From: a virus | Taxonomy: Duplodnaviria > Heunggongvirae > Uroviricota > Caudoviricetes | DNA length: 17,256 bases | Virus record (IMG/VR): IMGVR_UViG_2698536348_000007 | Coordinates: 1 to 17,256 of that record | Reading direction: 5' to 3' (one strand) | In this document: in pieces, positions 1 to 17,256 of the stretch | Layout: each line of letters opens with the position of its first letter | How positions within the stretch are numbered: position 1 is the stretch's first letter | Made by a program: the position numbers and the translations under genes | The notes under the pieces: model-generated | The model's input: the letters and a program-made list of their open reading frames with translations, nothing else | Database searches by the model: none | What the model was told of the DNA's origin: nothing

Positions 1-2
1 GG

Positions 3-629
3 GGAAAAACGAGTATTTTTAGTCATCCTGTTTACCTCTTTCTCAGGAAGTTTAGTCTCCAGGATTCCCGGGGCGGTTCAGGTCGTTTCATTGAGGAAAA
101 ACACTTCTTCAAACTTGAAGGTGAAACTTTACGTGAGTTCAAGCACAGAGTAGCTTTTAACTACTCTGTGAAAATTGCCCGTAACGTTCGCTCCCTCATC
201 CTCTGGACAGAACGAGGCGCAGCCCGTCACGCCAAAATGCTAGAAACCGATCAGGCGTGGGATGTGTTCGAAAAACTGGAAGACTGCTATTTCAGCCAGT
301 GCGAGAAAAATACTGGCAAACAAGAGAAGAAGCCCAACGGGCTTTCCGCAAAAGAAACAGACAGCCTTGTATGGCTGTGGGATTATGCCAACCGCTCACA
401 GGCATTGTTCCGTGAGTTGTATCCCGCATTAAAACTGATTCAGTCTGGCTATTCCGGCATATGCCACGACTACGGCTATGAGTTCTCGTATATCATCGGG
501 AGGGCGAGGGGCGTTTTAATTAATCACACGCGGGATATAGATATTTATGAGCCTGACGGGCCGACGAACCTTCTGGCATGGGAAAGGCTTAAGAACAAAG
601 AGTTGCCGCCTTCACTGCATCGCTACTGA
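3..629 (+). CDS. 5'-truncated phage early-region protein of unknown function (possibly antirepressor-like); start codon lies upstream of the window
   Basis: Reading frame is open from the window edge (no in-frame stop from position 3 to the TAC-TGA at 627-629). The first in-frame start codon in the window is GTG at 168 and has no Shine-Dalgarno, so the real start is probably upstream. A strong intrinsic terminator follows. Confidence 0.45.
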
Positions 630-646
630 CAATTGACAACTTAACA

Positions 647-670
647 AACCCAGCTTCGGCTGGGTTTTTT
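647..670 (+). terminator. Rho-independent terminator after the first ORF
   Basis: Hairpin aacccagc-ttcg-gctgggtt followed by a T-run (664-670), 18 nt after the stop codon. Confidence 0.6.
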
Positions 671-697
671 ATTGCTGAATTTTCAATATGAGAGGAC

Positions 698-1426
698 ATG
701 ACAATGAATGAGCTGATAAATAGCAGCATCATCAAAATGACCAGCATTGAAATCGCTGAGTTGGTGGGGAGTCGTCCAGATAACGTAAAAATATCAATAG
801 AGCGCCTGGCTGAATCTGGAGTTATTCAACTTCCTGCATTGCAGGTTTTCGAAAAAATCAATAACTTAGGACTGCGCCGTAGTGTCGAGGCTTACGTCTT
901 CGAAGGCGAACAAGGTAAGCGAGACAGCATTATTGTCGTCGCCCAATTGTCGCCGGAATTCACCGCTCGTCTTGTTGACCGTTGGCGAGAGCTTGAAGGG
1001 GCAACCGCGAAAATACCACAAACCTTTTCTGAGGCATTGCGCCTTGCGGCCGACCTTGAAGACCAGAAGGCTGAACTGGAGAAACAGCTTGCTCTCGCAG
1101 CACCTAAAGTTGAGTTTGCCGATCGAGTTGGCGAGGCCAGCGGAATTTTGATTGGAAACTTTGCAAAGGTTGTTGGTATTGGTCCAAACAAACTGTTTGC
1201 GTGGATGCGCGATCACAAAATCCTTATTGCTTCAGGTTCCCGGCGCAATGTGCCAATGCAGGAATATATGGATCGCGGCTATTTCACAGTGAAAGAAACA
1301 GCGGTCAATACAAATCACGGAATACAGATCTCGTTCACCACAAAAATCACCGGGCGTGGTCAACAGTGGCTGACCAGAAAGCCGCTCGATAACGGAATGC
1401 TGAAAGTAACAGGGGAGGCTGCTTAA
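698..1426 (+). CDS. roi: Roi-like phage DNA-binding/antirepressor protein with C-terminal KilAC (ANT) domain
   Basis: 242-aa ORF. The C-terminal segment FAKVVGIGPNKLFAWMRDHKIL...YMDRGYFTVKE...TTKITGRGQQWL matches the KilAC/ANT antirepressor domain as I recall it; position upstream of ybcO-rusA-Q fits Roi of HK022/H-19B-type phages. The ATG at 704 has better spacing to the AGAGGA Shine-Dalgarno than the ATG at 698, so the true start may be 704. Confidence 0.8.
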   Translation: MTMNELINSSIIKMTSIEIAELVGSRPDNVKISIERLAESGVIQLPALQVFEKINNLGLRRSVEAYVFEGEQGKRDSIIVVAQLSPEFTARLVDRWRELEGATAKIPQTFSEALRLAADLEDQKAELEKQLALAAPKVEFADRVGEASGILIGNFAKVVGIGPNKLFAWMRDHKILIASGSRRNVPMQEYMDRGYFTVKETAVNTNHGIQISFTTKITGRGQQWLTRKPLDNGMLKVTGEAA

Positions 1427-1716
1427 TGGCTAACCTACGCAAAGAAGCGCGCGGCAGAGAATGCCAGGTACGGATTTACGGCGTATGCAATGGCAATCCT
1501 GAAACGACAGTTCTGGCACATTACCGGATGGCTGGAATTTGCGGAACGGGAATGAAGCCTGACGACCTGATCGGTGCATGGGCTTGTAGTGACTGCCACG
1601 CGGAGATCGACCGACGCACCCGAATTCTCGACAACAACGACGCCAGACTTTACCACCTGGAAGGCGTGATCAGGACGCAGGCGATATTGCTGAAGGAGGG
1701 GAAGATTAAGTCATGA
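1426..1716 (+). CDS. ybcO: YbcO-like DUF1364 protein (putative nuclease) of the nin region
   Basis: 96-aa ORF, Cys/His-rich (CQVRIYGVCNG...CSDCHAEID), resembles DLP12 YbcO from memory. Start overlaps the roi stop (TAATG) and is preceded by AGGGGAGG. Confidence 0.75.
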   Translation: MANLRKEARGRECQVRIYGVCNGNPETTVLAHYRMAGICGTGMKPDDLIGAWACSDCHAEIDRRTRILDNNDARLYHLEGVIRTQAILLKEGKIKS

Positions 1717-2075
1717 ATGAATATGAGTTTGTGCTTCCCTGGCCGCCGACGGTGAATACCTACTGGCGAAGACGGGGAAGCCAGTACTACATCAGCGATA
1801 AAGGCCAGAAATACCGAAAAGACGTACAGCAAATCATCCGGCAACTCAGATTAGACATTTTCACTAAATCACGACTTCGCATCACAATTATTGCTGAACC
1901 ACCAGATTCCCGCCGTCGCGACCTCGATAACATCCTGAAAGGTTTACTCGACTCTCTTATCCACGCCGGATTTGCGGAAGACGACGAGCAATTCGATGAC
2001 ATTCGCGTAATTCGCGGCGTGAAAGTGCCTGGCGGTAGAGTGGGGATAAAAATCACCGAACTGGAGAACATTTGA
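1713..2075 (+). CDS. rusA: Holliday junction resolvase RusA
   Basis: 120-aa ORF with hallmark RusA motifs (LPWPPTVNTYW..., RRRDLDNILKGLLDSL). Strong Shine-Dalgarno GAAGGAGGGG upstream; start overlaps the ybcO stop (ATGA). Confidence 0.9.
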   Translation: MNEYEFVLPWPPTVNTYWRRRGSQYYISDKGQKYRKDVQQIIRQLRLDIFTKSRLRITIIAEPPDSRRRDLDNILKGLLDSLIHAGFAEDDEQFDDIRVIRGVKVPGGRVGIKITELENI

Positions 2076-2269
2076 TGAATGCTAAAATTCAAACGATACC
2101 TGAATTACTGATCTGCACCAGGGGAAATCAGACAGAAGTCGCCAGAATACTGAACTGCAATCGTGCTACAGTCAGAAAATACATTGATGATAAAGATGCG
2201 AAAAAGCACGCCGTCGTCAATGGCGTCCTTATGGTTCATCGCGGATGGGGTAAAGATACTGATGCGTGA
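2075..2269 (+). CDS. ninH: NinH-like small DNA-binding protein
   Basis: Strong resemblance to lambda NinH ([38 protein letters not shown]). The ORF track starts at TTG 2072; the ATG at 2075 overlaps the rusA stop (TGATG) and is the more likely start. Confidence 0.8.
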
Positions 2270-2696
2270 TATCCGGCAGGTTCTTGAGCGCTGGGGGGCA
2301 TGGGCGGTAAATAACTATGAGGATGTTACATGGTCGCCCATTGCTGCCGGATTTAAGGGACTGATCCCCGAAAAAGTAAAATCACGTCCACAGTGCTGTG
2401 ACGATGATGCGATGGTGATATGCGGGTGCATAGCCCGCCTTTACCGGAACAATCGCGATCTGCATGACTTGCTGGTTGATTACTACGTGTTGGGGGAGAC
2501 GTTCATGGCGCTGGCACGGAAACATGGGTGCTCTGACACCTGTATAGGTAAACGCCTTCACAAAGCGGAGGGGATTGTTGAAGGCATGCTGATGATGCTG
2601 GGAGTGAGGCTTGAGATGGATCGGTATGTTGAGCGTGAATTGCCGGGAGGGAGAAGCTCTGTATTTTATCAGCGAAAAAATAGTTTACGATCGTAA
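2262..2696 (+). CDS. Q: Late-gene antitermination protein Q (phage 21/82 QuuD-like family)
   Basis: From the ATG at 2262 the product ([25 protein letters not shown]...[16 protein letters not shown]...) matches Q/QuuD-type antiterminators from memory. The upstream extension of the track ORF (2163) overlaps ninH and is rejected. Position immediately before the late promoter/lysis region fits. Confidence 0.85.
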
Positions 2697-2720
2697 AAAT
2701 CTGCATATCATGATAAGAGT
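2684..2720 (+). promoter_or_regulatory. Candidate late promoter PR' / Q-utilisation region at the end of Q
   Basis: -35-like TTTACG (2684-2689), about 16-bp spacer, -10-like TATCAT (2706-2711), with a second -10-like GATAAG just downstream. In lambdoid phages PR' sits directly after Q. Hexamer matches are weak, so the exact placement is uncertain. Confidence 0.3.
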
Positions 2721-2741
2721 GGTTACATTGCCACGCAGCCG

Positions 2742-2766
2742 AACCCGCCGATGCGCGGGTTTTTTT
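2742..2766 (+). terminator. Intrinsic terminator 45-70 nt downstream of Q (candidate tR' or Q-gene terminator)
   Basis: GC stem cccgc/gcggg (2744-2748 / 2755-2759) followed by T7 (2760-2766). Confidence 0.5.
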
Positions 2767-2946
2767 GTACCCAGAATCCTGTGAGCTATACGGAAAGTAC
2801 ACAGAAAGGAAGGTACGACCGCAATTAATAACAAAATCTTAAAAATCTCATATGGCACTATTAGTTTTCTAAATATTGTATATTTTAAGTATTGCAGGAT
2901 AACCCTGTAACGAAGTTTGCGTAACAGCATTTTGCTCTACGAGTTT

Positions 2947-2976
2947 GCCAGCCTCCCCTGGTGGCTGGCTTTTTTT
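2947..2976 (+). terminator. Intrinsic terminator (alternative tR' candidate)
   Basis: 7-bp stem gccagcc/ggctggc (2947-2953 / 2963-2969), 9-nt loop, followed by T7 (2970-2976). Confidence 0.55.
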
Positions 2977-3094
2977 GTATCCGTTCAACGGGAATGTTAC
3001 ATACCTCACAATTAAGTCAGTTGAATGTTGTCTGCCCGGATGAGAATTTGTTAGAAAAAACTGCATGGTGAATCCCCCTGAGCGGAGGGGCGAC

Positions 3095-3120
3095 TGGTGA
3101 CGGTATAATCTCTGATTATC
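3095..3120 (+). promoter_or_regulatory. Promoter-like element: consensus -10 TATAAT (3104-3109) with a downstream -10-like repeat GATTAT (3114-3119)
   Basis: Perfect TATAAT hexamer in a non-coding interval; upstream A-tract (3054-3060); -35 is poor. A -10-like repeat just downstream is the architecture of sigma70 promoter-proximal pause sites used by Q antiterminators. Confidence 0.3.
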
Positions 3121-3208
3121 AAAACGAGAATGACGCGGGTTTAGTGGCACCGGGCTGAACTCACCGGGAGGCACCCGGCACCATGCAATGGCACATAGCG
3201 CCACTCTC

Positions 3209-3234
3209 CAGCCCCTCTCCGGAGGGGCTTTCTT
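3209..3234 (+). terminator. Intrinsic terminator-like hairpin closing a candidate ~115-nt small transcript
   Basis: Perfect 7-bp stem gcccctc/gaggggc (3211-3217 / 3222-3228) with tetraloop tccg, followed by tttctt. Confidence 0.45.
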
Positions 3235-3240
3235 ATGGAC

Positions 3241-3268
3241 AAAAAAGCCCGCGCTGGGAGACGCGGGC
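3241..3268 (-). terminator. Minus-strand intrinsic terminator convergent with the previous hairpin
   Basis: On the + strand: A6 (3241-3246) then 7-bp stem gcccgcg/cgcgggc (3247-3253 / 3262-3268). Read on the - strand this is a hairpin followed by U6. Confidence 0.4.
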
Positions 3269-3461
3269 GGCAAGGAATGAACAATGAAACGTGAAGTAAT
3301 ATTTCAGCTGGCGAATAATACCCCATAGTAATCACTCTGCGCAACTGCGCGACCTTTTTCGAATTGCGGGCTGTAGTCTCCCTTCTGCCATTGTCCTGTA
3401 ACTTCCGGACTTCAGCCCGCTCCTTATTTTACTCACAATATTATCCCGGCCGGGAGGATTC

Positions 3462-5372
3462 ATGGCATTTAAACACTATGATGTTGTCAGGGCGGCGTCG
3501 CCGTCAGACCTTGCGAAACGAATAACTCAAAAACTGAAGGAAGGGTGGCAGCCTTATGGTAGTGCGCTGATTTCGACAGCTGGTTATGGTGCGGAGTTCA
3601 TCCAGCCAGTTGTGAGTGAGGGGAGCATCTCATCACCAGAGGAGCCAGGCAACCGTCCGACGACCTCAGCGCCTTCTGTTGCGCCAGAATATTACTATGT
3701 GATCGCGCTTGCTGGTCAGTCCAATGGTATGTCATACGGTGAGGGACTGCCATTACCGGATACATTCGACAGCCCTGATCCACGTATTAAACAGTTAGCG
3801 CGTCGCAGTACGGTGACACCGGGCGGTGCAGCATGCAAATATAACGACATCATTCCGGCGGACCATTGTCTGCATGATGTGCAGGACATGAGCCGTCTTA
3901 ACCATCCGAAAGCGGACCTGTCAAAGGGGCAGTACGGAACCGTGGGGCAGGGGCTGCATATCGCCAAAAAACTGCTGCCGTTTATACCGGCGAATGCGGG
4001 CATTCTGCTGGTTCCGTGCTGTCGTGGTGGTTCAGCGTTCACCACCGGAGCTGATGGCACATACAGTGACGCGAGTGGCGCCTCGGAGAATTCAACCCGC
4101 TGGGGTGTGGACAAGCCGCTGTATAAGGACCTTATCGGTCGAACAAAAGCGGCACTGGAGAAGAACCCGAAAAATGTGCTGTTTGCCGTGGTGTGGATGC
4201 AGGGGGAATTTGATTTTGGCGGTACGCCGGCAAATCATGCCGCACAGTTTGGTGCGCTGGTTGATAAATTCCGTGCAGACCTGGCGGATATGGCAGGCCA
4301 GTGCGTCGGTGGCTCTGCTGGCGGTGTTCCCTGGATATGCGGGGACACGACGTATTTCTGGAAGCAGAAGAACGAATCCACGTACCAGACGGTGTACGGC
4401 AGCTATAAAAATAAAACGGAAAAGAATATCCATTTCGTACCGTTCATGACCGATGAGAACGGGGTGAATGTGCCGACGAACAAACCGGAAGAAGACCCGG
4501 ACATTCCGGGTATCGGTTATTACGGTTCGAAATGGCGTGACAGCTCAGCCACCTGGACGTCACAGGACAGGGCGAGCCATTTCAGTTCATGGGCTCGCCG
4601 TGGGATTATTTCCGACCGTCTGGCAACGGCGATTCTGAGCTGCGCGGGTAAGTCTTCTGCGTTTGTTAATGGTACTGCCGGGGTGGTTGTTCCAGACAGA
4701 CCGGTTACCACCTCAGAGTCTGTAATTTTTTACGATGCCAAAAAAGCTACAGACAATCAGCTGAAACCCTATGGCTGGGACGGTGTGTATGGCAGGCGCA
4801 CACTGGTTGATGACAGCGGCAATAAAGCTCTGCGAATTGAGAAAAATAACAGCGCGAAATCCTGGTCAATGTACTGTGATATTGCTGCAGACAAGGCAAA
4901 ACTTTTACTGGAAAAAGGCGGGGAAATTGCTGTCCGGTTTAAAATCCCCGAAAACGTCAATCTTGAGACAACCAGAAACAAGTATGCCTTTGGTTTGTAC
5001 TGGCGAATAGCGGAATGGCCGGGTGAGGGTGGTGAAGGCCATCTGAGTTCTTTCTTTGTCCAGACAGATAAAGCCAGTATTAATGTTGCATACCATCATA
5101 CAGTTAATCAACAAAAAGAACTTGGCACGTTTGGCGCATTCGACCATGACTGGCATACGCTTGCATTTAAATTTAAGGGCAGTAACAGCATTAATGTTAC
5201 TCCGGTGCTTGATGGTGTGGATGGACAGGCGTTTGACCTGGTGAAATGGGCCAATACTGCTAATGGACTCAACAGGTTTGTCATTACGGATATTACAGGT
5301 AGTGCAGAAACCTACCCTGTACTTATTGATACGGTGGAAGTTAAAGCAAACAAAGCTGGAGCAGCCGCATAA
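3462..5372 (+). CDS. nanS-p: NanS-p-type prophage sialate (9-O-acetyl-N-acetylneuraminate) esterase, YjhS-like; N-terminal DUF1737-like domain plus SASA/SGNH esterase domain
   Basis: 636-aa ORF with GGAGG Shine-Dalgarno 6 nt upstream. N-terminus MAFKHYDVVRAASPSDLAKRITQKLKEGWQPYG and the ALAGQSNGMSYGEG...VVWMQGEFD esterase core match the nanS-p/yjhS family found downstream of stx in Stx phages, from memory. Sits in the Q-to-holin moron locus. Confidence 0.85.
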   Translation: MAFKHYDVVRAASPSDLAKRITQKLKEGWQPYGSALISTAGYGAEFIQPVVSEGSISSPEEPGNRPTTSAPSVAPEYYYVIALAGQSNGMSYGEGLPLPDTFDSPDPRIKQLARRSTVTPGGAACKYNDIIPADHCLHDVQDMSRLNHPKADLSKGQYGTVGQGLHIAKKLLPFIPANAGILLVPCCRGGSAFTTGADGTYSDASGASENSTRWGVDKPLYKDLIGRTKAALEKNPKNVLFAVVWMQGEFDFGGTPANHAAQFGALVDKFRADLADMAGQCVGGSAGGVPWICGDTTYFWKQKNESTYQTVYGSYKNKTEKNIHFVPFMTDENGVNVPTNKPEEDPDIPGIGYYGSKWRDSSATWTSQDRASHFSSWARRGIISDRLATAILSCAGKSSAFVNGTAGVVVPDRPVTTSESVIFYDAKKATDNQLKPYGWDGVYGRRTLVDDSGNKALRIEKNNSAKSWSMYCDIAADKAKLLLEKGGEIAVRFKIPENVNLETTRNKYAFGLYWRIAEWPGEGGEGHLSSFFVQTDKASINVAYHHTVNQQKELGTFGAFDHDWHTLAFKFKGSNSINVTPVLDGVDGQAFDLVKWANTANGLNRFVITDITGSAETYPVLIDTVEVKANKAGAAA

Positions 5373-5377
5373 TTGCT

Positions 5378-5414
5378 AAAAAAAGCCGCCAGCGGCAGGA
5401 ATGGAAGCTGGCGG
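5378..5414 (-). terminator. Minus-strand intrinsic terminator directly after the nanS-p stop
   Basis: + strand: A7 (5378-5384) then 8-bp stem ccgccagc/gctggcgg (5386-5393 / 5407-5414) with a 13-nt loop. No T-run follows on the + strand, so it works as a terminator only for leftward transcription (it may still stabilise the 3' end of nanS-p mRNA). Confidence 0.4.
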
Positions 5415-5511
5415 AGGTAATCCCAATGGAGAATGTAAAGAAAAGATGCTTTCGTACATTGGTTTTTTAAATGAAAACAATTCTCATTGTCAACCATAAC
5501 GGTAAGAAATT

Positions 5512-5694
5512 ATGACATTTATTCATCAGGTGATGCTGTACTTCTGTACGGCGGTCTGTGTGCTGTATCTTCTTTCGGGTGGGTACAGGGCTGTGCGCGA
5601 TTTCTGGTGCAGGCAGATTGATAAAAGGGCCGCTGAGAAAATCAGCGCCAGTCAGTCAGCCGGAAGCAAACCCGAAGAACCCGTTACTCCTTAA
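5512..5694 (+). CDS. Hypothetical small membrane protein (60 aa; one predicted transmembrane helix followed by a charged tail)
   Basis: ORF MTFIHQVMLYFCTAVCVLYLLSGG... Weak Shine-Dalgarno. A 14-codon upstream ORF (5471-5515, MKTILIVNHNGKKL) ends with a TGA overlapping this ATG (ATGA). A promoter-like TTGTCA (5487-5492) lies just upstream. Coding status is uncertain. Confidence 0.3.
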   Translation: MTFIHQVMLYFCTAVCVLYLLSGGYRAVRDFWCRQIDKRAAEKISASQSAGSKPEEPVTP

Positions 5695-5719
5695 CAACCC
5701 CTTTCAGCGAGAAAATCCC

Positions 5720-5965
5720 ATGTCAGAAATCACATCCCTGGTCACTGCAGAGGCAGTGAAGGAAGTCCTGCGCTCTGAAGAAGTCCGGAGCGCACTGAAA
5801 CAGAAACTTCGCCAGAATCTTGAGTCGCGTCTTGATGCAGAAGTGGATGCCATTCTGGATGAGCTGCTGGGCGTAGCAGCGGTTCCTGAGCCGGAAGGTA
5901 TCGCGGGTGACGGGAGTGCTTCAGATGGCGGTGAACCTACACCTGACAGCGACATGATGATGTAA
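5720..5965 (+). CDS. Hypothetical acidic protein (82 aa) upstream of the holin
   Basis: [54 protein letters not shown]... has protein-like helical composition and an acidic C-terminus. Weak GAGA Shine-Dalgarno. The antisense ORF 5704-5955 is low-complexity and rejected. Confidence 0.4.
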
Positions 5966-6041
5966 GCATGCGCAAGGGACCATCGGTGTGTGCCGGTGGT
6001 CTTTATATTGTTGTGAGCTTCCGGATTGCGGGAGACGGGGT

Positions 6042-6257
6042 ATGTACCAGATGGAAAAAATCACAACAGGTGTGTCATACACCACGTCAGCGGTGGGAAC
6101 GGGCTACTGGTTCCTGCAGTTGCTGGACAGGGTTTCCCCGTCTCAGTGGGCGGCAATAGGCGTGCTGGGGAGTCTGCTGTTTGGGCTGCTGACGTACCTG
6201 ACTAACCTGTATTTCAAAATCAAAGAGGACCGGCGTAAGGCGGCGCGGGGAGAGTAA
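6042..6257 (+). CDS. S: Class II holin/antiholin, S21-type (pinholin-like) with dual start motif
   Basis: From the ATG at 6042 the product [71 protein letters not shown] closely resembles phage 21 S (from memory). Two in-frame starts (M1 and M4 at 6051) are typical of holin/antiholin pairs. GGGAGACGGGG Shine-Dalgarno upstream. The longer track ORF from 5988 is rejected. Confidence 0.85.
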
Positions 6258-6261
6258 GCTG

Positions 6262-6795
6262 ATGAGCAGGAAATTCCGCTATGGTTTATCAGCGGTCGTT
6301 CTGGCGCTGATTGCTGCGGGCGCTTCTGCGCCTGAAATCCTCGACCAGTTTCTTGACGAAAAAGAAGGTAACCACACCACGGCATACCGTGATGGTGCGG
6401 GTATCTGGACTATCTGCCGCGGTGCCATCCTGGTGGATGGCAAACCTGTCGTTCCGGGCATGAAGTTGTCGAAGGAAAAATGCGACCGGGTTAACGCCAT
6501 TGAGCGTGATAAGGCGCTGGCATGGGTGGAGAAAAACATCAGAGTGCCACTGACCGAACCGCAGAAAGCGGGCATCGCGTCATTCTGTCCGTACAACATC
6601 GGGCCTTCGAAATGCTTCACCTCAACGTTTTACCGGAAACTGAACGCAGGAGACCGGAAAGGTGCATGTGCTGAAATCCGCCGATGGATATATGACGGCG
6701 GCAGGGACTGTCGGAACCGCTCAAATAACTGTTACGGGCAGGTATCGCGGCGTGACCAGGAGAGCGCGCTGGCGTGCTGGAGTATCGACAGATAA
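6262..6795 (+). CDS. R: SAR endolysin (R21-type, T4-lysozyme-like muramidase, GH24)
   Basis: 177-aa ORF with a Gly/Ala-rich N-terminal signal-anchor-release segment (YGLSAVVLALIAAGASAPE) and catalytic signature EGNHTTAYRDGAGIWTICRG (E...D...T). Immediately follows the holin; GGGGAGAG Shine-Dalgarno. Confidence 0.9.
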   Translation: MSRKFRYGLSAVVLALIAAGASAPEILDQFLDEKEGNHTTAYRDGAGIWTICRGAILVDGKPVVPGMKLSKEKCDRVNAIERDKALAWVEKNIRVPLTEPQKAGIASFCPYNIGPSKCFTSTFYRKLNAGDRKGACAEIRRWIYDGGRDCRNRSNNCYGQVSRRDQESALACWSIDR

Positions 6796-6879
6796 GCAGA
6801 ATATTCTGCTGAAAAATGCCGTTGACCAACGCGAACGGATAACACGAAATCCTGCGAACTGGCAAAATTTAAGTGAGTA

Positions 6880-6926
6880 AAAGTAAAAACCCCGTTTGTT
6901 GGCAGCAAGCGGGGTTTTGTGTTTCT
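6880..6926. terminator. Bidirectional intrinsic terminator between endolysin and Rz
   Basis: 9-bp stem ccccgtttg/caagcgggg (6890-6898 / 6906-6914, one G-U pair) with 7-nt loop, flanked by an A-rich tract upstream (6880-6889) and a T-rich tract downstream (6915-6926). Confidence 0.5.
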
Positions 6927-7015
6927 GACCTTGAATAAGGCAAGGGAGAAATTATGGGTAGGGAGGTTCTTTCCCTGTGAGGAAGTATAAAAGATTCTTT
7001 CTGAGGTTGTCCATT

Positions 7016-7129
7016 ATGAAAGGCATTGAGGTGGAGACGCCAGCAAGTCTGGATTTAACAAGAGCGGCAGCTTTTGCCATTCGTATTGTGGCAATTGCTG
7101 TTCTGGTCTGGGCAATCCGTTGGTGGTGA
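7016..7129 (+). CDS. Hypothetical 37-aa C-terminally membrane-anchored peptide, translationally coupled to Rz
   Basis: ORF MKGIEVETPASLDLTRAAAFAIRIVAIAVLVWAIRWW, not in the supplied track (below 60 aa). GAGG 8 nt upstream of the ATG. Its TGA (7127-7129) is 1 nt before the Rz ATG (7131). Coding status unproven. Confidence 0.3.
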   Translation: MKGIEVETPASLDLTRAAAFAIRIVAIAVLVWAIRWW

Positions 7130-7130
7130 T

Positions 7131-7589
7131 ATGAATCGTGTGCTGTATGGCGTGCTTATTGTCCTGCTGCTTGGTTGTGGATCGCTGTGGCTGGCAACAG
7201 ACCATTACCGTGATAACGCCATCACCTACAAAGAGCAGCGAGATGATGCGAAGACAAAACTCAGCCAGGCGAACGCCACCATTGCTGACATACAGCAGCG
7301 CCAGCGTGATGTTGCTGCACTCGATGCCAGATACACCAGGGAGCTTGCTGATGCTAACGCGACTATTGAAAGTCTCCGTGCTGATGTTTCTGCTGGGCGT
7401 AAGCGCCTGCAAGTCGCCGCCACCTGTGCAAAGTCAACGACCGGAGCCAGCGGCATGGGCGATGGAGAAAGCTCAGGACTTACAGCAGATGCTGAACTCA
7501 ATTATTACCGTCTCCGAAGTGGAATCGACAAGATAACCGCGCAGGTTAACTACCTGCAGGAGTACATCAGGATGCAATGCCTCGATTAA
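7131..7589 (+). CDS. Rz: Rz i-spanin (inner-membrane spanin subunit)
   Basis: From the ATG at 7131: MNRVLYGVLIVLLLGCGSLWLATDHYRDNAITYKEQRDDAK...RDVAALDARYTRELADA closely parallels lambda Rz (N-terminal TM helix, then HYRDNAITYK). The track ORF start at 7074 is an upstream extension without support. Confidence 0.85.
   Translation: MNRVLYGVLIVLLLGCGSLWLATDHYRDNAITYKEQRDDAKTKLSQANATIADIQQRQRDVAALDARYTRELADANATIESLRADVSAGRKRLQVAATCAKSTTGASGMGDGESSGLTADAELNYYRLRSGIDKITAQVNYLQEYIRMQCLD
7351..7536 (+). CDS. Rz1: Rz1 o-spanin lipoprotein, embedded in the +1 frame of Rz
   Basis: ATG at 7351 with GGGAG 8 nt upstream. Product MLTRLLKVSVLMFLLGVSACKSPPPVQSQRPEPAAWAMEKAQ... has a lipoprotein signal peptide, lipobox-like VSAC and the proline-rich mature region typical of Rz1. 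Entirely inside Rz, as in lambda. Confidence 0.7.
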   Translation: MLTRLLKVSVLMFLLGVSACKSPPPVQSQRPEPAAWAMEKAQDLQQMLNSIITVSEVESTR

Positions 7590-7593
7590 CAGA

Positions 7594-7618
7594 GCCAGCT
7601 CAATCGCTGGCCTTTTTT
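7594..7618 (+). terminator. Intrinsic terminator after Rz/Rz1
   Basis: Stem gccagc/gctggc (7594-7599 / 7606-7611) with 6-nt loop, followed by T6 (7613-7618). Confidence 0.6.
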
Positions 7619-7669
7619 ATGAGGAGAGATATAACCTGAATCAATGCCAGTGCATTATCAACAAATGGA

Positions 7670-8251
7670 TCACTGGGTAAGCTCGTTTGGTTTTAAATGT
7701 CCGTCGAGAATCAGATTGTGATTTTCCCGATGCAGAACCAGTGTGCCCATATAATCAGGTTTAAATCTCCATCCATTCATTTTTTTTGCAATTCTGGACA
7801 GACAGTGATTATGTGTGAAAATCACAGTAACATGATCTGATTTTGATATTTTAAGGATATTATTTACTGCGTTATCATCACATGTCGATATGTCCGGAAT
7901 AGTTGCTGTCTTACCTCCCGAAAAAAAAGTGGCTGTCTGCATTGTTCGGAGTGTGTCTGTAGAATAGAGACTGTAGTATGGAAACATTCTTCTGAATTTA
8001 TCTCCATATTGTTGAGCTTTGTTAGCTCCGTTTACTGTGATTCCCTCATGTGCTGAAAGACATATTCTTTGGGAGCGATCGCATCTTTCCCCATGCCGGA
8101 TGAGAAAAATAATGGGATGTTTCTGGTTAATCTCAGTGACATCGTTCACATCAAGTCTGACTGGAGTTCTTACAATGTATATGATGGATACAGAAACGAT
8201 TATGACAAGTAAAAATATAAGAAGAGATTTTGTTAGCGTTTGATTTAACAT
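7670..8251 (-). CDS. Ais/PmrG-family lipopolysaccharide core heptose(II)-phosphate phosphatase homologue (histidine-phosphatase superfamily) with N-terminal signal/anchor; prophage cargo gene
   Basis: Minus-strand ORF. Motifs IRHGERCDRS (RHG catalytic motif), GITV.G, LYSTDTLRT.QTA, IFTHNHCL and FKPDY align with E. coli Ais as I recall it. Hydrophobic N-terminus LLIFLLVIIVSVSIIYIV. The start at 8251 (MLNQTL..., AAGGGA Shine-Dalgarno 7 nt upstream) is preferred over the track start at 8284. Opposite orientation to the flanking phage genes, in the position lambda uses for bor. Confidence 0.75.
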   Translation of the reverse strand: MLNQTLTKSLLIFLLVIIVSVSIIYIVRTPVRLDVNDVTEINQKHPIIFLIRHGERCDRSQRICLSAHEGITVNGANKAQQYGDKFRRMFPYYSLYSTDTLRTMQTATFFSGGKTATIPDISTCDDNAVNNILKISKSDHVTVIFTHNHCLSRIAKKMNGWRFKPDYMGTLVLHRENHNLILDGHLKPNELTQ

Positions 8252-8305
8252 ATAAATTCCCTTGTCTGTGTTGAAAATGGGCATTATTATGCGTAAATCT
8301 TATGT

Positions 8306-8319
8306 AATCCTTAAGGATT
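8306..8319. promoter_or_regulatory. Perfect 14-bp palindrome AATCCTTAAGGATT in the promoter region of the Ais-like gene
   Basis: Exactly self-complementary, 22-35 bp upstream of the first in-frame ATG (8284) of the minus-strand gene, next to a CATAAT -10-like hexamer. Contains CTTAAG half-sites reminiscent of PmrA/BasR boxes (CTTAAT-like), which regulate chromosomal ais. Confidence 0.3.
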
Positions 8320-8853
8320 GTCTGACGTGGTGATATGACGCGAAATACAGTGGGTACACAGAATGCTGTGAACAACGACGAAATGGGCATTGGTAGCGGT
8401 ACTGGTGCTTTTTTTATTGGTTGGTTGCTCAAGTCTTGATAAAGCGCGTTAGCTTTTTGGTATTGCCTCTTAGGTCTGTAAAATTGCCGACGGTGTCCGG
8501 CAGTGCATGCAGGGCTGATCGTCTATGAGAACAGAATATATTGCTAAAAATGAAGTGTGCGTCAATGCTTATAAAGCATGCAATTCTGTATTTCTAACTA
8601 TTCAATAAAATAAATTCTTTCTGTCGCAGTGAATATACAAATGTTGATCAGCGCTCGATGTGGCGACGGGTTTCTATATCAGGAGACTTTGGCATTTATC
8701 CGCGAGGCAGCCTATCTGGTGCTGTAGTGGAATGAAGCGGATATAACCTAAATAAGGTTAAACATTAATCAGACATGGCTCTGCTGTGTGAAATCTGAAA
8801 ATTTACAGCAGTCATTGTGCATCAGTTTTTAACAGAGAACGTCAGAAGGTGAC

Positions 8854-9669
8854 ATGGCAAAGCTGGACTGGAAAAAGCTGGAGCAGGCATTTCGACGCGA
8901 ACATGTCAAAACCGGCATAAAGCTTCAGGACTGGTGCCGTCAGAACAATATCAGTTATGACACGGCTCGGCGGTACATTAAACTGCGCAAACACTCCCCC
9001 AGAAATACAGAGAAAAGTGCGCAGAAAAATGCGCAAATTGATGATCAAAAAAGTGCGCAGAAATCTGACGGCAACTCCAGTCATGACGAGCCTTCAGGCG
9101 ATGATGGTTGTGATGAAAAATGCGCAAATTTGGCAGAAACGAAACGGACTCGTGGTTCCAGACTTTTGCCACCTTCAAATGCTTTTTCTCAGCGTAACAC
9201 CCACGCCGTCAGACACCGTGGATACGCGAAGTATCTCGAGGCAGATAACCTCATAGATGATGCAGTCGGAATGGAACTTGCCGATGAACTGGTGTTTACC
9301 CGGGCCCGCGCACTTTCAGTAACAGGAACACTGAAAAAAATGTTCGCCGACCTGAAAGAGGCGGCTGACGTGGAAACCCGCGTTGCTCTGTACGACAAAA
9401 TACTCAAAGCTGAACAGGCTCTTGACCGGAATATTGCCCGTATCGAGTCAATTGAACGCTCATTGCTGACGCTGGACGTTCTGGCTGAAACAGCACCAAA
9501 ACTTCGTGCTGACCGGGAAAGAACCAACGCTGCCAGAGATAAACTCAGAGCGGAAACCGATATTCTGACCAGCCAGCGTCGGGGCGTTGTTACGCCTGTC
9601 AGTGACATCGTGTCATCGCTGCATGAAATGAGTAATTCGGGGAGACTGGATGACATTCCGGAAGAATGA
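8854..9669 (+). CDS. Terminase small subunit (putative)
   Basis: 271-aa ORF immediately upstream of, and overlapping, the large terminase. N-terminal HTH-like segment (KLQDWCRQNNISYDTARRYIK) and coiled-coil C-terminus are typical of small terminases. Assigned mainly by synteny. Confidence 0.65.
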   Translation: MAKLDWKKLEQAFRREHVKTGIKLQDWCRQNNISYDTARRYIKLRKHSPRNTEKSAQKNAQIDDQKSAQKSDGNSSHDEPSGDDGCDEKCANLAETKRTRGSRLLPPSNAFSQRNTHAVRHRGYAKYLEADNLIDDAVGMELADELVFTRARALSVTGTLKKMFADLKEAADVETRVALYDKILKAEQALDRNIARIESIERSLLTLDVLAETAPKLRADRERTNAARDKLRAETDILTSQRRGVVTPVSDIVSSLHEMSNSGRLDDIPEE

Positions 9670-11356
9670 ACCGCGATGTGATGAACCGTCAGAAATGACA
9701 GAGGCCGAACAACGTCTGTTCATCATGACTAAACTGAGCAATCCCTGGTGGCGGCTCAATCATCTCTACAAGATACAGAACGAAAAAGGTGAGCTGGTCA
9801 CCTTCAGAATGCGACCGGCGCAGCGCCAGTTGTTCCGGAGCATGCACAATAAAAATATTATCCTGAAAGCACGCCAGCTGGGGTTTTCCACGGCCATTGA
9901 TATTTATCTTCTCGACCAGGCATTATTCATACCGCATCTCAAATGCGGGATTGTCGCTCAGGATAAACAGGCTGCCAGTGAAATTTTCCGCACCAAAATT
10001 GCTGTACCGTTCGATCATCTTCCTGACTGGCTGAGAGCCTCATTCACCATCGTTGAACGTCGTAGCGGAGCCAGCGGTGGCTATATCCTGTTTGGGCACG
10101 GCTCGAGTATCCAGGTGGCAACCTCATTCCGTTCAGGTACGGTGCAGCGCCTGCATATCTCAGAGCACGGCAAAATTTGCGCAAAATATCCGGCTAAGGC
10201 GAAAGAGCTGCGAACCGGTACACTTAATGCCGTCTCTGATGAGTGCATTATTTTTGATGAATCCACTGCTGAAGGTGTGGGTGGTGATTTTTACGAGATG
10301 AGTAACCGGGCACAGGAAATCACTGCATCAGGGCTGGCGCTGACGCCACAGGATTATAAATTCCATTTTTACGCCTGGTGGCAGGATCTCAAATACAGCG
10401 CCAGAGTGCCGGAAAGCGGACTTAAGCTGTCACGGGAAAAAACAGCGTATTTTTCTGCGGTTGAAAAAGCAATGAACATCACGCTTACCGATGAGCAGAA
10501 ACACTGGTACATCTGCAAGGAAACTGAACAGCGTGAGGAAATGAAGCAGGAGTTTCCCTCAACACCACAGGAGGCGTTTCTGACGTCCGGACGACGGGTG
10601 TTCAGTGCGGAAAGCACGCTGCAGGCAGAGTCATTCTGTTCGCCACCGCTGATTGTTTATGACATTGAACCGGTTACAGGAACGAAGACCAAAGCGCAGT
10701 CTCTGCGTGACGGGAATAAAGCCGAACAGCACCGGACGCTGATGAATTATCTGCTGGTCTGGGAGCTACCGGATCCGGATGAAGAGTATGTATGCGGAGC
10801 GGATACCGCTGAGGGGCTGGAGCACGGAGACCGCTCATCGCTGGATATCATCAGATGTAGTAATGGTGAGCAGGTAGCCCACTGGTTTGGTCATCTCGAT
10901 GCGGAGCTTTTCGCTCATCTCATTGCGCAGGTCTGCCGTATGTACAACAACGCGTTTGTGGGGCCGGAGCGTAACAATCACGGACATGCCGTTATCCTGA
11001 AACTCCGGGAACTCTATCCGACGCGTTATATCTACAACGAACAGCACCTTGACCAGGCATATGACGACGATACGCCCCGTCTTGGCTGGCTGACAACCCG
11101 CCAGAGTAAACCGGTCCTGACTGAGGGAATGAAAACGCTGCTGAATAACGGCCTGTCGGGGATCCGCTGGACGGGCACATTATCAGAAATGAACACCTAC
11201 GTTTATGACGCGAAAGGCTCCATGAATGCACAGGAAGGCTGTTTTGATGATCAGCTTATGAGCTACATGATTGCCCAGGAGATGCGCGCCAGAATGCCGG
11301 TGAGGGTAAGACAGAAAACGGATAAACGCAGAACCACACACTGGATGGCTCACTGA
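9650..11356 (+). CDS. Terminase large subunit
   Basis: 568-aa ORF with GGGGAG Shine-Dalgarno 5 nt upstream of the ATG at 9650, overlapping the end of the small-subunit gene. Followed directly by the portal (stop/start overlap TGATG). Alternative starts at 9695 and 9725 cannot be excluded. Confidence 0.8.
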   Translation: MTFRKNEPRCDEPSEMTEAEQRLFIMTKLSNPWWRLNHLYKIQNEKGELVTFRMRPAQRQLFRSMHNKNIILKARQLGFSTAIDIYLLDQALFIPHLKCGIVAQDKQAASEIFRTKIAVPFDHLPDWLRASFTIVERRSGASGGYILFGHGSSIQVATSFRSGTVQRLHISEHGKICAKYPAKAKELRTGTLNAVSDECIIFDESTAEGVGGDFYEMSNRAQEITASGLALTPQDYKFHFYAWWQDLKYSARVPESGLKLSREKTAYFSAVEKAMNITLTDEQKHWYICKETEQREEMKQEFPSTPQEAFLTSGRRVFSAESTLQAESFCSPPLIVYDIEPVTGTKTKAQSLRDGNKAEQHRTLMNYLLVWELPDPDEEYVCGADTAEGLEHGDRSSLDIIRCSNGEQVAHWFGHLDAELFAHLIAQVCRMYNNAFVGPERNNHGHAVILKLRELYPTRYIYNEQHLDQAYDDDTPRLGWLTTRQSKPVLTEGMKTLLNNGLSGIRWTGTLSEMNTYVYDAKGSMNAQEGCFDDQLMSYMIAQEMRARMPVRVRQKTDKRRTTHWMAH

Positions 11357-13500
11357 TGAAAAATGAAACTAATACCATGGCGACGAAAAACGACAACGGA
11401 GCCACGCCGCGTTTTTCTCAGCGCCAGTTACAGGCGCTTTGTTCTGATATTGACAGTCAGCCTAAATGGCGCGATGCCGCAAACAAGGCCTGTGCGTATT
11501 ACGATGGTGACCAGTTGCCACCAGAAGTTCTTCAGGTACTGAAAGATCGCGGTCAGCCGATGACCATCCATAACCTCATCGCGCCTACCGTTGATGGTGT
11601 TCTGGGTATGGAGGCCAAAACGCGGACTGATCTGGTGGTGATGTCAGACGAGCCAGATGATGAAACTGAAAAACTGGCTGAAGCTATTAATGCTGAATTT
11701 GCCGATGCATGCCGCCTTGGCAATATGAATAAAGCCCGCTCTGATGCCTATGCGGAACAAATCAAGGCGGGGCTCAGCTGGGTGGAGGTCAGACGGAACA
11801 GCGATCCGTTCGGGCCTGAGTTTAAGGTGTCTACTGTCAGCCGGAATGAAGTGTTCTGGGACTGGCTCAGCCGGGAAGCTGATTTAAGTGACTGCCGCTG
11901 GCTGATGCGCCGCCGCTGGATGGATACCGATGAGGCAAAAGCCACATTCCCGGGAATGGCTCAGGTTATCGATTATGCCATTGATGACTGGCGTGGTTTT
12001 GTCGATACCACGGTTACTGAAGGCCAGCCCAGTCCGTTGATGAGTGCATGGGAAGAGTATCAGTCATGGGATCGTAAGGAGAACGAATGGCTTCAGCGTG
12101 AACGCCGTCGTGTGCTGCTTCAGGTGGTTTATTACCGTACATTCGAGCGTCTTCCGGTGATTGAACTCAGTAATGGACGGGTGGTGGCCTTTGATAAAAA
12201 TAATCTGATGCATGCGGTGGCTGTGGCATCCGGGCGGGTGCAGGTGAGAGTCGGGCGGGTAAGTCGTATTCGTGAAGCCTGGTTTGTGGGACCGCACTTT
12301 ATTGTGGATCGCCCCTGCAGTGCGCCGCAGGGGATGTTCCCGCTGGTTCCCTTCTGGGGATACCGGAAGGATAAAACCGGGGAGCCTTACGGGCTGATTT
12401 CCCGGGCCATTCCGGCACAGGATGAGGTGAATTTTCGTCGTATAAAACTGACGTGGTTGCTTCAGGCCAAACGCGTGATTATGGACGAGGATGCCACCCA
12501 GTTGTCAGACAACGAGCTGATGGAGCAGATCGAGCGTCCGGATGGCATTATTAAACTGAATCCGGCCCGAAAAAATCAGAAAAGCGTTGCTGATGTTTTC
12601 CGGGTTGAACAGGATTTTCAGGTTGCCAGCCAGCAGTTTCAGGTCATGCAGGAGTCGGAAAAACTTATCCAGGACACGATGGGGGTTTATTCCGCATTTC
12701 TCGGGCAGGATTCAAATGCATCGTCCGGCGTGGCGATCAGCAACCTGGTGGAGCAGGGAGCCACAACCCTTGCCGAAATCAACGATAACTACCAGTTTGC
12801 CTGCCAGCAGGTGGGAAGGCTGTTGCTCGCTTATCTTCTCGATGGCCTGAAAAAGCGGCGTAATCATGCGGTGGTGATTAATCGTGATGATCGCCAGCGT
12901 CGCCAGACCATTGTTCTCAATGCTGAAGGTGATAATGGTGAACTGACCAATGATATTTCAAGGTTAAATACACATATTGCGCTGGCTCCTGTTCAGCAGA
13001 CACCGGCGTTTAAGGCACAGCTTGCACAGCGAATGTCAGAGGTTATTCAGGGGCTGCCACCTCAGGTGCAGGCCGTCGTGCTCGACCTGTGGGTTAACCT
13101 TCTGGATGTGCCGCAGAAACAGGAATTTGTCGAACGTATTCGTGCGGCGCTGGGGACACCAAAATCACCGGATGAGATGACCCCGGAAGAGCAGCAGGCC
13201 GCTCAGCAGCAACAGGCCCAGGAGCAGCAACAACAGGAACTGCAGATGCGCGAAATGGCAGGCCGGGTGGCTAAACTGGAAGCAGAAGCTGCCAGGGCAC
13301 AGGCAGCTGCGCAACGGGATAATGCTGGCGCACAACGGGATGTCGCCGCGGCACAGGGACAGCGTTATGTGGATGCGCTCAACCAGGCGCATACGGCAGA
13401 AATCATTACCGGCATACAGAATATGGAACAGGAGCAGGAAGCTCTTCAGCAACAGATGCTACATACACTACAACAGCGGATGCATGAATTGCCGCTATGA
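11356..13500 (+). CDS. Portal protein (P22-like, with C-terminal Gln/Ala-rich helical extension)
   Basis: 714-aa ORF following terminase. Size and C-terminal coiled-coil (EEQQAAQQQQAQEQQQQELQMREMAGRVAKLEAEAARAQAAAQ) resemble the P22 gp1 portal barrel; synteny terminase-portal-scaffold-coat. Confidence 0.8.
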   Translation: MKNETNTMATKNDNGATPRFSQRQLQALCSDIDSQPKWRDAANKACAYYDGDQLPPEVLQVLKDRGQPMTIHNLIAPTVDGVLGMEAKTRTDLVVMSDEPDDETEKLAEAINAEFADACRLGNMNKARSDAYAEQIKAGLSWVEVRRNSDPFGPEFKVSTVSRNEVFWDWLSREADLSDCRWLMRRRWMDTDEAKATFPGMAQVIDYAIDDWRGFVDTTVTEGQPSPLMSAWEEYQSWDRKENEWLQRERRRVLLQVVYYRTFERLPVIELSNGRVVAFDKNNLMHAVAVASGRVQVRVGRVSRIREAWFVGPHFIVDRPCSAPQGMFPLVPFWGYRKDKTGEPYGLISRAIPAQDEVNFRRIKLTWLLQAKRVIMDEDATQLSDNELMEQIERPDGIIKLNPARKNQKSVADVFRVEQDFQVASQQFQVMQESEKLIQDTMGVYSAFLGQDSNASSGVAISNLVEQGATTLAEINDNYQFACQQVGRLLLAYLLDGLKKRRNHAVVINRDDRQRRQTIVLNAEGDNGELTNDISRLNTHIALAPVQQTPAFKAQLAQRMSEVIQGLPPQVQAVVLDLWVNLLDVPQKQEFVERIRAALGTPKSPDEMTPEEQQAAQQQQAQEQQQQELQMREMAGRVAKLEAEAARAQAAAQRDNAGAQRDVAAAQGQRYVDALNQAHTAEIITGIQNMEQEQEALQQQMLHTLQQRMHELPL

Positions 13501-13520
13501 ATATCCTGAACTTAACGGAA

Positions 13521-13544
13521 CCCCGTCATCGTACGGGGTTTTTT
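13521..13544 (+). terminator. Intrinsic terminator/attenuator between portal and scaffold genes
   Basis: 6-bp stem ccccgt/acgggg (13521-13526 / 13533-13538) with 6-nt loop, then T6 (13539-13544), 21 nt after the portal stop. Confidence 0.5.
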
Positions 13545-13657
13545 GTCTCCGGAGATAAGCGTTCCGGGAGCGGTGCGCTTATTCGCGGGGGCAGCGATAA
13601 GCCTTATTTACTCAACCATTCGGATCTGTCCGATAAACAGACCATGCGGAGTTATTT

Positions 13658-14665
13658 ATGGATTTTGAATTTACGGGTGAAGAAACCCCGGAACAACTGG
13701 AAAAAATGCTGGAAGGGCTTGGAGATGTGGATATTGACGGTCACGAACAGGACGGCGTGACAGAGGCCGCCACAGAAAATCATGCGGATGAGGCAGCACA
13801 GACACAGACGGGCGATAACACTGCGGCACCGACGCCGGATGCCAGTGCTGAGCAGACGCAGGACGTGAAGGAGCCGGAGGCGAAGGGTGTGCTCACCCGC
13901 GATGGTAAACACGTCATTCCCTATGAAGTCCTTGAGGCTGAACGTTCCGGTAAGCAGCGGGCCGAACAGGAAGCCGCACTTCTTCGGGGACAGATAGCCG
14001 AAGAAAAACGCCTGGTTGAACTGCTGACGTCTCAGATCCACCAGGCCGGTATGAAACCCGCACCGTTACCGGAAAACGAAAAAATCTCTGATGAGAAGAT
14101 TGCCCGTATCAGGGAGATGTATCCGGAAATTGGCGACGCGGTGGCTTCGCTTATCCGTAAAAATAACTATCTCCAGTCCCGTGTTCAGCAATCAGCACAG
14201 CAGGCAGAAGGTCATGGTGGTGAGGATTTATCACCGGTTCTTGATGCAATGAATGACGTGCCGGTGCTGAAAACGTGGCAGAACTCCGATCCGGATCGCT
14301 TCTCGGTTGCCGTATCCATCGACGGGAAGCTCCAGAATGACCCCGCATGGAAAGACAAACCGCTCACTGAACGTTTCGCCGAAGTGGCCCGCCGTACGCA
14401 GCTCGCTTTCGGTGAAGCCAGTGAGCCGCCTTCTGATGACAAGGCAGACAACACGGATATCCGGAAAACGGCGGAAGAAAAAGTGAAAGCCGCTGAACGG
14501 GAGATGGCAGTGCCTGCTTCCCCGTCAGAGCTTGGCAACACGGCTTCCGTCGGAACCGGTGATAATTTTGAACGGTTACTTGGTGCTTCTCATTCAGAGG
14601 CAGAGGCGATTATGCGCGGTATGACGAATGCTGAAATAGACGCGCTTCTGGAGAAGCTCGGGTAA
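13658..14665 (+). CDS. Scaffolding protein (putative)
   Basis: 335-aa highly acidic, helix/coiled-coil-type ORF between portal and major capsid genes; GCGGAG Shine-Dalgarno 6 nt upstream. Assigned by composition and synteny. Confidence 0.65.
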   Translation: MDFEFTGEETPEQLEKMLEGLGDVDIDGHEQDGVTEAATENHADEAAQTQTGDNTAAPTPDASAEQTQDVKEPEAKGVLTRDGKHVIPYEVLEAERSGKQRAEQEAALLRGQIAEEKRLVELLTSQIHQAGMKPAPLPENEKISDEKIARIREMYPEIGDAVASLIRKNNYLQSRVQQSAQQAEGHGGEDLSPVLDAMNDVPVLKTWQNSDPDRFSVAVSIDGKLQNDPAWKDKPLTERFAEVARRTQLAFGEASEPPSDDKADNTDIRKTAEEKVKAAEREMAVPASPSELGNTASVGTGDNFERLLGASHSEAEAIMRGMTNAEIDALLEKLG

Positions 14666-14688
14666 CTTACTGAAGGAGAACTGAAGTA

Positions 14689-15903
14689 ATGACGACTGTA
14701 ACATCAGCCCAGGCGAATAAGCTGTATCAGGTGGCGCTTTTTACCGCTGCCAACCGCAACCGCTCGATGGTCAATATCCTCACTGAACAGCAGGAAGCGC
14801 CAAAAGCGGTTTCGCCGGACAAGCAAAGCACGAAGCAGACCAGCGCGGGTGCGCCGGTTGTACGGATCACTGACCTCAACAAACAGGCCGGTGATGAAGT
14901 GACGTTCAGCATCATGCACAAACTCTCTAAACGTCCGACGATGGGGGATGAGCGCGTTGAAGGCCGTGGTGAAGACCTCAGCCATGCTGATTTTTCCCTG
15001 AAAATTAATCAGGGCCGTCACCTGGTGGATGCGGGCGGACGTATGAGCCAGCAGCGTACGAAGTTCAACCTGGCATCCTCTGCCAGAACGCTGCTGGGTA
15101 CGTACTTTAACGACCTGCAGGACCAGTGTGCGATAGTGCATCTTGCCGGTGCCCGCGGTGATTTTGTTGCTGACGACACCATTCTGCCAACGGCAGATCA
15201 CCCTGAATTCAAAAAAATCATGATCAACGACGTACTGCCGCCGACGTATGACCGTCATTTTTTTGGTGGTGATGCGACGAGTTTTGACGGTATTGATCAG
15301 TCAGACCTGTTCACCCTTGGGCTGGTCGATAATCTCTCGCTGTTTATTGACGAGATGGCCCATCCGTTACAGCCGGTGCGTCTGTCCGGAGATGAACTGC
15401 ATGGCGAAGATCCGTATTACGTCCTGTACGTTACGCCGCGTCAGTGGAATGACTGGTACACCTCAACTTCCGGCAAGGACTGGAACCAGATGATGACGCG
15501 TGCCGTGAACCGTTCAAAAGGGTTTAATCATCCGTTGTTCAAAGGCGAATGTGCGATGTGGCGCAATATCCTGGTCCGCAAGTATGCGGGGATGCCGATC
15601 CGTTTCTATCAGGGGTCAAAGGTTCTGGTATCGAAAAACGACCTGACGGCAACCACAGAAGAGAAGCAGGCCGCAACCAACATTGACCGCGCCATGCTGC
15701 TGGGTGCTCAGGCACTGGCGAATGCGTACGGTCAGAAGGGCGGCGGTCACTTCAACATGGTTGAGAAGAAAACGGATATGGATAACCGTACTGAGATAGC
15801 AATCAGCTGGATCAACGGTCTGAAAAAAATCCGTTTCCCGGAGAAGAGCGGCAGGATGCAGGATCACGGTGTGATTGCTGTTGATACCGCAGTGAAGCTC
15901 TGA
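14689..15903 (+). CDS. Major capsid protein (putative)
   Basis: 404-aa ORF directly after the scaffold gene with strong AAGGAG Shine-Dalgarno, followed by a strong terminator as expected for a highly expressed coat gene. Assigned by synteny and size. Confidence 0.75.
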   Translation: MTTVTSAQANKLYQVALFTAANRNRSMVNILTEQQEAPKAVSPDKQSTKQTSAGAPVVRITDLNKQAGDEVTFSIMHKLSKRPTMGDERVEGRGEDLSHADFSLKINQGRHLVDAGGRMSQQRTKFNLASSARTLLGTYFNDLQDQCAIVHLAGARGDFVADDTILPTADHPEFKKIMINDVLPPTYDRHFFGGDATSFDGIDQSDLFTLGLVDNLSLFIDEMAHPLQPVRLSGDELHGEDPYYVLYVTPRQWNDWYTSTSGKDWNQMMTRAVNRSKGFNHPLFKGECAMWRNILVRKYAGMPIRFYQGSKVLVSKNDLTATTEEKQAATNIDRAMLLGAQALANAYGQKGGGHFNMVEKKTDMDNRTEIAISWINGLKKIRFPEKSGRMQDHGVIAVDTAVKL

Positions 15904-15919
15904 TTTTTCCTTTCCTCAT

Positions 15920-15942
15920 GCCGGGTTATCGCCCGGCTTTTT
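15920..15942 (+). terminator. Intrinsic terminator after the major capsid gene
   Basis: Stem gccggg/cccggc (15920-15925 / 15932-15937) followed by T5 (15938-15942). Confidence 0.6.
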
Positions 15943-15957
15943 CAGGAGTCATTAATT

Positions 15958-16350
15958 ATGGCAAAGACCATCCTTGCCCCGTCACTGAGTGAACGGGTCT
16001 ATACGGGTACGCACGGTAATGAGTCGGTGGCAGAAGGTGTGTTTACTGTGAATGCTGCGGAAGCGGACAGTGTTATTCATCTTCTTTCGTTGCCGATCGG
16101 TGTTCGTATTAATGCGTTACAGCTGGTTTCTACCAAGGGACTTGGCGGCACAGCAACTGTCAGCGTTAAATCTGGCGAACATGAACTCATTGGTGACAGT
16201 GGTGCAGTAACTGCCAGCTTTACCAAGTATGTGCCAGTGGAGCCGTACACCACACAGCGTGACGGAGAGCTGGTTACGGTCACCATTAAGACAGCAGCTG
16301 CAACCGGCACCCTGAATGTTCTGCTGCGTTATACCGTGGTGGGTTACTGA
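15958..16350 (+). CDS. Hypothetical head-module protein (130 aa, beta-rich; possible capsid decoration protein)
   Basis: ORF with CAGGAG Shine-Dalgarno; Thr/Val/Gly-rich composition typical of Ig-like or decoration proteins; immediately downstream of the capsid gene. Confidence 0.55.
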   Translation: MAKTILAPSLSERVYTGTHGNESVAEGVFTVNAAEADSVIHLLSLPIGVRINALQLVSTKGLGGTATVSVKSGEHELIGDSGAVTASFTKYVPVEPYTTQRDGELVTVTIKTAAATGTLNVLLRYTVVGY

Positions 16351-16363
16351 TATAAACCTTCCG

Positions 16364-16386
16364 GCCCGCGTCATGCGGGCTTTTTT
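16364..16386 (+). terminator. Intrinsic terminator after the 130-aa head-module gene
   Basis: Stem gcccgc/gcgggc (16364-16369 / 16375-16380) followed by T6 (16381-16386). Confidence 0.6.
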
Positions 16387-16400
16387 ATCCGGGGAATTAT

Positions 16401-16862
16401 ATGAGCGAAAAAATTGCCGTTGTCTATATCGGCCCCAAACCCGTGAAAAAGGATACCCTTACCGGGAGTCGTACACTGTTCCCGCGCCTTGAACCGGTGC
16501 ATGTTGACAGTGCGCTCGCCTGGCAGTTGCTGGCCTTTCCTGAAGTCTGGATTCGTCATGAAGAGCTTGATGGTGTGCTCAAAAAGCAACAACAGGATGG
16601 GCAGTTGCGGCAGGCACAGCAGGAACAGGAAAGAGCGCTTGCCGCGCGGGAAGAAGCGGAGAGCAGTTTTGTTGTTCCCGTCAATGGAGAGAATGTGGAT
16701 TTAAGTAAGCTCACCTCAGCACGGCTGGCAACGTTGTGTGAGGCAGAAGAGCTGAATATTCACAAAGACCCGAAAGAAACGGCTGATGCATTCCGTATCC
16801 GTGTGCGTGAGGCATTTCGCCGTCGTGTTGCGGAGACTGAACAACATGGCGGAACTGACTGA
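16401..16862 (+). CDS. Hypothetical phage head-module protein (153 aa)
   Basis: ORF with a Gln-rich helical segment (KKQQQDGQLRQAQQEQERALAAREEAE); same orientation and tight spacing with neighbouring head genes. Confidence 0.55.
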   Translation: MSEKIAVVYIGPKPVKKDTLTGSRTLFPRLEPVHVDSALAWQLLAFPEVWIRHEELDGVLKKQQQDGQLRQAQQEQERALAAREEAESSFVVPVNGENVDLSKLTSARLATLCEAEELNIHKDPKETADAFRIRVREAFRRRVAETEQHGGTD

Positions 16863-17196
16863 TTTTTTGCCTTATGTCCGTCGTCATATCAGCGGTCCAC
16901 TGAGCATTATGATGACGGATGCGTTATCCATGTCGGCAGTGGCATTCTGCCGTCAGTCCCTGTTGTGCCGCCTTGAGGCTACGTTGTCACCGTCAGCCGG
17001 AGAGGACTGTGTGCTGCCATATGACGCGGAGAATGAAGAGTGCGTACATATTATTCGTCTCCTCGCTGACGGGCGTGAGCTTTTTGCCGGTCATGATGTG
17101 GAAATCCGCCCGGGGCGGGTAATGCATTTTGCCTGTTCGCCCGGAGAAGTGAGGTGTACTGACAATAGCGGACACTACCATTTGTTCTTTTTTTAA
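16846..17196 (+). CDS. Hypothetical phage protein (116 aa)
   Basis: ATG at 16846 with GGAG 10 nt upstream, overlapping the end of the preceding ORF in another frame. The track ORF start at 16786 is an unsupported upstream extension. Confidence 0.45.
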   Translation: MAELTDFLPYVRRHISGPLSIMMTDALSMSAVAFCRQSLLCRLEATLSPSAGEDCVLPYDAENEECVHIIRLLADGRELFAGHDVEIRPGRVMHFACSPGEVRCTDNSGHYHLFFF

Positions 17197-17256
17197 GCAG
17201 CTATCTGATGATATTTTTCCCTGAAGGCTGCCGGGGAGATATTCCCCAGACGAGAG

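Follow-up and report, generated by a model that had tools for sequence, protein, structure and literature searches.

The late promoter PR′ at the end of a Q21/Q933W-family antiterminator gene is followed by two tandem terminators

Gene order and the late promoter at the end of Q

The window, that is, the whole stretch of viral DNA analyzed here (17,256 nucleotides), carries an antirepressor-type gene (698-1426), ybcO (1426-1716), rusA (1713-2075) and ninH (2072-2269), followed by a gene for a Q antiterminator of 144 amino acids (2262-2696, plus strand; PF06530, E = 2e-50). From the end of Q onward lie the late promoter PR′, two terminators (t1 and t2) with a homolog of the StxS RNA, the STnc100 sRNA gene and, as the first gene of the late region, a nanS-p type sialate O-acetylesterase gene (3462-5372, plus strand; Pfam DUF1737, SASA and DUF6645). 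The product of the last gene is labelled NanS or SASA esterase in the matching records. The region is a lambdoid late-regulatory region. No tRNA gene was found in the window by ARAGORN, so that this copy has no tRNA promoter or terminator context.

A non-Stx prophage of the E. coli O104:H4 outbreak lineage matches positions 2262-3470 at 100% identity. The alignment with the Sakai Stx2a prophage Sp5 gave approximately 97% identity between 2640 and about 2984, and an identity of approximately 97% from the end of Q through t2 is common to Sp5, 933W and H-19B. All differences from these three lie outside the promoter hexamers, outside the start region and outside t1 (stem, loop and T-run). The same elements and the 5′ hairpin described below are identical to the window in 933W (AF125520.1), Sakai Sp5 and Sp15, and H-19B; in these Stx-phage loci, t2 differs little and the identity of Q is 95-99%. 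In contrast to the Stx phages, the prophage of the window possesses neither stx nor the ileZ-argN-argO tRNA genes, and its sequence diverges after t2 into STnc100 and nanS-p. The remaining differences are C/T at position 2739, two nucleotides in the t2 loop, and U7 versus U6 at t2. The unit at 2680-2770 is present in 650 of 5,426 complete E. coli genomes, with at most four copies per genome.

A near-identical PR′-t1-StxS-t2 cassette was also seen in P13374 (L010, 1135-1400), the Stx2a phage of O104:H4, where Q is 94% identical and the T-run of t1 is T6. Since both P13374 and the non-Stx prophage carry the cassette, O104:H4 has at least two StxS-type loci.

The Q protein of the window is identical to that of Sp5 at 142 of 144 residues. 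It also matched the Q21 structures 6p18 and 6jnx distantly (E = 1.3e-7) over residues 8-86, and a "Q21/Q933W family" has been named (bioRxiv 10.1101/651190). Homologs of Q resemble each other up to residue 120-126, beyond which they diverge or end (region of about 120-144, window 2620-2696; L006, L008, L054, L116). The last 18 codons of the Q gene in the window run into the promoter palindrome. Over the shared part, the Q proteins of phages 434B and Lambda_ev203 are 77-81% identical to that of the window, and those of many contigs bearing the promoter-terminator module are 62-73% identical. Since 434B and Lambda_ev203 have a different promoter and terminator downstream, a mosaic joint is placed near codon 120-126 of Q.

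The initial annotation had pointed out a promoter-like pair overlapping the end of Q, and the consensus scan confirmed it. The hexamers TTTACG (2684-2689) and TATCAT (2706-2711, plus strand; the -10 hexamer) are separated by a 16-nt spacer and match the consensus at 9 of 12 positions, and the pair overlaps the Q stop codon TAA (2694-2696). Between 2000 and 4000, the scan gave three promoter-like sites against 2.2 ± 1.5 expected, which is the chance level, and seven terminator-like sites against 1.9 ± 1.1 expected, which is an enrichment. We regard the promoter and the hairpin that follows it as real because of the comparative evidence and the experiments available by homology; the consensus scores are not the basis for this.

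The position corresponding to 2684-2711 is annotated as "pR′; putative late promoter" in the GenBank record of 933W (AF125520.1). Moreover, the PR′ region of the window is base-for-base the same as the region of Sakai Sp5 and 933W that holds the PR′ start mapped by dRNA-seq. Thus, the late promoter suspected earlier at this place is PR′. In Sakai Sp5 and Sp15, dRNA-seq located the PR′ start, and Term-seq located the StxS 3′ end (tR′) at a distance of 258 nt from it (Sy et al. 2020, PMC7547250). The Sakai coordinates are 1,266,203 for the start and 1,266,460 for the 3′ end, and PR′ is reported to be always active (PMC7547250).

The transfer of these coordinates requires an offset of +142 between genome versions, which was deduced from internal consistency and from the old stx2A coordinates. 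Three independent landmarks fit it exactly. After the transfer, the start lies 7 nt past the -10 hexamer, the final T of the t2 T-run (2975/2976) coincides with the 3′ end, and GU/AUU stands at +173. The PR′ start in the window, transferred by homology from Sakai via the alignment, would therefore be the A at 2718 (plus strand).

The -35 hexamer and the Q stop codon are contained in a perfect 14-bp palindrome, TTTACGATCGTAAA (2684-2697). Where the Q gene of a relative ends 12-30 nt upstream, this palindrome is kept as non-coding DNA. At loci found by protein homology (L011/L012, at about 1610-1623; L014/L015), it reads TTTACGTACGTAAA, in which the centre is swapped and the palindrome is still perfect. 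The 14-bp palindrome may be a Q-binding element of the Q933 type, unlike the direct-repeat element of Q21. The palindrome is non-coding in most relatives.

Past the start, a 5′-proximal RNA hairpin, GUGGU/GCCAC, was predicted at 2719-2734 (plus strand; +2 to +17), with a folding energy of -7.3 kcal/mol (z = -4.5). Across 33 distinct relatives, the hairpin is 96% paired, and one pair is changed from GC to AU in nine sequences and to GU in five. The element annotated as "qut; putative" in 933W (window 2725-2732; AF125520.1) falls within it. Candidate roles of the hairpin are 5′-end protection, pausing and Q loading. A conserved -10-like pause element was sought in the initial transcribed region of the window and its relatives, and none was found; TACATT (+7 to +12) fits a sigma-dependent pause element at four of six positions, and the T at position 6 varies in relatives. 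No convincing Q-binding element could be pinpointed at the locus, the 14-bp palindrome being a candidate and the qut of 933W being putative.

Two terminators after PR′ and the StxS homolog

The initial annotation had also listed a GC hairpin with U7 at 2742-2766. This hairpin is present, with its stem at 2741-2762 and T7 at 2760-2766. The proximal terminator t1 (2741-2766, plus strand; +24 to +49) has an 8-bp stem, in which 2741-2748 pairs with 2755-2762 and five of the pairs are G-C, a 6-nt loop (CGAUGC) and U7. Thus, 2741-2766 has the GC-rich stem, short loop and adjoining U-tract of an intrinsic terminator. Its folding energy is -12.6 kcal/mol (z = -3.2 against dinucleotide shuffles), and 3 of 200 shuffles folded equally well. 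The 50-nt leader as a whole consists of exactly two hairpins (-19.6 kcal/mol, z = -2.6). In AF125520.1, a "possible rho-independent terminator" is annotated at the position corresponding to window 2744-2766.

Three terminators were found on the plus strand, at 2741-2766, 2947-2976 and 3210-3235. The second, t2 (GCCAGCC/GGCUGGC and U7), is the strongest of them (-16.8 kcal/mol, z = -4.3), and it is the mapped tR′, at which the StxS 3′ end was placed by Term-seq in Sakai. The second terminator of the 933W record (AF125520.1) corresponds to window 2947-2975. The reading of the unit changes because t2, which was absent from the earlier finding, lies downstream of t1. PR′ has two tandem terminators, t1 and t2, and there is no choice to be made between two units.

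Since AF125520.1 carries pR′ and a terminator at the homologous positions, both halves of the proximal feature have long been annotated. The terminator t1 is a real and widely conserved element, and PR′, t1 and the second terminator were already annotated in 933W in 1999 (Plunkett et al.). In terms of annotation, the feature is thus not unresolved as the initial annotation had it, and the Q-utilisation region is the proximal unit and not 3095-3235.

In Sakai, cleavage of the 258-nt long StxS by RNase E at GU/AUU (+173) releases its 3′ part, the active short StxS of 74 nt (PMC7547250). StxS acts on rpoS and stx1B (PMC7547250). The same RNase E site, GUAUU, lies at 2889-2893 of the window (plus strand; site from PMC7547250); +173 is U2890, so that the cut would fall between 2890 and 2891. 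The short StxS homolog (2891-2976, plus strand) is identical to that of Sp5 except for two nucleotides in the t2 loop and one extra U, the stretch at 2891-2958 being fully identical. With the same PR′ start, the same architecture of a 258-nt precursor, GU/AUU at +173 and the short StxS body, the StxS homolog in the window is 2718-2976. StxS ends at t2 (2947-2976), not at the t1 hairpin.

The initial annotation had proposed that the transcript of roughly 50 nt ended by the proximal hairpin was StxS-like. This identification fails, as the StxS 3′ end in Sakai lies 258 nt from the start, at t2, while the hairpin of the 2684-2767 unit ends at +49. Because t1 is at +24 to +49 and the mapped end is at +258, t1 is an internal part of long StxS, distinct from the mapped tR′. 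The t1 product of approximately 50 nt is not StxS, and it is without description in the literature examined; the first hairpin is not discussed in the papers found by our literature search. In the text of Sy et al., tR′ is the 3′ end at +258 alone, with no mention of one near +49 (PMC7547250). RNAs of approximately 50 nt may have escaped their libraries.

In an rne-ts host, long StxS builds up when PR′ is supplied on a plasmid (PMC7547250). Since the 258-nt RNA is made from PR′ without Q, t1 is not tight. We infer that t1 acts here as a leaky first terminator, at which termination is partial and which an appreciable share of the polymerases pass even when Q is absent.

The segment between PR′ and the end of StxS was also searched against Rfam. 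In the scan of 2000-4000 at E ≤ 1, no family spans the PR′-StxS segment, and weak sub-threshold matches to Qrr and VqmR were driven by t2. In the Nil3 record, "tR′" is annotated at the equivalent of 2820-2888; as this segment is without a terminator, we set it aside as an imprecise annotation. A -10-like stretch, TTGTATATTTT, was observed at 2874-2893, immediately before the 5′ end of short StxS. A primary start near this end was also called by dRNA-seq, and RLM-RACE pointed to processing (PMC7547250). If an internal promoter at 2874-2893 is real, short StxS would be partly independent of read-through at t1.

The proximal terminator in relatives

Relatives were collected from three sources: phage records with a Q homolog, genome contigs found by Q protein, and viral contigs found by the 15-mer TTTACGATCGTAAAA. 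The comparative set comprises 53 distinct module variants. In the shared module, the palindromic -35 element is followed by a -10 element TAT(C/T)NT, a start in TAAGAGTG and the small hairpin at the 5′ end of the RNA; then, after a linker that commonly reads CAGCTTA, comes a GC hairpin with its T-run. Since most of the set was collected with a promoter DNA pattern, conservation of the search pattern itself is true by construction.

We judged the conservation of t1 by detecting the hairpin in each sequence separately, with control windows, and not by alignment covariation. The strict test for a hairpin with a T-run was passed by 42 of the 53 variants, in comparison with 17 of 208 control windows taken from upstream coding DNA. 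In the 42 passing variants, the T-run starts at +21 to +86 from the transcription start; several of the others are near misses. At least 12 different stem sequences occupy the t1 position, for example CCCGC/GCGGG, CCUCGC/GCGGGG, CCUCAC/GUGGGG, CCUUGC/GCAAGG and CCCCGU/ACGGGG. Thus, what is conserved at t1 is structure and position, not sequence.

A small set that is independent of the DNA pattern was obtained by scanning genome contigs with the Q protein, which gave five loci. The module and a proximal terminator were found at the loci identified by protein homology only, namely those of Morganella phage IME1369_01, an E. coli/Shigella pair and two Citrobacter genomes. Because these loci show both, the conservation of t1 is independent of the search pattern.

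With a covariance model built from 33 variants, 55 matches to the module were recovered, in 53 of 63 sources. In its alignment, 89.8% of the cells are paired, versus 41-54% when the partners are slid. The terminator stem is 83.5% paired, and one pair shows double changes. The formal covariation of the terminator is modest and conservative because a 5-bp core was forced and longer stems were mis-registered. With MAFFT, the 5′ hairpin aligned well and the terminator arms did not.

By tblastn, a Q933-like gene (55-100% identity) was found within 900 nt upstream in at least 62 of 87 module instances, and it usually ends 12-30 nt before the module. We had considered that many modules lack Q, on the requirement of an LRS-stop frame at the palindrome; this was rejected, since tblastn of the upstream 900 nt finds Q genes ending 12-30 nt upstream.

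A second terminator near +252 is essentially limited to the Stx-like E. coli group, and most other lineages are without a further terminator within 330 nt. In one contig, L054 (Q 63% identical), a P21-type holin gene and a lysozyme gene follow 50 nt past the proximal terminator, which is the only terminator before them and so the sole candidate for tR′ there. Because t2 is restricted to the Stx-like group and t1 is the sole terminator in L054, t1 would be the ancestral tR′ of the family, and the StxS segment and t2 would have been added downstream, largely in the Stx-like E. coli lineage. This reading of the ancestry is based on distribution, not on a reconstructed phylogeny.

These results also bear on whether the t1 hairpin terminates transcription at all. 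It could instead be a structural part of the long StxS leader, such as a stabilizing or pause hairpin, with all Q-independent termination at t2. The text of PMC7547250 reports the Term-seq 3′ end of Sakai StxS only at +258, PR′ yields a detectable 258-nt RNA when Q is absent (PMC7547250), and terminators close to a promoter could conceivably be bypassed by polymerase that still carries sigma. However, t1 has a canonical stem and loop and an uninterrupted U7, and a conserved U-tract would be needless in a purely structural hairpin. The relatives keep the position and the architecture with many different stems, most of them without a second terminator in 330 nt, and in L054 t1 is the only terminator ahead of the lysis genes. 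We consider that a purely structural role is improbable, and we retain t1 as a terminator that is passed by a part of the polymerases.

Weakened forms of t1 were observed in some relatives (viral contigs L115, L024, L126, L033/L058). In these, a G of the 3′ arm is lost (GCGG for GCGGG, -6.4 kcal/mol), the T-run is interrupted (GTTGTGTTG), or the length of the T-run ranges from T4 to T8. Such variants could tune the Q-independent leak.

Proposed working of the cassette and the unit downstream

Taken as a whole, the locus probably represents the late cassette of a Q933W-type lambdoid prophage, in which PR′ is followed by the partial terminator t1 and then by t2, the end of StxS, and both are read through with Q. 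A PF06530 Q gene lies immediately upstream, a sigma-70 PR′ lies at the end of Q with its start assigned by homology, and terminators precede the late genes. In this reading, PR′ would be constitutive and start at A2718, and the nascent RNA would fold the 5′ hairpin and then meet t1. When Q is absent, part of the polymerases would stop at t1 and release an RNA of approximately 48-50 nt. The remaining polymerases would reach the stronger t2 (+230 to +259) and produce the 258-nt long StxS, and RNase E would cut it at GU/AUU (2890/2891) into active short StxS.

After induction, Q would load on polymerase paused just past PR′. Q21 forms a nozzle in antitermination (bioRxiv 10.1101/651190). By analogy with it, the Q of the window may form a nozzle on the RNA-exit channel and block terminator hairpins; the loading of Q is likewise suggested by this analogy. 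The Q-modified polymerase would then pass t1, t2 and the STnc100 terminator and proceed to nanS-p and the lysis and morphogenesis genes.

The proposed arrangement resembles the pR′-6S RNA-tR′ system of lambda, where a constitutive late promoter likewise gives a transcript that ends a short distance downstream when Q is absent. In lambda, a single 6S RNA of 194 nt ends at one tR′, whereas the window has two terminators, at +49 and +258. The lambda Q belongs to an unrelated family, PF03589 (bioRxiv 10.1101/651190). The Q21-QBE-SDPE-terminator system of phage 21 (Yin, Kaelber and Ebright) has a Q protein of the same PF06530 family as that of the window and follows the scheme proposed here, with a Q gene, PR′, a promoter-proximal pause and a terminator. 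However, the match to Q21 is distant only. Furthermore, Q21 binds to a direct repeat made up of two 8-bp subsites, whereas the window has a 14-bp palindrome and no evident pause element.

PR′ and its terminators control the expression of Shiga toxin and lysis genes and generate StxS. The feature is largely explained already, and the current understanding is not overturned. Of the two tandem terminators, the later one is the tR′ of the literature and the earlier one is conserved across the Q933W-type family, which raises the question of what fraction of transcription reaches the StxS segment.

One answer, which we regard as possible and rather unlikely, is that in lysogens most PR′ transcripts end at t1, giving an abundant RNA of approximately 49 nt that is overlooked by standard RNA-seq and Term-seq libraries, and StxS is made only from read-through. 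If this is so, the RNA would consist of the 5′ hairpin, a short single-stranded linker, the terminator hairpin and a U-tail. The leakiness of t1 would then determine how much StxS is made and how much basal transcription leaks into stx and the late genes without Q, and natural variation such as the T4-T8 T-runs and the GCGG for GCGGG stems in relatives could tune this leak. The short leader, which is conserved in prophages of Enterobacterales without StxS, could itself be a regulatory or Hfq-titrating RNA.

The minus strand offers another explanation, namely that the region is coding and the hexamers and hairpin are incidental. An ORF of 81 amino acids at 2685-2930 matches PHROG 17306 (phrog_17306; E = 1e-50) and appears as a hypothetical protein in some phage records. 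However, this PHROG, to which no function is assigned, stems from genes predicted in near-identical Stx phages, and RefSeq has no gene at the site in Sakai. The plus strand is transcribed experimentally as StxS (PMC7547250), and the minus-strand version of the t1 hairpin has no T-run after it. Because the length of the T-run varies among T6, T7 and T8 in close relatives and this would shift the minus-strand frame (the call in P13374 is shorter accordingly), the ORF is probably an annotation artefact, and we consider a coding origin of the feature very unlikely.

The unit at 3095-3235 was the other candidate Q site of the initial annotation. Rfam assigned 3035-3240 (plus strand) to STnc100 (RF02076), with 165.1 bits against a gathering threshold of 47 and over the full length of the model (1-206 of 206). 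Thus, the 3095-3235 unit is part of STnc100, a separate sRNA gene, and is not the Q site. STnc100 is a prophage sRNA that is related to PasD and linked to esterase genes (bioRxiv 10.64898/2026.05.13.724894). In Stx phages, the STnc100 segment matches elsewhere in the record and not beside Q.

That the true Q site and late terminator lie at 3095-3235, the 2684-2766 unit being a chance or vestigial feature, has next to no likelihood: the downstream unit does possess a perfect TATAAT (3104-3109) and a terminator-like hairpin (3210-3235), but it is a full-length STnc100 in a segment that lies away from Q and PR′ in Stx phages, and the PR′ start is mapped beside Q (PMC7547250), where the 2684-2766 module follows Q genes across genera. 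Of the two candidate Q sites, the proximal one is consequently kept and the distal one dropped.

STnc100 is an independent gene, and a Q-modified polymerase would need to read through it too. The perfect TATAAT lies inside the STnc100 model. After STnc100, a convergent terminator was observed on the minus strand (3247-3268; GCCCGCG...CGCGGGC and T6). STnc100 and this terminator sit between StxS and nanS-p, where Stx phages have the tRNA genes and stx.

Follow-up and report, generated by a model that had tools for sequence, protein, structure and literature searches.

A toxin-less Stx-phage-type late region with an empty cargo slot, two predicted small RNA genes and a prophage sialate O-acetylesterase gene

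The window, i.e. the complete stretch of 17,256 nucleotides of viral DNA analysed here (IMG/VR record IMGVR_UViG_2698536348_000007), contains, in 5' to 3' order and all on the plus strand, the gene for the antiterminator Q, a gap of 765 bp (2697-3461), an esterase gene, ORFs for a DUF1378 and a DUF826 protein, and genes for a holin and a lysozyme. Q (2262..2696, ATG start at 2262) specifies a protein of 144 aa of the Q933 type (Pfam PF06530, E 3.8e-50), and RefSeq annotates Q at the corresponding coordinates in both ML35 and O104:H4. The DUF1378 ORF (5512-5694) was mapped by offset from the RefSeq annotation of ML35, as was the DUF826 ORF (5720-5965), which is also matched by Pfam DUF826; the same annotation identifies a class II holin (6042-6257), with which the lysis cassette starts, and a lysozyme (6262-6795, also Pfam Phage_lysozyme). 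A search of NCBIfam returned no family for Q or for the esterase, NanS-p. The Q-cargo-holin order was described from the outset as that of Stx phages, and it indeed matches Sp5, phi24B, Lyz12581Vzw and phiSTEC1589-Stx1c. The kinship extends to the proteins, since 142 of the 144 residues of Q are identical to Q of Sakai Sp5 and of phi24B, while the capsid protein belongs to the N4-gp56 family of the 933W/phi24B-type head (TIGR04387, E 2.9e-22) and is 95% identical to its phi24B counterpart. The region therefore very probably comprises the late-control segment, together with the first late gene, of a lambdoid prophage of the 933W/phi24B type (Sepvirinae-like, short-tailed) in which the cargo slot is empty. 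As a toxin-less late region of the Stx type it is ordinary and has been described previously.

The late promoter PR' (2684..2711, plus strand) was recognised in a promoter scan by a -35 hexamer TTTACG, a 16-nt spacer and a -10 hexamer TATCAT, and it overlaps the end of Q. It coincides exactly with the promoter annotated in phi24B (21225-21252), and its sequence is invariant in an alignment of five phages. A putative qut (Q utilisation) site is placed at 2725..2732 (plus strand) by position only, through transfer of the phi24B annotation 'qUT' at 21266-21273. The first hairpin of the PR' leader (2741..2769, plus strand), with eight pairs followed by a T-run in the terminator scan, represents a putative terminator and corresponds to the phi24B terminator at 21285-21307, while the intrinsic terminator tR' (2947..2976, plus strand), detected in the same scan, corresponds to that at 21488-21516; PR', qut and both terminators thus stand in one-to-one relation to the phi24B annotation. 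A Q933-type antiterminator with its PR', qut and tR' elements, a trait of Stx phages, is accordingly predicted to be present. The resemblance to every Stx phage compared stops 2-8 bases past tR'.

The short transcript predicted to run from PR' to tR' (2718..2975, plus strand; 258 nt) corresponds by homology to StxS-L, the precursor of StxS, with 250 of 258 positions identical to Sakai Sp5 (96.9%); its start at 2718 is derived from the -10 hexamer and the 258-nt length. StxS, which Stx1 and Stx2a phages transcribe from PR' to tR', has been characterised as a stable, Hfq-bound RNA that activates rpoS, and repression of stx1 has also been reported for it (PMC7547250). The predicted RNase E cut GU|AUU would lie within GTATT at 2889-2893, i.e. 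at +173 from 2718, as in that study. The processed 3' part after this site, equivalent by homology to the StxS sRNA (2891..2975, plus strand), is identical to Sp5 at 83 of 85 positions, both mismatches falling in the terminator loop, and folds with -29.8 kcal/mol (z -3.3). As judged from sequence, the features of StxS are present, namely initiation at PR', termination at tR' after 258 nt, the +173 motif and homology to the Sp5/Sp15 RNA. The window's homologue resides in a stx-free prophage, so that the reported repression of stx1 would have no cis-linked target here. An Rfam match to Qrr at 2876-2978 was rejected, as it scores 23 bits against a threshold of 50 and is explained by the tR' hairpin.

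The next gene downstream is that of the sRNA STnc100 (3035..3240, plus strand). With cmscan it matches Rfam RF02076, a family related to the PasD sRNAs, over the full model (positions 1-206 of 206) at 165.1 bits (E 3.5e-38), far above the gathering score of 47 bits. The RNA is predicted to fold with -77.7 kcal/mol (z -2.9), and the terminator scan places its own terminator, with T-run, at 3210-3229 (plus strand). A terminator-like hairpin on the minus strand (3247..3268; eight pairs, seven of them G-C, and a T-run) lies back to back with it, and a last terminator-like hairpin (3338-3351, plus strand) precedes the esterase gene. A match to anti-hemB at 3210-3270 (19 bits versus a threshold of 49.5) is explained by the STnc100 terminator hairpin, and the Stx-phage anti-sRNAs AgvB and AsxR gave no Rfam match at E<=1 within 1500-9000. 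A comparison with five related loci of phages or prophages, of which four contain stx or a disrupted copy of it, showed 81-97% identity between their STnc100 genes and that of the window. In Stx phages STnc100 is likewise found just upstream of the esterase gene; there it comes after stxB, and for Stx2 phages a position 75 nt downstream of stx2 has been reported (PMC12370729), whereas in the window it directly follows tR'.

The gene nanS-p (3462..5372, plus strand) encodes a prophage sialate O-acetylesterase of 636 aa, assigned through Pfam and PDB matches, and has a strong ribosome-binding site (GGAGG 7 nt 5' of the ATG). Its product comprises a DUF1737 domain (aa 3-53, nt 3468-3620; PF08410, E 4.9e-18), a NanS-like SGNH/SASA domain (aa 72-393, nt 3675-4640; PF03629) and a lectin-like jelly-roll C-terminal domain (aa 426-630, nt 4737-5351) that matches 6YP6, the C-terminal domain of phi24B NanS-p (E 7e-42), as a divergent variant, with DUF6645 (aa 483-594; PF20350, E 1.6e-28) inside this part. 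The strength of the esterase-domain match (3PT5, E 3.5e-118 over aa 72-393) bears out the initial NanS-p assignment, which a lack of such similarity was to refute. The predicted catalytic residues Ser87 (GQSN, nt 3720-3722) and His373 (HFSS, nt 4578-4580) correspond in the alignment to S30 and H312 of the 3PT5 chain, which we take to be the catalytic Ser19 and His301 of NanS. The protein appears to unite the hallmarks of a NanS-p: a catalytic domain with Ser and His, DUF1737, a lectin-like domain, and a late location between Q and the lysis genes. The chromosomal NanS (YjhS, 3PT5) shares the homologous SGNH/SASA domain and conserves both the serine of GQSN and the C-terminal histidine, but it is not phage-borne and lacks both DUF1737 and the lectin-like C-terminal domain, which the window's protein possesses.

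A three-domain NanS-p is similarly situated between Q and holin in the Stx2a phages phi24B (vb_24B_21/gp84) and 933W (L0105, z1466). Compared at the protein level, the phi24B and window esterases are 74% identical overall and about 99% identical over aa 1-392, i.e. DUF1737 plus the catalytic domain, with complete identity over aa 1-60, including Tyr42, Gly54 and SISSP. For the lectin-like domain at the C-terminus the window has a different variant: the two proteins measure 636 (window) and 645 aa (phi24B) and are about 37% identical beyond aa 393. At the DNA level, position 4648 of the window is where similarity to the Stx2a phages Sp5 and Lyz12581Vzw, and likewise to phi296, ends. The window's NanS-p is 100% identical to WP_000874468.1 of O104:H4 and ML35. 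Its occurrence on a non-Stx prophage, implied in the preliminary description to be new, is in fact well documented, because active NanS-p esterases are known from non-Stx prophages of EDL933 and O104:H4 (PMC8065619, PMC10462455), and the former, a review, reports all five NanS-p alleles of an O104:H4 strain cured of its Stx phage to be active. Since non-Stx-prophage NanS-p, StxS and STnc100 have all been published, the locus is of little importance beyond its correct annotation.

Upstream of nanS-p, phages of the phi24B/933W type carry tRNAs and stx, whereas the window carries neither. The position at which Stx-type phages accommodate tRNAs and/or stxAB, between tR' and STnc100, is reduced to 8 bp (TCAACGGG, 2985..2992, no strand assigned). 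The cargo in this slot amounts to 1760 bp in the Stx1c phage, 1790 bp in Stx2a phages and 473 bp, with three tRNAs, in phi296, a segment that is absent from the window; across phages the slot after tR' is polymorphic, being empty or holding tRNAs, stx1, tRNAs plus stx2, or DUF7661. The reported lack of tRNAs was confirmed, as ARAGORN detected no tRNA gene in the entire window, Rfam yielded no tRNA at E<=1 within 1500-9000, and genes of the ileZ/argN/argO type, which follow tR' in Stx2a phages, are missing. Searches with tblastn using the A and B subunits of Stx1c and Stx2a gave a best E of 0.03 anywhere in the window and no match in the gap. Remnants of stx or tRNAs, whose detection on alignment was to turn the reading into one of a decayed Stx phage, were sought and not found: when the entire cargo segments of four Stx-type phages were compared with the window by blastn at word size 7, no trace of stx, tRNA or the methylase fragment emerged, and the only cargo match was a second STnc100-like copy. 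Neither microhomology nor direct repeats were seen at the cargo break points in the alignments.

The same gap occurs elsewhere, all 765 bp being identical in ML35 and in the non-Stx prophage of O104:H4 (2011C-3493/C227-11). No fewer than 30 complete E. coli genomes (including the O104:H4 outbreak clone, ML35 and FORC strains) contain the empty junction at 100% identity; it is also present in 10 IMG/VR contigs, and two prophages with different Q or upstream genes both possess the identical 8-bp junction. This recurrence across genomes, contigs and prophage backgrounds indicates that the toxin-less, tRNA-less junction is an established, circulating allele and not a fresh deletion scar. Of the proposal that the window derives from a stx-negative relative or precursor of an Stx phage, the first half is upheld by the identities of Q, the PR' transcript and the capsid protein given above, while a precursor and a derivative are indistinguishable, given that no scar is found and that the junction is common to several prophage backgrounds.

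The possibility that the prophage is a decayed Stx phage, from which ancestral tRNAs and/or stxAB were removed, either through a deletion or through recombination with a relative lacking the toxin, has to be weighed against this background. Up to the break points, the flanks share 95-97% identity with Stx1c, Stx2a and tRNA-only phages, phi296 (tRNAs but no stx) represents an intermediate state, and a preprint on the Pas sRNAs suggests repeated chromosomal loss of stx beside esterase genes. The absence of stx, tRNA and methylase-fragment remnants at word size 7 argues the other way, as does the recurrence of the 8-bp junction in many genomes and in prophages that differ in Q or in upstream genes; given how widespread it is, any loss must have been old and single and then spread by recombination, which would look the same as an ancestral empty state. 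We regard such decay as possible, though rather unlikely. It is a still weaker candidate, and an improbable one in our estimation, that the contiguity of PR', tR' and STnc100 is itself the ancestral, pre-toxin state and that the cargo edges (...TCCGT on the left, AATGTTA... on the right) mark a preferred recombination point for repeated capture of cargoes. These may have included three tRNAs, tRNAs plus stx2, stx1 plus a second STnc100 copy, and a DUF7661 gene; if so, the lysogeny cargo of toxin-less prophages would consist of two sRNAs, one activating RpoS in the manner of StxS and the other STnc100. The polymorphic post-tR' slot offers a defined pair of flanks for surveys of stx cassette gain and loss.

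Two further readings concern the products of the region. The gap was initially taken to be long and non-coding, which holds for proteins, as RefSeq (PGAP) annotates zero CDS in it in the identical or near-identical prophages of O104:H4 2011C-3493 and ML35, but not for RNA: the picture of a featureless interval gives way to one with a late promoter, a terminator, a StxS-type sRNA and STnc100, and its annotation should read PR'/qut/tR' plus two sRNA genes. Short hypothetical ORFs are annotated in the homologous stretch of phage records, and mechanical ORFs of 53-134 aa are present in the window's gap, as would be expected were small proteins, not RNAs, encoded here. This is nevertheless very hard to credit in view of the PGAP result, the 165-bit match of part of the gap to a curated structured-RNA model, and the comparison of a 99-aa ORF of the Stx1c phage with the window, in which short stretches of 100% identity accompany a 37% match that breaks frame; such a patchy, frame-breaking match is the pattern of a conserved RNA, not of a protein. 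As regards NanS-p, the suggestion of a host-fitness moron expressed from the late promoter stands in its second part, since the promoter scan found no promoter-like site between the last plus-strand hairpin (3338-3351) and nanS-p (3462), from which nanS-p looks like an ordinary Q-dependent late gene. We judge it unlikely that NanS-p serves the fitness of the lysogen alone, as a moron that contributes nothing to the virion, even though NanS-p alleles of EDL933 and O104:H4, including those of non-Stx prophages, confer a growth advantage on Neu5,9Ac2 (PMC8065619, PMC10462455). The plus-strand terminators lie upstream of nanS-p and do not bracket it, the gene sits inside the Q-dependent late operon, strong induction together with late genes has been reported (PMC8065619), and the phi24B homologue, which is abundant and processed in virions, decorates the capsid, on which its DUF1737 hexamer has been resolved (bioRxiv 10.64898/2026.04.10.717836). 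This capsid role comes from a single 2026 preprint on phi24B, to which the window's kinship in the N-terminal part is the 99% given above, with an identical DUF1737 region and a 95% identical capsid protein, against only about 37% in the C-terminal domain. The moron designation accordingly describes part of the picture, and the product is best annotated as a late, probably virion-associated protein besides an enzyme of benefit to the host.

These features can be assembled into a working model, for which the transcription start, qut and the RNase E site were transferred by homology. Transcription from PR', at the end of Q, would yield the StxS-precursor homologue and halt at tR' after 258 nt; past the 8-bp slot would follow the separate STnc100 gene with its own terminator and then nanS-p with its strong ribosome-binding site. 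In the lysogen, going by lambdoid biology and the papers cited, only the two short RNAs would be produced from this stretch. Upon induction, Q would modify RNA polymerase at PR'/qut, and the modified polymerase would transcribe past tR', the terminator of STnc100 and the weaker hairpins, so that nanS-p would be expressed along with the lysis and head genes. By analogy with phi24B gp84, the DUF1737 N-terminus may form a hexamer on the central hexons of the T=9 capsid, the NanS-like SGNH domain would remove 9-O-acetyl groups from sialic acids, and the C-terminal lectin-like domain probably serves glycan targeting. Released NanS-p could then permit growth of the host population on Neu5,9Ac2.

At the scale of the whole window, positions 80-17157 align with ML35 at 99.98% identity and positions 1426-17157 with O104:H4 at 98.5%. 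Its junctions with IS629 and IS600 occur in no complete RefSeq E. coli genome, and the IS629/ant junction occurs in no IMG/VR contig. Unlike its counterparts in O104:H4 and ML35, the prophage is interrupted on one side, at 79/80, by the end of an IS629 and on the other, at about 17158, by that of an IS600. Bounded by IS elements in this way, it may in its source genome represent a remnant that has lost the induction of Q.

Gene order was established from Pfam searches and the RefSeq annotation of near-identical prophages, and the window constitutes the late half of a prophage of the lambdoid type. Antirepressor fragments (168-1426) are followed by DUF1364/YbcO (1426-1716), RusA (1713-2075), NinH (2075-2269), antiterminator Q (2262-2696), the gap (2697-3461), a 636-aa esterase (3462-5372), DUF1378 (5512-5694), DUF826 (5720-5965), holin (6042-6257), lysozyme (6262-6795) and Rz (7131-7589), with the terminase subunits, portal and N4-gp56-type major capsid protein located downstream of Rz. 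The coordinates and gene order of the preliminary description were correct, since the annotated order agrees with them.

The gap, previously described as non-coding, is not empty, as scans, mapping from phi24B and Rfam placed a promoter, qut, terminators and StxS-type and STnc100 RNAs within it (promoter, qut, terminator and RNase E sites being assigned by homology transfer). A promoter scan identified a sigma-70-like promoter (TTTACG, 16 nt, TATCAT; 2684-2711), which coincides with the annotated phi24B late promoter, and a putative qut (2725-2732), a first terminator (2741-2769) and the tR' terminator (2947-2976) were mapped from the qut feature, a terminator and the second terminator of phi24B, respectively. 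From the inferred start at ~2718 to the end of tR' the span is 258 nt, exactly the length published for the PR' transcript of the Sakai prophages Sp5 and Sp15 (PMC7547250); 250 of the 258 positions are identical to Sp5, the differences in the 3' part being two terminator loop bases only. RNase E reportedly cuts the PR' transcript between GU and AUU (+173), releasing the StxS sRNA (PMC7547250), and the window carries this GU-AUU motif at 2889-2893, corresponding to +173. Additionally, a full-length STnc100 sRNA with its own terminator at the end lies at 3035-3240 (Rfam 165 bits, gathering score 47), and both this RNA and the StxS-type RNA fold better than shuffled controls. STnc100 is reported to lie 75 nt downstream of stx2 in the Stx2 phages (PMC12370729) and to be related to PasD sRNAs, which adjoin esterase genes (bioRxiv 10.64898/2026.05.13.724894). 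PasA/PasC sRNAs are placed by the literature between esterase and holin, i.e. window 5373-6041, where the DUF1378 and DUF826 ORFs lie; no Rfam model matched this interval, AgvB and AsxR being absent.

Comparison with relatives defined the boundaries of the cargo slot. The Stx1c phage phiSTEC1589 matches window 2001-2984 on the left and 2993-5700 on the right of a 1760-bp cargo comprising the stx1 promoter region, stx1A, stx1B and a second STnc100-like copy (75% identical). In phi296, which lacks stx, the left flank extends to 2975 and the right begins at 2993, enclosing 473 bp with three tRNAs, while in the Stx2a phages Lyz12581Vzw and Sakai Sp5 the flanks (left to 2975, right from 3006) enclose 1790 bp with a methylase fragment, three tRNAs and stx2AB. 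The window slot (2985-2992) holds 8 bp only, TCAACGGG. The claimed absence of tRNAs and stx was upheld, as ARAGORN detected no tRNA in the window and tblastn with both toxin types no remnant; sensitive blastn with the cargo segments of all four relatives likewise recovered no cargo remnant in the window. DUF7661 is a further cargo type at this slot: in E. coli FHI_NMBU_10 (locus L020, 3127-3345) a minus-strand DUF7661 gene fills the position after tR' instead of stx or tRNAs.

At least 30 complete E. coli genomes carry an identical 765-bp gap; they include the O104:H4 outbreak clone, ML35, and FORC and NCCP strains. The 41-nt empty-slot junction is present in 10 IMG/VR contigs. A junction-spanning query was covered to at least 80% in 110 genomes, a count that includes tRNA or DUF7661 cargo loci joined from two matching pieces, so that not all of these slots are empty; the one-piece empty form was found in none of the sequenced phage records of the phage collection. 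The empty junction, with one substitution, recurs in strain 2012EL-2448, downstream of restriction-modification genes rather than the window's Q, and it is found as well in strain 12089, whose Q belongs to a different family. In the 2012EL-2448 locus (L018, 1-2800), HsdM/HsdS and a hypothetical ORF precede the PR'-tR'-STnc100-nanS-p module in place of a Q933-type gene, which suggests that recombination can move the module separately from its antiterminator. Occurring in many genomes and backgrounds, the empty junction is an established allele mobilised through recombination. The locus had been proposed to be a stx-negative relative or precursor of an Stx phage; relatedness without any cargo remnant stands, and the junction data are compatible both with a precursor state and with later cargo loss.

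The esterase ORF contains DUF1737 (aa 3-53), SASA and DUF6645 domains (Pfam). Its segment aa 72-393 matches the E. coli NanS/YjhS esterase structure (3PT5, E 3.5e-118), with which Ser87 (GQSN) and His373 (HFSS) align, and residues 426-630 match the solved phi24B NanS-p C-terminal domain (6YP6, E 7e-42). These matches, together with complete amino-acid identity to WP_000874468.1, the protein encoded by both E. coli O104:H4 2011C-3493 and ML35, bear out the NanS-p assignment. Identity to phi24B vb_24B_21 is ~99% over aa 1-392 but ~37% beyond, and DNA similarity to Sp5, Lyz12581Vzw and phi296 ends at window 4648 (aa ~395). The gene is a mosaic (4640-5372), its lectin-like C-terminal domain representing another variant than that of phi24B; the phiSTEC1589 esterase has a C-terminal domain of the window's type.

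Following the pattern of lambda, 933W and phi24B, and drawing on established knowledge and the cited papers, PR' would be constitutive and its transcript would stop at tR' to give the StxS-type RNA, with STnc100 presumably made as a separate short transcript. Upon induction, Q-modified polymerase would pass four plus-strand terminator-like hairpins (2741, 2947, 3210 and 3338), and read-through would reach nanS-p, followed by the lysis and head genes. The promoter scan found no promoter-like site directly upstream of nanS-p, which argues that it behaves as a late gene, in agreement with the reported strong induction of z1466 (PMC8065619). In phi24B the homologue gp84 is present in virions, its DUF1737 sitting as a Tyr42-anchored hexamer on the central hexons of a T=9 capsid, and is cleaved near Gly54-SISSP (2026 preprint, bioRxiv 10.64898/2026.04.10.717836). 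Because Tyr42 and the Gly54-SISSP residues are all identical in the window esterase and the capsid proteins are 95% identical, the window NanS-p likely shares this structural role. Esterase function and a growth benefit on Neu5,9Ac2 have been published for alleles from Stx and non-Stx prophages of EDL933 and O104:H4 (PMC8065619, PMC10462455); the earlier designation as a moron captures only part of the published role and is qualified by the likely capsid function.

The locus is already known: its components all belong to described families, its protein and gap are identical to sequences of well-studied strains, nanS-p in non-Stx prophages has been explicitly noted (PMC10462455), and esterase loci without adjacent stx have been discussed (bioRxiv 10.64898/2026.05.13.724894). 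What is added here is a corrected gap annotation, exact slot boundaries and the qualified moron label. Window 1-79 is an inverted IS629/IS1203 end, sharing 97.5% identity with the copy in Sakai, that interrupts the ant gene, and ~17158-17256 is an IS600 end interrupting a head-region ORF. Since the window ends in these sequences at these positions, the prophage may be disrupted in its source genome and is possibly a remnant; the junctions are absent from complete RefSeq E. coli genomes as well as from IMG/VR contigs. An IS-rich, Shigella-like genome is the probable source.

Two tandem STnc100-like copies lie downstream of the slot in phiSTEC1589-Stx1c (locus L001, 3873-4390; 75-79% identical to the window STnc100) and in FHI_NMBU_10 (L020, 3447-3980; ~91%). 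The first copy in the Stx1c phage is overlapped by an annotated 99-aa "hypothetical protein", which is unlikely to be a true gene. On the minus strand, a strong terminator (3268-3247) adjoins the STnc100 terminator in opposite orientation and, with a minus-strand promoter-like site at 3468-3440, could delimit a ~190-nt transcript divergent from nanS-p; this region (3247-3468) has no Rfam match. Between Rz and terminase, on the opposite strand and beside a low-GC stretch (~40% over 7501-8000), lies a PmrG/Ais-like LPS core heptose(II)-phosphate phosphatase gene (7670-8284; NCBIfam NF011945, E 7e-60), where phi24B instead carries bor, and this gene looks like a genuine moron.

Follow-up and report, generated by a model that had tools for sequence, protein, structure and literature searches.

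Positions 3063-3236 on the plus strand of the window, the 17,256-nt stretch of Caudoviricetes DNA analyzed here (IMG/VR record IMGVR_UViG_2698536348_000007, positions 1 to 17,256), very probably hold a prophage copy of the STnc100-family small RNA (sRNA), that is, a modular and by prediction Hfq-dependent, trans-acting RNA, with or without a longer isoform from ~3010. The Rfam covariance model of STnc100 (RF02076) matched window positions 3035-3240 (+) with 165.1 bits against a gathering score of 47 (E = 8e-38). The match was full-length, spanning model positions 1-206 of 206, and was the single one in the whole window at gathering thresholds; the E value places the flagged region, as an RNA gene, far beyond chance. 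The original prediction had marked 3095-3235 as a candidate sRNA of ~115 nt or, alternatively, a displaced late promoter unit. Judged by sequence, this interval covers the 3' two-thirds of an sRNA gene that is already catalogued, in the STnc100/EcOnc/PasD family. The call of a discrete sRNA gene was thus right, but the interval was drawn too narrowly, with the conserved unit running from at least 3063, and the Rfam comparison suggested at the time returned a known family. A gene of the STnc100/EcOnc/PasD type is already documented by RF02076 and several papers, and the finding itself is ordinary.

STnc100 (RF02076) is a Gammaproteobacterial sRNA that is present in multiple copies in Salmonella and E. 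coli prophages. The 206 bases of the STnc100 stretch were found in 2,509 of 5,426 complete E. coli genomes, in up to 10 places per genome, and one complete E. coli genome, that of FORC_069, was 100% identical to the window over 3035-3240. We profiled 80 loci from viral contigs encoding NanS-p relatives (60-100% identity), and in nearly all of them a family copy occupied the same place upstream of nanS-p. The family alignment comprised 76 copies upstream of nanS-p, 54 of them distinct. The Rfam model and the window copy have in common the closing helix, the 5' hairpin, the two conserved hairpins, and the terminator (Table 1). They differ in that the model begins 28 nt before the PasD2-type 5' end, probably taking in promoter DNA, and in an outer 3-bp helix (model positions 14-16) that is absent from the fold of the window copy.

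Table 1 Features of the sRNA gene and the flanking region in the window
Feature	Positions	Strand	Basis
PR' (TTTACG-16-TATCAT)	2684-2711	+	933W annotation transfer; only plus-strand promoter call in the scan
qut	2725-2732	+	933W annotation transfer
First hairpin	2744-2766	+	933W annotation transfer
tR' (second terminator)	2947-2975	+	933W annotation transfer
StxS gene, 258 nt	~2718-2975	+	Within the PR'-qut-tR' unit 2684-2975
Conserved upstream block, presumed promoter	2994-3062	+	Alignment; promoter role by inference
Core sRNA transcript	3063-3236	+	RF02076 match, PasD2 5' end alignment, minimum-free-energy fold
Closing helix, 5' arm GCAUGGUG	3063-3070	+	Pairs with 3179-3186; compensatory changes
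5' hairpin CCCCU/AGGGG, 6-nt loop	3075-3090	+	98.4% of cells paired, 25 sequences; RNAalifold agrees
Variable internal arm with TATAAT and GATTAT	3091-3136	+	No consensus pairing; sequence and length highly variable
Conserved hairpin GGGUUUAG / CUGAACUC, variable loop	3137-3162	+	100% of cells paired; three compensated pairs
Near-invariant hairpin CCGGG-AGGCA-CCCGG	3164-3178	+	Alignment, pair counts, RNAalifold
Closing helix, 3' arm CACCAUGC	3179-3186	+	Pair counts, RNAalifold
Variable stretch, presumed seed/target-pairing module	3187-3209	+	At least six unrelated sequence types; PasD seed slot
Rho-independent terminator, 8-bp stem, UCCG loop, UUCUUAU tail	3210-3236	+	Sequence, terminator scan, fold
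Convergent partner sRNA gene (putative)	3241-3433	-	Terminator stem 3268-3247, T-run to 3241

In the 76-copy alignment, the cassette was ordered as a conserved upstream block, a near-invariant 5' part, a variable arm, a conserved part, a variable stretch, and the terminator. The 5' part was almost invariant (GCATGGTGAATCCCCCTG.GCGGAGGGGC), and the second conserved part (GCGGGTTCAG...CTGAACTCACCGGGAGGCACCCGGCACCATGC) lay between the variable arm and the variable seed stretch. RNAalifold, run on 25 representatives, predicted four helices (3063-3070/3179-3186, 3075-3079/3086-3090, 3137-3144/3155-3162, and 3164-3168/3174-3178) and the terminator, with no consensus pairing in the variable arm. This independent consensus agreed with the named structure used for the pair counts, in which standard pairs made up 95.4% of cells and seven pairs were changed on both sides. 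The covariation score was reached by none of 500 shuffles, and controls with the partner slid by 1-3 columns were at most 53% paired. In the closing helix, GCATGATG occurred with CATCATGC and GCATAGTG with CACTATGC, replacing G-C with A-U at two positions; in the hairpin at 3137-3162, GC was replaced by AU in 8 sequences, and AU by GC or UA in 9. The fold of 3063-3236 alone (174 nt) reproduced the family helices, with -71.6 kcal/mol and z = -2.8. In this structure, the 8-bp closing helix encloses the 5' hairpin, the variable arm, and the two conserved hairpins, leaving the seed and terminator outside. The sequence elements listed in the original prediction (TATAAT, GATTAT, the GGCACC/CACCGGG repeats at 3146-3183, and the hairpin at 3210-3229) were all present at the coordinates given when 2400-3900 was reread, and the repeats are accounted for by the near-invariant hairpin.

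Modules were shuffled among copies, and the seed type of the window was also found behind Sp5-type and PasD-type 5' halves. Across the alignment, the family acts like a cassette whose scaffold is fixed and whose arm, seed, and promoter modules are swappable. In some prophages, nanS-p was preceded by three or four STnc100-family cassettes in tandem (viral contigs L059 and L064, ~1225-2275), and the variable arm and seed differed in each.

The covarying closing helix needs 3063-3070, and therefore the RNA under selection includes these positions, 46 nt upstream of the start that had been proposed; by this reading the selected RNA begins at or before 3063 and reaches ~3236. Conserved DNA extended from ~2994 to 3236 in the 76-copy alignment, a unit wider than the flagged interval. 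The 5' end of PasD2 is GCAUGGUG, which aligns to window position 3063. PasD2 is annotated at NC_011601 741157-741328 (172 nt, ends estimated from RNA-seq; Pearl Mizrahi et al. 2021, PMC8550237), and window 3063-3234 has the same length of 172 nt. Northern blots of Sakai relatives gave ~177 nt for EcOnc06, ~187 nt for EcOnc13, ~222 nt for EcOnc04/05, and ~235/247 nt for EcOnc27 (Tree et al.). The sizes reported for relatives from Northern blots or RNA-seq thus range from 172 to ~247 nt, with no species of ~115 nt among them, and the proposed length does not hold. Since the sizes of EcOnc04/05/27 (~222-247 nt) fit a start near 3010, a longer isoform of ~222 nt starting there is possible, as are two 5' ends or processing from a longer form. 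The 5' end, at ~3063 or ~3010, is placed by comparison with relatives of unequal sizes, because the promoter of the family is non-canonical and lacks a sigma-70 scan call.

The conserved upstream block contains a -35-like TTGAAT at 3021-3026, which is TTGACA in most copies, and ATGTTACATA at 2994-3003, which reads ATGTTA(A/C)AT among copies; conservation ends upstream of ~2994. Closer to the RNA, the window has TG at 3049-3050, a T, and then TAGAAA at 3052-3057. The corresponding motif TGTT-A(A/G)AAA was found just upstream of GCATGG in 60 of the 76 copies, where TG-T-TA(A/G)AAA sits 5-6 nt before it. The remaining form, TATT-AAAAA, occurred in 16 of 76 copies, those with the PasD-type upstream region. 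Neither TAGAAA nor TTGAAT of the window was called in the sigma-70 scan. We infer from its geometry that the element at 3049-3057 would act as an extended -10, placing the start at ~3063-3064, and the block 2994-3062 may also encode the 5' leader of longer isoforms.

Positions 2935-2951 of the Sakai Sp5 locus (L002) correspond to window ~3045-3062 and cover the presumed extended -10 and spacer of the STnc100/EcOnc27 promoter. Two variants downstream of stx2, T/C at +90 and a T deletion at +103, were tied to HUS outcome by a 2025 machine-learning study (PMC12711010), and both fall in this presumed extended -10 and spacer. The association with HUS is no more than correlative, and both variants are in linkage with the phage backbone.

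The original prediction placed the promoter and RNA 5' end at TATAAT (3104-3109), with GATTAT following at 3114-3119, and gave rise to the reading of an independent sRNA of ~115-120 nt (~3116-3234). A weaker form of it takes TATAAT as an internal promoter of this variant only, producing a truncated isoform. The reading is unlikely. The hexamer is a perfect -10 consensus, related TATGAT is found in a further 14 of the 76 copies, and the 121-nt RNA that would start from TATAAT folds well alone (z = -2.76). In horizontally acquired DNA, a -10 without other promoter elements can suffice for weak initiation. However, the sigma-70 scan was silent at 3104-3109, and reading the sequence revealed no usable -35 or TG extension, with AGCGGA as the hexamer 17 bp upstream. 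Of the 76 copies, 7 have TATAAT at the aligned position, 14 have TATGAT, and one has TATGGT; the other 54 aligned hexamers lacked this pattern and were not -10-like. Moreover, TATAAT falls in the unalignable variable arm, downstream of the covarying 5' arm of the closing helix, which the RNA requires, and the sizes of relatives given above include none of this length. TATAAT is thus internal to the RNA and not in front of the RNA gene. It may have created an internal promoter in this copy, yielding a ~120-nt 5'-truncated isoform in which the closing helix is missing its 5' arm, but we consider this improbable, and conservation among the 76 copies gives it no support. If it were true, CACCAUGC and the seed region would be freed, and the same gene would provide a variant-specific second regulator.

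ATAATC and GATTAT are complementary in the window copy itself. As arms of a conserved hairpin, TATAAT and GATTAT were rejected, since the TATGAT/GATGAT variants put both changes on the same pair and break the pairing.

At the 3' end, the hairpin AGCCCCTC-TCCG-GAGGGGCT at 3210-3229, followed by TTCTTAT, was called by the terminator scan; for 2600-3600, the expectation from shuffles was 1.2 terminator-like sites, and the scan reported 6. Its 8-bp stem includes 6 G-C pairs, and the UUCUUAU tail is an interrupted U run. Together with the RF02076 match, this call bears out the proposal of an independent phage sRNA ending at this terminator. The preceding 3187-3209 was mostly single-stranded in the minimum-free-energy fold, with a short local hairpin, and this slot held at least six unrelated sequence types across the family. 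The PasD seed (the complement of CUCACAGG) maps to the same slot, and 3187-3209 is the presumed seed, or target-pairing module, of the window copy.

PasD1 and PasD2 were discovered in EPEC via RIL-seq and Northern blot, and PasD binds Hfq and is stabilized by it (Pearl Mizrahi et al. 2021, PMC8550237). According to the conclusion of a 2026 preprint, which also noted that PasD2 adjoins a sialic-acid esterase gene, PasD and STnc100 descend from a common ancestor (Zhu, Shabalina and Storz 2026, 10.64898/2026.05.13.724894). In PasD1 and PasD2 of EPEC E2348/69, the 5' end reads GCAUGGUGAAUCC as in the window copy, and the 5' hairpin is shared, as is the conserved hairpin, with its compensatory changes; PasD2, like the window copy, sits between Q and the sialic-acid esterase gene. 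Unlike the window copy, PasD does not have the CCGGG/CCCGG hairpin as such and scores under the Rfam STnc100 gathering score. Its 3' region is longer and U-rich, with the seed CCUUGUGAG, and its terminator and upstream (promoter) block also differ.

The Sakai copy at Sp4 has 98.8% identity to window 3155-3236 and 100% to 3185-3236, the seed and terminator module, whereas the middle part (~3092-3154) differs. Hfq-CRAC peaks were reported for EcOnc06, EcOnc13, EcOnc04/05, and EcOnc27 in E. coli O157 Sakai, and the 247-nt form of EcOnc27 was destabilized without Hfq (Tree et al. 2014, PMC4104026). The Sp4 copy is probably EcOnc05, assuming no coordinate offset between genome versions at Sp4; if the coordinates are unchanged, the EcOnc05 Hfq peak at 1179806-1179914 (+) falls on this copy. 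At Sp5 the genome-version offset is 142 nt, and with it applied, the EcOnc27 Hfq-crosslink peak spans three elements of the Sp5 copy, namely its last conserved hairpin, its seed stretch, and its terminator. EcOnc05 (Sp4) and EcOnc27/sRNA103 (Sp5, downstream of stx2B) resemble the window copy in family, in their position in the moron slot between PR' and nanS-p, and in having a convergent partner sRNA, and in both the Hfq peak lies over the 3' part. They differ in their reported sizes (~222 and ~235/247 nt), which exceed the 172-nt core, and EcOnc27 differs in both the variable arm and the seed, the window having no upstream stx or tRNA genes. [quoted passage not shown] The relatives with known Hfq binding and targets carry seeds unlike that of the window copy.

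The sRNA and the minus-strand gene ending at 3241 would form a convergent "dyad". In at least eight Sakai prophages, the "moron" slot, from PR' to a conserved phage ORF, has been described as holding two Hfq-bound sRNAs that converge; downstream of stx2B, these are EcOnc27 and AsxR (Tree et al. 2014, PMC4104026). The window has this layout, with PR'/tR' at 2684-2975, the convergent terminator at 3268-3247, and nanS-p beginning at 3462, and the same was found in Sp5 and Sp4. The 5' end of the partner would give either a short form of ~70 nt or one of ~190 nt from a promoter-like site (ATGCCA-17-GATAAT, 3468-3440; promoter scan) that overlaps the start of nanS-p. Window 3241-3463 was 94% identical to the partner region of Sp4, where the EcOnc08/21 Hfq peaks lie, and the EcOnc08 peak comes directly after the Sp4 terminator on the opposite strand if coordinates are unchanged between genome versions. 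The partner terminator was 96.6% identical to an EPEC RIL-seq sRNA candidate (E2348C_1409.E2348C_1408.IGR). AsxR and AgvB, the partners of EcOnc27 and EcOnc06, hold the same dyad position as the minus-strand gene, but neither gave an Rfam match in permissive mode (2650-3470) or a BLAST match in the window, and the partner here resembles EcOnc08/21 of Sp4 and the EPEC intergenic candidate instead. The permissive Rfam search of 2650-3470 yielded no additional significant hit; RprA, Qrr, VqmR, and DsrA appeared at 2841-2979 with E = 0.08 to 2.3, mainly driven by the terminator.

Two further observations concern the nanS-p gene. A terminator-like hairpin with a T7 run is located at 5386-5398 (-), right after the nanS-p stop (5372), which is the position of PasA in EPEC (nanS > < holin); the EPEC nanS-holin spacer has no BLAST match in the window. 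In addition, the sRNA hairpin (CCGGGAGGCACCCGG, 3164-3171) and the nanS-p Shine-Dalgarno region (ccggCCGGGAGGattcATG, 3448-3455) share the 8-mer CCGGGAGG, either by chance or because the sRNA may mimic the nanS-p ribosome-binding site.

The fixed site immediately upstream of nanS-p in nearly all loci, the back-to-back terminators at 3210-3236 (+) and 3268-3241 (-), and a scaffold that stays near-invariant while the seed is swapped could also be read as a mainly cis-acting element. The convergent terminators would then be a bidirectional insulator or processing site before nanS-p, and the sRNAs would be by-products. We regard this as very unlikely, since PasD1 lies directly before the holin gene with no esterase gene between, the relatives are present in high amounts, bind Hfq, and have many partners in RIL-seq, and a swappable seed beside a terminator is a hallmark of trans-acting sRNAs.

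Slightly less probable still is that the conserved 5' part encodes a leaderless-like peptide, MVNPPERRGDW, with an ATG at 3065 and a stop at 3098-3100. A distance of 2 nt separates the ATG from the PasD2-type 5' end, copies have a "conserved" MVNPP.RRG at the N-terminus, and ribosome footprints were reported on some EDL933 STnc100 copies (Neuhaus et al. 2017). However, the predicted peptides vary from 8 to 53 aa with unrelated C-termini, no Shine-Dalgarno sequence is present, and the conserved codons coincide with the hairpin stem. One copy has ATA instead of ATG, and the change is compensated on the pairing partner (CACTATGC), which fits RNA pairing and not coding. The small ORF was rejected for its variable length, its lost start codon, and the missing Shine-Dalgarno sequence.

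The actual late promoter unit of the prophage lies further upstream (Table 1). Window 2125-2978 was 95.8% identical to phage 933W (~97% over 2670-2975), and PR' and qut were unchanged in the alignment. The start of PR' transcription and tR' have been mapped 258 nt apart, and the product was named StxS (Sy et al. 2020, PMC7547250). The PR' start from Sakai dRNA-seq transfers exactly to window position 2718, and 2718 + 257 gives 2975. The Q protein is of the PF06530 type, as in 933W, and its gene ends at 2696. The homology to 933W stops at ~2976, beyond which a tRNA promoter, tRNA genes, and stx2 follow in 933W. The tRNA scan found no tRNA genes in the window, which runs directly into the STnc100 cassette, and therefore the tRNA cluster of Stx phages is not what occupies this position. 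This prophage has neither stx nor tRNA genes, and the sRNA "bookends" that flank stx in Stx phages, StxS on one side and the EcOnc dyad on the other, are neighbors here.

With the 933W-type PR'-qut-tR' unit intact at 2684-2975 right after Q, its start 258 nt from tR' as published for StxS and its Q of the 933W type, the reading of the flagged element as a displaced Q-dependent late promoter unit (PR'-pause-tR'), like lambda 6S RNA or StxS, is refuted at the sequence level and has next to no probability left, its only support being a superficial layout in which a -10 is followed by a -10-like repeat close by and, ~100 nt downstream, by a terminator. The GATTAT "pause" element is not conserved, and TATAAT is 408 bp from the Q stop (2696), close to the distance first estimated and not immediately downstream of Q. 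By analogy, the flagged sRNA would be, like lambda 6S RNA and StxS, a short, terminated, Hfq-binding phage transcript of the late region. Those RNAs differ in locus and sequence and depend on PR' and Q, whereas the flagged element lies beyond tR' with its own upstream block.

For the STnc100-family sRNA, the most likely function is that of an Hfq-dependent trans-acting regulator that combines a conserved scaffold with a swappable seed and has a convergent minus-strand sRNA as its partner. In the lysogen it would be made from its own promoter just upstream, for which the extended -10-like TGTTAGAAA at 3049-3057 is a candidate, and tR' at 2947-2975 would stop PR' transcripts before they reach the gene. 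Hfq would bind via the seed and terminator region, and in trans the variable seed would base-pair with mRNAs of the host or the phage. Upon induction, RNA polymerase modified by Q would read through the sRNA terminator, and nanS-p and the lysis genes would be expressed. The lysogen promoter, Hfq binding, trans-action, and Q readthrough are extrapolated here from the relatives.

Very little of this adds to what had been published. Rfam lists the family, its members have been detected in EHEC and EPEC with Hfq-CRAC, RIL-seq, and Northern blots, and the 2026 preprint surveyed the family; an sRNA dyad located between late promoter and lysis genes, the relation of STnc100 to PasD, and the link to the esterase gene have likewise been described. 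The useful outcome is a corrected anatomy of the locus, in which the RNA starts at or before 3063, TATAAT is internal, and the true StxS unit lies at 2684-2975. Of modest interest is that a stx-negative, tRNA-less prophage keeps both of the stx-flanking sRNA "bookends", StxS and the EcOnc dyad.

What the first reader, a model, noticed from the sequence alone, without database searches (positions are those of the whole stretch)
3241..3400. Convergent minus-strand terminator facing the plus-strand hairpin: possible antisense small transcript
The hairpin at 3247-3268 is preceded by A6 on the + strand, so it is a U-tailed terminator only for leftward transcription. It sits 7 bp from the plus-strand terminator-like hairpin (3211-3234), giving a back-to-back convergent terminator pair in a region with no protein-coding gene on either strand. 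This implies a leftward transcript starting somewhere in 3270-3450 (weak TTGCGC...TATTAT-like elements exist on the minus strand) or an insulator against antisense transcription into Q.
Basis: seen in the sequence. Interest (0 to 1): 0.4.

Follow-up and report, generated by a model that had tools for sequence, protein, structure and literature searches.

The report
Terminator of a known prophage sRNA
The leftward hairpin is the real transcription terminator of a small Hfq-bound regulatory RNA that lambdoid (Shiga-toxin-type) prophages carry tail-to-tail with the sRNA STnc100; this RNA was already detected in E. coli O157:H7 as EcOnc08/21/42, but its function is still unknown.

Summary
3268->3247 is an 8-bp GC-rich hairpin followed by U6 (3246->3241) on the minus strand only. 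The facing plus-strand hairpin is the terminator of STnc100 (Rfam RF02076, 3035-3240).

In 74 of 91 loci held (the window plus fetched loci, mostly related prophages) the same slot holds a hairpin plus a run of at least 6 T. At least five different stem sequences occur. Each lies downstream of an invariant TTGCGC, 18 nt and a TAnnnT hexamer.

In other alleles the slot holds the anti-sRNAs AsxR and AgvB (Rfam hits) and EcOnc03. Their RACE-mapped starts lie 6 nt after that hexamer. The window allele is not AsxR or AgvB. It is 93-94% identical to EcOnc08 (prophage Sp4) and to the EcOnc42 locus (Sp15, Stx1 phage) of strain Sakai.

Published work on those orthologues shows Hfq crosslinking, a ~271-nt Northern band, and RNase E-CLASH reads. 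One read ends inside the U-tract; others cross the predicted short-form start.

Most likely the window holds nested leftward transcripts sharing this terminator: a long form of at least ~190 nt, and probably a 69-nt form (3309->3241). They would act by base pairing through a U-rich linker. Targets are unknown. This is a "convergent sRNA pair" as described by Tree et al. 2014, so the kind is already known. It is unannotated in 537 E. coli genomes.

The parts
3247..3268 (-). Terminator hairpin of the leftward sRNA (GCCCGCGU-CUCCCA-GCGCGGGC)
   Evidence: Relatives carry structurally equivalent hairpins with different sequences, including a G-C to A-U compensatory change in L082.
3241..3246 (-). 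U6 tail: termination site and likely Hfq-binding 3' end
   Evidence: The tail is 6-10 U in all alleles. A CLASH read of the Sp4 orthologue ends ...GCGCGGGCUU, inside this tract.
3241..3309 (-). Predicted 69-nt short form: weak 5' hairpin with loop AUUACUUCAC, U-rich linker, terminator
   Evidence: The +1 at A3309 is inferred from positional homology with the RACE-mapped +1 of AsxR and AgvB. The Hfq-CRAC peak EcOnc08 of Sp4 maps to 3242-3314. Identity to Sp4 is 65/69 and to Sp15 64/69. The short form itself has not been shown directly.
3315..3320 (-). -10 hexamer TATTAT of the short-form promoter
   Evidence: It is TATTAT in alleles A, B and D and TAAAAT in AsxR, AgvB and EcOnc03, always 18 nt from TTGCGC.
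3339..3344 (-). -35 element TTGCGC
   Evidence: one match in the window, 0 expected in shuffles. CAGTTGCGCA is present in every representative allele, with one substitution just upstream in Sp4 and Sp15, even where the overlapping plus-strand stem changes.
3310..3433 (-). Upstream part of the long form (orthologue of EcOnc21/EcOnc42)
   Evidence: CRAC peaks map to 3320-3405. The Northern probe maps to 3314-3348 with 30/35 identical. CLASH fragments span the -10 and +1, and their 5'-most edges map to about 3431.
3440..3468 (-). Candidate long-form promoter (ATGCCA, 17 nt, GATAAT). Its -35 overlaps the nanS-p start codon.
   Evidence: Consensus scan. GATAAT or GATAGT is kept in most alleles. The predicted start near 3433 fits the CLASH fragment edges. 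This is inferred, and it does not account for the reported ~271 nt.
3035..3240 (+). STnc100 sRNA, the convergent partner. Its terminator stem is 3210-3229.
   Evidence: Rfam RF02076 at 165 bits, E = 8e-38. The same family sits upstream of the slot in the related loci scanned with Rfam.
3462..5372 (+). nanS-p-type sialate O-acetylesterase gene, the conserved ORF that bounds the sRNA pair
   Evidence: ORF list. RefSeq annotates it as a "SASA family carbohydrate esterase".

Best explanation
The hairpin plus U6 at 3268->3241 is the intrinsic terminator of a leftward, non-coding, Hfq-associated small RNA gene. The gene lies tail-to-tail with STnc100 in the "moron" region between the late promoter PR' and the nanS-p esterase gene of a lambdoid prophage. 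It is the window's copy of EcOnc08/21 (prophage Sp4) and EcOnc42 (Stx1 prophage Sp15) of E. coli O157:H7 Sakai. It occupies the same slot as the anti-sRNAs AsxR, AgvB and EcOnc03.

Transcription most likely starts at two nested points. One is an upstream start at about 3433 or beyond, giving a long form of at least ~190 nt (reported as ~271 nt on Northern blots). The other is the AsxR-type promoter (TTGCGC, 18 nt, TATTAT), giving a 69-nt form from 3309 to 3241. Both end at this terminator.

The RNA probably acts in trans by base pairing through the U-rich single-stranded stretch between its 5' hairpin and the terminator (about 3288-3269). The terminator hairpin and U-tail would serve as the Hfq-binding module.

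Shown: the terminator, its conservation, the homology, and the published expression of the orthologues. Inferred: expression in this strain, the short form, and the mode of action. As a side effect the terminator keeps leftward transcription out of STnc100 and the Q/PR' region.
For: Terminator and its conservation:
- 74 of 91 loci carry TTGCGCA-N17-TAnnnT, a 30-95 nt body and a run of at least 6 T. At least five unrelated stem sequences all keep a hairpin directly followed by U6-U10. L082 has a compensatory G-C to A-U change in the stem.

The slot:
- Rfam finds AgvB (RF02702) at this position and strand in L048, L054 and L066, and AsxR (RF02703) in L020, each immediately after STnc100.
- Tree et al. 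2014 describe these "convergent sRNA pairs" 3' of PR' in Sp3, 4, 5, 9, 10, 11, 15 and 17.

Promoter:
- The -35 and the 18-nt spacing are invariant while the -10 switches between TATTAT and TAAAAT. The published 5' ends of AsxR and AgvB sit 6 nt after the hexamer.
- The pattern occurs once in the window, with 0 expected by chance.

Orthology:
- Identity to Sp4 and Sp15 is 65/69 and 64/69 in the short module, and 142/152 and 140/152 upstream.
- The Northern probe for EcOnc08/21/42 matches 3314-3348.

Expression of the orthologues:
- Hfq-CRAC peaks map to 3242-3314 and 3320-3405.
- RNase E-CLASH reads include one ending in the U-tract, and hybrids that use UUGUUGUUUAUUCCUUGCC.

The window keeps every one of these elements intact, with a perfect stem, whereas Sp15 has a stem mismatch.
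Against: - There are no expression data for this strain.
- The short form is inferred only. The published Northern probe lies upstream of its predicted +1, and several CLASH fragments cross that +1, so a long RNA could account for all published signals.
- The reported ~271 nt implies a 5' end near 3511, where I find no convincing sigma-70 promoter. The scan's best candidate gives only about 193 nt.
- The -35 has only 3 of 6 consensus matches, and it overlaps a plus-strand terminator-like hairpin that could itself explain part of its conservation.
- The CLASH partners (csgD, yegP, sppA) are single reads. The csgD and yegP fragments map inside coding regions; the sppA fragment could not be placed. 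None is a validated target.
- The window differs from the Sakai alleles at three positions in the putative seed.
- Rfam's AsxR and AgvB models do not match the window even at E <= 10.
Confidence: 0.78

Rival explanations
1. Anti-sRNA (sponge) reading. Like AgvB (anti-GcvB) and AsxR (anti-FnrS) in the same slot, the window RNA sequesters or destabilises a core-genome sRNA rather than regulating mRNAs directly. This is a sub-hypothesis of the best explanation rather than a strict alternative.
For: The slot, orientation, -35, spacing and hairpin-plus-U-tail architecture match the two proven anti-sRNAs. Tree et al. proposed the group as a class. The polymorphic positions fall in the single-stranded region, as with the variable 5' domains of AgvB and AsxR.
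Against: The body shows no sequence similarity to AgvB or AsxR. No complementary core sRNA was identified here. The few CLASH hybrids retrieved for the orthologue are with mRNA fragments, not sRNAs. The sequence is U-rich and seed-like rather than a target mimic.
Confidence: 0.25
2. Cis-antisense reading. The functional unit is the long form. It is transcribed from within or next to the nanS-p start region, is fully complementary to the nanS-p leader and the late transcript, and controls esterase expression. Alternatively it is titrated by Q-antiterminated late transcription on induction. Under this reading the terminator simply ends that antisense RNA.
For: A long form exists in the orthologues: the Northern band is ~271 nt, and the probe and CLASH fragments lie upstream of the short-form +1. 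If the size is correct, the 5' end lies near 3511 and would cover the nanS-p ribosome-binding site and ATG at 3462. A candidate promoter has its -35 on the nanS-p start codon.
Against: The CLASH and CRAC signal stops at about 3405-3431, short of the ribosome-binding site at 3450-3456. In lysogens plus-strand transcription should be stopped by tR' and the STnc100 terminator, so there may be no sense partner. The long hairpin at 3367-3421 is better preserved on the plus strand than on the minus strand in several alleles, so this part of the sequence is not obviously selected for the antisense RNA.
Confidence: 0.2
3. Insulator only. The hairpin is kept to stop stray leftward transcription from running antisense into STnc100, a toxin moron and Q. 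Any RNA ending there is a by-product without function.
For: The terminators sit back to back at a mosaic junction. The hairpin is replaced by unrelated sequences that keep only terminator properties.
Against: A promoter at fixed geometry is conserved just upstream. The RNAs at this slot are among the most abundant Hfq ligands in EHEC, and two have demonstrated functions. The 5' 23 nt of allele A are nearly invariant across its sequence variants.
Confidence: 0.1
4. The terminator belongs to a small protein-coding gene on the minus strand, for example the 43-aa ORF at 3463->3332.
For: An ATG-started 43-codon ORF ends 64 nt upstream of the hairpin.
Against: The ORF has no Pfam match. It is not annotated by PGAP. 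Its frame is broken by a 1-nt insertion in L062-type loci and by 8-nt and larger indels in B and D alleles. Its ATG lies upstream of every RNA fragment recovered.
Confidence: 0.02

Closest known systems
EcOnc08/EcOnc21 (prophage Sp4) and EcOnc42 (Stx1 prophage Sp15) of E. coli O157:H7 Sakai (Tree et al. 2014, PMC4104026; Sy et al. 2020, PMC7547250)
   Same: Same slot, strand, promoter elements and terminator. Identity is 64-65/69 in the 3' module and 140-142/152 upstream. These RNAs are Hfq-crosslinked, Northern-positive and carry a Rho-independent terminator.
   Different: There are three substitutions in the U-rich linker: window CGUUUCAUUGUUCAUUCC against Sakai CGUUUUGUUGUUUAUUCC. The loop has one substitution. 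The window stem is perfect, whereas Sp15 has a mismatch. Here the moron site upstream is empty, with no stx or tRNA genes. The function of the published RNAs is listed as unknown.
AsxR (RF02703), AgvB (RF02702) and EcOnc03: prophage-encoded anti-sRNAs
   Same: They occupy the same slot, convergent with STnc100. They share the same -35 TTGCGC, the 18-nt spacer and the offset from the -10 to +1. They also share the short hairpin plus U-tail.
   Different: They have a different -10 (TAAAAT), body and terminator sequence. Their Rfam models do not match the window at E <= 10. They are 51-60 nt against a predicted 69 nt. A long upstream-initiated form is documented for the EcOnc08/42 type. Sponge targets are known for them (GcvB, FnrS) and none is known here.
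STnc100 / EcOnc05 / EcOnc27 / PasD family (RF02076)
   Different: It lies on the opposite strand and is an unrelated RNA of about 206 nt. It is not part of the leftward transcript.
Phage lambda OOP RNA (recalled from general knowledge, not tested here)
   Same: A short leftward, terminator-ended RNA in a lambdoid phage that runs against a major rightward transcript.
   Different: OOP lies in the immunity/replication region and overlaps cII. There is no sequence or positional relationship.

Membership tests
Convergent sRNA pair at the PR' moron site of lambdoid prophages (Tree et al. 2014) | Located downstream of Q, PR' and tR', and upstream of the conserved hypothetical (nanS-p-type) ORF | tested here: met
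   Q lies at 2163-2696. The PR'-tR'/StxS region at 2690-2975 is 95% identical to Sp15. nanS-p lies at 3462-5372.
Convergent sRNA pair at the PR' moron site of lambdoid prophages (Tree et al. 2014) | A plus-strand sRNA (EcOnc05/27 = STnc100 type) facing a minus-strand sRNA, with 3' ends adjacent | tested here: met
   STnc100 lies at 3035-3240. The minus-strand terminator lies at 3268->3241.
Convergent sRNA pair at the PR' moron site of lambdoid prophages (Tree et al. 2014) | Both RNAs are expressed and bound by Hfq | not testable with these tools
   This is shown only for the Sakai orthologues: CRAC peaks map to 3242-3314 and 3320-3405.
EcOnc08/21/42 | Sequence identity to the published loci, including the Northern probe site | tested here: met
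   Identity is 93-94% in the 69-nt module and 92-93% upstream. The probe matches 30/35 at 3314-3348.
EcOnc08/21/42 | Transcript of about 271 nt | tested here: inconclusive
   That size would place the 5' end near 3511, where no good promoter was found. The CLASH fragment edges and the GATAAT promoter suggest about 193 nt.
AsxR/AgvB/EcOnc03 anti-sRNA family (RF02703, RF02702) | Conserved ~42-nt 3' region (GUAUCUCAUGC..UUGCCCGAACCCAYUCGGGC) | tested here: not met
   Neither model matches the window at E <= 10. The alignment shows a different body and stem.
AsxR/AgvB/EcOnc03 anti-sRNA family (RF02703, RF02702) | Same genomic slot and promoter geometry | tested here: met
AsxR/AgvB/EcOnc03 anti-sRNA family (RF02703, RF02702) | Antagonises a core-genome sRNA by pairing with its seed | not tested
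   No systematic search against core sRNAs was possible. Only Spot 42 was fetched, and it shares a same-sense 11-mer with the window RNA, not a complementary one.
Intrinsic (Rho-independent) terminator | GC-rich stem, 3-8 nt loop, and at least 5 U immediately 3' of the stem | tested here: met
   The stem has 8 bp (7 G-C), the loop is 6 nt and the tail is U6; dG is -15.8 kcal/mol.
STnc100 (RF02076), for the facing plus-strand hairpin | Score above the Rfam gathering threshold over the full model | tested here: met
   165.1 bits against 47, covering model positions 1-206.

The most novel reading that the evidence does not exclude
The slot behind STnc100 may be a modular sRNA cassette. A fixed -35 would drive interchangeable modules of -10, seed and terminator. 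The allele in this window would then produce a separate 69-nt Hfq-dependent RNA from the AsxR-type promoter, nested inside the longer EcOnc42-type transcript. Its specificity would differ from GcvB and FnrS antagonism and would be retuned by the three polymorphic seed positions seen among allele-A variants. That would make it a third, uncharacterised specificity class of prophage regulatory sRNA. It is present in about 10% of complete E. coli genomes, including the O104:H4 outbreak lineage.
Probability: 0.35. Interest if true: 0.45.

Novelty: already known. Interest (0 to 1): 0.28.

Why it matters
Prophage sRNAs at this slot are among the most abundant Hfq ligands in EHEC. Two of them rewire core regulons: AgvB acts on GcvB, and AsxR acts on FnrS and heme use.

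The allele here has no Rfam family and no annotation in any of the 537 complete E. coli genomes that carry it. Those include O104:H4-type strains and Stx2a and Stx1 phages. Its targets are unknown.

Recognising it explains an otherwise empty 220-bp intergenic region. It also shows that a toxin-less prophage keeps the whole sRNA set around an empty toxin site: StxS, STnc100 and the leftward sRNA. It gives exact coordinates for deletion and probe design. It does not reveal a new kind of element.

Tried and rejected
- Protein-coding reading of the minus-strand ORFs (43, 67 and 134 aa). There is no significant Pfam match and the frames are not conserved. The 14-codon plus-strand ORF at 3285 loses its ATG in relatives. 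Rejected.
- Sub-threshold Rfam hits on the minus strand: OmrA-B at 18.5 bits, anti-hemB, and a betaproteobacterial toxic sRNA. All are terminator-driven and far below gathering scores. Rejected.
- A formal pair count on one alignment of all alleles. MAFFT put the B, D and AsxR-type stems out of register with the A-type stem, so I folded each allele separately instead.
- A scan of genome contigs with the STnc100 core returned only 4 loci, none with a nanS-adjacent pair of this type. It adds little to cross-species depth.
- A duplex scan of the sRNA against the window's plus strand gave long, implausible duplexes with no usable background. Discarded.
- CLASH partners of the orthologue (csgD, yegP, sppA). 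These are single reads. The csgD and yegP fragments map inside coding regions, and the sppA fragment could not be placed. They are not treated as targets.
- The Spot 42 seed regions could not be checked in the literature because the papers are not held. The 11-nt identity stays an unexplained observation.
- No supplement is held for Sy et al. 2020, so the Term-seq and dRNA-seq positions could not be read.

Full report
**Context**

The window is the late-regulatory region of a lambdoid prophage. Positions 2690-3470 are 100% identical to a toxin-less prophage of E. coli O104:H4 and related strains. PGAP annotates nothing there between the Q antiterminator and a "SASA family carbohydrate esterase", the nanS-p type gene.

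In window coordinates the layout is:
- Q at 2163-2696.
- A PR'-tR' segment at 2690-2975 that is 95% identical to the StxS-encoding region of the Sakai Stx1 prophage.
- STnc100 at 3035-3240 (Rfam RF02076, 165 bits against a gathering score of 47).
- The finding itself.
- nanS-p at 3462-5372.

On the minus strand, 3268->3247 reads GCCCGCGU-CUCCCA-GCGCGGGC, followed by UUUUUU at 3246->3241.
- The hairpin has 8 pairs, 7 of them G-C. The eighth is a U-G pair that would be a C.A mismatch on the plus strand.
- It is the top terminator-like site in 2000-5000. That region has 10 such sites against 3.2 +/- 2.0 in shuffles.
- The hairpin dG is -15.8 kcal/mol.
- The 71-nt stretch ending at the tail folds with z = -3.47.
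- Nothing T-rich follows the hairpin on the plus strand.

The facing plus-strand hairpin (stem 3210-3229) is the terminator of STnc100, not an orphan. The modelled 3' end of STnc100 (3240) and the U-tract (3241) abut.

**Comparative evidence**

I fetched 80 loci around relatives of the esterase N-terminus and aligned the interval from the STnc100 3' end to the esterase ATG.

The minus-strand hairpin is conserved as a structure, not as a sequence. At least five stem types occur:
- GCCCGCGU/GCGCGGGC
- GCCCGCAU/AUGCGGGC, which carries a compensatory G-C to A-U change
- CCGCUC/GAGCGG
- CCGCUC/GGGCGG
- GCCCGA/UCGGGC

Each is followed directly by U6-U10 on the minus strand. A pattern search found TTGCGCA-N17-TAnnnT, a 30-95 nt body and a run of at least 6 T in 74 of the 91 loci held. 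That set includes the window, the Sakai regions and a few unrelated fetched loci.

**What the slot contains elsewhere**

Rfam scans of 16 representative loci placed AgvB (RF02702; L048, L054, L066) and AsxR (RF02703; L020) exactly at this position and strand, immediately after STnc100.

Tree et al. 2014 (PMC4104026) described this arrangement as "convergent sRNA" genes 3' of PR' at the moron insertion site. They found it in Sakai prophages Sp3, Sp4, Sp5, Sp9, Sp10, Sp11, Sp15 and Sp17. AsxR, AgvB and EcOnc03 were the most abundant unannotated Hfq ligands, and they act as anti-sRNAs.

**Promoter**

The minus-strand alignment of representative alleles shows three things:
- TTGCGC is invariant. 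The flanking CAGTTGCGCA is kept in all but the Sp4 and Sp15 alleles, which differ by one base just upstream.
- An 18-nt spacer follows.
- Next comes a -10-like hexamer: TATTAT in the window-type and B/D alleles, TAAAAT in AsxR, AgvB and EcOnc03.

The published sequences of AsxR and AgvB, whose primary 5' ends were mapped by RLM-RACE with and without TAP, begin 6 nt after that hexamer.

In the window the elements are -35 at 3344->3339 and -10 at 3320->3315. The pattern matches once in the window, with 0 expected in shuffles. By the same offset, +1 is A3309, which predicts a 69-nt RNA from 3309 to 3241.

The TTGCGCA motif stays constant in the B/D alleles, where the overlapping plus-strand stem is replaced by a different one. 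That favours a sequence-specific role such as a -35. The element has only 3 of 6 consensus matches.

**Identity of the window allele**

It is not AsxR or AgvB: neither Rfam model matches at E <= 10. It is the allele of Sakai Sp4 and Sp15. Identity is 65/69 and 64/69 in the 69-nt module, and 142/152 and 140/152 in the upstream interval.

Tree et al. list three relevant Hfq-CRAC peaks there:
- EcOnc08 and EcOnc21 in Sp4, on the minus strand.
- EcOnc42 in Sp15, antisense to PR', with a Rho-independent terminator flagged.

One shared Northern probe detected about 271 nt. That probe, AATAATATCCGACAGTAATCACTCTGCGCAATAGC, maps to window 3314-3348 with 30 of 35 identical.

The paper's coordinates and NC_002695.2 are offset, so I calibrated with known sequences. 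The offset is 0 at Sp4 and about +135 at Sp5 and Sp15. With that correction, EcOnc08 maps to window 3242-3314, almost exactly the predicted short RNA. EcOnc21 and EcOnc42 map to about 3320-3405.

Later papers still list EcOnc42 as an sRNA 3' of stx1 with unknown function.

**In vivo fragments from RNase E-CLASH** (Waters et al., PMC5286369, supplementary files)

- Reads containing ATATTATTCGCCAGCTGAAA and ATTATTCGCCAGCTGAAATATTACTTC run through the -10 and the predicted +1. A transcript that starts further upstream therefore exists.
- The 5'-most fragment edges in Sp4 and Sp15 both map to about 3431. This fits the scan's candidate promoter, ATGCCA-17-GATAAT at 3468->3440. That promoter predicts a start near 3433 and an RNA of about 193 nt. 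One of those edges is soft, because the read has unaligned bases 5' of it.
- A read TTTGTTGTTTATTCCTTGCCGCCCGCGTCCCCTGCGCGGGCTT, joined to an mRNA fragment, shows an RNA 3' end inside the U-tract, equivalent to about 3245.
- Hybrids with mRNA fragments use the U-rich linker UUGUUGUUUAUUCCUUGCC. They are single reads. The csgD and yegP fragments map inside coding regions, and the sppA fragment could not be placed. I do not treat any of them as a target.
- An intramolecular chimera joins the two arms of the long hairpin that corresponds to 3367-3421.

**Predicted anatomy of the 69-nt form**

- A weak AU-rich 5' hairpin with loop AUUACUUCAC.
- A single-stranded U-rich linker.
- The terminator and the U6 tail.

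Among allele-A variants the first 23 nt are nearly invariant. The only exception is L082, which has a small insertion there. Three positions in and after the 3' arm of the 5' hairpin vary: C/U, A/G and C/U. The first two changes keep pairing through G-U wobbles.

**Most likely mechanism**

I favour a leftward, Hfq-associated base-pairing RNA made as nested transcripts that share this terminator.

- Shown: the terminator, its conservation, the homology, and the published expression of the orthologues.
- Inferred: expression in this strain, the existence of the short form, and action in trans through the linker.
- Open: whether it is a sponge like its slot-mates, a direct mRNA regulator, or (as the long form) a cis-antisense RNA to the nanS-p leader and the late transcript.

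The ~271-nt Northern size is not explained by any promoter I can see.

**Distribution and novelty**

The 72-nt module matches 537 of 5,426 complete E. coli genomes, with no annotated feature under the match in any record listed. It also matches 55 phage records, including Stx2a- and Stx1-converting phages.

The element belongs to an already described class, and this allele has itself been detected experimentally. The finding is therefore real but already known. What remains of interest is its unknown function, the lack of annotation, and the possible nested short form.

Noticed in passing
window 2690-2975 (+): This segment is 95% identical over 286 nt to the PR'-tR' region of the Sakai Stx1 prophage that encodes the sRNA StxS (EcOnc15). 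The promoter-like site at 2684-2711 and the terminator at 2945-2964 plus T7 predict the same 258-nt transcript length reported for StxS. A prophage without stx genes therefore keeps StxS, and the moron site between tR' and STnc100 is only about 60 nt long.
   Followed up: partly
window 5379-5491 (-): A second leftward sRNA-like unit lies just after the nanS-p stop codon. It has TTGACA at 5491->5486 and a terminator at 5398->5386 followed by U7. Its position matches the Hfq peak EcOnc52 of Sp4, and possibly PasA, which is reported on the far side of the esterase gene. Its sequence identity to either was not checked.
   Followed up: partly
window 3367-3421 (both strands): A long hairpin (13-nt arms, GCGGGCUGUAGUC...GACUUCAGCCCGC) is followed on the plus strand by UCCUUAUUUU. 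In several alleles it is much more stable on the plus strand, through G-U pairs. For example L022 gives -19.8 against -2.6 kcal/mol and L063 gives -23.2 against -12.3. This suggests selection on the nanS-p leader or late transcript rather than on the leftward RNA.
   Followed up: partly
window 3338-3360 (+): A plus-strand terminator-like hairpin, TGCGC-AACT-GCGCG followed by ACCTTTTT, overlaps the minus-strand -35. In AsxR and AgvB alleles it is a perfect 8-bp stem followed by T5. Its role is unknown; it could be a backup terminator for read-through from PR' or STnc100.
   Followed up: no
window 3288-3298 (-) and E. coli K-12 spf (L091 300-410): The predicted sRNA shares an 11-nt same-sense identity, UUACUUCACGU, with Spot 42. 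Nearby, GCUGAAAUAUU resembles Spot 42's GCUGAAUAUUU. From memory, not verified here, Spot 42 regulates sialic-acid genes (nanC, nanT), and this sRNA sits next to a sialate esterase gene. The match could be chance.
   Followed up: partly
L063 1292-2273; L028 1803-2289: Some related prophages carry tandem arrays of STnc100 upstream of the same slot: four copies in L063 and two in L028.
   Followed up: no
L090 (NZ_JPLE01000080.1, 888 bp, labelled Xanthomonas pisi): A tiny contig in a Xanthomonas assembly carries the E. coli STnc100 core and an AsxR-type locus. This is most likely contamination of that assembly.
   Followed up: no
L067, L088 and other loci that lack the pattern: In a minority of relatives the sequence after STnc100 is different and lacks the adjacent leftward terminator. 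The convergent pair is therefore common but not universal.
   Followed up: no

Follow-up and report, generated by a model that had tools for sequence, protein, structure and literature searches.

DUF1378 and DUF826, two small conserved genes located between a nanS-p-type esterase gene and the lysis genes in Escherichia coli prophages

Phage Mu encodes a small protein, gp25 or 'releasin' (DUF2730), which serves as a membrane tether in N-out/C-in orientation, has hardly any periplasmic part and carries an anionic domain at the cytoplasmic face. Releasin is encoded in phages with SAR endolysins, it is non-essential for other phages whose SAR endolysins it helps to free, and its gene lies within about five genes downstream of the endolysin gene. 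Antiholins, such as the dual-start products S21-71 and S107 or the T4 proteins RI and RIII, are likewise small proteins linked to lysis cassettes, and they set the lysis time. In T4 one component (RI) is membrane-associated or periplasmic, and the second one, RIII, is a cytoplasmic protein of 82 aa. In hok/mok/sok loci, a leader ORF overlaps the start of a small single-TM protein, and an oppositely oriented sRNA gene is located on the 5' side. Further, sRNAs of approximately 70-90 nt with a terminator hairpin and a T-run, namely PasA/PasC in EPEC and EcOnc33 in EHEC Sakai Sp6, are encoded immediately 3' of an esterase stop codon. These are the known systems closest to the locus analyzed here.

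The window, a stretch of 17,256 nt from a viral record assigned to Caudoviricetes (IMGVR_UViG_2698536348_000007), contains a gap of 669 bp between the stop codon of an esterase gene (5372) and the ATG of a holin gene (6042). In this gap two small ORFs are present, which are separated by 25 nt (Table 1). An earlier note on this DNA, made from the letters alone, had described a 670-bp gap with a 60-aa and an 82-aa ORF, the first of which overlaps a 14-codon leader ORF in the sequence ATGA. The coordinates, the overlap and the 25-nt distance are correct, and so is the size of 60 aa, while the second product has 81 aa, since its 82 codons include the stop. Analysis with Pfam assigned the first product to DUF1378 (122 bits; residues 1-58 on profile positions 1-58 of 59) and the second to DUF826 (149.4 bits; residues 1-75 on profile positions 1-75 of 75), in both cases far past chance at a gathering cut-off of 25 bits. 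They also match PHROG 494 (E 5e-38) and PHROG 311 (E 6e-37), respectively, and Pfam contained no other match for the two proteins. At the DNA level, the region covering both ORFs is 100% identical to E. coli prophages including that of FORC_069, in which RefSeq annotates both genes, and those of O104:H4 relatives. The product of the upstream gene is named 'SASA family carbohydrate esterase' in RefSeq. The earlier note had not recognized any function, which is in agreement with the databases insofar as none of Pfam, RefSeq and PHROGs assigns one, but it missed that both families are already catalogued and routinely annotated. The only paper naming DUF1378 and DUF826 that we found in a literature search records them between nanS-p and S, and nothing more (PMC10462455); searches by locus tag and on NanS-p export yielded nothing usable.

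Table 1. Features of the window in the region from the esterase gene to the endolysin gene
Feature	Position	Strand	Basis and remarks
nanS-p-type sialate O-acetylesterase gene	3462..5372	+	Pfam: DUF1737, SASA and DUF6645; opens the module carrying the pair
Candidate convergent small-RNA gene	5378..5458	-	Terminator-like site and fold; inferred 5' end near 5458
Terminator hairpin of the candidate sRNA	arms 5386-5393 and 5407-5414, then T7 (5384 to 5378)	-	Terminator scan, fold
Promoter-like site	5465..5493	-	-35 TTGACA (5493 to 5488), 17-nt spacer (5487 to 5471), -10 TTAAAA (5470 to 5465); read from sequence
14-codon 'leader' ORF (MKTILIVNHNGKKL, then stop)	5471..5515	+	Translation; without own Shine-Dalgarno
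DUF1378 protein, 60 aa	5512..5694	+	Pfam PF07125, E 1.1e-35; RefSeq WP_000142783.1 in FORC_069
DUF826 protein, 81 aa, pI 4.1, net charge -11	5720..5965	+	Pfam PF05696, E 3.1e-44; RefSeq WP_001290235.1 in FORC_069
Intrinsic terminator between DUF826 and the holin gene	5975..6013	+	Hairpin and T-rich tail, 22 haplotypes, compensatory stem changes
Small hairpin over the holin Shine-Dalgarno	6018..6034	+	Folds of 22 haplotypes; probably for control of the holin start site and not for the pair, by analogy to the structure upstream of lambda S
P21-type class II holin (pinholin), possible dual start MYQ-M	6042..6257	+	Pfam Phage_holin_2_1
SAR endolysin, N-terminus MSRKFRYGLSAVVLALIAAGASA	6262-6795		Pfam Phage_lysozyme; gene after the holin gene

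It is practically certain that the two ORFs are real DUF1378 and DUF826 genes. Their reading frames are conserved in relatives, with DUF1378 being intact in 84 of 84 related loci and DUF826 in 80 of 82. In the annotated frames, dN/dS is 0.14 for DUF1378 and 0.20 for DUF826, corresponding to purifying selection which is specific for these frames, and in four of the five remaining frames it exceeds 1.8. The fifth one is the mirror antisense frame. Such a frame is expected to appear constrained, and at larger divergence it failed a similarity test. Together with the Pfam matches, these data confirm the proposal that one small membrane protein and one small acidic helical protein are encoded here as a pair. 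Other gene models were rejected. This applies to an antisense ORF at 5704-5955, since at larger divergence the mirror antisense frame reached a BLOSUM62 sum of only 12-60, compared to 103-110 for the sense frame, and gained stops. A GTG-started ORF of 135 aa (5558-5965) was dismissed because the constraint sits in the overlapped DUF1378 frame and because the ATG at 5720 has its own Shine-Dalgarno sequence, which is strong in the Mu-like allele. Apparent natural fusions of DUF1378 with DUF826 or of DUF826 with the holin (phrog_8301, P0185, P0211), and likewise the long forms P0121, P0123 and P0144, are frameshifted, chimeric or over-extended calls.

According to hydropathy and the positive-inside rule, DUF1378 is predicted to be a single-pass (bitopic) inner-membrane protein in N-out/C-in orientation. 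The TM segment (approximately residues 3-25 by hydropathy) is followed by the positively charged residues R26, R29, R34, K38 and R39. Approximately three residues are predicted to be periplasmic, followed on the cytoplasmic side by a basic helix (residues 26-49) and a short disordered tail; the net charge of the cytoplasmic part is +2. The cytoplasmic helix has the conserved pattern R/K-x-x-R-x-[FY]-x-x-[RK]-[QK]-I-D-x-x-A-A-E-K, and dN/dS, which is 0.14-0.16 for the protein, is only 0.06 for residues 27-50. DUF826 is predicted to be cytoplasmic and to contain one long amphipathic helix of acidic character and a tail that is acidic and disordered. Its conserved helical N-terminal domain (residues 1-51; dN/dS 0.20) is followed by a variable, acidic, Pro-rich tail (dN/dS 0.44) with a final MMM, and in-frame length variants of 81, 89, 90, 94 and 96 aa always end with MMM, MML or TML. 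Structure prediction, which had been suggested as a check, delivered helical models but no annotation: AlphaFold2 returned a single helix for DUF1378 (residues 3-49) and, for DUF826, helices at residues 10-17 and 20-49 with pLDDT > 90 and a disordered tail. For neither of these simple helical proteins was a sequence match found in the PDB or a structural match by Foldseek. When the DUF826 profile was compared to 1.84 billion representative proteins, 51 matches and no informative domain fusion were obtained. The lone long match is a repeat protein, of which a short stretch was aligned. A tblastn search with DUF826 in 50,697 phage genomes matched the lambdoid/Stx group alone, and among the GTDB species representatives DUF826 was found in none and DUF1378 genes in just two, Cedecea and Lonsdalea.

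The pair very probably belongs to an esterase-linked module. In each of the 95 assessable loci with both small genes, the esterase gene comes first, followed by DUF1378 and then by DUF826. This is in line with the idea that the two co-occur across prophages, and the most divergent alleles keep the same order. The mobile module consists of the nanS-p-type esterase gene, a convergent minus-strand sRNA gene, DUF1378, DUF826 and a downstream terminator. It is located either in the Q-dependent late operon of lambdoid prophages (including Stx prophages), just before the genes for the pinholin and the SAR endolysin, or at the right end of Mu-like prophages. In the latter, which we detected in 210 of 5426 complete E. 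coli genomes, the trio lies between gin and com/mom with no lysis gene close by. The Mu-like copy is evenly diverged (identity of 58% for the esterase, 60% for DUF1378 and 45% for DUF826), and it retains the minus-strand promoter and terminator as well as an analogous hairpin after DUF826. The pair was found in about 300 genomes of Stx/lambdoid phages, and practically every sequenced Stx phage has it. Of the complete E. coli genomes, roughly one fifth carry the pair, often in several intact copies (median of 3 places per genome). The unit of inheritance is composed of the esterase, the sRNA, DUF1378 and DUF826, and not of the lysis cassette.

This distribution is relevant for the possibility that the pair works with the NanS-p esterase, by influencing its membrane placement or release or by acting in the same sialic-acid-related pathway, with the lysis adjacency being incidental. 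The esterase gene is upstream in each of the 95 loci, a comparison of lambdoid and Mu-like prophages shows parallel divergence of the three genes, and they have stayed adjacent in a context without lysis genes. Further, the N-termini of the esterases differ between the two contexts and neither resembles a signal sequence, and thus export would need lysis or a helper. However, DUF1378 homologues at three loci and DUF826 homologues at five loci lack any esterase, the E2348/69 prophages retain intact esterase genes but miss the pair, and the transfer of a moron en bloc might be sufficient to explain the linkage. We regard a partnership with the esterase as unlikely.

The sRNA gene of the module is a candidate in the window. 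Its promoter corresponds to the motif TTGAC(A/T/C/G)-17-(T/G)TA(A/G)AA, which was found in 11 of 13 diverged alleles, including those of a Mu-like prophage (L098) and of Sakai Sp6, and which is accompanied by a downstream terminator hairpin in 10 of these 11. A simple scanner missed this promoter, since its -10 region matches at just 3-4 of 6 positions. Diverged alleles retain the terminator hairpin with altered sequences that compensate each other. EcOnc33 is an Hfq-bound sRNA of approximately 71 nt, the probe for which is located in Sakai Sp6 in the interval from the esterase stop to the ATG of DUF1378; the sRNA at this position is thus real in a sister allele, as documented by experiment. 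In E2348/69, sRNAs with many trans targets are located at the same position without DUF1378. The candidate RNA of the window, with a predicted length of about 78 nt, would be complementary to positions 5378-5458, which end 12 nt short of the leader ATG. Apart from the terminator hairpin, folding of the RNA upstream of DUF1378 revealed no unusually stable structure (z = -1.3). An identity of the element with PasA/PasC was rejected, since blastn gave chance-level matches of 9-13 nt and none past the T-run, and so was an identity with Esr41 of Rfam (RF02676; 20.7 bits compared to a gathering score of 102 bits, E 0.23); Esr41 proper maps to SpLE1.

The leader ORF, which the earlier note had described as coupled, exists and its TGA overlaps the DUF1378 ATG at 5512. 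However, it is confined to a single clade; four haplotypes (L024, L033, L034 and L060) and all other clades have it in broken form or not at all, and DUF1378 is intact in each of them. The overlap itself is nearly automatic, since DUF1378 has a conserved Thr (ACN) as its second residue. Most likely the leader is incidental and a by-product of the minus-strand sRNA promoter, whose sequence yields this ORF when it is read on the plus strand. Its codons 1-6 correspond to the promoter spacer, in which codons 3-6 are variable with radical replacements of L by P, F or Y, and its conserved bases are those of the -35 and -10 regions. The alternative, a true coupling device that brings ribosomes to a weak DUF1378 start, is conceivable but rather improbable. 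It would explain the ATGA overlap and the finding that the Shine-Dalgarno sequence of DUF1378 is weak in exactly the leader clade (GGTAAGA, -3.0 kcal/mol) and stronger in most leaderless alleles (-3.6 to -10.7 kcal/mol), and about 30 of 35 upstream haplotypes have an open leader. Against it speak the missing Shine-Dalgarno sequence of the leader, the radical replacements, the intact DUF1378 in the four broken haplotypes, and the coincidence of conserved and variable positions with the elements of the promoter.

The same region could be read as a toxin-antitoxin-like system, in which DUF1378 would be a membrane toxin restrained by DUF826 or by the minus-strand sRNA, which would act on the coupled leader as in hok/mok/sok. 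Several features would fit: the leader overlaps the start codon of a single-TM protein of 60 aa and contains a divergent sRNA promoter, an sRNA is known in the sister allele, the leader is restricted to alleles with a weak DUF1378 Shine-Dalgarno sequence, and DUF826 is acidic with a disordered tail. On the other hand, the leader is missing from every other clade, its correlation with the weak Shine-Dalgarno sequence represents one evolutionary event, and the sRNAs of E2348/69 do without DUF1378 and have many targets in trans. Moreover, two loci (L087 and L088) have DUF1378 without DUF826 and without the sRNA layout, and no Hok, other toxin, antitoxin or defence family was matched in Pfam, NCBIfam and PADLOC. 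A toxin-antitoxin function is thus very unlikely, and nothing was found in support of this or of the anti-defence role that the earlier note had also considered.

The explanation that we tentatively favor is that the pair consists of a late-expressed membrane anchor and an acidic cytoplasmic partner which modulate lysis. Both genes would be transcribed on the antiterminated late transcript shared with nanS-p and the lysis genes, because a promoter scan detected no sigma-70-like plus-strand promoter between 5373 and 5512. The nanS-p transcripts are increased by 1-2.4 log upon addition of mitomycin C (PMC10462455). DUF1378 would tether DUF826 to the inner membrane on the cytoplasmic side, and this anchoring may rely on pairing of the basic helix of DUF1378 with the acidic helix of DUF826. 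The predicted topology and charges are consistent with this, and the pinholin gene is directly 3' of the pair in 89 of 95 loci. In addition, distant homologues of each protein, one without the other, close lysis cassettes on the 3' side. Two cassettes have as their last gene a DUF1378 homologue which overlaps the stop of the Rz-like gene by 4 nt: that of a Lonsdalea prophage, which encodes a lambda-S-type holin, a lysozyme and Rz/Rz1, and that of phage BUCT708, which encodes a pinholin, a SAR endolysin and an Rz-like protein. The translation of the distant DUF1378 genes is coupled to that of Rz, which is a late gene. In Lonsdalea, an unrelated acidic ORF of 50 aa and then a terminator follow, and elsewhere a distant DUF826 homologue is located directly after Rz/Rz1. 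Finally, the holin extension MYQ lacks the extra positive charge which defines the built-in antiholin S21-71, and this leaves room for a separately encoded regulator.

Several observations argue against a role in lysis. The Mu-like trio has no lysis gene at its side, a conserved terminator parts DUF826 from S, and in Cedecea DUF1378 adjoins tail-fibre and methylase genes. The pair is dispensable for lysis, since the E2348/69 prophages have the same esterase, pinholin and SAR endolysin without it. In a small sample, its presence was not correlated with the N-terminal charge of the SAR endolysin or with the start form of the holin, and neither protein showed sequence or fold similarity to known lysis regulators. 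The lysis-timing modulator proposed by the earlier note retains some support from the distant homologues and the coupling to Rz, but two findings weaken it: the pair is accompanied by the esterase wherever it occurs, and it is also present in the holin-free Mu-like context. Therefore the term accessory module, which the note had offered as well, is at least as apt.

The slots flanking lysis cassettes are also classic moron sites. Accordingly, the pair might be a moron expressed in the lysogen, whose small inner-membrane protein and its partner alter the envelope physiology of the host or exclude superinfecting phages. The unit is bracketed by conserved terminators, it occupies known moron slots (between Q and S, between Rz and terminase, at the right end of Mu, after tail fibres) and several intact copies of it persist in a genome. 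Small proteins of the inner membrane are typical exclusion factors. A moron of this kind is nevertheless quite unlikely, given that no plus-strand promoter is detectable ahead of DUF1378, that the distant DUF1378 genes are coupled to a late gene, and that PADLOC gave no match.

Returning to the late-expressed anchor and its acidic partner, a bolder version can be formulated, although its probability is low. DUF1378 and DUF826 could be an unrecognized two-piece lysis regulator, a split releasin or antiholin made of a tether and a detachable acidic effector, which sets the time of pinholin/SAR-endolysin lysis and hence of the release of Shiga toxin and NanS-p in Stx and related prophages, and which is tuned in cis by the convergent Hfq-dependent sRNA with its promoter inside the leader. 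The pair is located directly between the lysis genes and the cargo of toxin and esterase. An effect on lysis timing would also be an effect on the amount of Shiga toxin and phage set free by a lysogen. A role for the esterase, in contrast, would concern the use of host sialic acids by these pathogens. For a well-conserved pair, the analysis yields sharper alternatives that can be tested.

When compared to the known systems, the candidate sRNA gene of the window agrees with PasA/PasC and EcOnc33 in its position immediately 3' of the esterase stop, its orientation, its length and its terminator hairpin with T-run, but the sequence of the RNA body is unrelated to PasA/PasC according to blastn. 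The likeness to hok/mok/sok lies in the overlapping leader and in the oppositely oriented sRNA gene on the 5' side. In contrast to hok/mok/sok, the leader is not family-wide, the sRNA is directed away from the gene and would form base pairs only with the untranslated region upstream of it, and neither Hok_Gef nor another toxin family of Pfam matches the pair. With the antiholins, the pair shares the small size and the link to a lysis cassette, in this case by genomic adjacency, and its makeup would resemble that of T4 RI and RIII. There is no sequence similarity according to the tblastn search with DUF826, and the soluble part of DUF1378 is predicted to be cytoplasmic and not periplasmic; the holin of the window has its own second start, but unlike S21-71 without the extra positive charge. 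In its architecture, the pair may be the two-piece counterpart of a cytoplasmic antiholin or of Mu releasin, which is anionic and tethered to the membrane. DUF1378 and DUF826 are predicted to resemble releasin in the small N-out/C-in tether, the nearly absent periplasmic part and the anionic moiety at the cytoplasmic face, and the phage of the window has a SAR endolysin. The proteins are not homologous (hhalign probability of 0.2% for each of the two), and in releasin the anionic part belongs to the same polypeptide, whereas here it would be provided by the separate DUF826 and the cytoplasmic helix of the anchor is basic. Unlike the releasin gene, the pair in the window is located upstream of the holin gene, while the DUF1378 homologues of L087 and L088 fit the releasin position downstream of the endolysin gene.

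Between the esterase stop codon and the holin gene lies an interval of 669 bp, which contains the leader, DUF1378 and DUF826 ORFs of the table. The layout described in the earlier note, a leader ORF followed by a 60-aa ORF and, after a gap of 25 nt, by a second ORF, was borne out on the sequence; the second product comprises 81 aa and not 82 aa, since the stop codon had been counted. Both products matched Pfam families over their full length, the 60-aa product DUF1378 with 122 bits and the 81-aa product DUF826 with 149 bits (cut-off 25 bits for each). PHROGs 494 and 311, both listed with unknown function, were also matched. The interval, compared as a 673-bp stretch, is 100% identical in prophages of E. 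coli FORC_069, NCCP15648 and ML35, 99.4% identical in O104:H4 outbreak strains, and approximately 88% identical in roughly 300 genomes of Stx1/Stx2 and related phages. In the matching E. coli prophages, RefSeq annotates exactly these two genes. Together with the gene order in the window (Q, STnc100, nanS-p, the pair, the holin gene S, the endolysin gene R, Rz, terminase and an N4-gp56-type capsid gene), the identities show that the window comes from a lambdoid prophage, 933W-like and stx-negative, and represents its late region. Neither ORF is new, both being annotated already as members of known families of unknown function. Our literature search found only one paper naming both, in which ORFs of the two families are simply mentioned as sitting between nanS-p and S (PMC10462455). 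New here are the esterase-linked module, its occurrence in Mu-like prophages, and a candidate convergent sRNA gene with a promoter-like site that would explain the leader.

Features of the interval and of its surroundings in the window
Feature	Position	Strand	Remark
STnc100	3035-3240	+	full-length Rfam match, 165 bits
Terminator-like hairpin	3247-3268	-	immediately after STnc100, opposite strand
Esterase (nanS-p type), 636 aa	3462-5372	+	DUF1737 + SASA + DUF6645; upstream boundary
Candidate sRNA gene, ~78 nt	within 5378-5493	-	convergent with nanS-p, divergent from DUF1378
Terminator hairpin + T7	arms 5414-5407 and 5393-5386	-	~80 nt beyond the -10
Promoter-like -10, TTAAAA	5470 to 5465	-	sequence
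Promoter-like spacer, 17 nt	5487 to 5471	-	leader codons 1-6
Promoter-like -35, TTGACA	5493 to 5488	-	sequence
Leader ORF, 14 codons (MKTILIVNHNGKKL, then stop)	5471-5515	+	TGA overlaps the ATG at 5512
DUF1378, 60 aa (MTFIHQVMLYFCTAVCVLYLLSGGYRAVRDFWCRQIDKRAAEKISASQSAGSKPEEPVTP)	5512-5694	+	Pfam, full length
DUF826, 81 aa	5720-5965	+	Pfam, full length; 25 nt after the 60-aa ORF
Intrinsic terminator	5975-6013	+	hairpin after DUF826; 22 haplotypes
Second conserved hairpin	6018-6034		overlaps the holin Shine-Dalgarno sequence
Holin, P21-type class II	6042-6257	+	downstream boundary of the interval
SAR lysozyme	6262-6795	+	next after the holin
204-aa ORF	7670-8284	-	between the Rz and terminase genes

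Intactness, selection and frame specificity show that both ORFs are real genes. Among 84 related loci, the DUF1378 frame is intact and has an ATG start in 84/84, and the same holds for DUF826 in 80/82. The C-terminal tail of DUF826 varies by in-frame indels only (81, 89, 90, 94 or 96 aa), with MMM, MML or TML as its last residues in every case. Pairwise Nei-Gojobori dN/dS was 0.16 for DUF1378 (0.06 in its cytoplasmic helix), 0.20 for residues 1-51 of DUF826 (0.44 for its tail), and 1.8-4.0 in the other two sense frames and in two antisense frames. The mirror antisense frame appears constrained, as expected of necessity; over DUF826 codons 1-51 it is open in 29 of 30 alleles. Between distant homologues it loses similarity and gains stops, with BLOSUM62 sums of 12-60 versus 103-110 for the sense frame, and therefore an 83-aa ORF opposite DUF826 (5704-5955, minus strand) was judged to be a side effect of sense codon usage.

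Both families are small, and DUF826 is very small. Its profile found 51 matches in 1.84 billion representative proteins, tblastn against 50,697 phage genomes matched only the 306 lambdoid/Stx records, and no match turned up in a one-genome-per-species set of 185,579 species. DUF1378 has a somewhat wider range, which also includes Cedecea neteri, Lonsdalea britannica and phage BUCT708. The two genes are inherited together and with the esterase, in accessory slots of late operons: in the 95 fetched loci with the pair present and an assessable flank, the esterase is directly upstream in 95/95, even in the most divergent alleles of either protein, and a pinholin is directly downstream in 89/95. 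The six loci lacking this pinholin are Mu-like prophages of E. coli (L098-L101, L112, L113) with the order tail fibre, tail-fibre assembly, Gin-type recombinase, esterase, DUF1378, DUF826, com and mom, and with no lysis gene near the pair. This version was found in 210 of 5426 complete E. coli genomes, O157:H7 among them. Its esterase is of the nanS-p type and lacks the DUF1737 N-terminal domain; identities to the window are 58%, 60% and 45% for esterase, DUF1378 and DUF826, a similar divergence. A minus-strand terminator hairpin abuts the esterase stop codon, a minus-strand promoter-like site precedes DUF1378, and a hairpin follows DUF826. Since the Mu-like copy keeps the gene trio and the non-coding architecture without lysis genes, the unit of inheritance consists of the esterase, the convergent RNA gene, DUF1378, DUF826 and the terminator, and not of the lysis cassette. 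With the esterase upstream in all 95 of these loci, a functional partnership of the pair with NanS-p comes to mind; we regard it as rather unlikely, and in two E2348/69 prophages the esterase occurs without the pair. Prophage PP2 of this strain has esterase, pinholin and SAR endolysin without the pair, and the minus strand of the E2348/69 gap is occupied by the experimentally defined sRNAs PasA and PasC.

The coupling of the leader to DUF1378, as proposed in the earlier note, is the less likely reading. The leader is kept in one clade only, and even there carries radical replacements such as L5 to P, F or Y. Among the related loci, L024 has a frameshift in it, L033 is without its ATG, and L034 and L060 lack it altogether, as does every other clade, Mu-like included; DUF1378 is intact in all of these. 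Since, in addition, no Shine-Dalgarno sequence precedes the leader and a minus-strand promoter-like site lies in the same bases, the leader is most likely a by-product of this promoter. A role in coupling to the DUF1378 start would be in line with the weak DUF1378 Shine-Dalgarno sequence in the leader clade (GGTAAGA, -3.0 kcal/mol), most leaderless alleles having a stronger one (-3.6 to -10.7 kcal/mol), but this correlation amounts to a single evolutionary event and is thus weak evidence. In one E. coli genome, leader and DUF1378 form a single in-frame fusion (protein P0009, MKTVLIVNHNGKKLMQFIHQ...), which shows tolerance of mutation at the junction unless it is a sequencing artefact.

The arrangement TTGAC(N)-17-(T/G)TA(A/G)AA, then 80-108 nt and a hairpin with a T-run, is present in 10 of 13 diverged alleles, across which the body of the minus-strand RNA is not conserved. 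EcOnc33 is an abundant, Hfq-crosslinked minus-strand sRNA of ~71 nt (Tree et al. 2014), and its northern probe falls precisely into the stretch from the esterase stop to the DUF1378 ATG in prophage Sp6 of O157:H7 Sakai, which shares the TTGACA-17-TTAAAA promoter with the window. EcOnc33 and, in EPEC, PasA/PasC are positional counterparts of the candidate sRNA with unrelated body sequence; the window allele has no significant similarity to PasA or PasC. The sole Rfam match of this allele, Esr41, was rejected, being below threshold (20.7 bits vs 102) and mapping elsewhere. Leader and antisense RNA together would allow a hok/mok/sok-like reading, but this, like any other toxin-antitoxin arrangement, is very improbable; outside the leader clade DUF1378 is intact without the leader.

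Two further elements of the window are worth mentioning. The STnc100 match lies downstream of Q and belongs to a family related to PasD (Zhu et al. 2026); with the hairpin opposite, it echoes the 'convergent sRNAs at the pR' moron site' (Tree et al. 2014). The 204-aa ORF overlaps a RefSeq gene of the identical prophage (window 7670-8251) labelled LPS core heptose(II)-phosphate phosphatase (Ais-like); it is probably a moron with an effect on LPS.

Scanning of the plus strand from 5373 to 5512 revealed no sigma-70-like promoter, the hairpin after the esterase stop has a T-run on the minus strand only, and nanS-p mRNA increases 10- to 250-fold on mitomycin C (PMC10462455). The simplest account is thus transcription of the pair as part of the Q-antiterminated late transcript. 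The terminator after DUF826 shows compensatory stem substitutions (e.g. GGGACCATCGG/CCGGTGGTC, GGGCCATCAG/CTGCTGGCC, GGGGGTGTCGG/CTGATGCCCC), and unmodified polymerase would stop there, ahead of the holin gene. The second conserved hairpin may control the choice of the holin start site. The pinholin has a possible dual start, M-Y-Q-M (6042-6053), with a three-residue extension. In S21-71 an extra positive charge makes the long form an antiholin (PMC9636201), whereas the MYQ form of the window lacks such a charge. Among related holins, those of L102 and E2348/69 have the 68-aa form only. The SAR endolysin of the window has three basic N-terminal residues.

Outside the esterase module, both families favour slots flanking lysis cassettes, as seen from the contexts of homologues standing alone. 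DUF1378 occurs without DUF826 in three settings. The Lonsdalea prophage carries it as the final coding gene of a lysis cassette with a lambda-S-type holin, a soluble lysozyme and Rz/Rz1, its ATG overlapping the Rz stop; in BUCT708 it ends a cassette of P21-type pinholin, SAR endolysin and Rz-like gene, whose stop it overlaps by 4 nt. These homologues are, as judged from the overlaps, translationally coupled to a late lysis gene. In Cedecea, DUF1378 is flanked by genes for a tail fibre and a Dam-type methylase. In at least two genomes, L107 and L109, a distant lone DUF826 comes immediately behind Rz/Rz1, and a methyltransferase cluster and terminase lie beyond it; in a third, L108, it is not preceded by a lysis gene, and another adjoins a KilA-N/ORF11CD3 gene. 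Behind DUF1378 in the Lonsdalea prophage (L087) come an unrelated acidic helical ORF of 50 aa (3209-3361) and a terminator, a layout mirroring the membrane protein and acidic partner of the window.

The two conserved small proteins are predicted to be membrane-anchored (DUF1378) and cytoplasmic and acidic (DUF826). The predicted structure of DUF1378 is a single continuous helix (residues 3-49). Residues 3-21 are its most hydrophobic 19-residue stretch (mean Kyte-Doolittle 1.9), and because a basic stretch follows (R26, R29, R34, K38, R39, K43), the positive-inside rule predicts a short periplasmic N-terminus with the remainder in the cytoplasm. Positions invariant among the Escherichia, Cedecea, Lonsdalea and one phage homologue include L9, F11, G23-G24-Y25, D37, A41 and K43, which points to a specific interface, more than a charged tail. 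DUF826 is predicted to have two helices, a short one at 10-17 and a long amphipathic one at 20-49 (pLDDT above 90), followed by a disordered, acidic, proline-rich tail; the computed pI is 4.1 and the net charge -11. Comparison with solved structures, by sequence and by fold, gave no relative of either protein, and neither has a match in PADLOC or NCBIfam. The pair could also be a membrane moron expressed in the lysogen, for example a superinfection-exclusion factor; we consider this improbable, and the pair is most simply assigned to the late transcript.

As the likeliest of the readings, though short of an even chance, we tentatively propose that DUF1378 tethers DUF826 to the inner membrane on its cytoplasmic side and that the tethered pair would modulate the steps of lysis at the membrane without being essential. 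Against this speak the dispensability of the pair in E2348/69-type prophages, its persistence away from lysis genes in Mu-like prophages, and the lack of correlation, in the few cases examined, between its presence and endolysin N-terminal charge or holin start form. Interest in the pair would grow if it controls lysis timing, and hence toxin release, in Stx phages. Although neither DUF1378 nor DUF826 is homologous to it and the acidic part is here a separate polypeptide, both of which weaken the proposed role in lysis, the closest precedent in architecture is the 'releasin' gp25 of Mu, a protein of 99 aa in the N-out/C-in orientation, of which four residues lie in the periplasm and the cytoplasmic domain is anionic.

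Follow-up and report, generated by a model that had tools for sequence, protein, structure and literature searches.

The window, the 17,256-nucleotide stretch of DNA analysed here (record IMGVR_UViG_2698536348_000007, Caudoviricetes), is the late region of an Escherichia coli lambdoid prophage. Its gene order runs from a NanS-p-type esterase (3462–5372) through the small genes DUF1378 and DUF826 to the S21-type dual-start holin of the cassette itself (6043–6257), the SAR-type endolysin R (6262–6795, plus strand), the i-spanin Rz (7131–7589, plus strand, ATG at 7131) and the o-spanin Rz1 (7384–7536), which is embedded in Rz and has the lipobox LLGVSAC in the +1 frame. Downstream of Rz/Rz1 follow a minus-strand gene for an Ais-like phosphatase and, last in the listed late-region order, the small terminase subunit; a 60-aa lipoprotein pseudogene also lies further downstream in the window. 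Holin, R and Rz were assigned from the ORF list together with RefSeq, which names R 'lysozyme' in an identical locus and labels Rz 'lysis protein'. The only Rfam match in the window is STnc100 (3035–3240). An ORF at 6662–6880 that overlaps the end of R, annotated in Escherichia phage GER2, was discarded, as visual inspection of its alignment revealed variation without a coding pattern.

R and Rz are separated by a spacer of 335 nt (6796–7130). It opens with the untranslated block 3' of R (6796–6878, plus strand), which is kept along with the hairpin behind it in S21-type and Stx phages. That hairpin (HP1) occupies 6879–6925, a second and shorter one (HP2) 6929–6948, and a small membrane-protein gene ends the spacer. 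The preliminary description had reported a hairpin and a 37-codon ORF between R and Rz, and both were confirmed in position, as was the translation of the ORF (MKGIEVETPASLDLTRAAAFAIRIVAIAVLVWAIRWW; ATG 7016 to 7126, TGA stop at 7127–7129). The distance of one nucleotide that it gave between this stop and the ATG of Rz is likewise correct, the base in question being T7130, and on our reading of the sequence Rz follows the small ORF without an intervening terminator.

Judged by its substitution pattern, the small ORF is a real gene under strong purifying selection. Over the 37-codon core, the window type and another variant from E. coli, type B, are 79% identical: they differ at 24 of 114 bases, with only four residue changes, all of them conservative. 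Nei-Gojobori estimates for the same pair give a core dN/dS of 0.02–0.03 at a dS of about 2.2, which is saturated; dN/dS was 0.1 in a 13-codon upstream extension of the frame, and 0.24 against the more distant copy in L007, from which that extension is missing. Synonymous divergence was 0.35 in the extension vs 2.2 in the core, and the low value in the extension fits the presence of overlapping signals. A reading frame broken in relatives had been named beforehand as grounds for rejecting the gene; the frame proved to be intact in 86 of 86 loci carrying the ORF. The product is WP_000675931.1 in RefSeq, and the 37-aa ORF is annotated as hypothetical in GER2. The 50-aa translation that includes the extension matched phrog_4493 (E=1.4e-24, residues 1–50 on profile positions 1–54 of 56) and phrog_1115 (E=2.1e-11), and an exhaustive HMMER search recovered distant homologues (e.g. 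MTVYRKTFRLRISMNAGLELDAP...VRWW); tblastn against the phage collection aligned the first 15 residues only, given that the low-complexity filter masks the hydrophobic part. Neither the small protein nor the neighbouring small ORFs matched Pfam, NCBIfam or PADLOC, and no holin, antiholin, spanin or defence model in the collections searched (PHROGs, Pfam and others) was matched by the small protein. Neither the peptide nor its DNA sequence occurs in the supplements of the Sakai Ribo-seq study of small genes (PMC5597208).

The open frame reaches upstream of ATG 7016 to a GTG at 6977, for a total of 50 codons (6977–7129, plus strand; MRKYKRFFLRLSIMKGIEVETPASLDLTRAAAFAIRIVAIAVLVWAIRWW, with the initiator Met written for GTG, which would literally read V). 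Several observations indicate that the product most likely starts there, 13 codons before ATG 7016. The GTG is preceded at a distance of 10 nt by GGGAGG; L004 has ATG at the corresponding codon, and GTG is exchanged for ATG in both L009 (type A) and L061 (type B). The extension has no stop or frameshift in the 86 loci, and its basic segment, K/R-x-Y-K/R...F-x-L-R-x-S-M, is kept in distant homologues, including P0066, P0067 and P0071. The 37-codon peptide of the preliminary description thus corresponds to a real ORF, but its start is likelier to be GTG 6977, which yields a protein of 50 aa that aligns with PHROG 4493 from residue 1.

A second, internal start may exist at ATG 7016. The candidate element (7003–7018, plus strand) consists of GAGG at 7003–7006, of which AGG is the codon of Arg10, a 9-nt interval and the ATG. 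The corresponding Met was present in all ten tabulated homologues, and the Arg located three to four codons before it was encoded by AGG or AGA in 10 of 10 units, other Arg codons being mostly CGN; this placement puts GAGG 6–9 nt ahead of the ATG. The codon bias has a Fisher p of 0.0014 when three additional nearby Arg codons are counted in the first class, and the sequences compared are related and not independent samples. Upstream of the main frame, an eight-codon mini-ORF in another frame (MGREVLSL, 6954–6980, plus strand) ends in a TGA that overlaps the GTG start as GTGA. In L004 the ribosome-binding site is directly followed by the ATG of the main ORF, whereas the window and type B carry an extra 20–30 nt between the ribosome-binding site and the K-Y-K codons, which leaves the out-of-frame mini-ORF. 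By this comparison it is probably the remnant of an ancestral start, and it could couple translation to GTG 6977. It was rejected as a conserved peptide, as both its frame and its sequence differ between types A and B.

AlphaFold2, run on a 17-sequence alignment, predicted a helix at residues 3–15 with low confidence, a loop and a helix at residues 24–49 with pLDDT above 90. In this model, the N-terminal helix of the protein would be basic and amphipathic, and a short acidic linker would connect it to a membrane helix at the C-terminus that ends in RWW; this fits an inner-membrane tail anchor with a predicted cytoplasmic N-terminus. Together with the dN/dS values, the prediction bears out the preliminary view of a genuine gene for a tail-anchored peptide. 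A minimal spanin, either two-component or unimolecular, was rejected on the same model, since the helix lies at the extreme C-terminus (24–49 of 50) and leaves no periplasmic domain, and there is no lipobox. The idea that the small protein and a 60-aa lipoprotein replace Rz/Rz1 in type B cassettes was likewise set aside, given that the protein has no periplasmic domain.

The larger hairpin, HP1, has an A-run at 6879–6889, a stem at 6886–6918, whose core pairs 6890–6898 with 6906–6914, and a T-run at 6915–6925. It was the best site of a terminator scan (6886–6918, 15 counted pairs, tail GTGTTTCTGA), which returned 13 terminator-like sites vs 2.9 ± 1.7 in shuffled sequences. The stem contains six G-C pairs, its tail reads TTTTGTGTTT on the plus strand and TTTTTACTTTTAC on the minus strand, and RNAfold gives a folding energy of about −21 kcal/mol. 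Owing to the A-run upstream and the T-run downstream, HP1 is terminator-like on both strands, and the G+C-rich stem-loop, T-run and upstream A-run expected of a bidirectional intrinsic terminator are all present. Across 14 units, 91.8% of cells were paired and 6 of 13 pairs showed compensatory changes; the covariation score was reached by none of 500 shuffles, and slid registers all collapsed. The strong bidirectional terminator of the preliminary description is thereby borne out as a predicted structure. The T-run behind HP1 is weak in metagenomic units, which suggests that HP1 may terminate inefficiently in some places, and HP1 could instead serve as an RNA-stability or recombination-boundary element.

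HP2 is a 5-bp hairpin (6929–6948, plus strand) formed by CCTTG (6929–6933), a loop and CAAGG (6941–6945), and its 3' arm enters the purine-rich ribosome-binding site AAGGGAG (6942–6948). It appears in the minimum-free-energy fold and, in 14 of 17 units, recurs in the same place with a 5-bp stem and a 6–7 nt loop, using five different complementary arm pairs. The aligned units show that HP1 and HP2 are maintained through compensatory changes, and the counts for both hairpins come from related sequences and not from independent samples. Region 6750–7180 gave no Rfam match at either threshold (the best score was 24.6 bits vs a gathering threshold of 47). The AsxR, AgvB and EcOnc RNAs sit 3' of stx (PMC4104026), and PasA and PasC sit between esterase and holin (bioRxiv 10.64898/2026.05.13.724894). 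None of these known prophage small RNAs is placed at the R-Rz junction, and we rejected the identification of the hairpin with any of them.

Comparison of loci shows that the terminator hairpin, HP2 over the ribosome-binding site and the RWW-ended gene move as a block. Between types A and B, homology starts at the A-run of HP1, and the sequence upstream is unrelated. In E. coli the preceding gene varies, being a SAR endolysin, a GH108 endolysin or an ORF behind an M15 peptidase; R is an upstream neighbour that lies outside the unit. The following gene is Rz or a 60-aa lipoprotein gene (phrog_7528), joined through the same ...TGGTGGTGA(T/C)ATGA... junction, and ...TGGTGGTGATATGA(A/C)CG is common to Rz and the lipoprotein gene. 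The joints of the mosaic coincide exactly with HP1 and with the RWW-stop/ATG junction. HP1 is found with the small gene also in loci that have no spanin behind it, and by these associations the hairpin and the small gene form one unit. On metagenomic phage contigs the unit is present in one to four copies, often in tandem. In L090 the units come after the gene for a lambda-type capsid, with a holin gene (phrog_920) and a SAR endolysin gene further downstream, and in L091, L092 and L134 they lie between head and tail genes. Given the position of these last three amid structural genes, a lysis-specific role would not extend to the whole family.

Phage GER2 has an identical arrangement, with 99.4% identity over the spacer. 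Of 5,426 complete E. coli genomes, 792, O157:H7 strains among them, contain the ORF-bearing part of the spacer at a coverage of at least 80% of the query. Nucleotides 1–155 of the spacer, the hairpin included, matched 322 phage records at 80–95% identity, mostly Stx-converting phages plus H-19B. H-19B has a 297-nt R-Rz spacer with a different 45-aa membrane ORF, of which the last residues, immediately ahead of Rz, are again RWW; ant and a 43–49-aa membrane ORF lie between R and Rz in 933W and many Stx2 phages; and other phages have two or three small membrane ORFs in this slot. As these occupants illustrate, lysis cassettes of the S21 type and of Stx phages are known to vary at the R-Rz junction. 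The segment had been described as an insertion relative to the cassettes of lambda and phage 21: it is indeed extra sequence, but it is not private to this prophage. The comparison with Stx-phage cassettes that had been proposed to define its limits identifies it as one occupant of the variable slot, with the hairpin assigned to the unit of the small gene. Two scans of species-representative genomes recovered no relative, only one spurious Streptomyces match. The family therefore appears to be absent from type genomes and to reside mostly in E. coli prophages and metagenomic phages. Already known are the gene (as hypothetical in RefSeq and PHROGs), the variability of the slot and the kinds of element that the unit resembles, namely small membrane proteins of lysis cassettes, morons and dual-start lysis genes. 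In the literature searched we found no earlier description of the unit architecture, its mobility among late contexts or the evidence for two starts.

No plus-strand promoter-like site was found between HP1 and the ORF in 16 units, so that transcription would come from upstream, here from the late promoter under Q antitermination. In lambdoid phages, Q-modified polymerase reads through intrinsic terminators, and every late gene downstream of tR' already needs Q. HP1 would thus stop ordinary RNA polymerase arriving from either direction, and the small gene, Rz and Rz1 would be transcribed only by the Q-modified late polymerase, for which HP1 would be no hindrance. HP2 would, along with the mini-ORF and the folding around GTG 6977, keep translation low or coupled, and two isoforms would be produced, of 50 aa from GTG 6977 and of 37 aa from ATG 7016. 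Translation of Rz would in turn be coupled to the small ORF across the 1-nt stop/start gap, with TGGTGGTGA doubling as its ribosome-binding site. The product would then act on the membrane late in infection and tune lysis, for example through the timing of holin triggering or through membrane de-energisation, and would not be required for lysis itself. We infer termination, read-through, both starts and the coupling of Rz from features of the DNA.

We consider the best explanation to be a conserved accessory unit whose product is a tightly silenced, late, membrane-active lysis accessory, and we give this reading a probability of about 0.5 on the sequence evidence. Two silencing layers around a membrane peptide suggest that it would be harmful if made at the wrong time, and the position of the gene and its 1-nt spacing to Rz suggest that it is co-produced with the lysis proteins. 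The functional part, lysis tuning, draws on the two layers of silencing, on the membrane anchoring and on where the gene lies, and is a best guess that we hold with low confidence. The preliminary description had likened the peptide to small membrane toxins or lysis regulators; either label is a guess, and no family match stands behind the one or the other.

It had also proposed that the terminator makes spanin expression depend on Q-mediated read-through. That proposal adds little, given that genes after tR' need Q anyway, and more plausibly the predicted terminator would keep the small gene, Rz and Rz1 silent as long as the polymerase is not Q-modified. The fuller version, in which the 37-aa peptide from ATG 7016 is the sole product and the terminator gates the spanins, strikes us as unlikely. 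PGAP and most depositors call the 37-aa ORF, GAGG is found 9 nt before its ATG and the L007 copy does without the extension. Against it stand the conservation of the extension as protein in distant homologues, where it falls inside the PHROG profile, the interchange of GTG and ATG at 6977 in an extension free of stops and frameshifts, and the Q dependence shared by all late genes; moreover, the occurrence of HP1 without a following spanin argues that it is not a spanin-specific gate.

The unit might alternatively be a lysogenic-conversion moron, made in the lysogen to the benefit of host or prophage (e.g. by superinfection exclusion, as for HK97 gp15) and with no role in lysis. Its presence in some relatives and absence in others, between conserved genes, is what is expected of a moron, and this patchiness occurs in a known variable slot. 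Distant homologues are inserted between structural genes like classical morons, and genes neighbouring it in the window are morons, such as the minus-strand Ais-like phosphatase. Expression in the lysogen is nevertheless difficult to reconcile with a terminator that lies upstream of the gene and not downstream, with the lack of a plus-strand promoter-like site in the 16 units and with the occlusion of the ribosome-binding site by HP2, all of which argue for silence in that state. We therefore regard a moron of this kind as improbable.

A type I toxin-antitoxin-like arrangement, in which an antisense RNA of about 95 nt covers the GTG and the ribosome-binding site of a membrane toxin and represses its translation, would be supported by a promoter-like site on the minus strand (7013 to 6984; TGGACA, 18 nt, TATACT). 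This site matches the consensus at 10 of 12 positions, on which its designation as promoter-like is based, and two E. coli variants, L006 and L004, retain it. The predicted transcript would run antisense over the GTG start, end at HP1, whose minus-strand T-run is excellent and whose A-rich 5' flank is conserved in every unit, and fold well (z = −3.4); synonymous divergence under the putative promoter is also unusually low. Tandem small hydrophobic ORFs with hairpins between them resemble the ibs/sib and zor/orz loci. However, a scan of 13 distant units detected the promoter-like site in none of them, which led us to reject the antisense RNA as a feature of the family, and TATACT is merely the reverse of conserved Lys-Tyr codons. 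Furthermore, no promoter for a toxin mRNA was found, and among the Rfam antitoxin RNA families there was no match (ohsC, at E = 5–10, is at chance level). Such an arrangement is quite improbable. Very improbable, finally, is the view that HP1 and the junctions are chiefly recombination-boundary or RNA-stability elements that shuffle small genes and that the peptide travels along selfishly, without any effect on phage or host: the exact mosaic joints, the tandem duplication of units and the lipoprotein pseudogene downstream in the window speak for it, but a dN/dS of 0.02–0.03 and conservation across very different phages require selection on the protein.

About one complete E. coli genome in seven, O157:H7 among them, has the gene in a prophage lysis cassette, and in Stx phages the timing of lysis governs the release of toxin and phage. 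As it is under strong selection yet has no Pfam, NCBIfam or defence match, it is a candidate 'extra' membrane protein beyond the holin/endolysin/spanin models. The architecture of the unit provides a simple search pattern for more such genes and suggests products toxic enough to call for two silencing layers. Should its function turn out to be trivial, the gene would be an ordinary accessory occupant of a slot already known to vary. By analogy with S105/S107, the units could even form a new class of mobile, hairpin-delimited late cassettes, the RWW tail-anchored peptides of which would act through a cationic 50-aa and an acidic 37-aa isoform as an effector/inhibitor pair timing the de-energisation of the inner membrane. 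This extension is speculative and we think it doubtful; if true, it would add a fourth, modular component to the timing of Gram-negative lysis, found in EHEC O157:H7 and in some 15% of the complete E. coli genomes.

Among known systems, type I toxins (Hok, TisB, ZorO, Ibs, Ldr) resemble the small protein in being hydrophobic single helices of 30–50 aa, in having a structured leader that hides the ribosome-binding site and in occurring as tandem copies, and the possible antisense RNA would share the bidirectional terminator. Unlike them, the unit has no sequence or RNA-family match and no toxin promoter, its antisense promoter is not conserved in the family and its gene lies inside a phage late operon. 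The single-gene lysis protein L of MS2-type RNA phages is likewise small, basic in its N-terminal segment and hydrophobic in its C-terminal half; the layout is similar, with no detectable homology, and the complete holin-endolysin-spanin set present here makes an autonomous, L-like lysis role unnecessary. The morons of lambdoid phages (Juhala et al. 2000, as cited in PMC4104026), such as the gene for the HK97 inner-membrane exclusion protein gp15, are also extra small genes amid conserved late genes, with a hairpin of their own and a membrane product. Classical morons have their promoter upstream and their terminator downstream and are expressed in the lysogen, whereas the unit described here has its terminator upstream, and no promoter could be detected for it.

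The closest positional counterpart is the slot of Stx and S21-type phages (933W, H-19B), which has the same position and the same conserved post-R block with a hairpin, although the CCCCG...CGGGG hairpin of the window is missing in 933W. H-19B shares with the window a small RWW-ended membrane ORF before Rz, while the occupant in the window belongs to another family (PHROG 4493/1115). Holin/antiholin pairs differ from the small protein in having two or three membrane helices instead of one, isoforms that differ by 2–3 residues instead of 13 and a charged cytoplasmic C-terminal tail, which the small protein lacks along with any match to holin models. Nevertheless, the products of lambda S107/S105 and S21 71/68 are also small membrane proteins encoded in a lysis cassette. 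Such pairs have two in-frame starts with ribosome-binding sites and an RNA structure at the first start, an arrangement that we infer here as well, and the long form, here a predicted one, carries extra positive charge at its N-terminus in both cases.

In two type B cassettes, which carry a second E. coli variant of the small ORF, two holin-like genes accompany an endolysin of the GH108 or M15 type, and the endolysin is followed only by the small ORF and then a lipoprotein of 51–63 aa (positions 1653–1837 in locus L006 and 1612–1832 in L007). Rz/Rz1 was not found in the examined stretch of either cassette. The lipoprotein has an LVGC lipobox and a mature part with three cysteines, and its gene, phrog_7528, lies immediately 3' of the small ORF. 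The window contains a pseudogene of a 60-aa lipoprotein of this family at 8348–8515 on the plus strand, with 70% identity and three in-frame stops, and here Rz/Rz1 and an Ais-like gene separate it from the small ORF. Given these intervening genes and the adjacency in type B, our data suggest that an ancestral pair of small ORF and lipoprotein gene was broken apart by recombination.

The Ais-like gene (7670–8284, minus strand), encoding an LPS core heptose(II)-phosphate phosphatase, is a moron-like insert between Rz and the terminase genes, oriented against the lysis genes; transcripts of this gene would extend into Rz in the antisense direction. In a metagenomic phage (L134), two minus-strand genes of 157 and 77 aa (3174–3890) are inserted in the structural operon directly after two units of a hairpin and a small ORF. 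This placement suggests that the sites of such units are collecting points for accessory genes. The perfect 14-bp palindrome GCAGAATATTCTGC, directly 3' of the R stop codon (6796–6809, plus strand), is imperfect in most relatives and is, therefore, probably of no significance.

Upstream of the holin, a full-length Rfam match to STnc100 was detected at 3035–3240 on the plus strand (165 bits, E=8e-38), with the NanS-p-type esterase gene directly downstream. A 2026 preprint links STnc100 to the prophage sRNA PasD, which adjoins Q and the esterase (10.64898/2026.05.13.724894). A terminator-like hairpin of 13 pairs, ranked second in the region, occupies 5975–6004 on the plus strand, preceded by a DUF826 gene and directly followed by the holin. 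Since the sRNAs PasA and PasC were placed in the interval from esterase to holin (10.64898/2026.05.13.724894), this hairpin could be the 3' end of a PasA/PasC-like sRNA.

Slots of the same kinds as those of the small ORF also hold other small membrane-protein genes. The phrog_6632-like proteins (e.g. MFDFSKLIREIRVMAEKLSTWKFILIWLVFVIMASGYFIGQIRWW), encoded in H-19B (approximately 2170–2297) and in the metagenomic phages L090 (4805–4903) and L134 (5865–6002), form a distinct family, and they too end in (I/V)RWW-stop, and in some cases the same type of hairpin lies upstream. The RWW C-terminal motif is common to peptides otherwise unlike each other. A third family, phrog_4906 (MSDKLIT...SSSGLLG, 43 aa), was located at 1671–1820 in 933W, where the reference record leaves the ORF without annotation, at 2354–2485 in L004 and at 1212–1343 in L008; in 933W, as in other phages, it stands directly 5' of Rz.

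Follow-up and report, generated by a model that had tools for sequence, protein, structure and literature searches.

An Ais/PmrG-type histidine phosphatase gene with a candidate PmrA/BasR promoter in the lysis-packaging slot of a 933W-like prophage of Escherichia coli O104:H4

In phage lambda, the bor gene lies after Rz on the opposite strand, and its product Bor is an outer-membrane lipoprotein involved in lysogenic conversion. SixA, a small histidine phosphatase, is cytoplasmic and dephosphorylates phosphohistidine on ArcB. To our knowledge, changes of lipopolysaccharide (LPS) brought about by prophages are well known for the O-antigen and hardly documented for the inner core. The phosphatase PmrG dephosphorylates Hep(II) and is activated by PmrA (PMC8129183; PMC4312571), and BasR binds the ais promoter (PMC12419081). 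The repeat recognised by PmrA has been given as YTTAAK-N5-YTTAAK (PMC10927774, citing Aguirre et al., 2000) and as CTTAAG-N5-xTTAAT, and the natural pbgP box carries CCTAAG as its second half-site (PMC3973317). Bor and Lom have been described as morons in O104:H4 prophages; the phosphatase gene analyzed here is not in that list (PMC3486847).

We analyzed a stretch of 17,256 nucleotides, referred to here as the window, which matches a stx-less, 933W-like lambdoid prophage of E. coli O104:H4 at 100% identity. From the description given in PMC3486847 we infer that it corresponds to the Stx-phage-like, stx-less prophage that carries the letter E in that paper ('phage E'). Positions 7400-8900 occur with 100% identity in E. 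coli O104:H4 2011C-3493 (chromosome) and in 26 more complete genomes. At an identity of at least 99% the region is found in 43 of 5426 complete E. coli genomes, and related prophages occur in other E. coli and in Shigella. A search for tRNA genes in the window found none. RefSeq annotates antiterminator Q, a SASA-family esterase, holin and lysozyme and, further along, the terminases, a portal protein and an N4-gp56-type capsid protein. The phosphatase gene, annotated on the strand opposite to the late genes, is flanked on one side by a lysis gene of the Rz type at window 7131-7589, which RefSeq names 'lysis protein', and on the other by the small terminase gene (8854-9669). The original prediction had placed it just so, antisense between Rz and the terminase genes, and had called this the bor position. 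The place is indeed the same, but there is no homology to Bor, for which the Pfam scan returned no match.

The coding sequence and its translation signals are as follows.

7670..8251, minus strand: reading frame that encodes the Ais-like histidine phosphatase, with 193 aa and a stop codon; RefSeq WP_000934362.1 is identical
8258..8263, minus strand: Shine-Dalgarno-like AAGGGA, 6 nt before ATG 8251, as read from the sequence
8252..8284, minus strand: in-frame upstream extension MPIFNTDKGIY, probably not translated

The minus-strand open reading frame originally predicted at 7670..8284 exists and comprises 204 aa, but its start has to be revised. The true start is most likely ATG 8251, 33 nt further in, because a Shine-Dalgarno-like sequence is present only there, because homologues align from the same methionine (which is also the RefSeq start of WP_000934362.1) and because the ATG at 8284 (8284-8282) overlaps a predicted -10-like hexamer. 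A comparable spurious N-terminal extension was seen in one plasmid homologue.

As judged from its sequence and its modelled structure, the protein is a small SixA-like histidine phosphatase of branch 1 that belongs to the Ais/PmrG subfamily. It matches the NCBIfam subfamily NF011945 with 201.9 bits against a cut-off of 142 (E 7.4e-60, model positions 14-199 of 201) and Pfam His_Phos_1 (PF00300) with 28.7 bits against a gathering score of 21.7, the latter alignment covering the N-terminal third alone. In BLASTP comparisons K-12 Ais was 43% identical (E 7e-44) and a Salmonella PmrG-like protein 45% identical. The score against the PmrG equivalog model NF052369 was 113.2 bits, which is below its cut-off of 170. 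Apart from His_Phos_1 the Pfam scan output held a sub-threshold match to DUF4869 and nothing else; PHROGs assigned no family, and no PDB chain was matched in a sequence search. The family is small: among 1.84 billion cluster representatives, 115 were found at E <= 1e-3 and nine at E <= 1e-30. Members of the 90% cluster that contains the phosphatase are located on well over a thousand contigs.

The predicted Ais signature is present in the translation, where LIRHGERCDRS, IFTHNHCL and FKPDY were found, and the same three motifs occur in K-12 Ais. Two of these contain the conserved histidines.

8072..8098, minus strand: RHGERCDRS, the catalytic Arg-His motif (codons 52-60), with the invariant C57 inside
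7805..7819, minus strand: FTHNH (codons 145-149), with H147, the second conserved histidine of the superfamily

Family alignments of 32 and of 37 sequences had R52, H53, R56, C57, D58, R59, S60, C64, Q105, C150 and Y167 invariant, so that the catalytic histidine of the RHG motif, singled out in the original prediction, is never lost. R102, which is part of an RTMQTA motif, and H147 were invariant in the 37-sequence alignment, and in the 32-sequence alignment each was missing from a single frameshift-like variant (P0068 or P0066). The hallmarks of histidine phosphatases, namely R52-H53-G54, the second arginine R102 and the second histidine H147, are thus conserved. The fold agrees with this: in an alignment-based AlphaFold2 model (mean pLDDT 92, pTM 0.84), residues 2-26 at the N-terminus form a helix that leads into an alpha/beta domain, and a Foldseek comparison with the PDB returned 226 chains at E <= 1e-3. 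The best 50 of these 226 were all histidine phosphatases or proteins with such a domain, at a probability of 1.00; the matches include the MutT1 C-terminal domain, RosC, phosphoserine phosphatases, PGAM5 and SixA.

A signal or anchor had also been predicted, and the N-terminus does carry a strongly hydrophobic segment.

8171..8227, minus strand: hydrophobic segment, putative signal peptide or signal-anchor (codons 9-27), Kyte-Doolittle mean 3.06, within the AlphaFold2 helix 2-26

The hydrophobicity of this segment makes export of the catalytic domain likely, and the conserved cysteines (C57, C64 and C150) fit an oxidising compartment. The AXA-type cleavage motif that K-12 Ais possesses was not found in the N-terminus, and the phage protein may therefore stay bound to the membrane.

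The impression that the region is AT-rich was borne out by calculation: the GC content is 0.375 for the phosphatase gene, 0.392 for positions 7590-8853 and 0.513 for the remaining window. The gene is part of a 1.1-kb island with the following features.

7583..8699, no strand: AT-rich island (moron cassette), boundaries from blastn against the Stx2a phage P13374, GC 0.39 versus 0.51
7594..7611, no strand: GC-rich hairpin GCCAGC-N6-GCTGGC between the Rz stop codon and the phosphatase stop codon
8348..8515, plus strand: decayed small lipoprotein gene with three in-frame stops (tblastn 62-68% identity, E 1e-10 to 2e-14)

In P13374, the Stx2a phage of the O104:H4 outbreak, the island is absent and a forward-strand gene for a Rha-like regulator occupies its place. 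Its deviant composition and its presence or absence between homologous phages make the phosphatase gene a lysogenic-conversion gene (moron), as had been proposed. Transcription independent of the phage operons, as is typical of morons, may be indicated by its location on the strand opposite to the late operon, by a predicted PmrA-type promoter and by the downstream hairpin at 7594-7611. This hairpin has a good T-run on the plus strand and a weak one on the minus strand, and it possibly terminates both of the converging transcripts. The small lipoprotein gene travels with the cassette in related prophages, and positions 8332-8588 are conserved at 74-79% nucleotide identity in four of them (L005, L009, L028, L031). 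A terminator-like hairpin at 8385-8410 and a 34-aa open reading frame at 8335-8439 both lie inside the decayed lipoprotein gene and were dropped as features. Pfam gave no match for the small lipoprotein or for two further small junction proteins.

All homologues of 50-85% identity that we found in prophages have the last lysis gene on one side and the small terminase gene on the other, and all are on the opposite strand. The slot was constant across at least seven combinations of lysis and terminase modules, whose flanks are listed here by lineage.

Window: 933W-type
L003: lysozyme/Rz and Nu1/GpA
L005, L008: GH108 endolysin and ParB/TAGT and Terminase_2/6
L007, L009: GH108 and Nu1/GpA
L012: GH108 and HNH and Terminase_4/TerL
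L029, L036, L042, L047: M15 peptidase, with or without Rz, and DUF1441/GpA

Pairwise dN/dS against eight prophage lineages was 0.15-0.25 (about 0.2) with synonymous sites near saturation, and this low ratio indicates that the gene is maintained by purifying selection. Twenty-one viral contigs of IMG/VR carry homologues. The allele on one viral contig (L032) is frameshifted. Among 50,697 deposited phage genomes, a single one, Escherichia phage GER2, has any homologue. Its annotated coding sequence of 91 aa might pass for a truncation; this was ruled out, as the gene is intact and differs by V27A only, and the GenBank call of 91 aa is therefore wrong.

The region upstream of the gene contains elements that resemble a PmrA/BasR-dependent promoter.

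8299..8315, minus strand: PmrA/BasR-box-like repeat CTTAAG-GATTA-CATAAG, one mismatch to YTTAAK-N5-YTTAAK, pointing toward the gene
8283..8288, minus strand: -10-like hexamer AATAAT, following the box at a distance of exactly 10 nt

The box lies 64 nt upstream of ATG 8251, and its second half-site, CATAAG, departs from the consensus at position 2. It is the sole site with at most one mismatch in the window, where 0.8 such sites are expected by chance; as the box alone is not significant window-wide, we judged it by spacing, orientation and conservation. Three BasR/PmrA-dependent promoters were extracted from K-12, those of arnB (CTTAAGGTTAAGTTAAT-N10-TAAAAT), eptA (CTTAAGGTTGGCTTAAT-N10-GAGCAT) and pmrR (CTTAAGGTTCACTTAAT-N10-CATACT), and all of them have the layout of box, N10 and hexamer in common with the window. 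Within the prophage clade the geometry of the box is kept in six of nine lineages. The same box as in the window was present where protein identity is 72-76% (L028-30, L042), perfect boxes at 64-67% identity (L009/L010/L012, L031, L044), and GTTAAG-N5-CTTAAT at 50-53% identity (L034-38, L046, L047), where the flanking promoter DNA can no longer be aligned with the window. In all of these lineages 10 nt separate the box from a downstream -10 hexamer with five of six matches. L005/L043 has a two-mismatch box within three tandem half-sites, and L003, the lineage of the closest homologue (83% identity), has a degenerate first half-site. The non-prophage members examined (IncI traG as well as the SPATE-plasmid, AraC-adjacent, fimbria-adjacent and IS-truncated Salmonella copies) lacked the box. 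The chance of finding a box, N10 and a hexamer of at least five matches is 5e-5 to 1e-3 per composition-matched upstream sequence of 130 nt. Taken together, we read these comparisons as good evidence for a candidate PmrA/BasR-dependent promoter, from which transcription is predicted to start near 8276.

We think it probable that the moron of this 933W-like prophage encodes a PmrA/BasR-induced, exported LPS inner-core phosphatase of the Ais/PmrG type. In the lysogen the late operon would be silent, and transcription of the moron would be independent of the phage late promoter. Fe3+, Al3+ or mild acid would activate BasS/BasR, and PmrA/BasR~P would bind the box at 8315-8299. The -10 hexamer at 8288-8283 would then be used, and the transcript would run from near 8276 leftward through the open reading frame toward the hairpin at 7594-7611. 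Under such control the phage gene would be co-induced with the host arn, eptA and ais genes. The N-terminal helix would deliver the catalytic domain across the inner membrane to its periplasmic face, perhaps also serving as a tether there. The target would be an inner-core phosphomonoester of the LPS, with the phosphate on Hep(II), on which PmrG acts, as the most likely one, and its hydrolysis would lower the negative surface charge and the binding of Fe3+ and Al3+. Effects on polymyxin or serum resistance and on the exclusion of other phages, put forward in the original prediction, may follow.

Chromosomal ais is present in 5413 of the 5426 complete E. coli genomes, and with a resident copy in nearly all hosts a simple duplicate activity needs a rationale; the leading rival accounts of what a second enzyme is good for are a different substrate or membrane tethering. 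A neighbour-joining tree of catalytic domains united the prophage, fimbria-linked and IS-flanked copies in one clade, separate from chromosomal Ais/PmrG and from IncI TraG, so that the phage gene is not a recent capture of host ais. Since the PmrG equivalog score is below the cut-off and the clade is a separate one, Hep(II) phosphate is the presumed substrate of the phage enzyme and the actual one could differ. A protein of the same fold and in the same compartment might thus act on Hep(I)-phosphate or pyrophosphoethanolamine, on the lipid A 1- or 4'-phosphate or on the 1-diphosphate made by LpxT, and its effect would come on top of what the resident Ais does and not repeat it. Besides the tree, the model score and the widespread presence of ais, an identity to Ais/PmrG of only 43-45% and the missing AXA cleavage site, with the possible membrane binding that it implies, speak for this idea. 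On the other hand, all family-invariant residues, including those around the active site, are common to Ais/PmrG, and nothing favours any particular alternative. We regard another substrate as rather unlikely and retain the Ais/PmrG-type core phosphatase as the preferred reading.

Outside prophages, homologues occur on about 1,440 plasmids, most of them being traG of IncI plasmids. The remaining copies described here have chaperone-usher or CS1-type fimbrial operons, AraC-type regulators or a SPATE autotransporter as neighbours. Annotation and synteny suggest a link of the family with surface appendages. One truncated homologue has been labelled 'transcriptional activator AfrS' by a single submitter. 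Together with this name, the location of members near fimbrial operons and AraC-type regulators, and of traG inside the IncI tra/pil region (PMC4288162), could speak for an AfrS-like accessory factor that acts in the expression or assembly of fimbriae or pili, either directly or via envelope signalling. However, the name is an unverified annotation on a frameshift-like variant of 150 aa, the strict conservation of catalytic residues argues for an enzyme, and work as a transcription factor is unlikely for a domain that is exported. Moreover, prophage copies have no adjacent fimbrial genes, and IncI TraG, which the O104:H4 outbreak strain encodes on its pESBL plasmid, was dispensable for transfer (PMC4288162). 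Such an accessory role consequently seems highly improbable to us.

That the gene is silent or decaying AT-rich cargo, repressed for example by H-NS and without present function in the lysogen, would suit its low GC content, the neighbouring lipoprotein pseudogene, the frameshifted allele in the L032 contig and the restriction of the island to 43 genomes, but it is a highly improbable reading given that the open reading frame is intact and 99-100% identical in those 43 genomes and in 10 IMG/VR contigs, that dN/dS is about 0.2 across the clade with invariant catalytic residues, and that the promoter elements are conserved despite saturated synonymous sites.

Beyond the core phosphatase of this one prophage, a broader and more speculative idea, which we consider unlikely, is that the whole mobile-element Ais clade (prophage copies, fimbria- or AraC-linked copies and perhaps IncI traG) is functionally distinct and consists of membrane-tethered core phosphatases that remodel the inner core to the benefit of the element, the prophage copies having evolved a PmrA/BasR promoter through which the metal and acid sensor of the host would drive a phage gene. 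If this were true, the element might gain by blocking superinfecting phages or conjugative-pilus adhesins that read the core, or by easing the assembly of appendages.

Both RefSeq and the GER2 record already list the gene and name its product, and the family assignment is part of the RefSeq entry. No long-standing question is opened. In searches of the literature we came across no paper that deals with an Ais protein encoded by a phage. Three features appear to be new: a slot that stays the same in many types of prophage, a mobile-element clade of its own and a conserved candidate promoter of the PmrA type. If the enzyme is active, a prophage of the lineage that caused the 2011 O104:H4 outbreak, like related prophages of other E. 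coli and of Shigella, would add a second, stress-inducible activity that lowers the negative charge of the core, with a bearing on metal tolerance, on how cationic peptides bind and on phage adsorption. With its conserved candidate promoter the gene would be a straightforward, testable case of a phage-encoded function that has joined a two-component regulon of the host, and the lysis-packaging slot, a known hot spot for morons, gains one further type of cargo. Overall, we see in it a tidy and fairly ordinary lysogenic-conversion gene.

Comparison with known systems places the locus as follows. Minimal enzymes of the SixA type (PDB 1ujb, 2rfl, 3f2i) are among the closest structures per target length, with TM scores of 0.61-0.66; their compact domain, about 150 residues long, contains the catalytic Arg-His and the His of the phage protein, and they differ in sequence, the identity being 12-18%. 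TraG of IncI1 and IncI-gamma plasmids (R64-type) belongs to the same small family, is likewise borne by a mobile element and has about 45% identity over 75% of the protein. In contrast to the phage gene, IncI traG is part of the transfer operon, where traF and traH flank it; a PmrA box is missing, and it branches with non-prophage sequences. Like the phosphatase gene, for which independent transcription is predicted, lambda bor is an independently transcribed gene for a small envelope protein that sits in the lysis-packaging slot antisense to the late operon, whereas Bor has no relationship in sequence or fold to a histidine phosphatase. Ais/PmrG is the closest described system. With 43-45% identity, a score below the PmrG equivalog cut-off and a separate mobile-element clade the phage protein stands apart from it, its N-terminus is without the AXA motif of K-12 Ais, and its gene is located in a prophage between Rz and terS, whereas K-12 ais adjoins arnB of the arn operon (pmrHFIJKLM). 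Both nevertheless belong to NF011945, with about 200 aa, RHxERCDRS, RTxQ(T/S)A, FTHNHCL and conserved cysteines, and both have an N-terminal export signal (predicted in the phage protein) and a PmrA-type box in the promoter region.

The Ais-like gene, which encodes a 193-aa predicted LPS-core histidine phosphatase in the window, is also present intact in Escherichia phage GER2 (MG710528, L002 6271-6852), with V27A as its sole substitution. The GenBank record of GER2 annotates only a 91-aa fragment there, together with a hypothetical ORF on the opposite strand. The allele of the viral contig L032 is truly frameshifted.

Upstream of the prophage genes, the putative PmrA site can take a variant form. 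In the loci L005 and L043, it consists of three half-site-like hexamers at 11-bp spacing (CTCAAG-N5-ATTAAT-N5-CATAAG), which lie ~45-78 nt ahead of the start codon of the Ais-like gene and are followed by a perfect TATAAT.

The family extends to IncI plasmids, whose traG is a member with ~45% identity:

L048 2381-2962, traG of the IncI-gamma/K1 plasmid pN441

Its product has a signal peptide, and the plasmid copy is without a PmrA box. On pESBL-EA11, traG corresponds to O3K_25647 (PMC4288162). Since traG belongs to the Ais family, the O104:H4 outbreak strain possesses three Ais paralogues: ais on the chromosome, the copy in the prophage and traG on the plasmid.

Further Ais-like genes were found in adhesin or regulator settings:

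L052 1281-3941
L054 1-5585
L050 1-5582
L045
L013-L016

These genes directly follow two AraC-family regulator genes, follow a chaperone-usher fimbrial operon and an EAL-domain gene, are found close to a CS1/Tcf-type fimbrial operon in Salmonella, or adjoin a SPATE autotransporter. The family member P0066, a frameshift-like variant of 150 aa, is annotated as 'transcriptional activator AfrS'. Going by these neighbourhoods and the AfrS annotation, adhesin loci and the Ais family may be linked.

In related prophages, the Ais-like gene is separated from the terminase by an intact small lipoprotein gene (51-60 aa, lipobox LVGC, no Pfam family match), and the window holds a decayed copy within a conserved element (8332-8588) whose counterpart is present twice in L009:

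8348-8515, plus strand, decayed lipoprotein gene with three in-frame stops
L009 4644-4826, L006 5569-5724 and L043 4817-4999, intact copies

In Stx phages, the region corresponding to the interval between Q and the esterase gene carries tRNAs and stx. Neither tRNA nor stx genes were found in this region of the window, where the Q antiterminator gene and a SASA-family esterase gene flank an sRNA:

3035-3240, plus strand, STnc100 sRNA (Rfam RF02076), full length, 165 bits versus a gathering score of 47

Comparison with the Stx2a phage P13374 (L039) placed the island borders at 7583 and 8699. In P13374, the slot between Rz and terS is occupied by a forward-strand Rha-like regulator gene. As the same slot holds different cargo in P13374 and in the window, it acts as a site at which 933W-like phages swap unrelated cargo.

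Follow-up and report, generated by a model that had tools for sequence, protein, structure and literature searches.

PmrA/BasR promoters of Enterobacteriaceae, such as those of arnB/pbgP, eptA/pmrC, waaH/yibD and ugd, are built on a common plan. Two direct NTTAAK hexamers with a 5-bp spacer lie 60-100 nt before the start codon of a gene that modifies LPS charge. The PmrA box overlaps or replaces the -35 element (PMC10570014). The published half-sites, CTTAAG and XTTAAT, are 5 bp apart and bound head-to-tail, i.e. PmrA recognizes tandem repeats and not inverted repeats (PMC3973317). Chromosomal ais of E. coli, called pmrG in Salmonella, is a recognised member of the PmrA regulon (PMC1525208). 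A literature search for Ais genes carried by phages and for their control, for instance by PmrA, returned no paper. Among phage genes, Hendrix-type morons come with a promoter and a terminator of their own; as instances of control by the host, Salmonella prophage genes governed by PhoP are usually cited. PmrA boxes and host-regulated morons are both already well known. At the locus described here the two probably meet: the outer edge of a low-GC Ais/PmrG-like moron appears to carry an activator-dependent promoter run by the host regulator BasR/PmrA.

The window, i.e. the whole stretch of 17,256 nucleotides that was analysed, is a 933W-like (Sepvirinae) prophage with the gene order antirepressor, RusA, Q, NanS-p esterase, holin, lysozyme, Rz, Ais-like gene (opposite strand), terminase and portal. 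The Ais-like product of 193 amino acids (193-204 depending on the start; longest ORF 7670-8284) carries a membrane anchor at its N terminus and retains both catalytic motifs, RHGERCDR and FTHNHC, intact; RHGERCDR and THNHC are invariant in the alignment. With 202 bits against a cut-off of 142 it belongs to the NCBIfam family NF011945. It reaches 113 bits with the PmrG equivalog, which has a cut-off of 170 bits, and is therefore a paralog and not an ortholog. The phage protein belongs to the same enzyme family as chromosomal Ais and is 43-45% identical to it.

The gene separates Rz from the gene of the small terminase subunit, lies on the opposite strand, and is missing in 933W-type phages as well as in the Stx2e prophage L002. 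933W-type phages match the window from about position 8768 onward only, and the Ais-less prophage L002 matches 8327-8687 at 79%, with the right-hand cassette junction adjoining the start of this homology (Table 1). GC content is 36-39% over about 7650-8850 as against 50-55% in the flanks. Insertion relative to related phages and low GC content identify the gene as a moron. A predicted promoter of its own and a terminator complete the picture, the latter with a predicted function on the minus strand: the GC-rich hairpin behind the Rz stop codon terminates the + strand lysis genes and may, as a weak bidirectional stop, also serve the moron. Segment 7600-8900 is 100% identical to E. coli chromosomes including O104:H4 strains, occurs at ≥99% identity in 43 genomes, and shares 99.5% identity with the Stx1 phage GER2. 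In the GER2 record (MG710528.1; L001 3071-3343) the annotation covers just the last 273 bp of the Ais-like gene. The GER2 DNA nevertheless codes for all 193 amino acids, and its protein differs from that of the window by a single substitution (V27A).

Table 1. Position, strand and basis of the features of the Ais-like moron and its promoter in the window.
Feature	Position	Strand	Basis or remark
GC-rich hairpin between Rz stop and 3′ end of the Ais-like gene	7594..7611	no strand	T-run on + strand only
Ais/PmrG-like LPS core heptose(II)-phosphate phosphatase gene	7670..8251	-	translation, PGAP coordinates, NF011945
Shine-Dalgarno sequence AAGGGA, 6 nt before ATG 8251	8258..8263	-	sequence
Predicted transcription start, 5-8 nt after -10	8275..8278	-	position of the -10 element only
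Predicted -10 element AATAAT, 10 bp after the box	8283..8288	-	TATAAT matching at fixed gap
Predicted PmrA/BasR box CTTAAG-GATTA-CATAAG (direct repeat, 5-bp spacer)	8299..8315	-	consensus, matrix, conservation
Half-site 2 CATAAG, one mismatch at position 2	8299..8304	-	sequence, upstream comparison, PMC3973317
Half-site 1 CTTAAG, self-complementary	8310..8315	-	invariant in window, L005, L006, L223-225
Palindrome AATCCTTAAGGATT	8306..8319	no strand	sequence, shuffle-based chance level
Right-hand junction of the moron cassette, adjoining the palindrome	8320..8326	no strand	L002 homology starts at ~8327
Boxes of the six lineages: CTTAAG-GATTA-CATAAG; ATTAAT-TGCCT-CATAAG; CTTAAG-GACTC-CTTAAG; ATTAAG-CGTTA-TTTAAT; GTTAAG-ATTTC-CTTAAT; GATAAT-GTTCC-CTTAAG			

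The original prediction centred on a perfect 14-bp palindrome, and this is indeed present upstream of the minus-strand Ais-like gene, where it covers the expected place of a -35 element. A palindrome of this length can be expected by chance. Perfect palindromes of 14 bp or more occur four times in the window, at 2684, 6795, 8306 and 11945, and dinucleotide shuffles contain 1.03 on average, with at least one in 65% of the shuffles. The other three are TTTACGATCGTAAA at the end of the Q antiterminator gene (2684-2697), the 16-bp AGCAGAATATTCTGCT at the lysozyme stop codon (6795-6810) and CATTCCCGGGAATG inside the portal gene (11945-11958).

A perfect inverted repeat that overlaps the -35 position could serve as operator for a regulator that binds as a symmetric dimer and represses or activates the moron; this regulator might be a helix-turn-helix protein of the host or a repressor of the phage. 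Besides the chance level, the history of the sequence makes this very unlikely. In L005, L006 and L223-225, which are 76-81% related to the window, the outer arm AATC upstream of CTTAAG is replaced by CACC, CCCC or ACCC and the region contains an additional indel. Merely the 8 bp CCTTAAGG of the palindrome are retained in L005, L006, L008 and L223-225, and comparison of upstream regions revealed no inverted repeat in the more distant L007, L009, L011 and L012. The symmetric operator thus fails with the loss of one arm in close paralogs and of the whole palindrome in distant ones. A phage repressor, offered earlier as an alternative, finds no further binding sites: there is no second copy within two mismatches in the whole window, and in phage GER2, which is nearly identical, 50 kb including the cI region contain three copies within three mismatches compared to 2.6 expected, none of these hits at cI/cro. 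Nor does the cassette encode a cognate regulator near the palindrome, the phosphatase gene being its only gene. A role of the palindrome as hairpin or terminator was rejected since it has no T-run and no Rfam match. An exact scan of viral contigs found the palindrome once in each of more than 119 unrelated contigs, which is uninformative given how short a 14-mer is.

The palindrome overlaps the predicted box in part. Its core CTTAAG is half-site 1, its left arm (8306-8309) falls into the box spacer, and its right arm (8316-8319), which is not conserved, flanks the box on the upstream side and sits at the cassette junction. Given that this outer arm is variable, lies at the junction and that the symmetry is not kept in relatives, we take the symmetry to be a lineage-specific by-product of the self-complementary CTTAAG. 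The 14-bp palindrome would have arisen from this hexamer together with four flanking bases that pair by chance, and the palindromic symmetry itself is probably not functional.

The tandem arrangement is better suited to PmrA. Two direct NTTAAK-type hexamers with 5-bp spacing, as drawn from the definition NTTAAK-N5-NTTAAK in PMC3973317 and PMC10570014, were found at 8315-8299, and the predicted box matches TTAAK-N6-TTAAK at 9 of 10 core positions. Position 2, at which half-site 2 departs from the consensus, is also where CCTAAG, a verified half-site of K. pneumoniae pbgP, deviates (PMC3973317). To speak of 'CTTAAG half-sites', as in the original prediction, is incorrect: the palindrome contains a single, self-complementary CTTAAG, and the second PmrA-type half-site is CATAAG, located outside of it. 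Both in the 17-kb window and in 50 kb of phage GER2, no sequence other than the predicted box comes within one mismatch of CTTAAK-N6-TTAAK. When the 17-mers of the window were scored with a matrix derived exclusively from seven chromosomal PmrA boxes, the predicted box, read on the gene strand, came out highest. Its 15.5 bits, a value reached by 7% of shuffles, are below the 19-25 bits of the reference sites, which were self-scored. Taken alone, the matrix score is marginally above the window-wide chance maximum and only suggestive.

Ais-like genes from different backgrounds were compared as well. The paralogs, from E. coli and other enterobacteria, are diverse (43-85% protein identity). Most of them share the same slot, flanked by lysis genes and terminase and with the gene on the opposite strand, in several different prophage backbones, and a few are plasmid-borne between IS elements. 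Six independent lineages of prophage, plasmid and chromosomal genes were distinguished (window/L005/L006, L007, L008/L238, L009/L010, L011/L012 and Dryocola L014; 44-81% identity), and their upstream DNA is unalignable apart from the box. In each lineage a box with 9-10 of 10 matches lies on the gene strand 64-71 nt before the ATG (Table 1). According to shuffles, the chance of such a box is 0.04-0.14 per sequence, and the product over the six lineages is 4e-8. In an unbiased scan of every 17-mer of the window upstream region against the other lineages, the box registers ranked highest, and one box register aligns at a consistent position in all six. Within lineages, substitutions affect the spacer (GATTA/GATCA; GACTC/GATTC/GATTT), the degenerate first base or the upstream flank; none was found in the TTAAK cores of the lineages compared. 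The hexamer cores are kept among related genes even where the promoters have diverged. Not every member of the Ais-like family has a PmrA box: none is present within 220 nt upstream of the island-borne paralogs L234 and L240.

These patterns also bear on a simpler explanation, namely a constitutive or weak σ70 promoter in which the TTAAG repeats are just AT-rich DNA that serves no dedicated regulator and recur by shared cassette ancestry. The low GC content of the region, the modest single-site statistics and the fact that every copy ultimately derives from one gene family are compatible with this view. We nonetheless consider it unlikely, because the repeat holds its position, strand and 11-bp period in six upstream regions that are otherwise unalignable, and because cores stay invariant while spacers change. 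Moreover, sequence inspection revealed no TTGACA-like -35 hexamer at 16-18 bp spacing. A promoter of this kind would be very weak if unassisted, and the missing -35 hexamer is as expected of the activator-dependent promoter that we favour.

The position of the -10 element was derived from nine Ais-like promoters anchored on the box, with TATAAT matches summed at gaps of 5-14 bp. A gap of 10 bp gave a summed match of 44/54 over the nine promoters, followed by 30 for a gap of 7 bp, and an nATAAT-like hexamer is present at the 10-bp gap in eight of the nine sequences. Elements at the same distance in K-12, read from the sequence and not from mapped starts, are TAAAAT (arnB), GAGCAT (eptA) and TAAAAC (waaH); judged in this way, the phage AATAAT is the stronger -10 element. 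Thus, the box is found in the place of a -35 element, with a -10 element at the distance usual for the family, as far as can be deduced from sequence-based -10 elements. The numbering in the cryo-EM paper implies a gap of ~8 bp, not 10, in K. pneumoniae pbgP (PMC10570014). The CATAAT previously proposed as -10 (8291-8286, 7-bp gap) is off by 3 bp: it is possible only in the lineage of the window and L005 through the repeat ATAATAAT, whereas the 10-bp gap fits all lineages, so that comparative evidence favours AATAAT at 8288-8283.

The promoter geometry has a consequence for the start codon. As the predicted -10 element overlaps the first ATG (8284-8282), this ATG cannot be part of the mRNA and the gene starts at 8251. 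The earlier preference for the second ATG is thereby upheld, and it agrees with the Shine-Dalgarno sequence AAGGGA in front of it and with the PGAP annotation.

The postulated link to PmrA/BasR is supported by several lines of evidence: the site is the best match to the matrix in the window, it is kept in position and orientation in six lineages, and it shares its geometry with K-12 arnB, eptA and waaH. The architecture as such shows only a head-to-tail dimer on a TTAA-type repeat with 11-bp period at the -35 position. Another regulator of the OmpR/PhoB family could therefore use the tandem repeat instead of or besides BasR. QseB comes to mind, as it is the closest PmrA paralog and cross-talks with PmrB, and cross-regulation between QseBC and PmrAB is established. 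Such an involvement seems improbable, however, given that the hexamers fit the PmrA consensus specifically and that the geometry is the same as at K-12 arnB, eptA and waaH. The boxes of CpxR (GTAAA-N5-GTAAA), PhoP (GTTTA repeats) and PhoB, compared by inspection, do not fit the hexamers.

Although the enzyme family is the same, the phage promoter is not a copy of the chromosomal arrangement. Upstream regions of chromosomal ais from Escherichia, Citrobacter and Salmonella contain no proximal box; the sole box, 164-213 nt upstream, is the arnB box on the divergent strand. The phage copies, in contrast, have a compact dedicated box 64-71 nt upstream. The arnB box of the K-12 ais-arnB intergenic region, CTTAAGGTTAARTTAAT (L004 3830-3850; also in L015-L032), matches at 9-10 of 10 positions toward ais too, and may be a single shared bidirectional box.

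By analogy, the self-complementary CTTAAG of the phage might act both ways and also drive the small lipoprotein gene from 8327 onwards on the + strand. The phage site reads 9/10 on both strands, just as the chromosomal ais-arnB boxes read 9-10/10 in both orientations. Yet the hexamer 10 bp rightward, CGTGGT at 8326-8331, is not -10-like, the + strand ORF of the window is decayed by stop codons, and distant paralogs read worse in reverse than forward, all of which renders bidirectional use very unlikely.

For the BasR-dependent promoter of the moron, sequence, conservation and geometry are consistent with the following course of events. The predicted PmrA box would take the place of the -35 region on the gene strand, with the AATAAT -10 element 10 bp downstream. 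BasS would activate BasR in response to Fe3+, Al3+ or mild acid, and indirectly to low Mg2+, and phosphorylated BasR would bind both hexamers as a head-to-tail dimer. Contact of this dimer with σ70 RNA polymerase would allow transcription from about 8276, giving a short leader with the AAGGGA ribosome site and translation from the ATG at 8251. The product, a putative membrane-anchored phosphatase of the Ais/PmrG type, is expected to strip the heptose(II) phosphate from the LPS core. In this way, the lysogen might remodel its LPS in concert with chromosomal arn, eptA and ais.

Unlike other PmrA/BasR promoters, the phage promoter lies among the late genes of a Sepvirinae (933W-like) prophage and on the strand opposite to them; it also has CATAAG as half-site 2, and its BasR dependence is a prediction. 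The phage Ais moron shares several traits with other host-regulated phage morons: it consists of one low-GC gene with a promoter of its own, this gene is inserted between lysis and terminase genes on the strand opposite to the late operon, and related phages lack it. The Ais moron departs from the other morons in its predicted regulator, BasR/PmrA, and in that divergent Ais-like alleles fill the slot in at least five prophage backbones.

If BasR drives the promoter, the prophage gene would be switched on in the lysogen under iron, mild acid and possibly low Mg2+. The carriers are clinically important E. coli, with 43 complete genomes including strains of the O104:H4 outbreak lineage, and the Stx1 phage GER2, and the Ais-like gene would act on LPS phosphate groups that govern binding of polymyxin and cationic peptides. 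If under BasR control, the Ais-like gene would in addition provide a clean natural example of a horizontally mobile gene that brings regulon membership along as a 17-bp box at the outer cassette edge. We tentatively extend this to a wider proposal, that a family of morons for Ais-like LPS-core phosphatases is carried by lambdoid prophages of E. coli, one of which resides in the O104:H4 outbreak lineage, and that each moron is joined to the host BasSR (PmrAB) regulon through its own compact PmrA box. Lysogens would then shift the charge of their LPS core upon Fe3+ or acid signals beyond what the chromosome provides. Tolerance to polymyxin or metals might be altered as a result, and so might sensitivity to phages whose receptor is the core. 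A bolder variant holds that the palindromic extension in the window lineage creates a bifunctional site, read either way or by a second protein. As to annotation, the analysis places the start codon at 8251, and the symmetry that was noticed first is probably not the functional feature.

Some of the related loci display arrangements of their own. In L007, three successive half-sites with an 11-bp period, CTCAAG-GAAAT-ATTAAT-TGCCT-CATAAG, precede the Ais-like allele at about 3131-3158 (-78 to -51 from the ATG). L009 and L010 are the E. coli plasmids p48B2a and pLD39-1-134kb, whose Ais-like alleles have an intact box and are flanked by IS2, IS100, ISEc12 and IS1. The Salmonella locus L236 has lost its promoter region to an IS element. 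The paralogs L234 and L240 (43-49% identity), one of which was seen on hundreds of contigs, reside in a non-phage island after an EAL-domain gene, beside hydrolases and a SPATE-type autotransporter. TraG of an IncI1 plasmid bears the same product name as Ais-like alleles (PMC4288162).

Elsewhere in the window, Q (2163-2696) and the NanS-p esterase gene (3462-5372) are separated by 765 bp (2697-3461) that contain no tRNA gene, and no stx gene was identified in this interval, where the Stx1 phage GER2 carries stx. Right of the moron, the + strand at 8327-8480 contains the remnant of a small lipoprotein gene (reading …KWALVAVLVLFLLVGCSSLDKAR, stop, LFGIAS, stop…) with stop codons inside and no start. 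A 34-aa ORF at 8335-8439 is a wrong frame of this decayed gene. A terminator-like site at 8385-8410 (+) falls into the part coding for the lipoprotein signal peptide, is homologous in L002 and L005 and is probably a false positive. Intact versions of the lipoprotein with 48-60 amino acids and a lipobox (LAGC or LVGC) are encoded in the Stx2e prophage L002 and in L005/L006.
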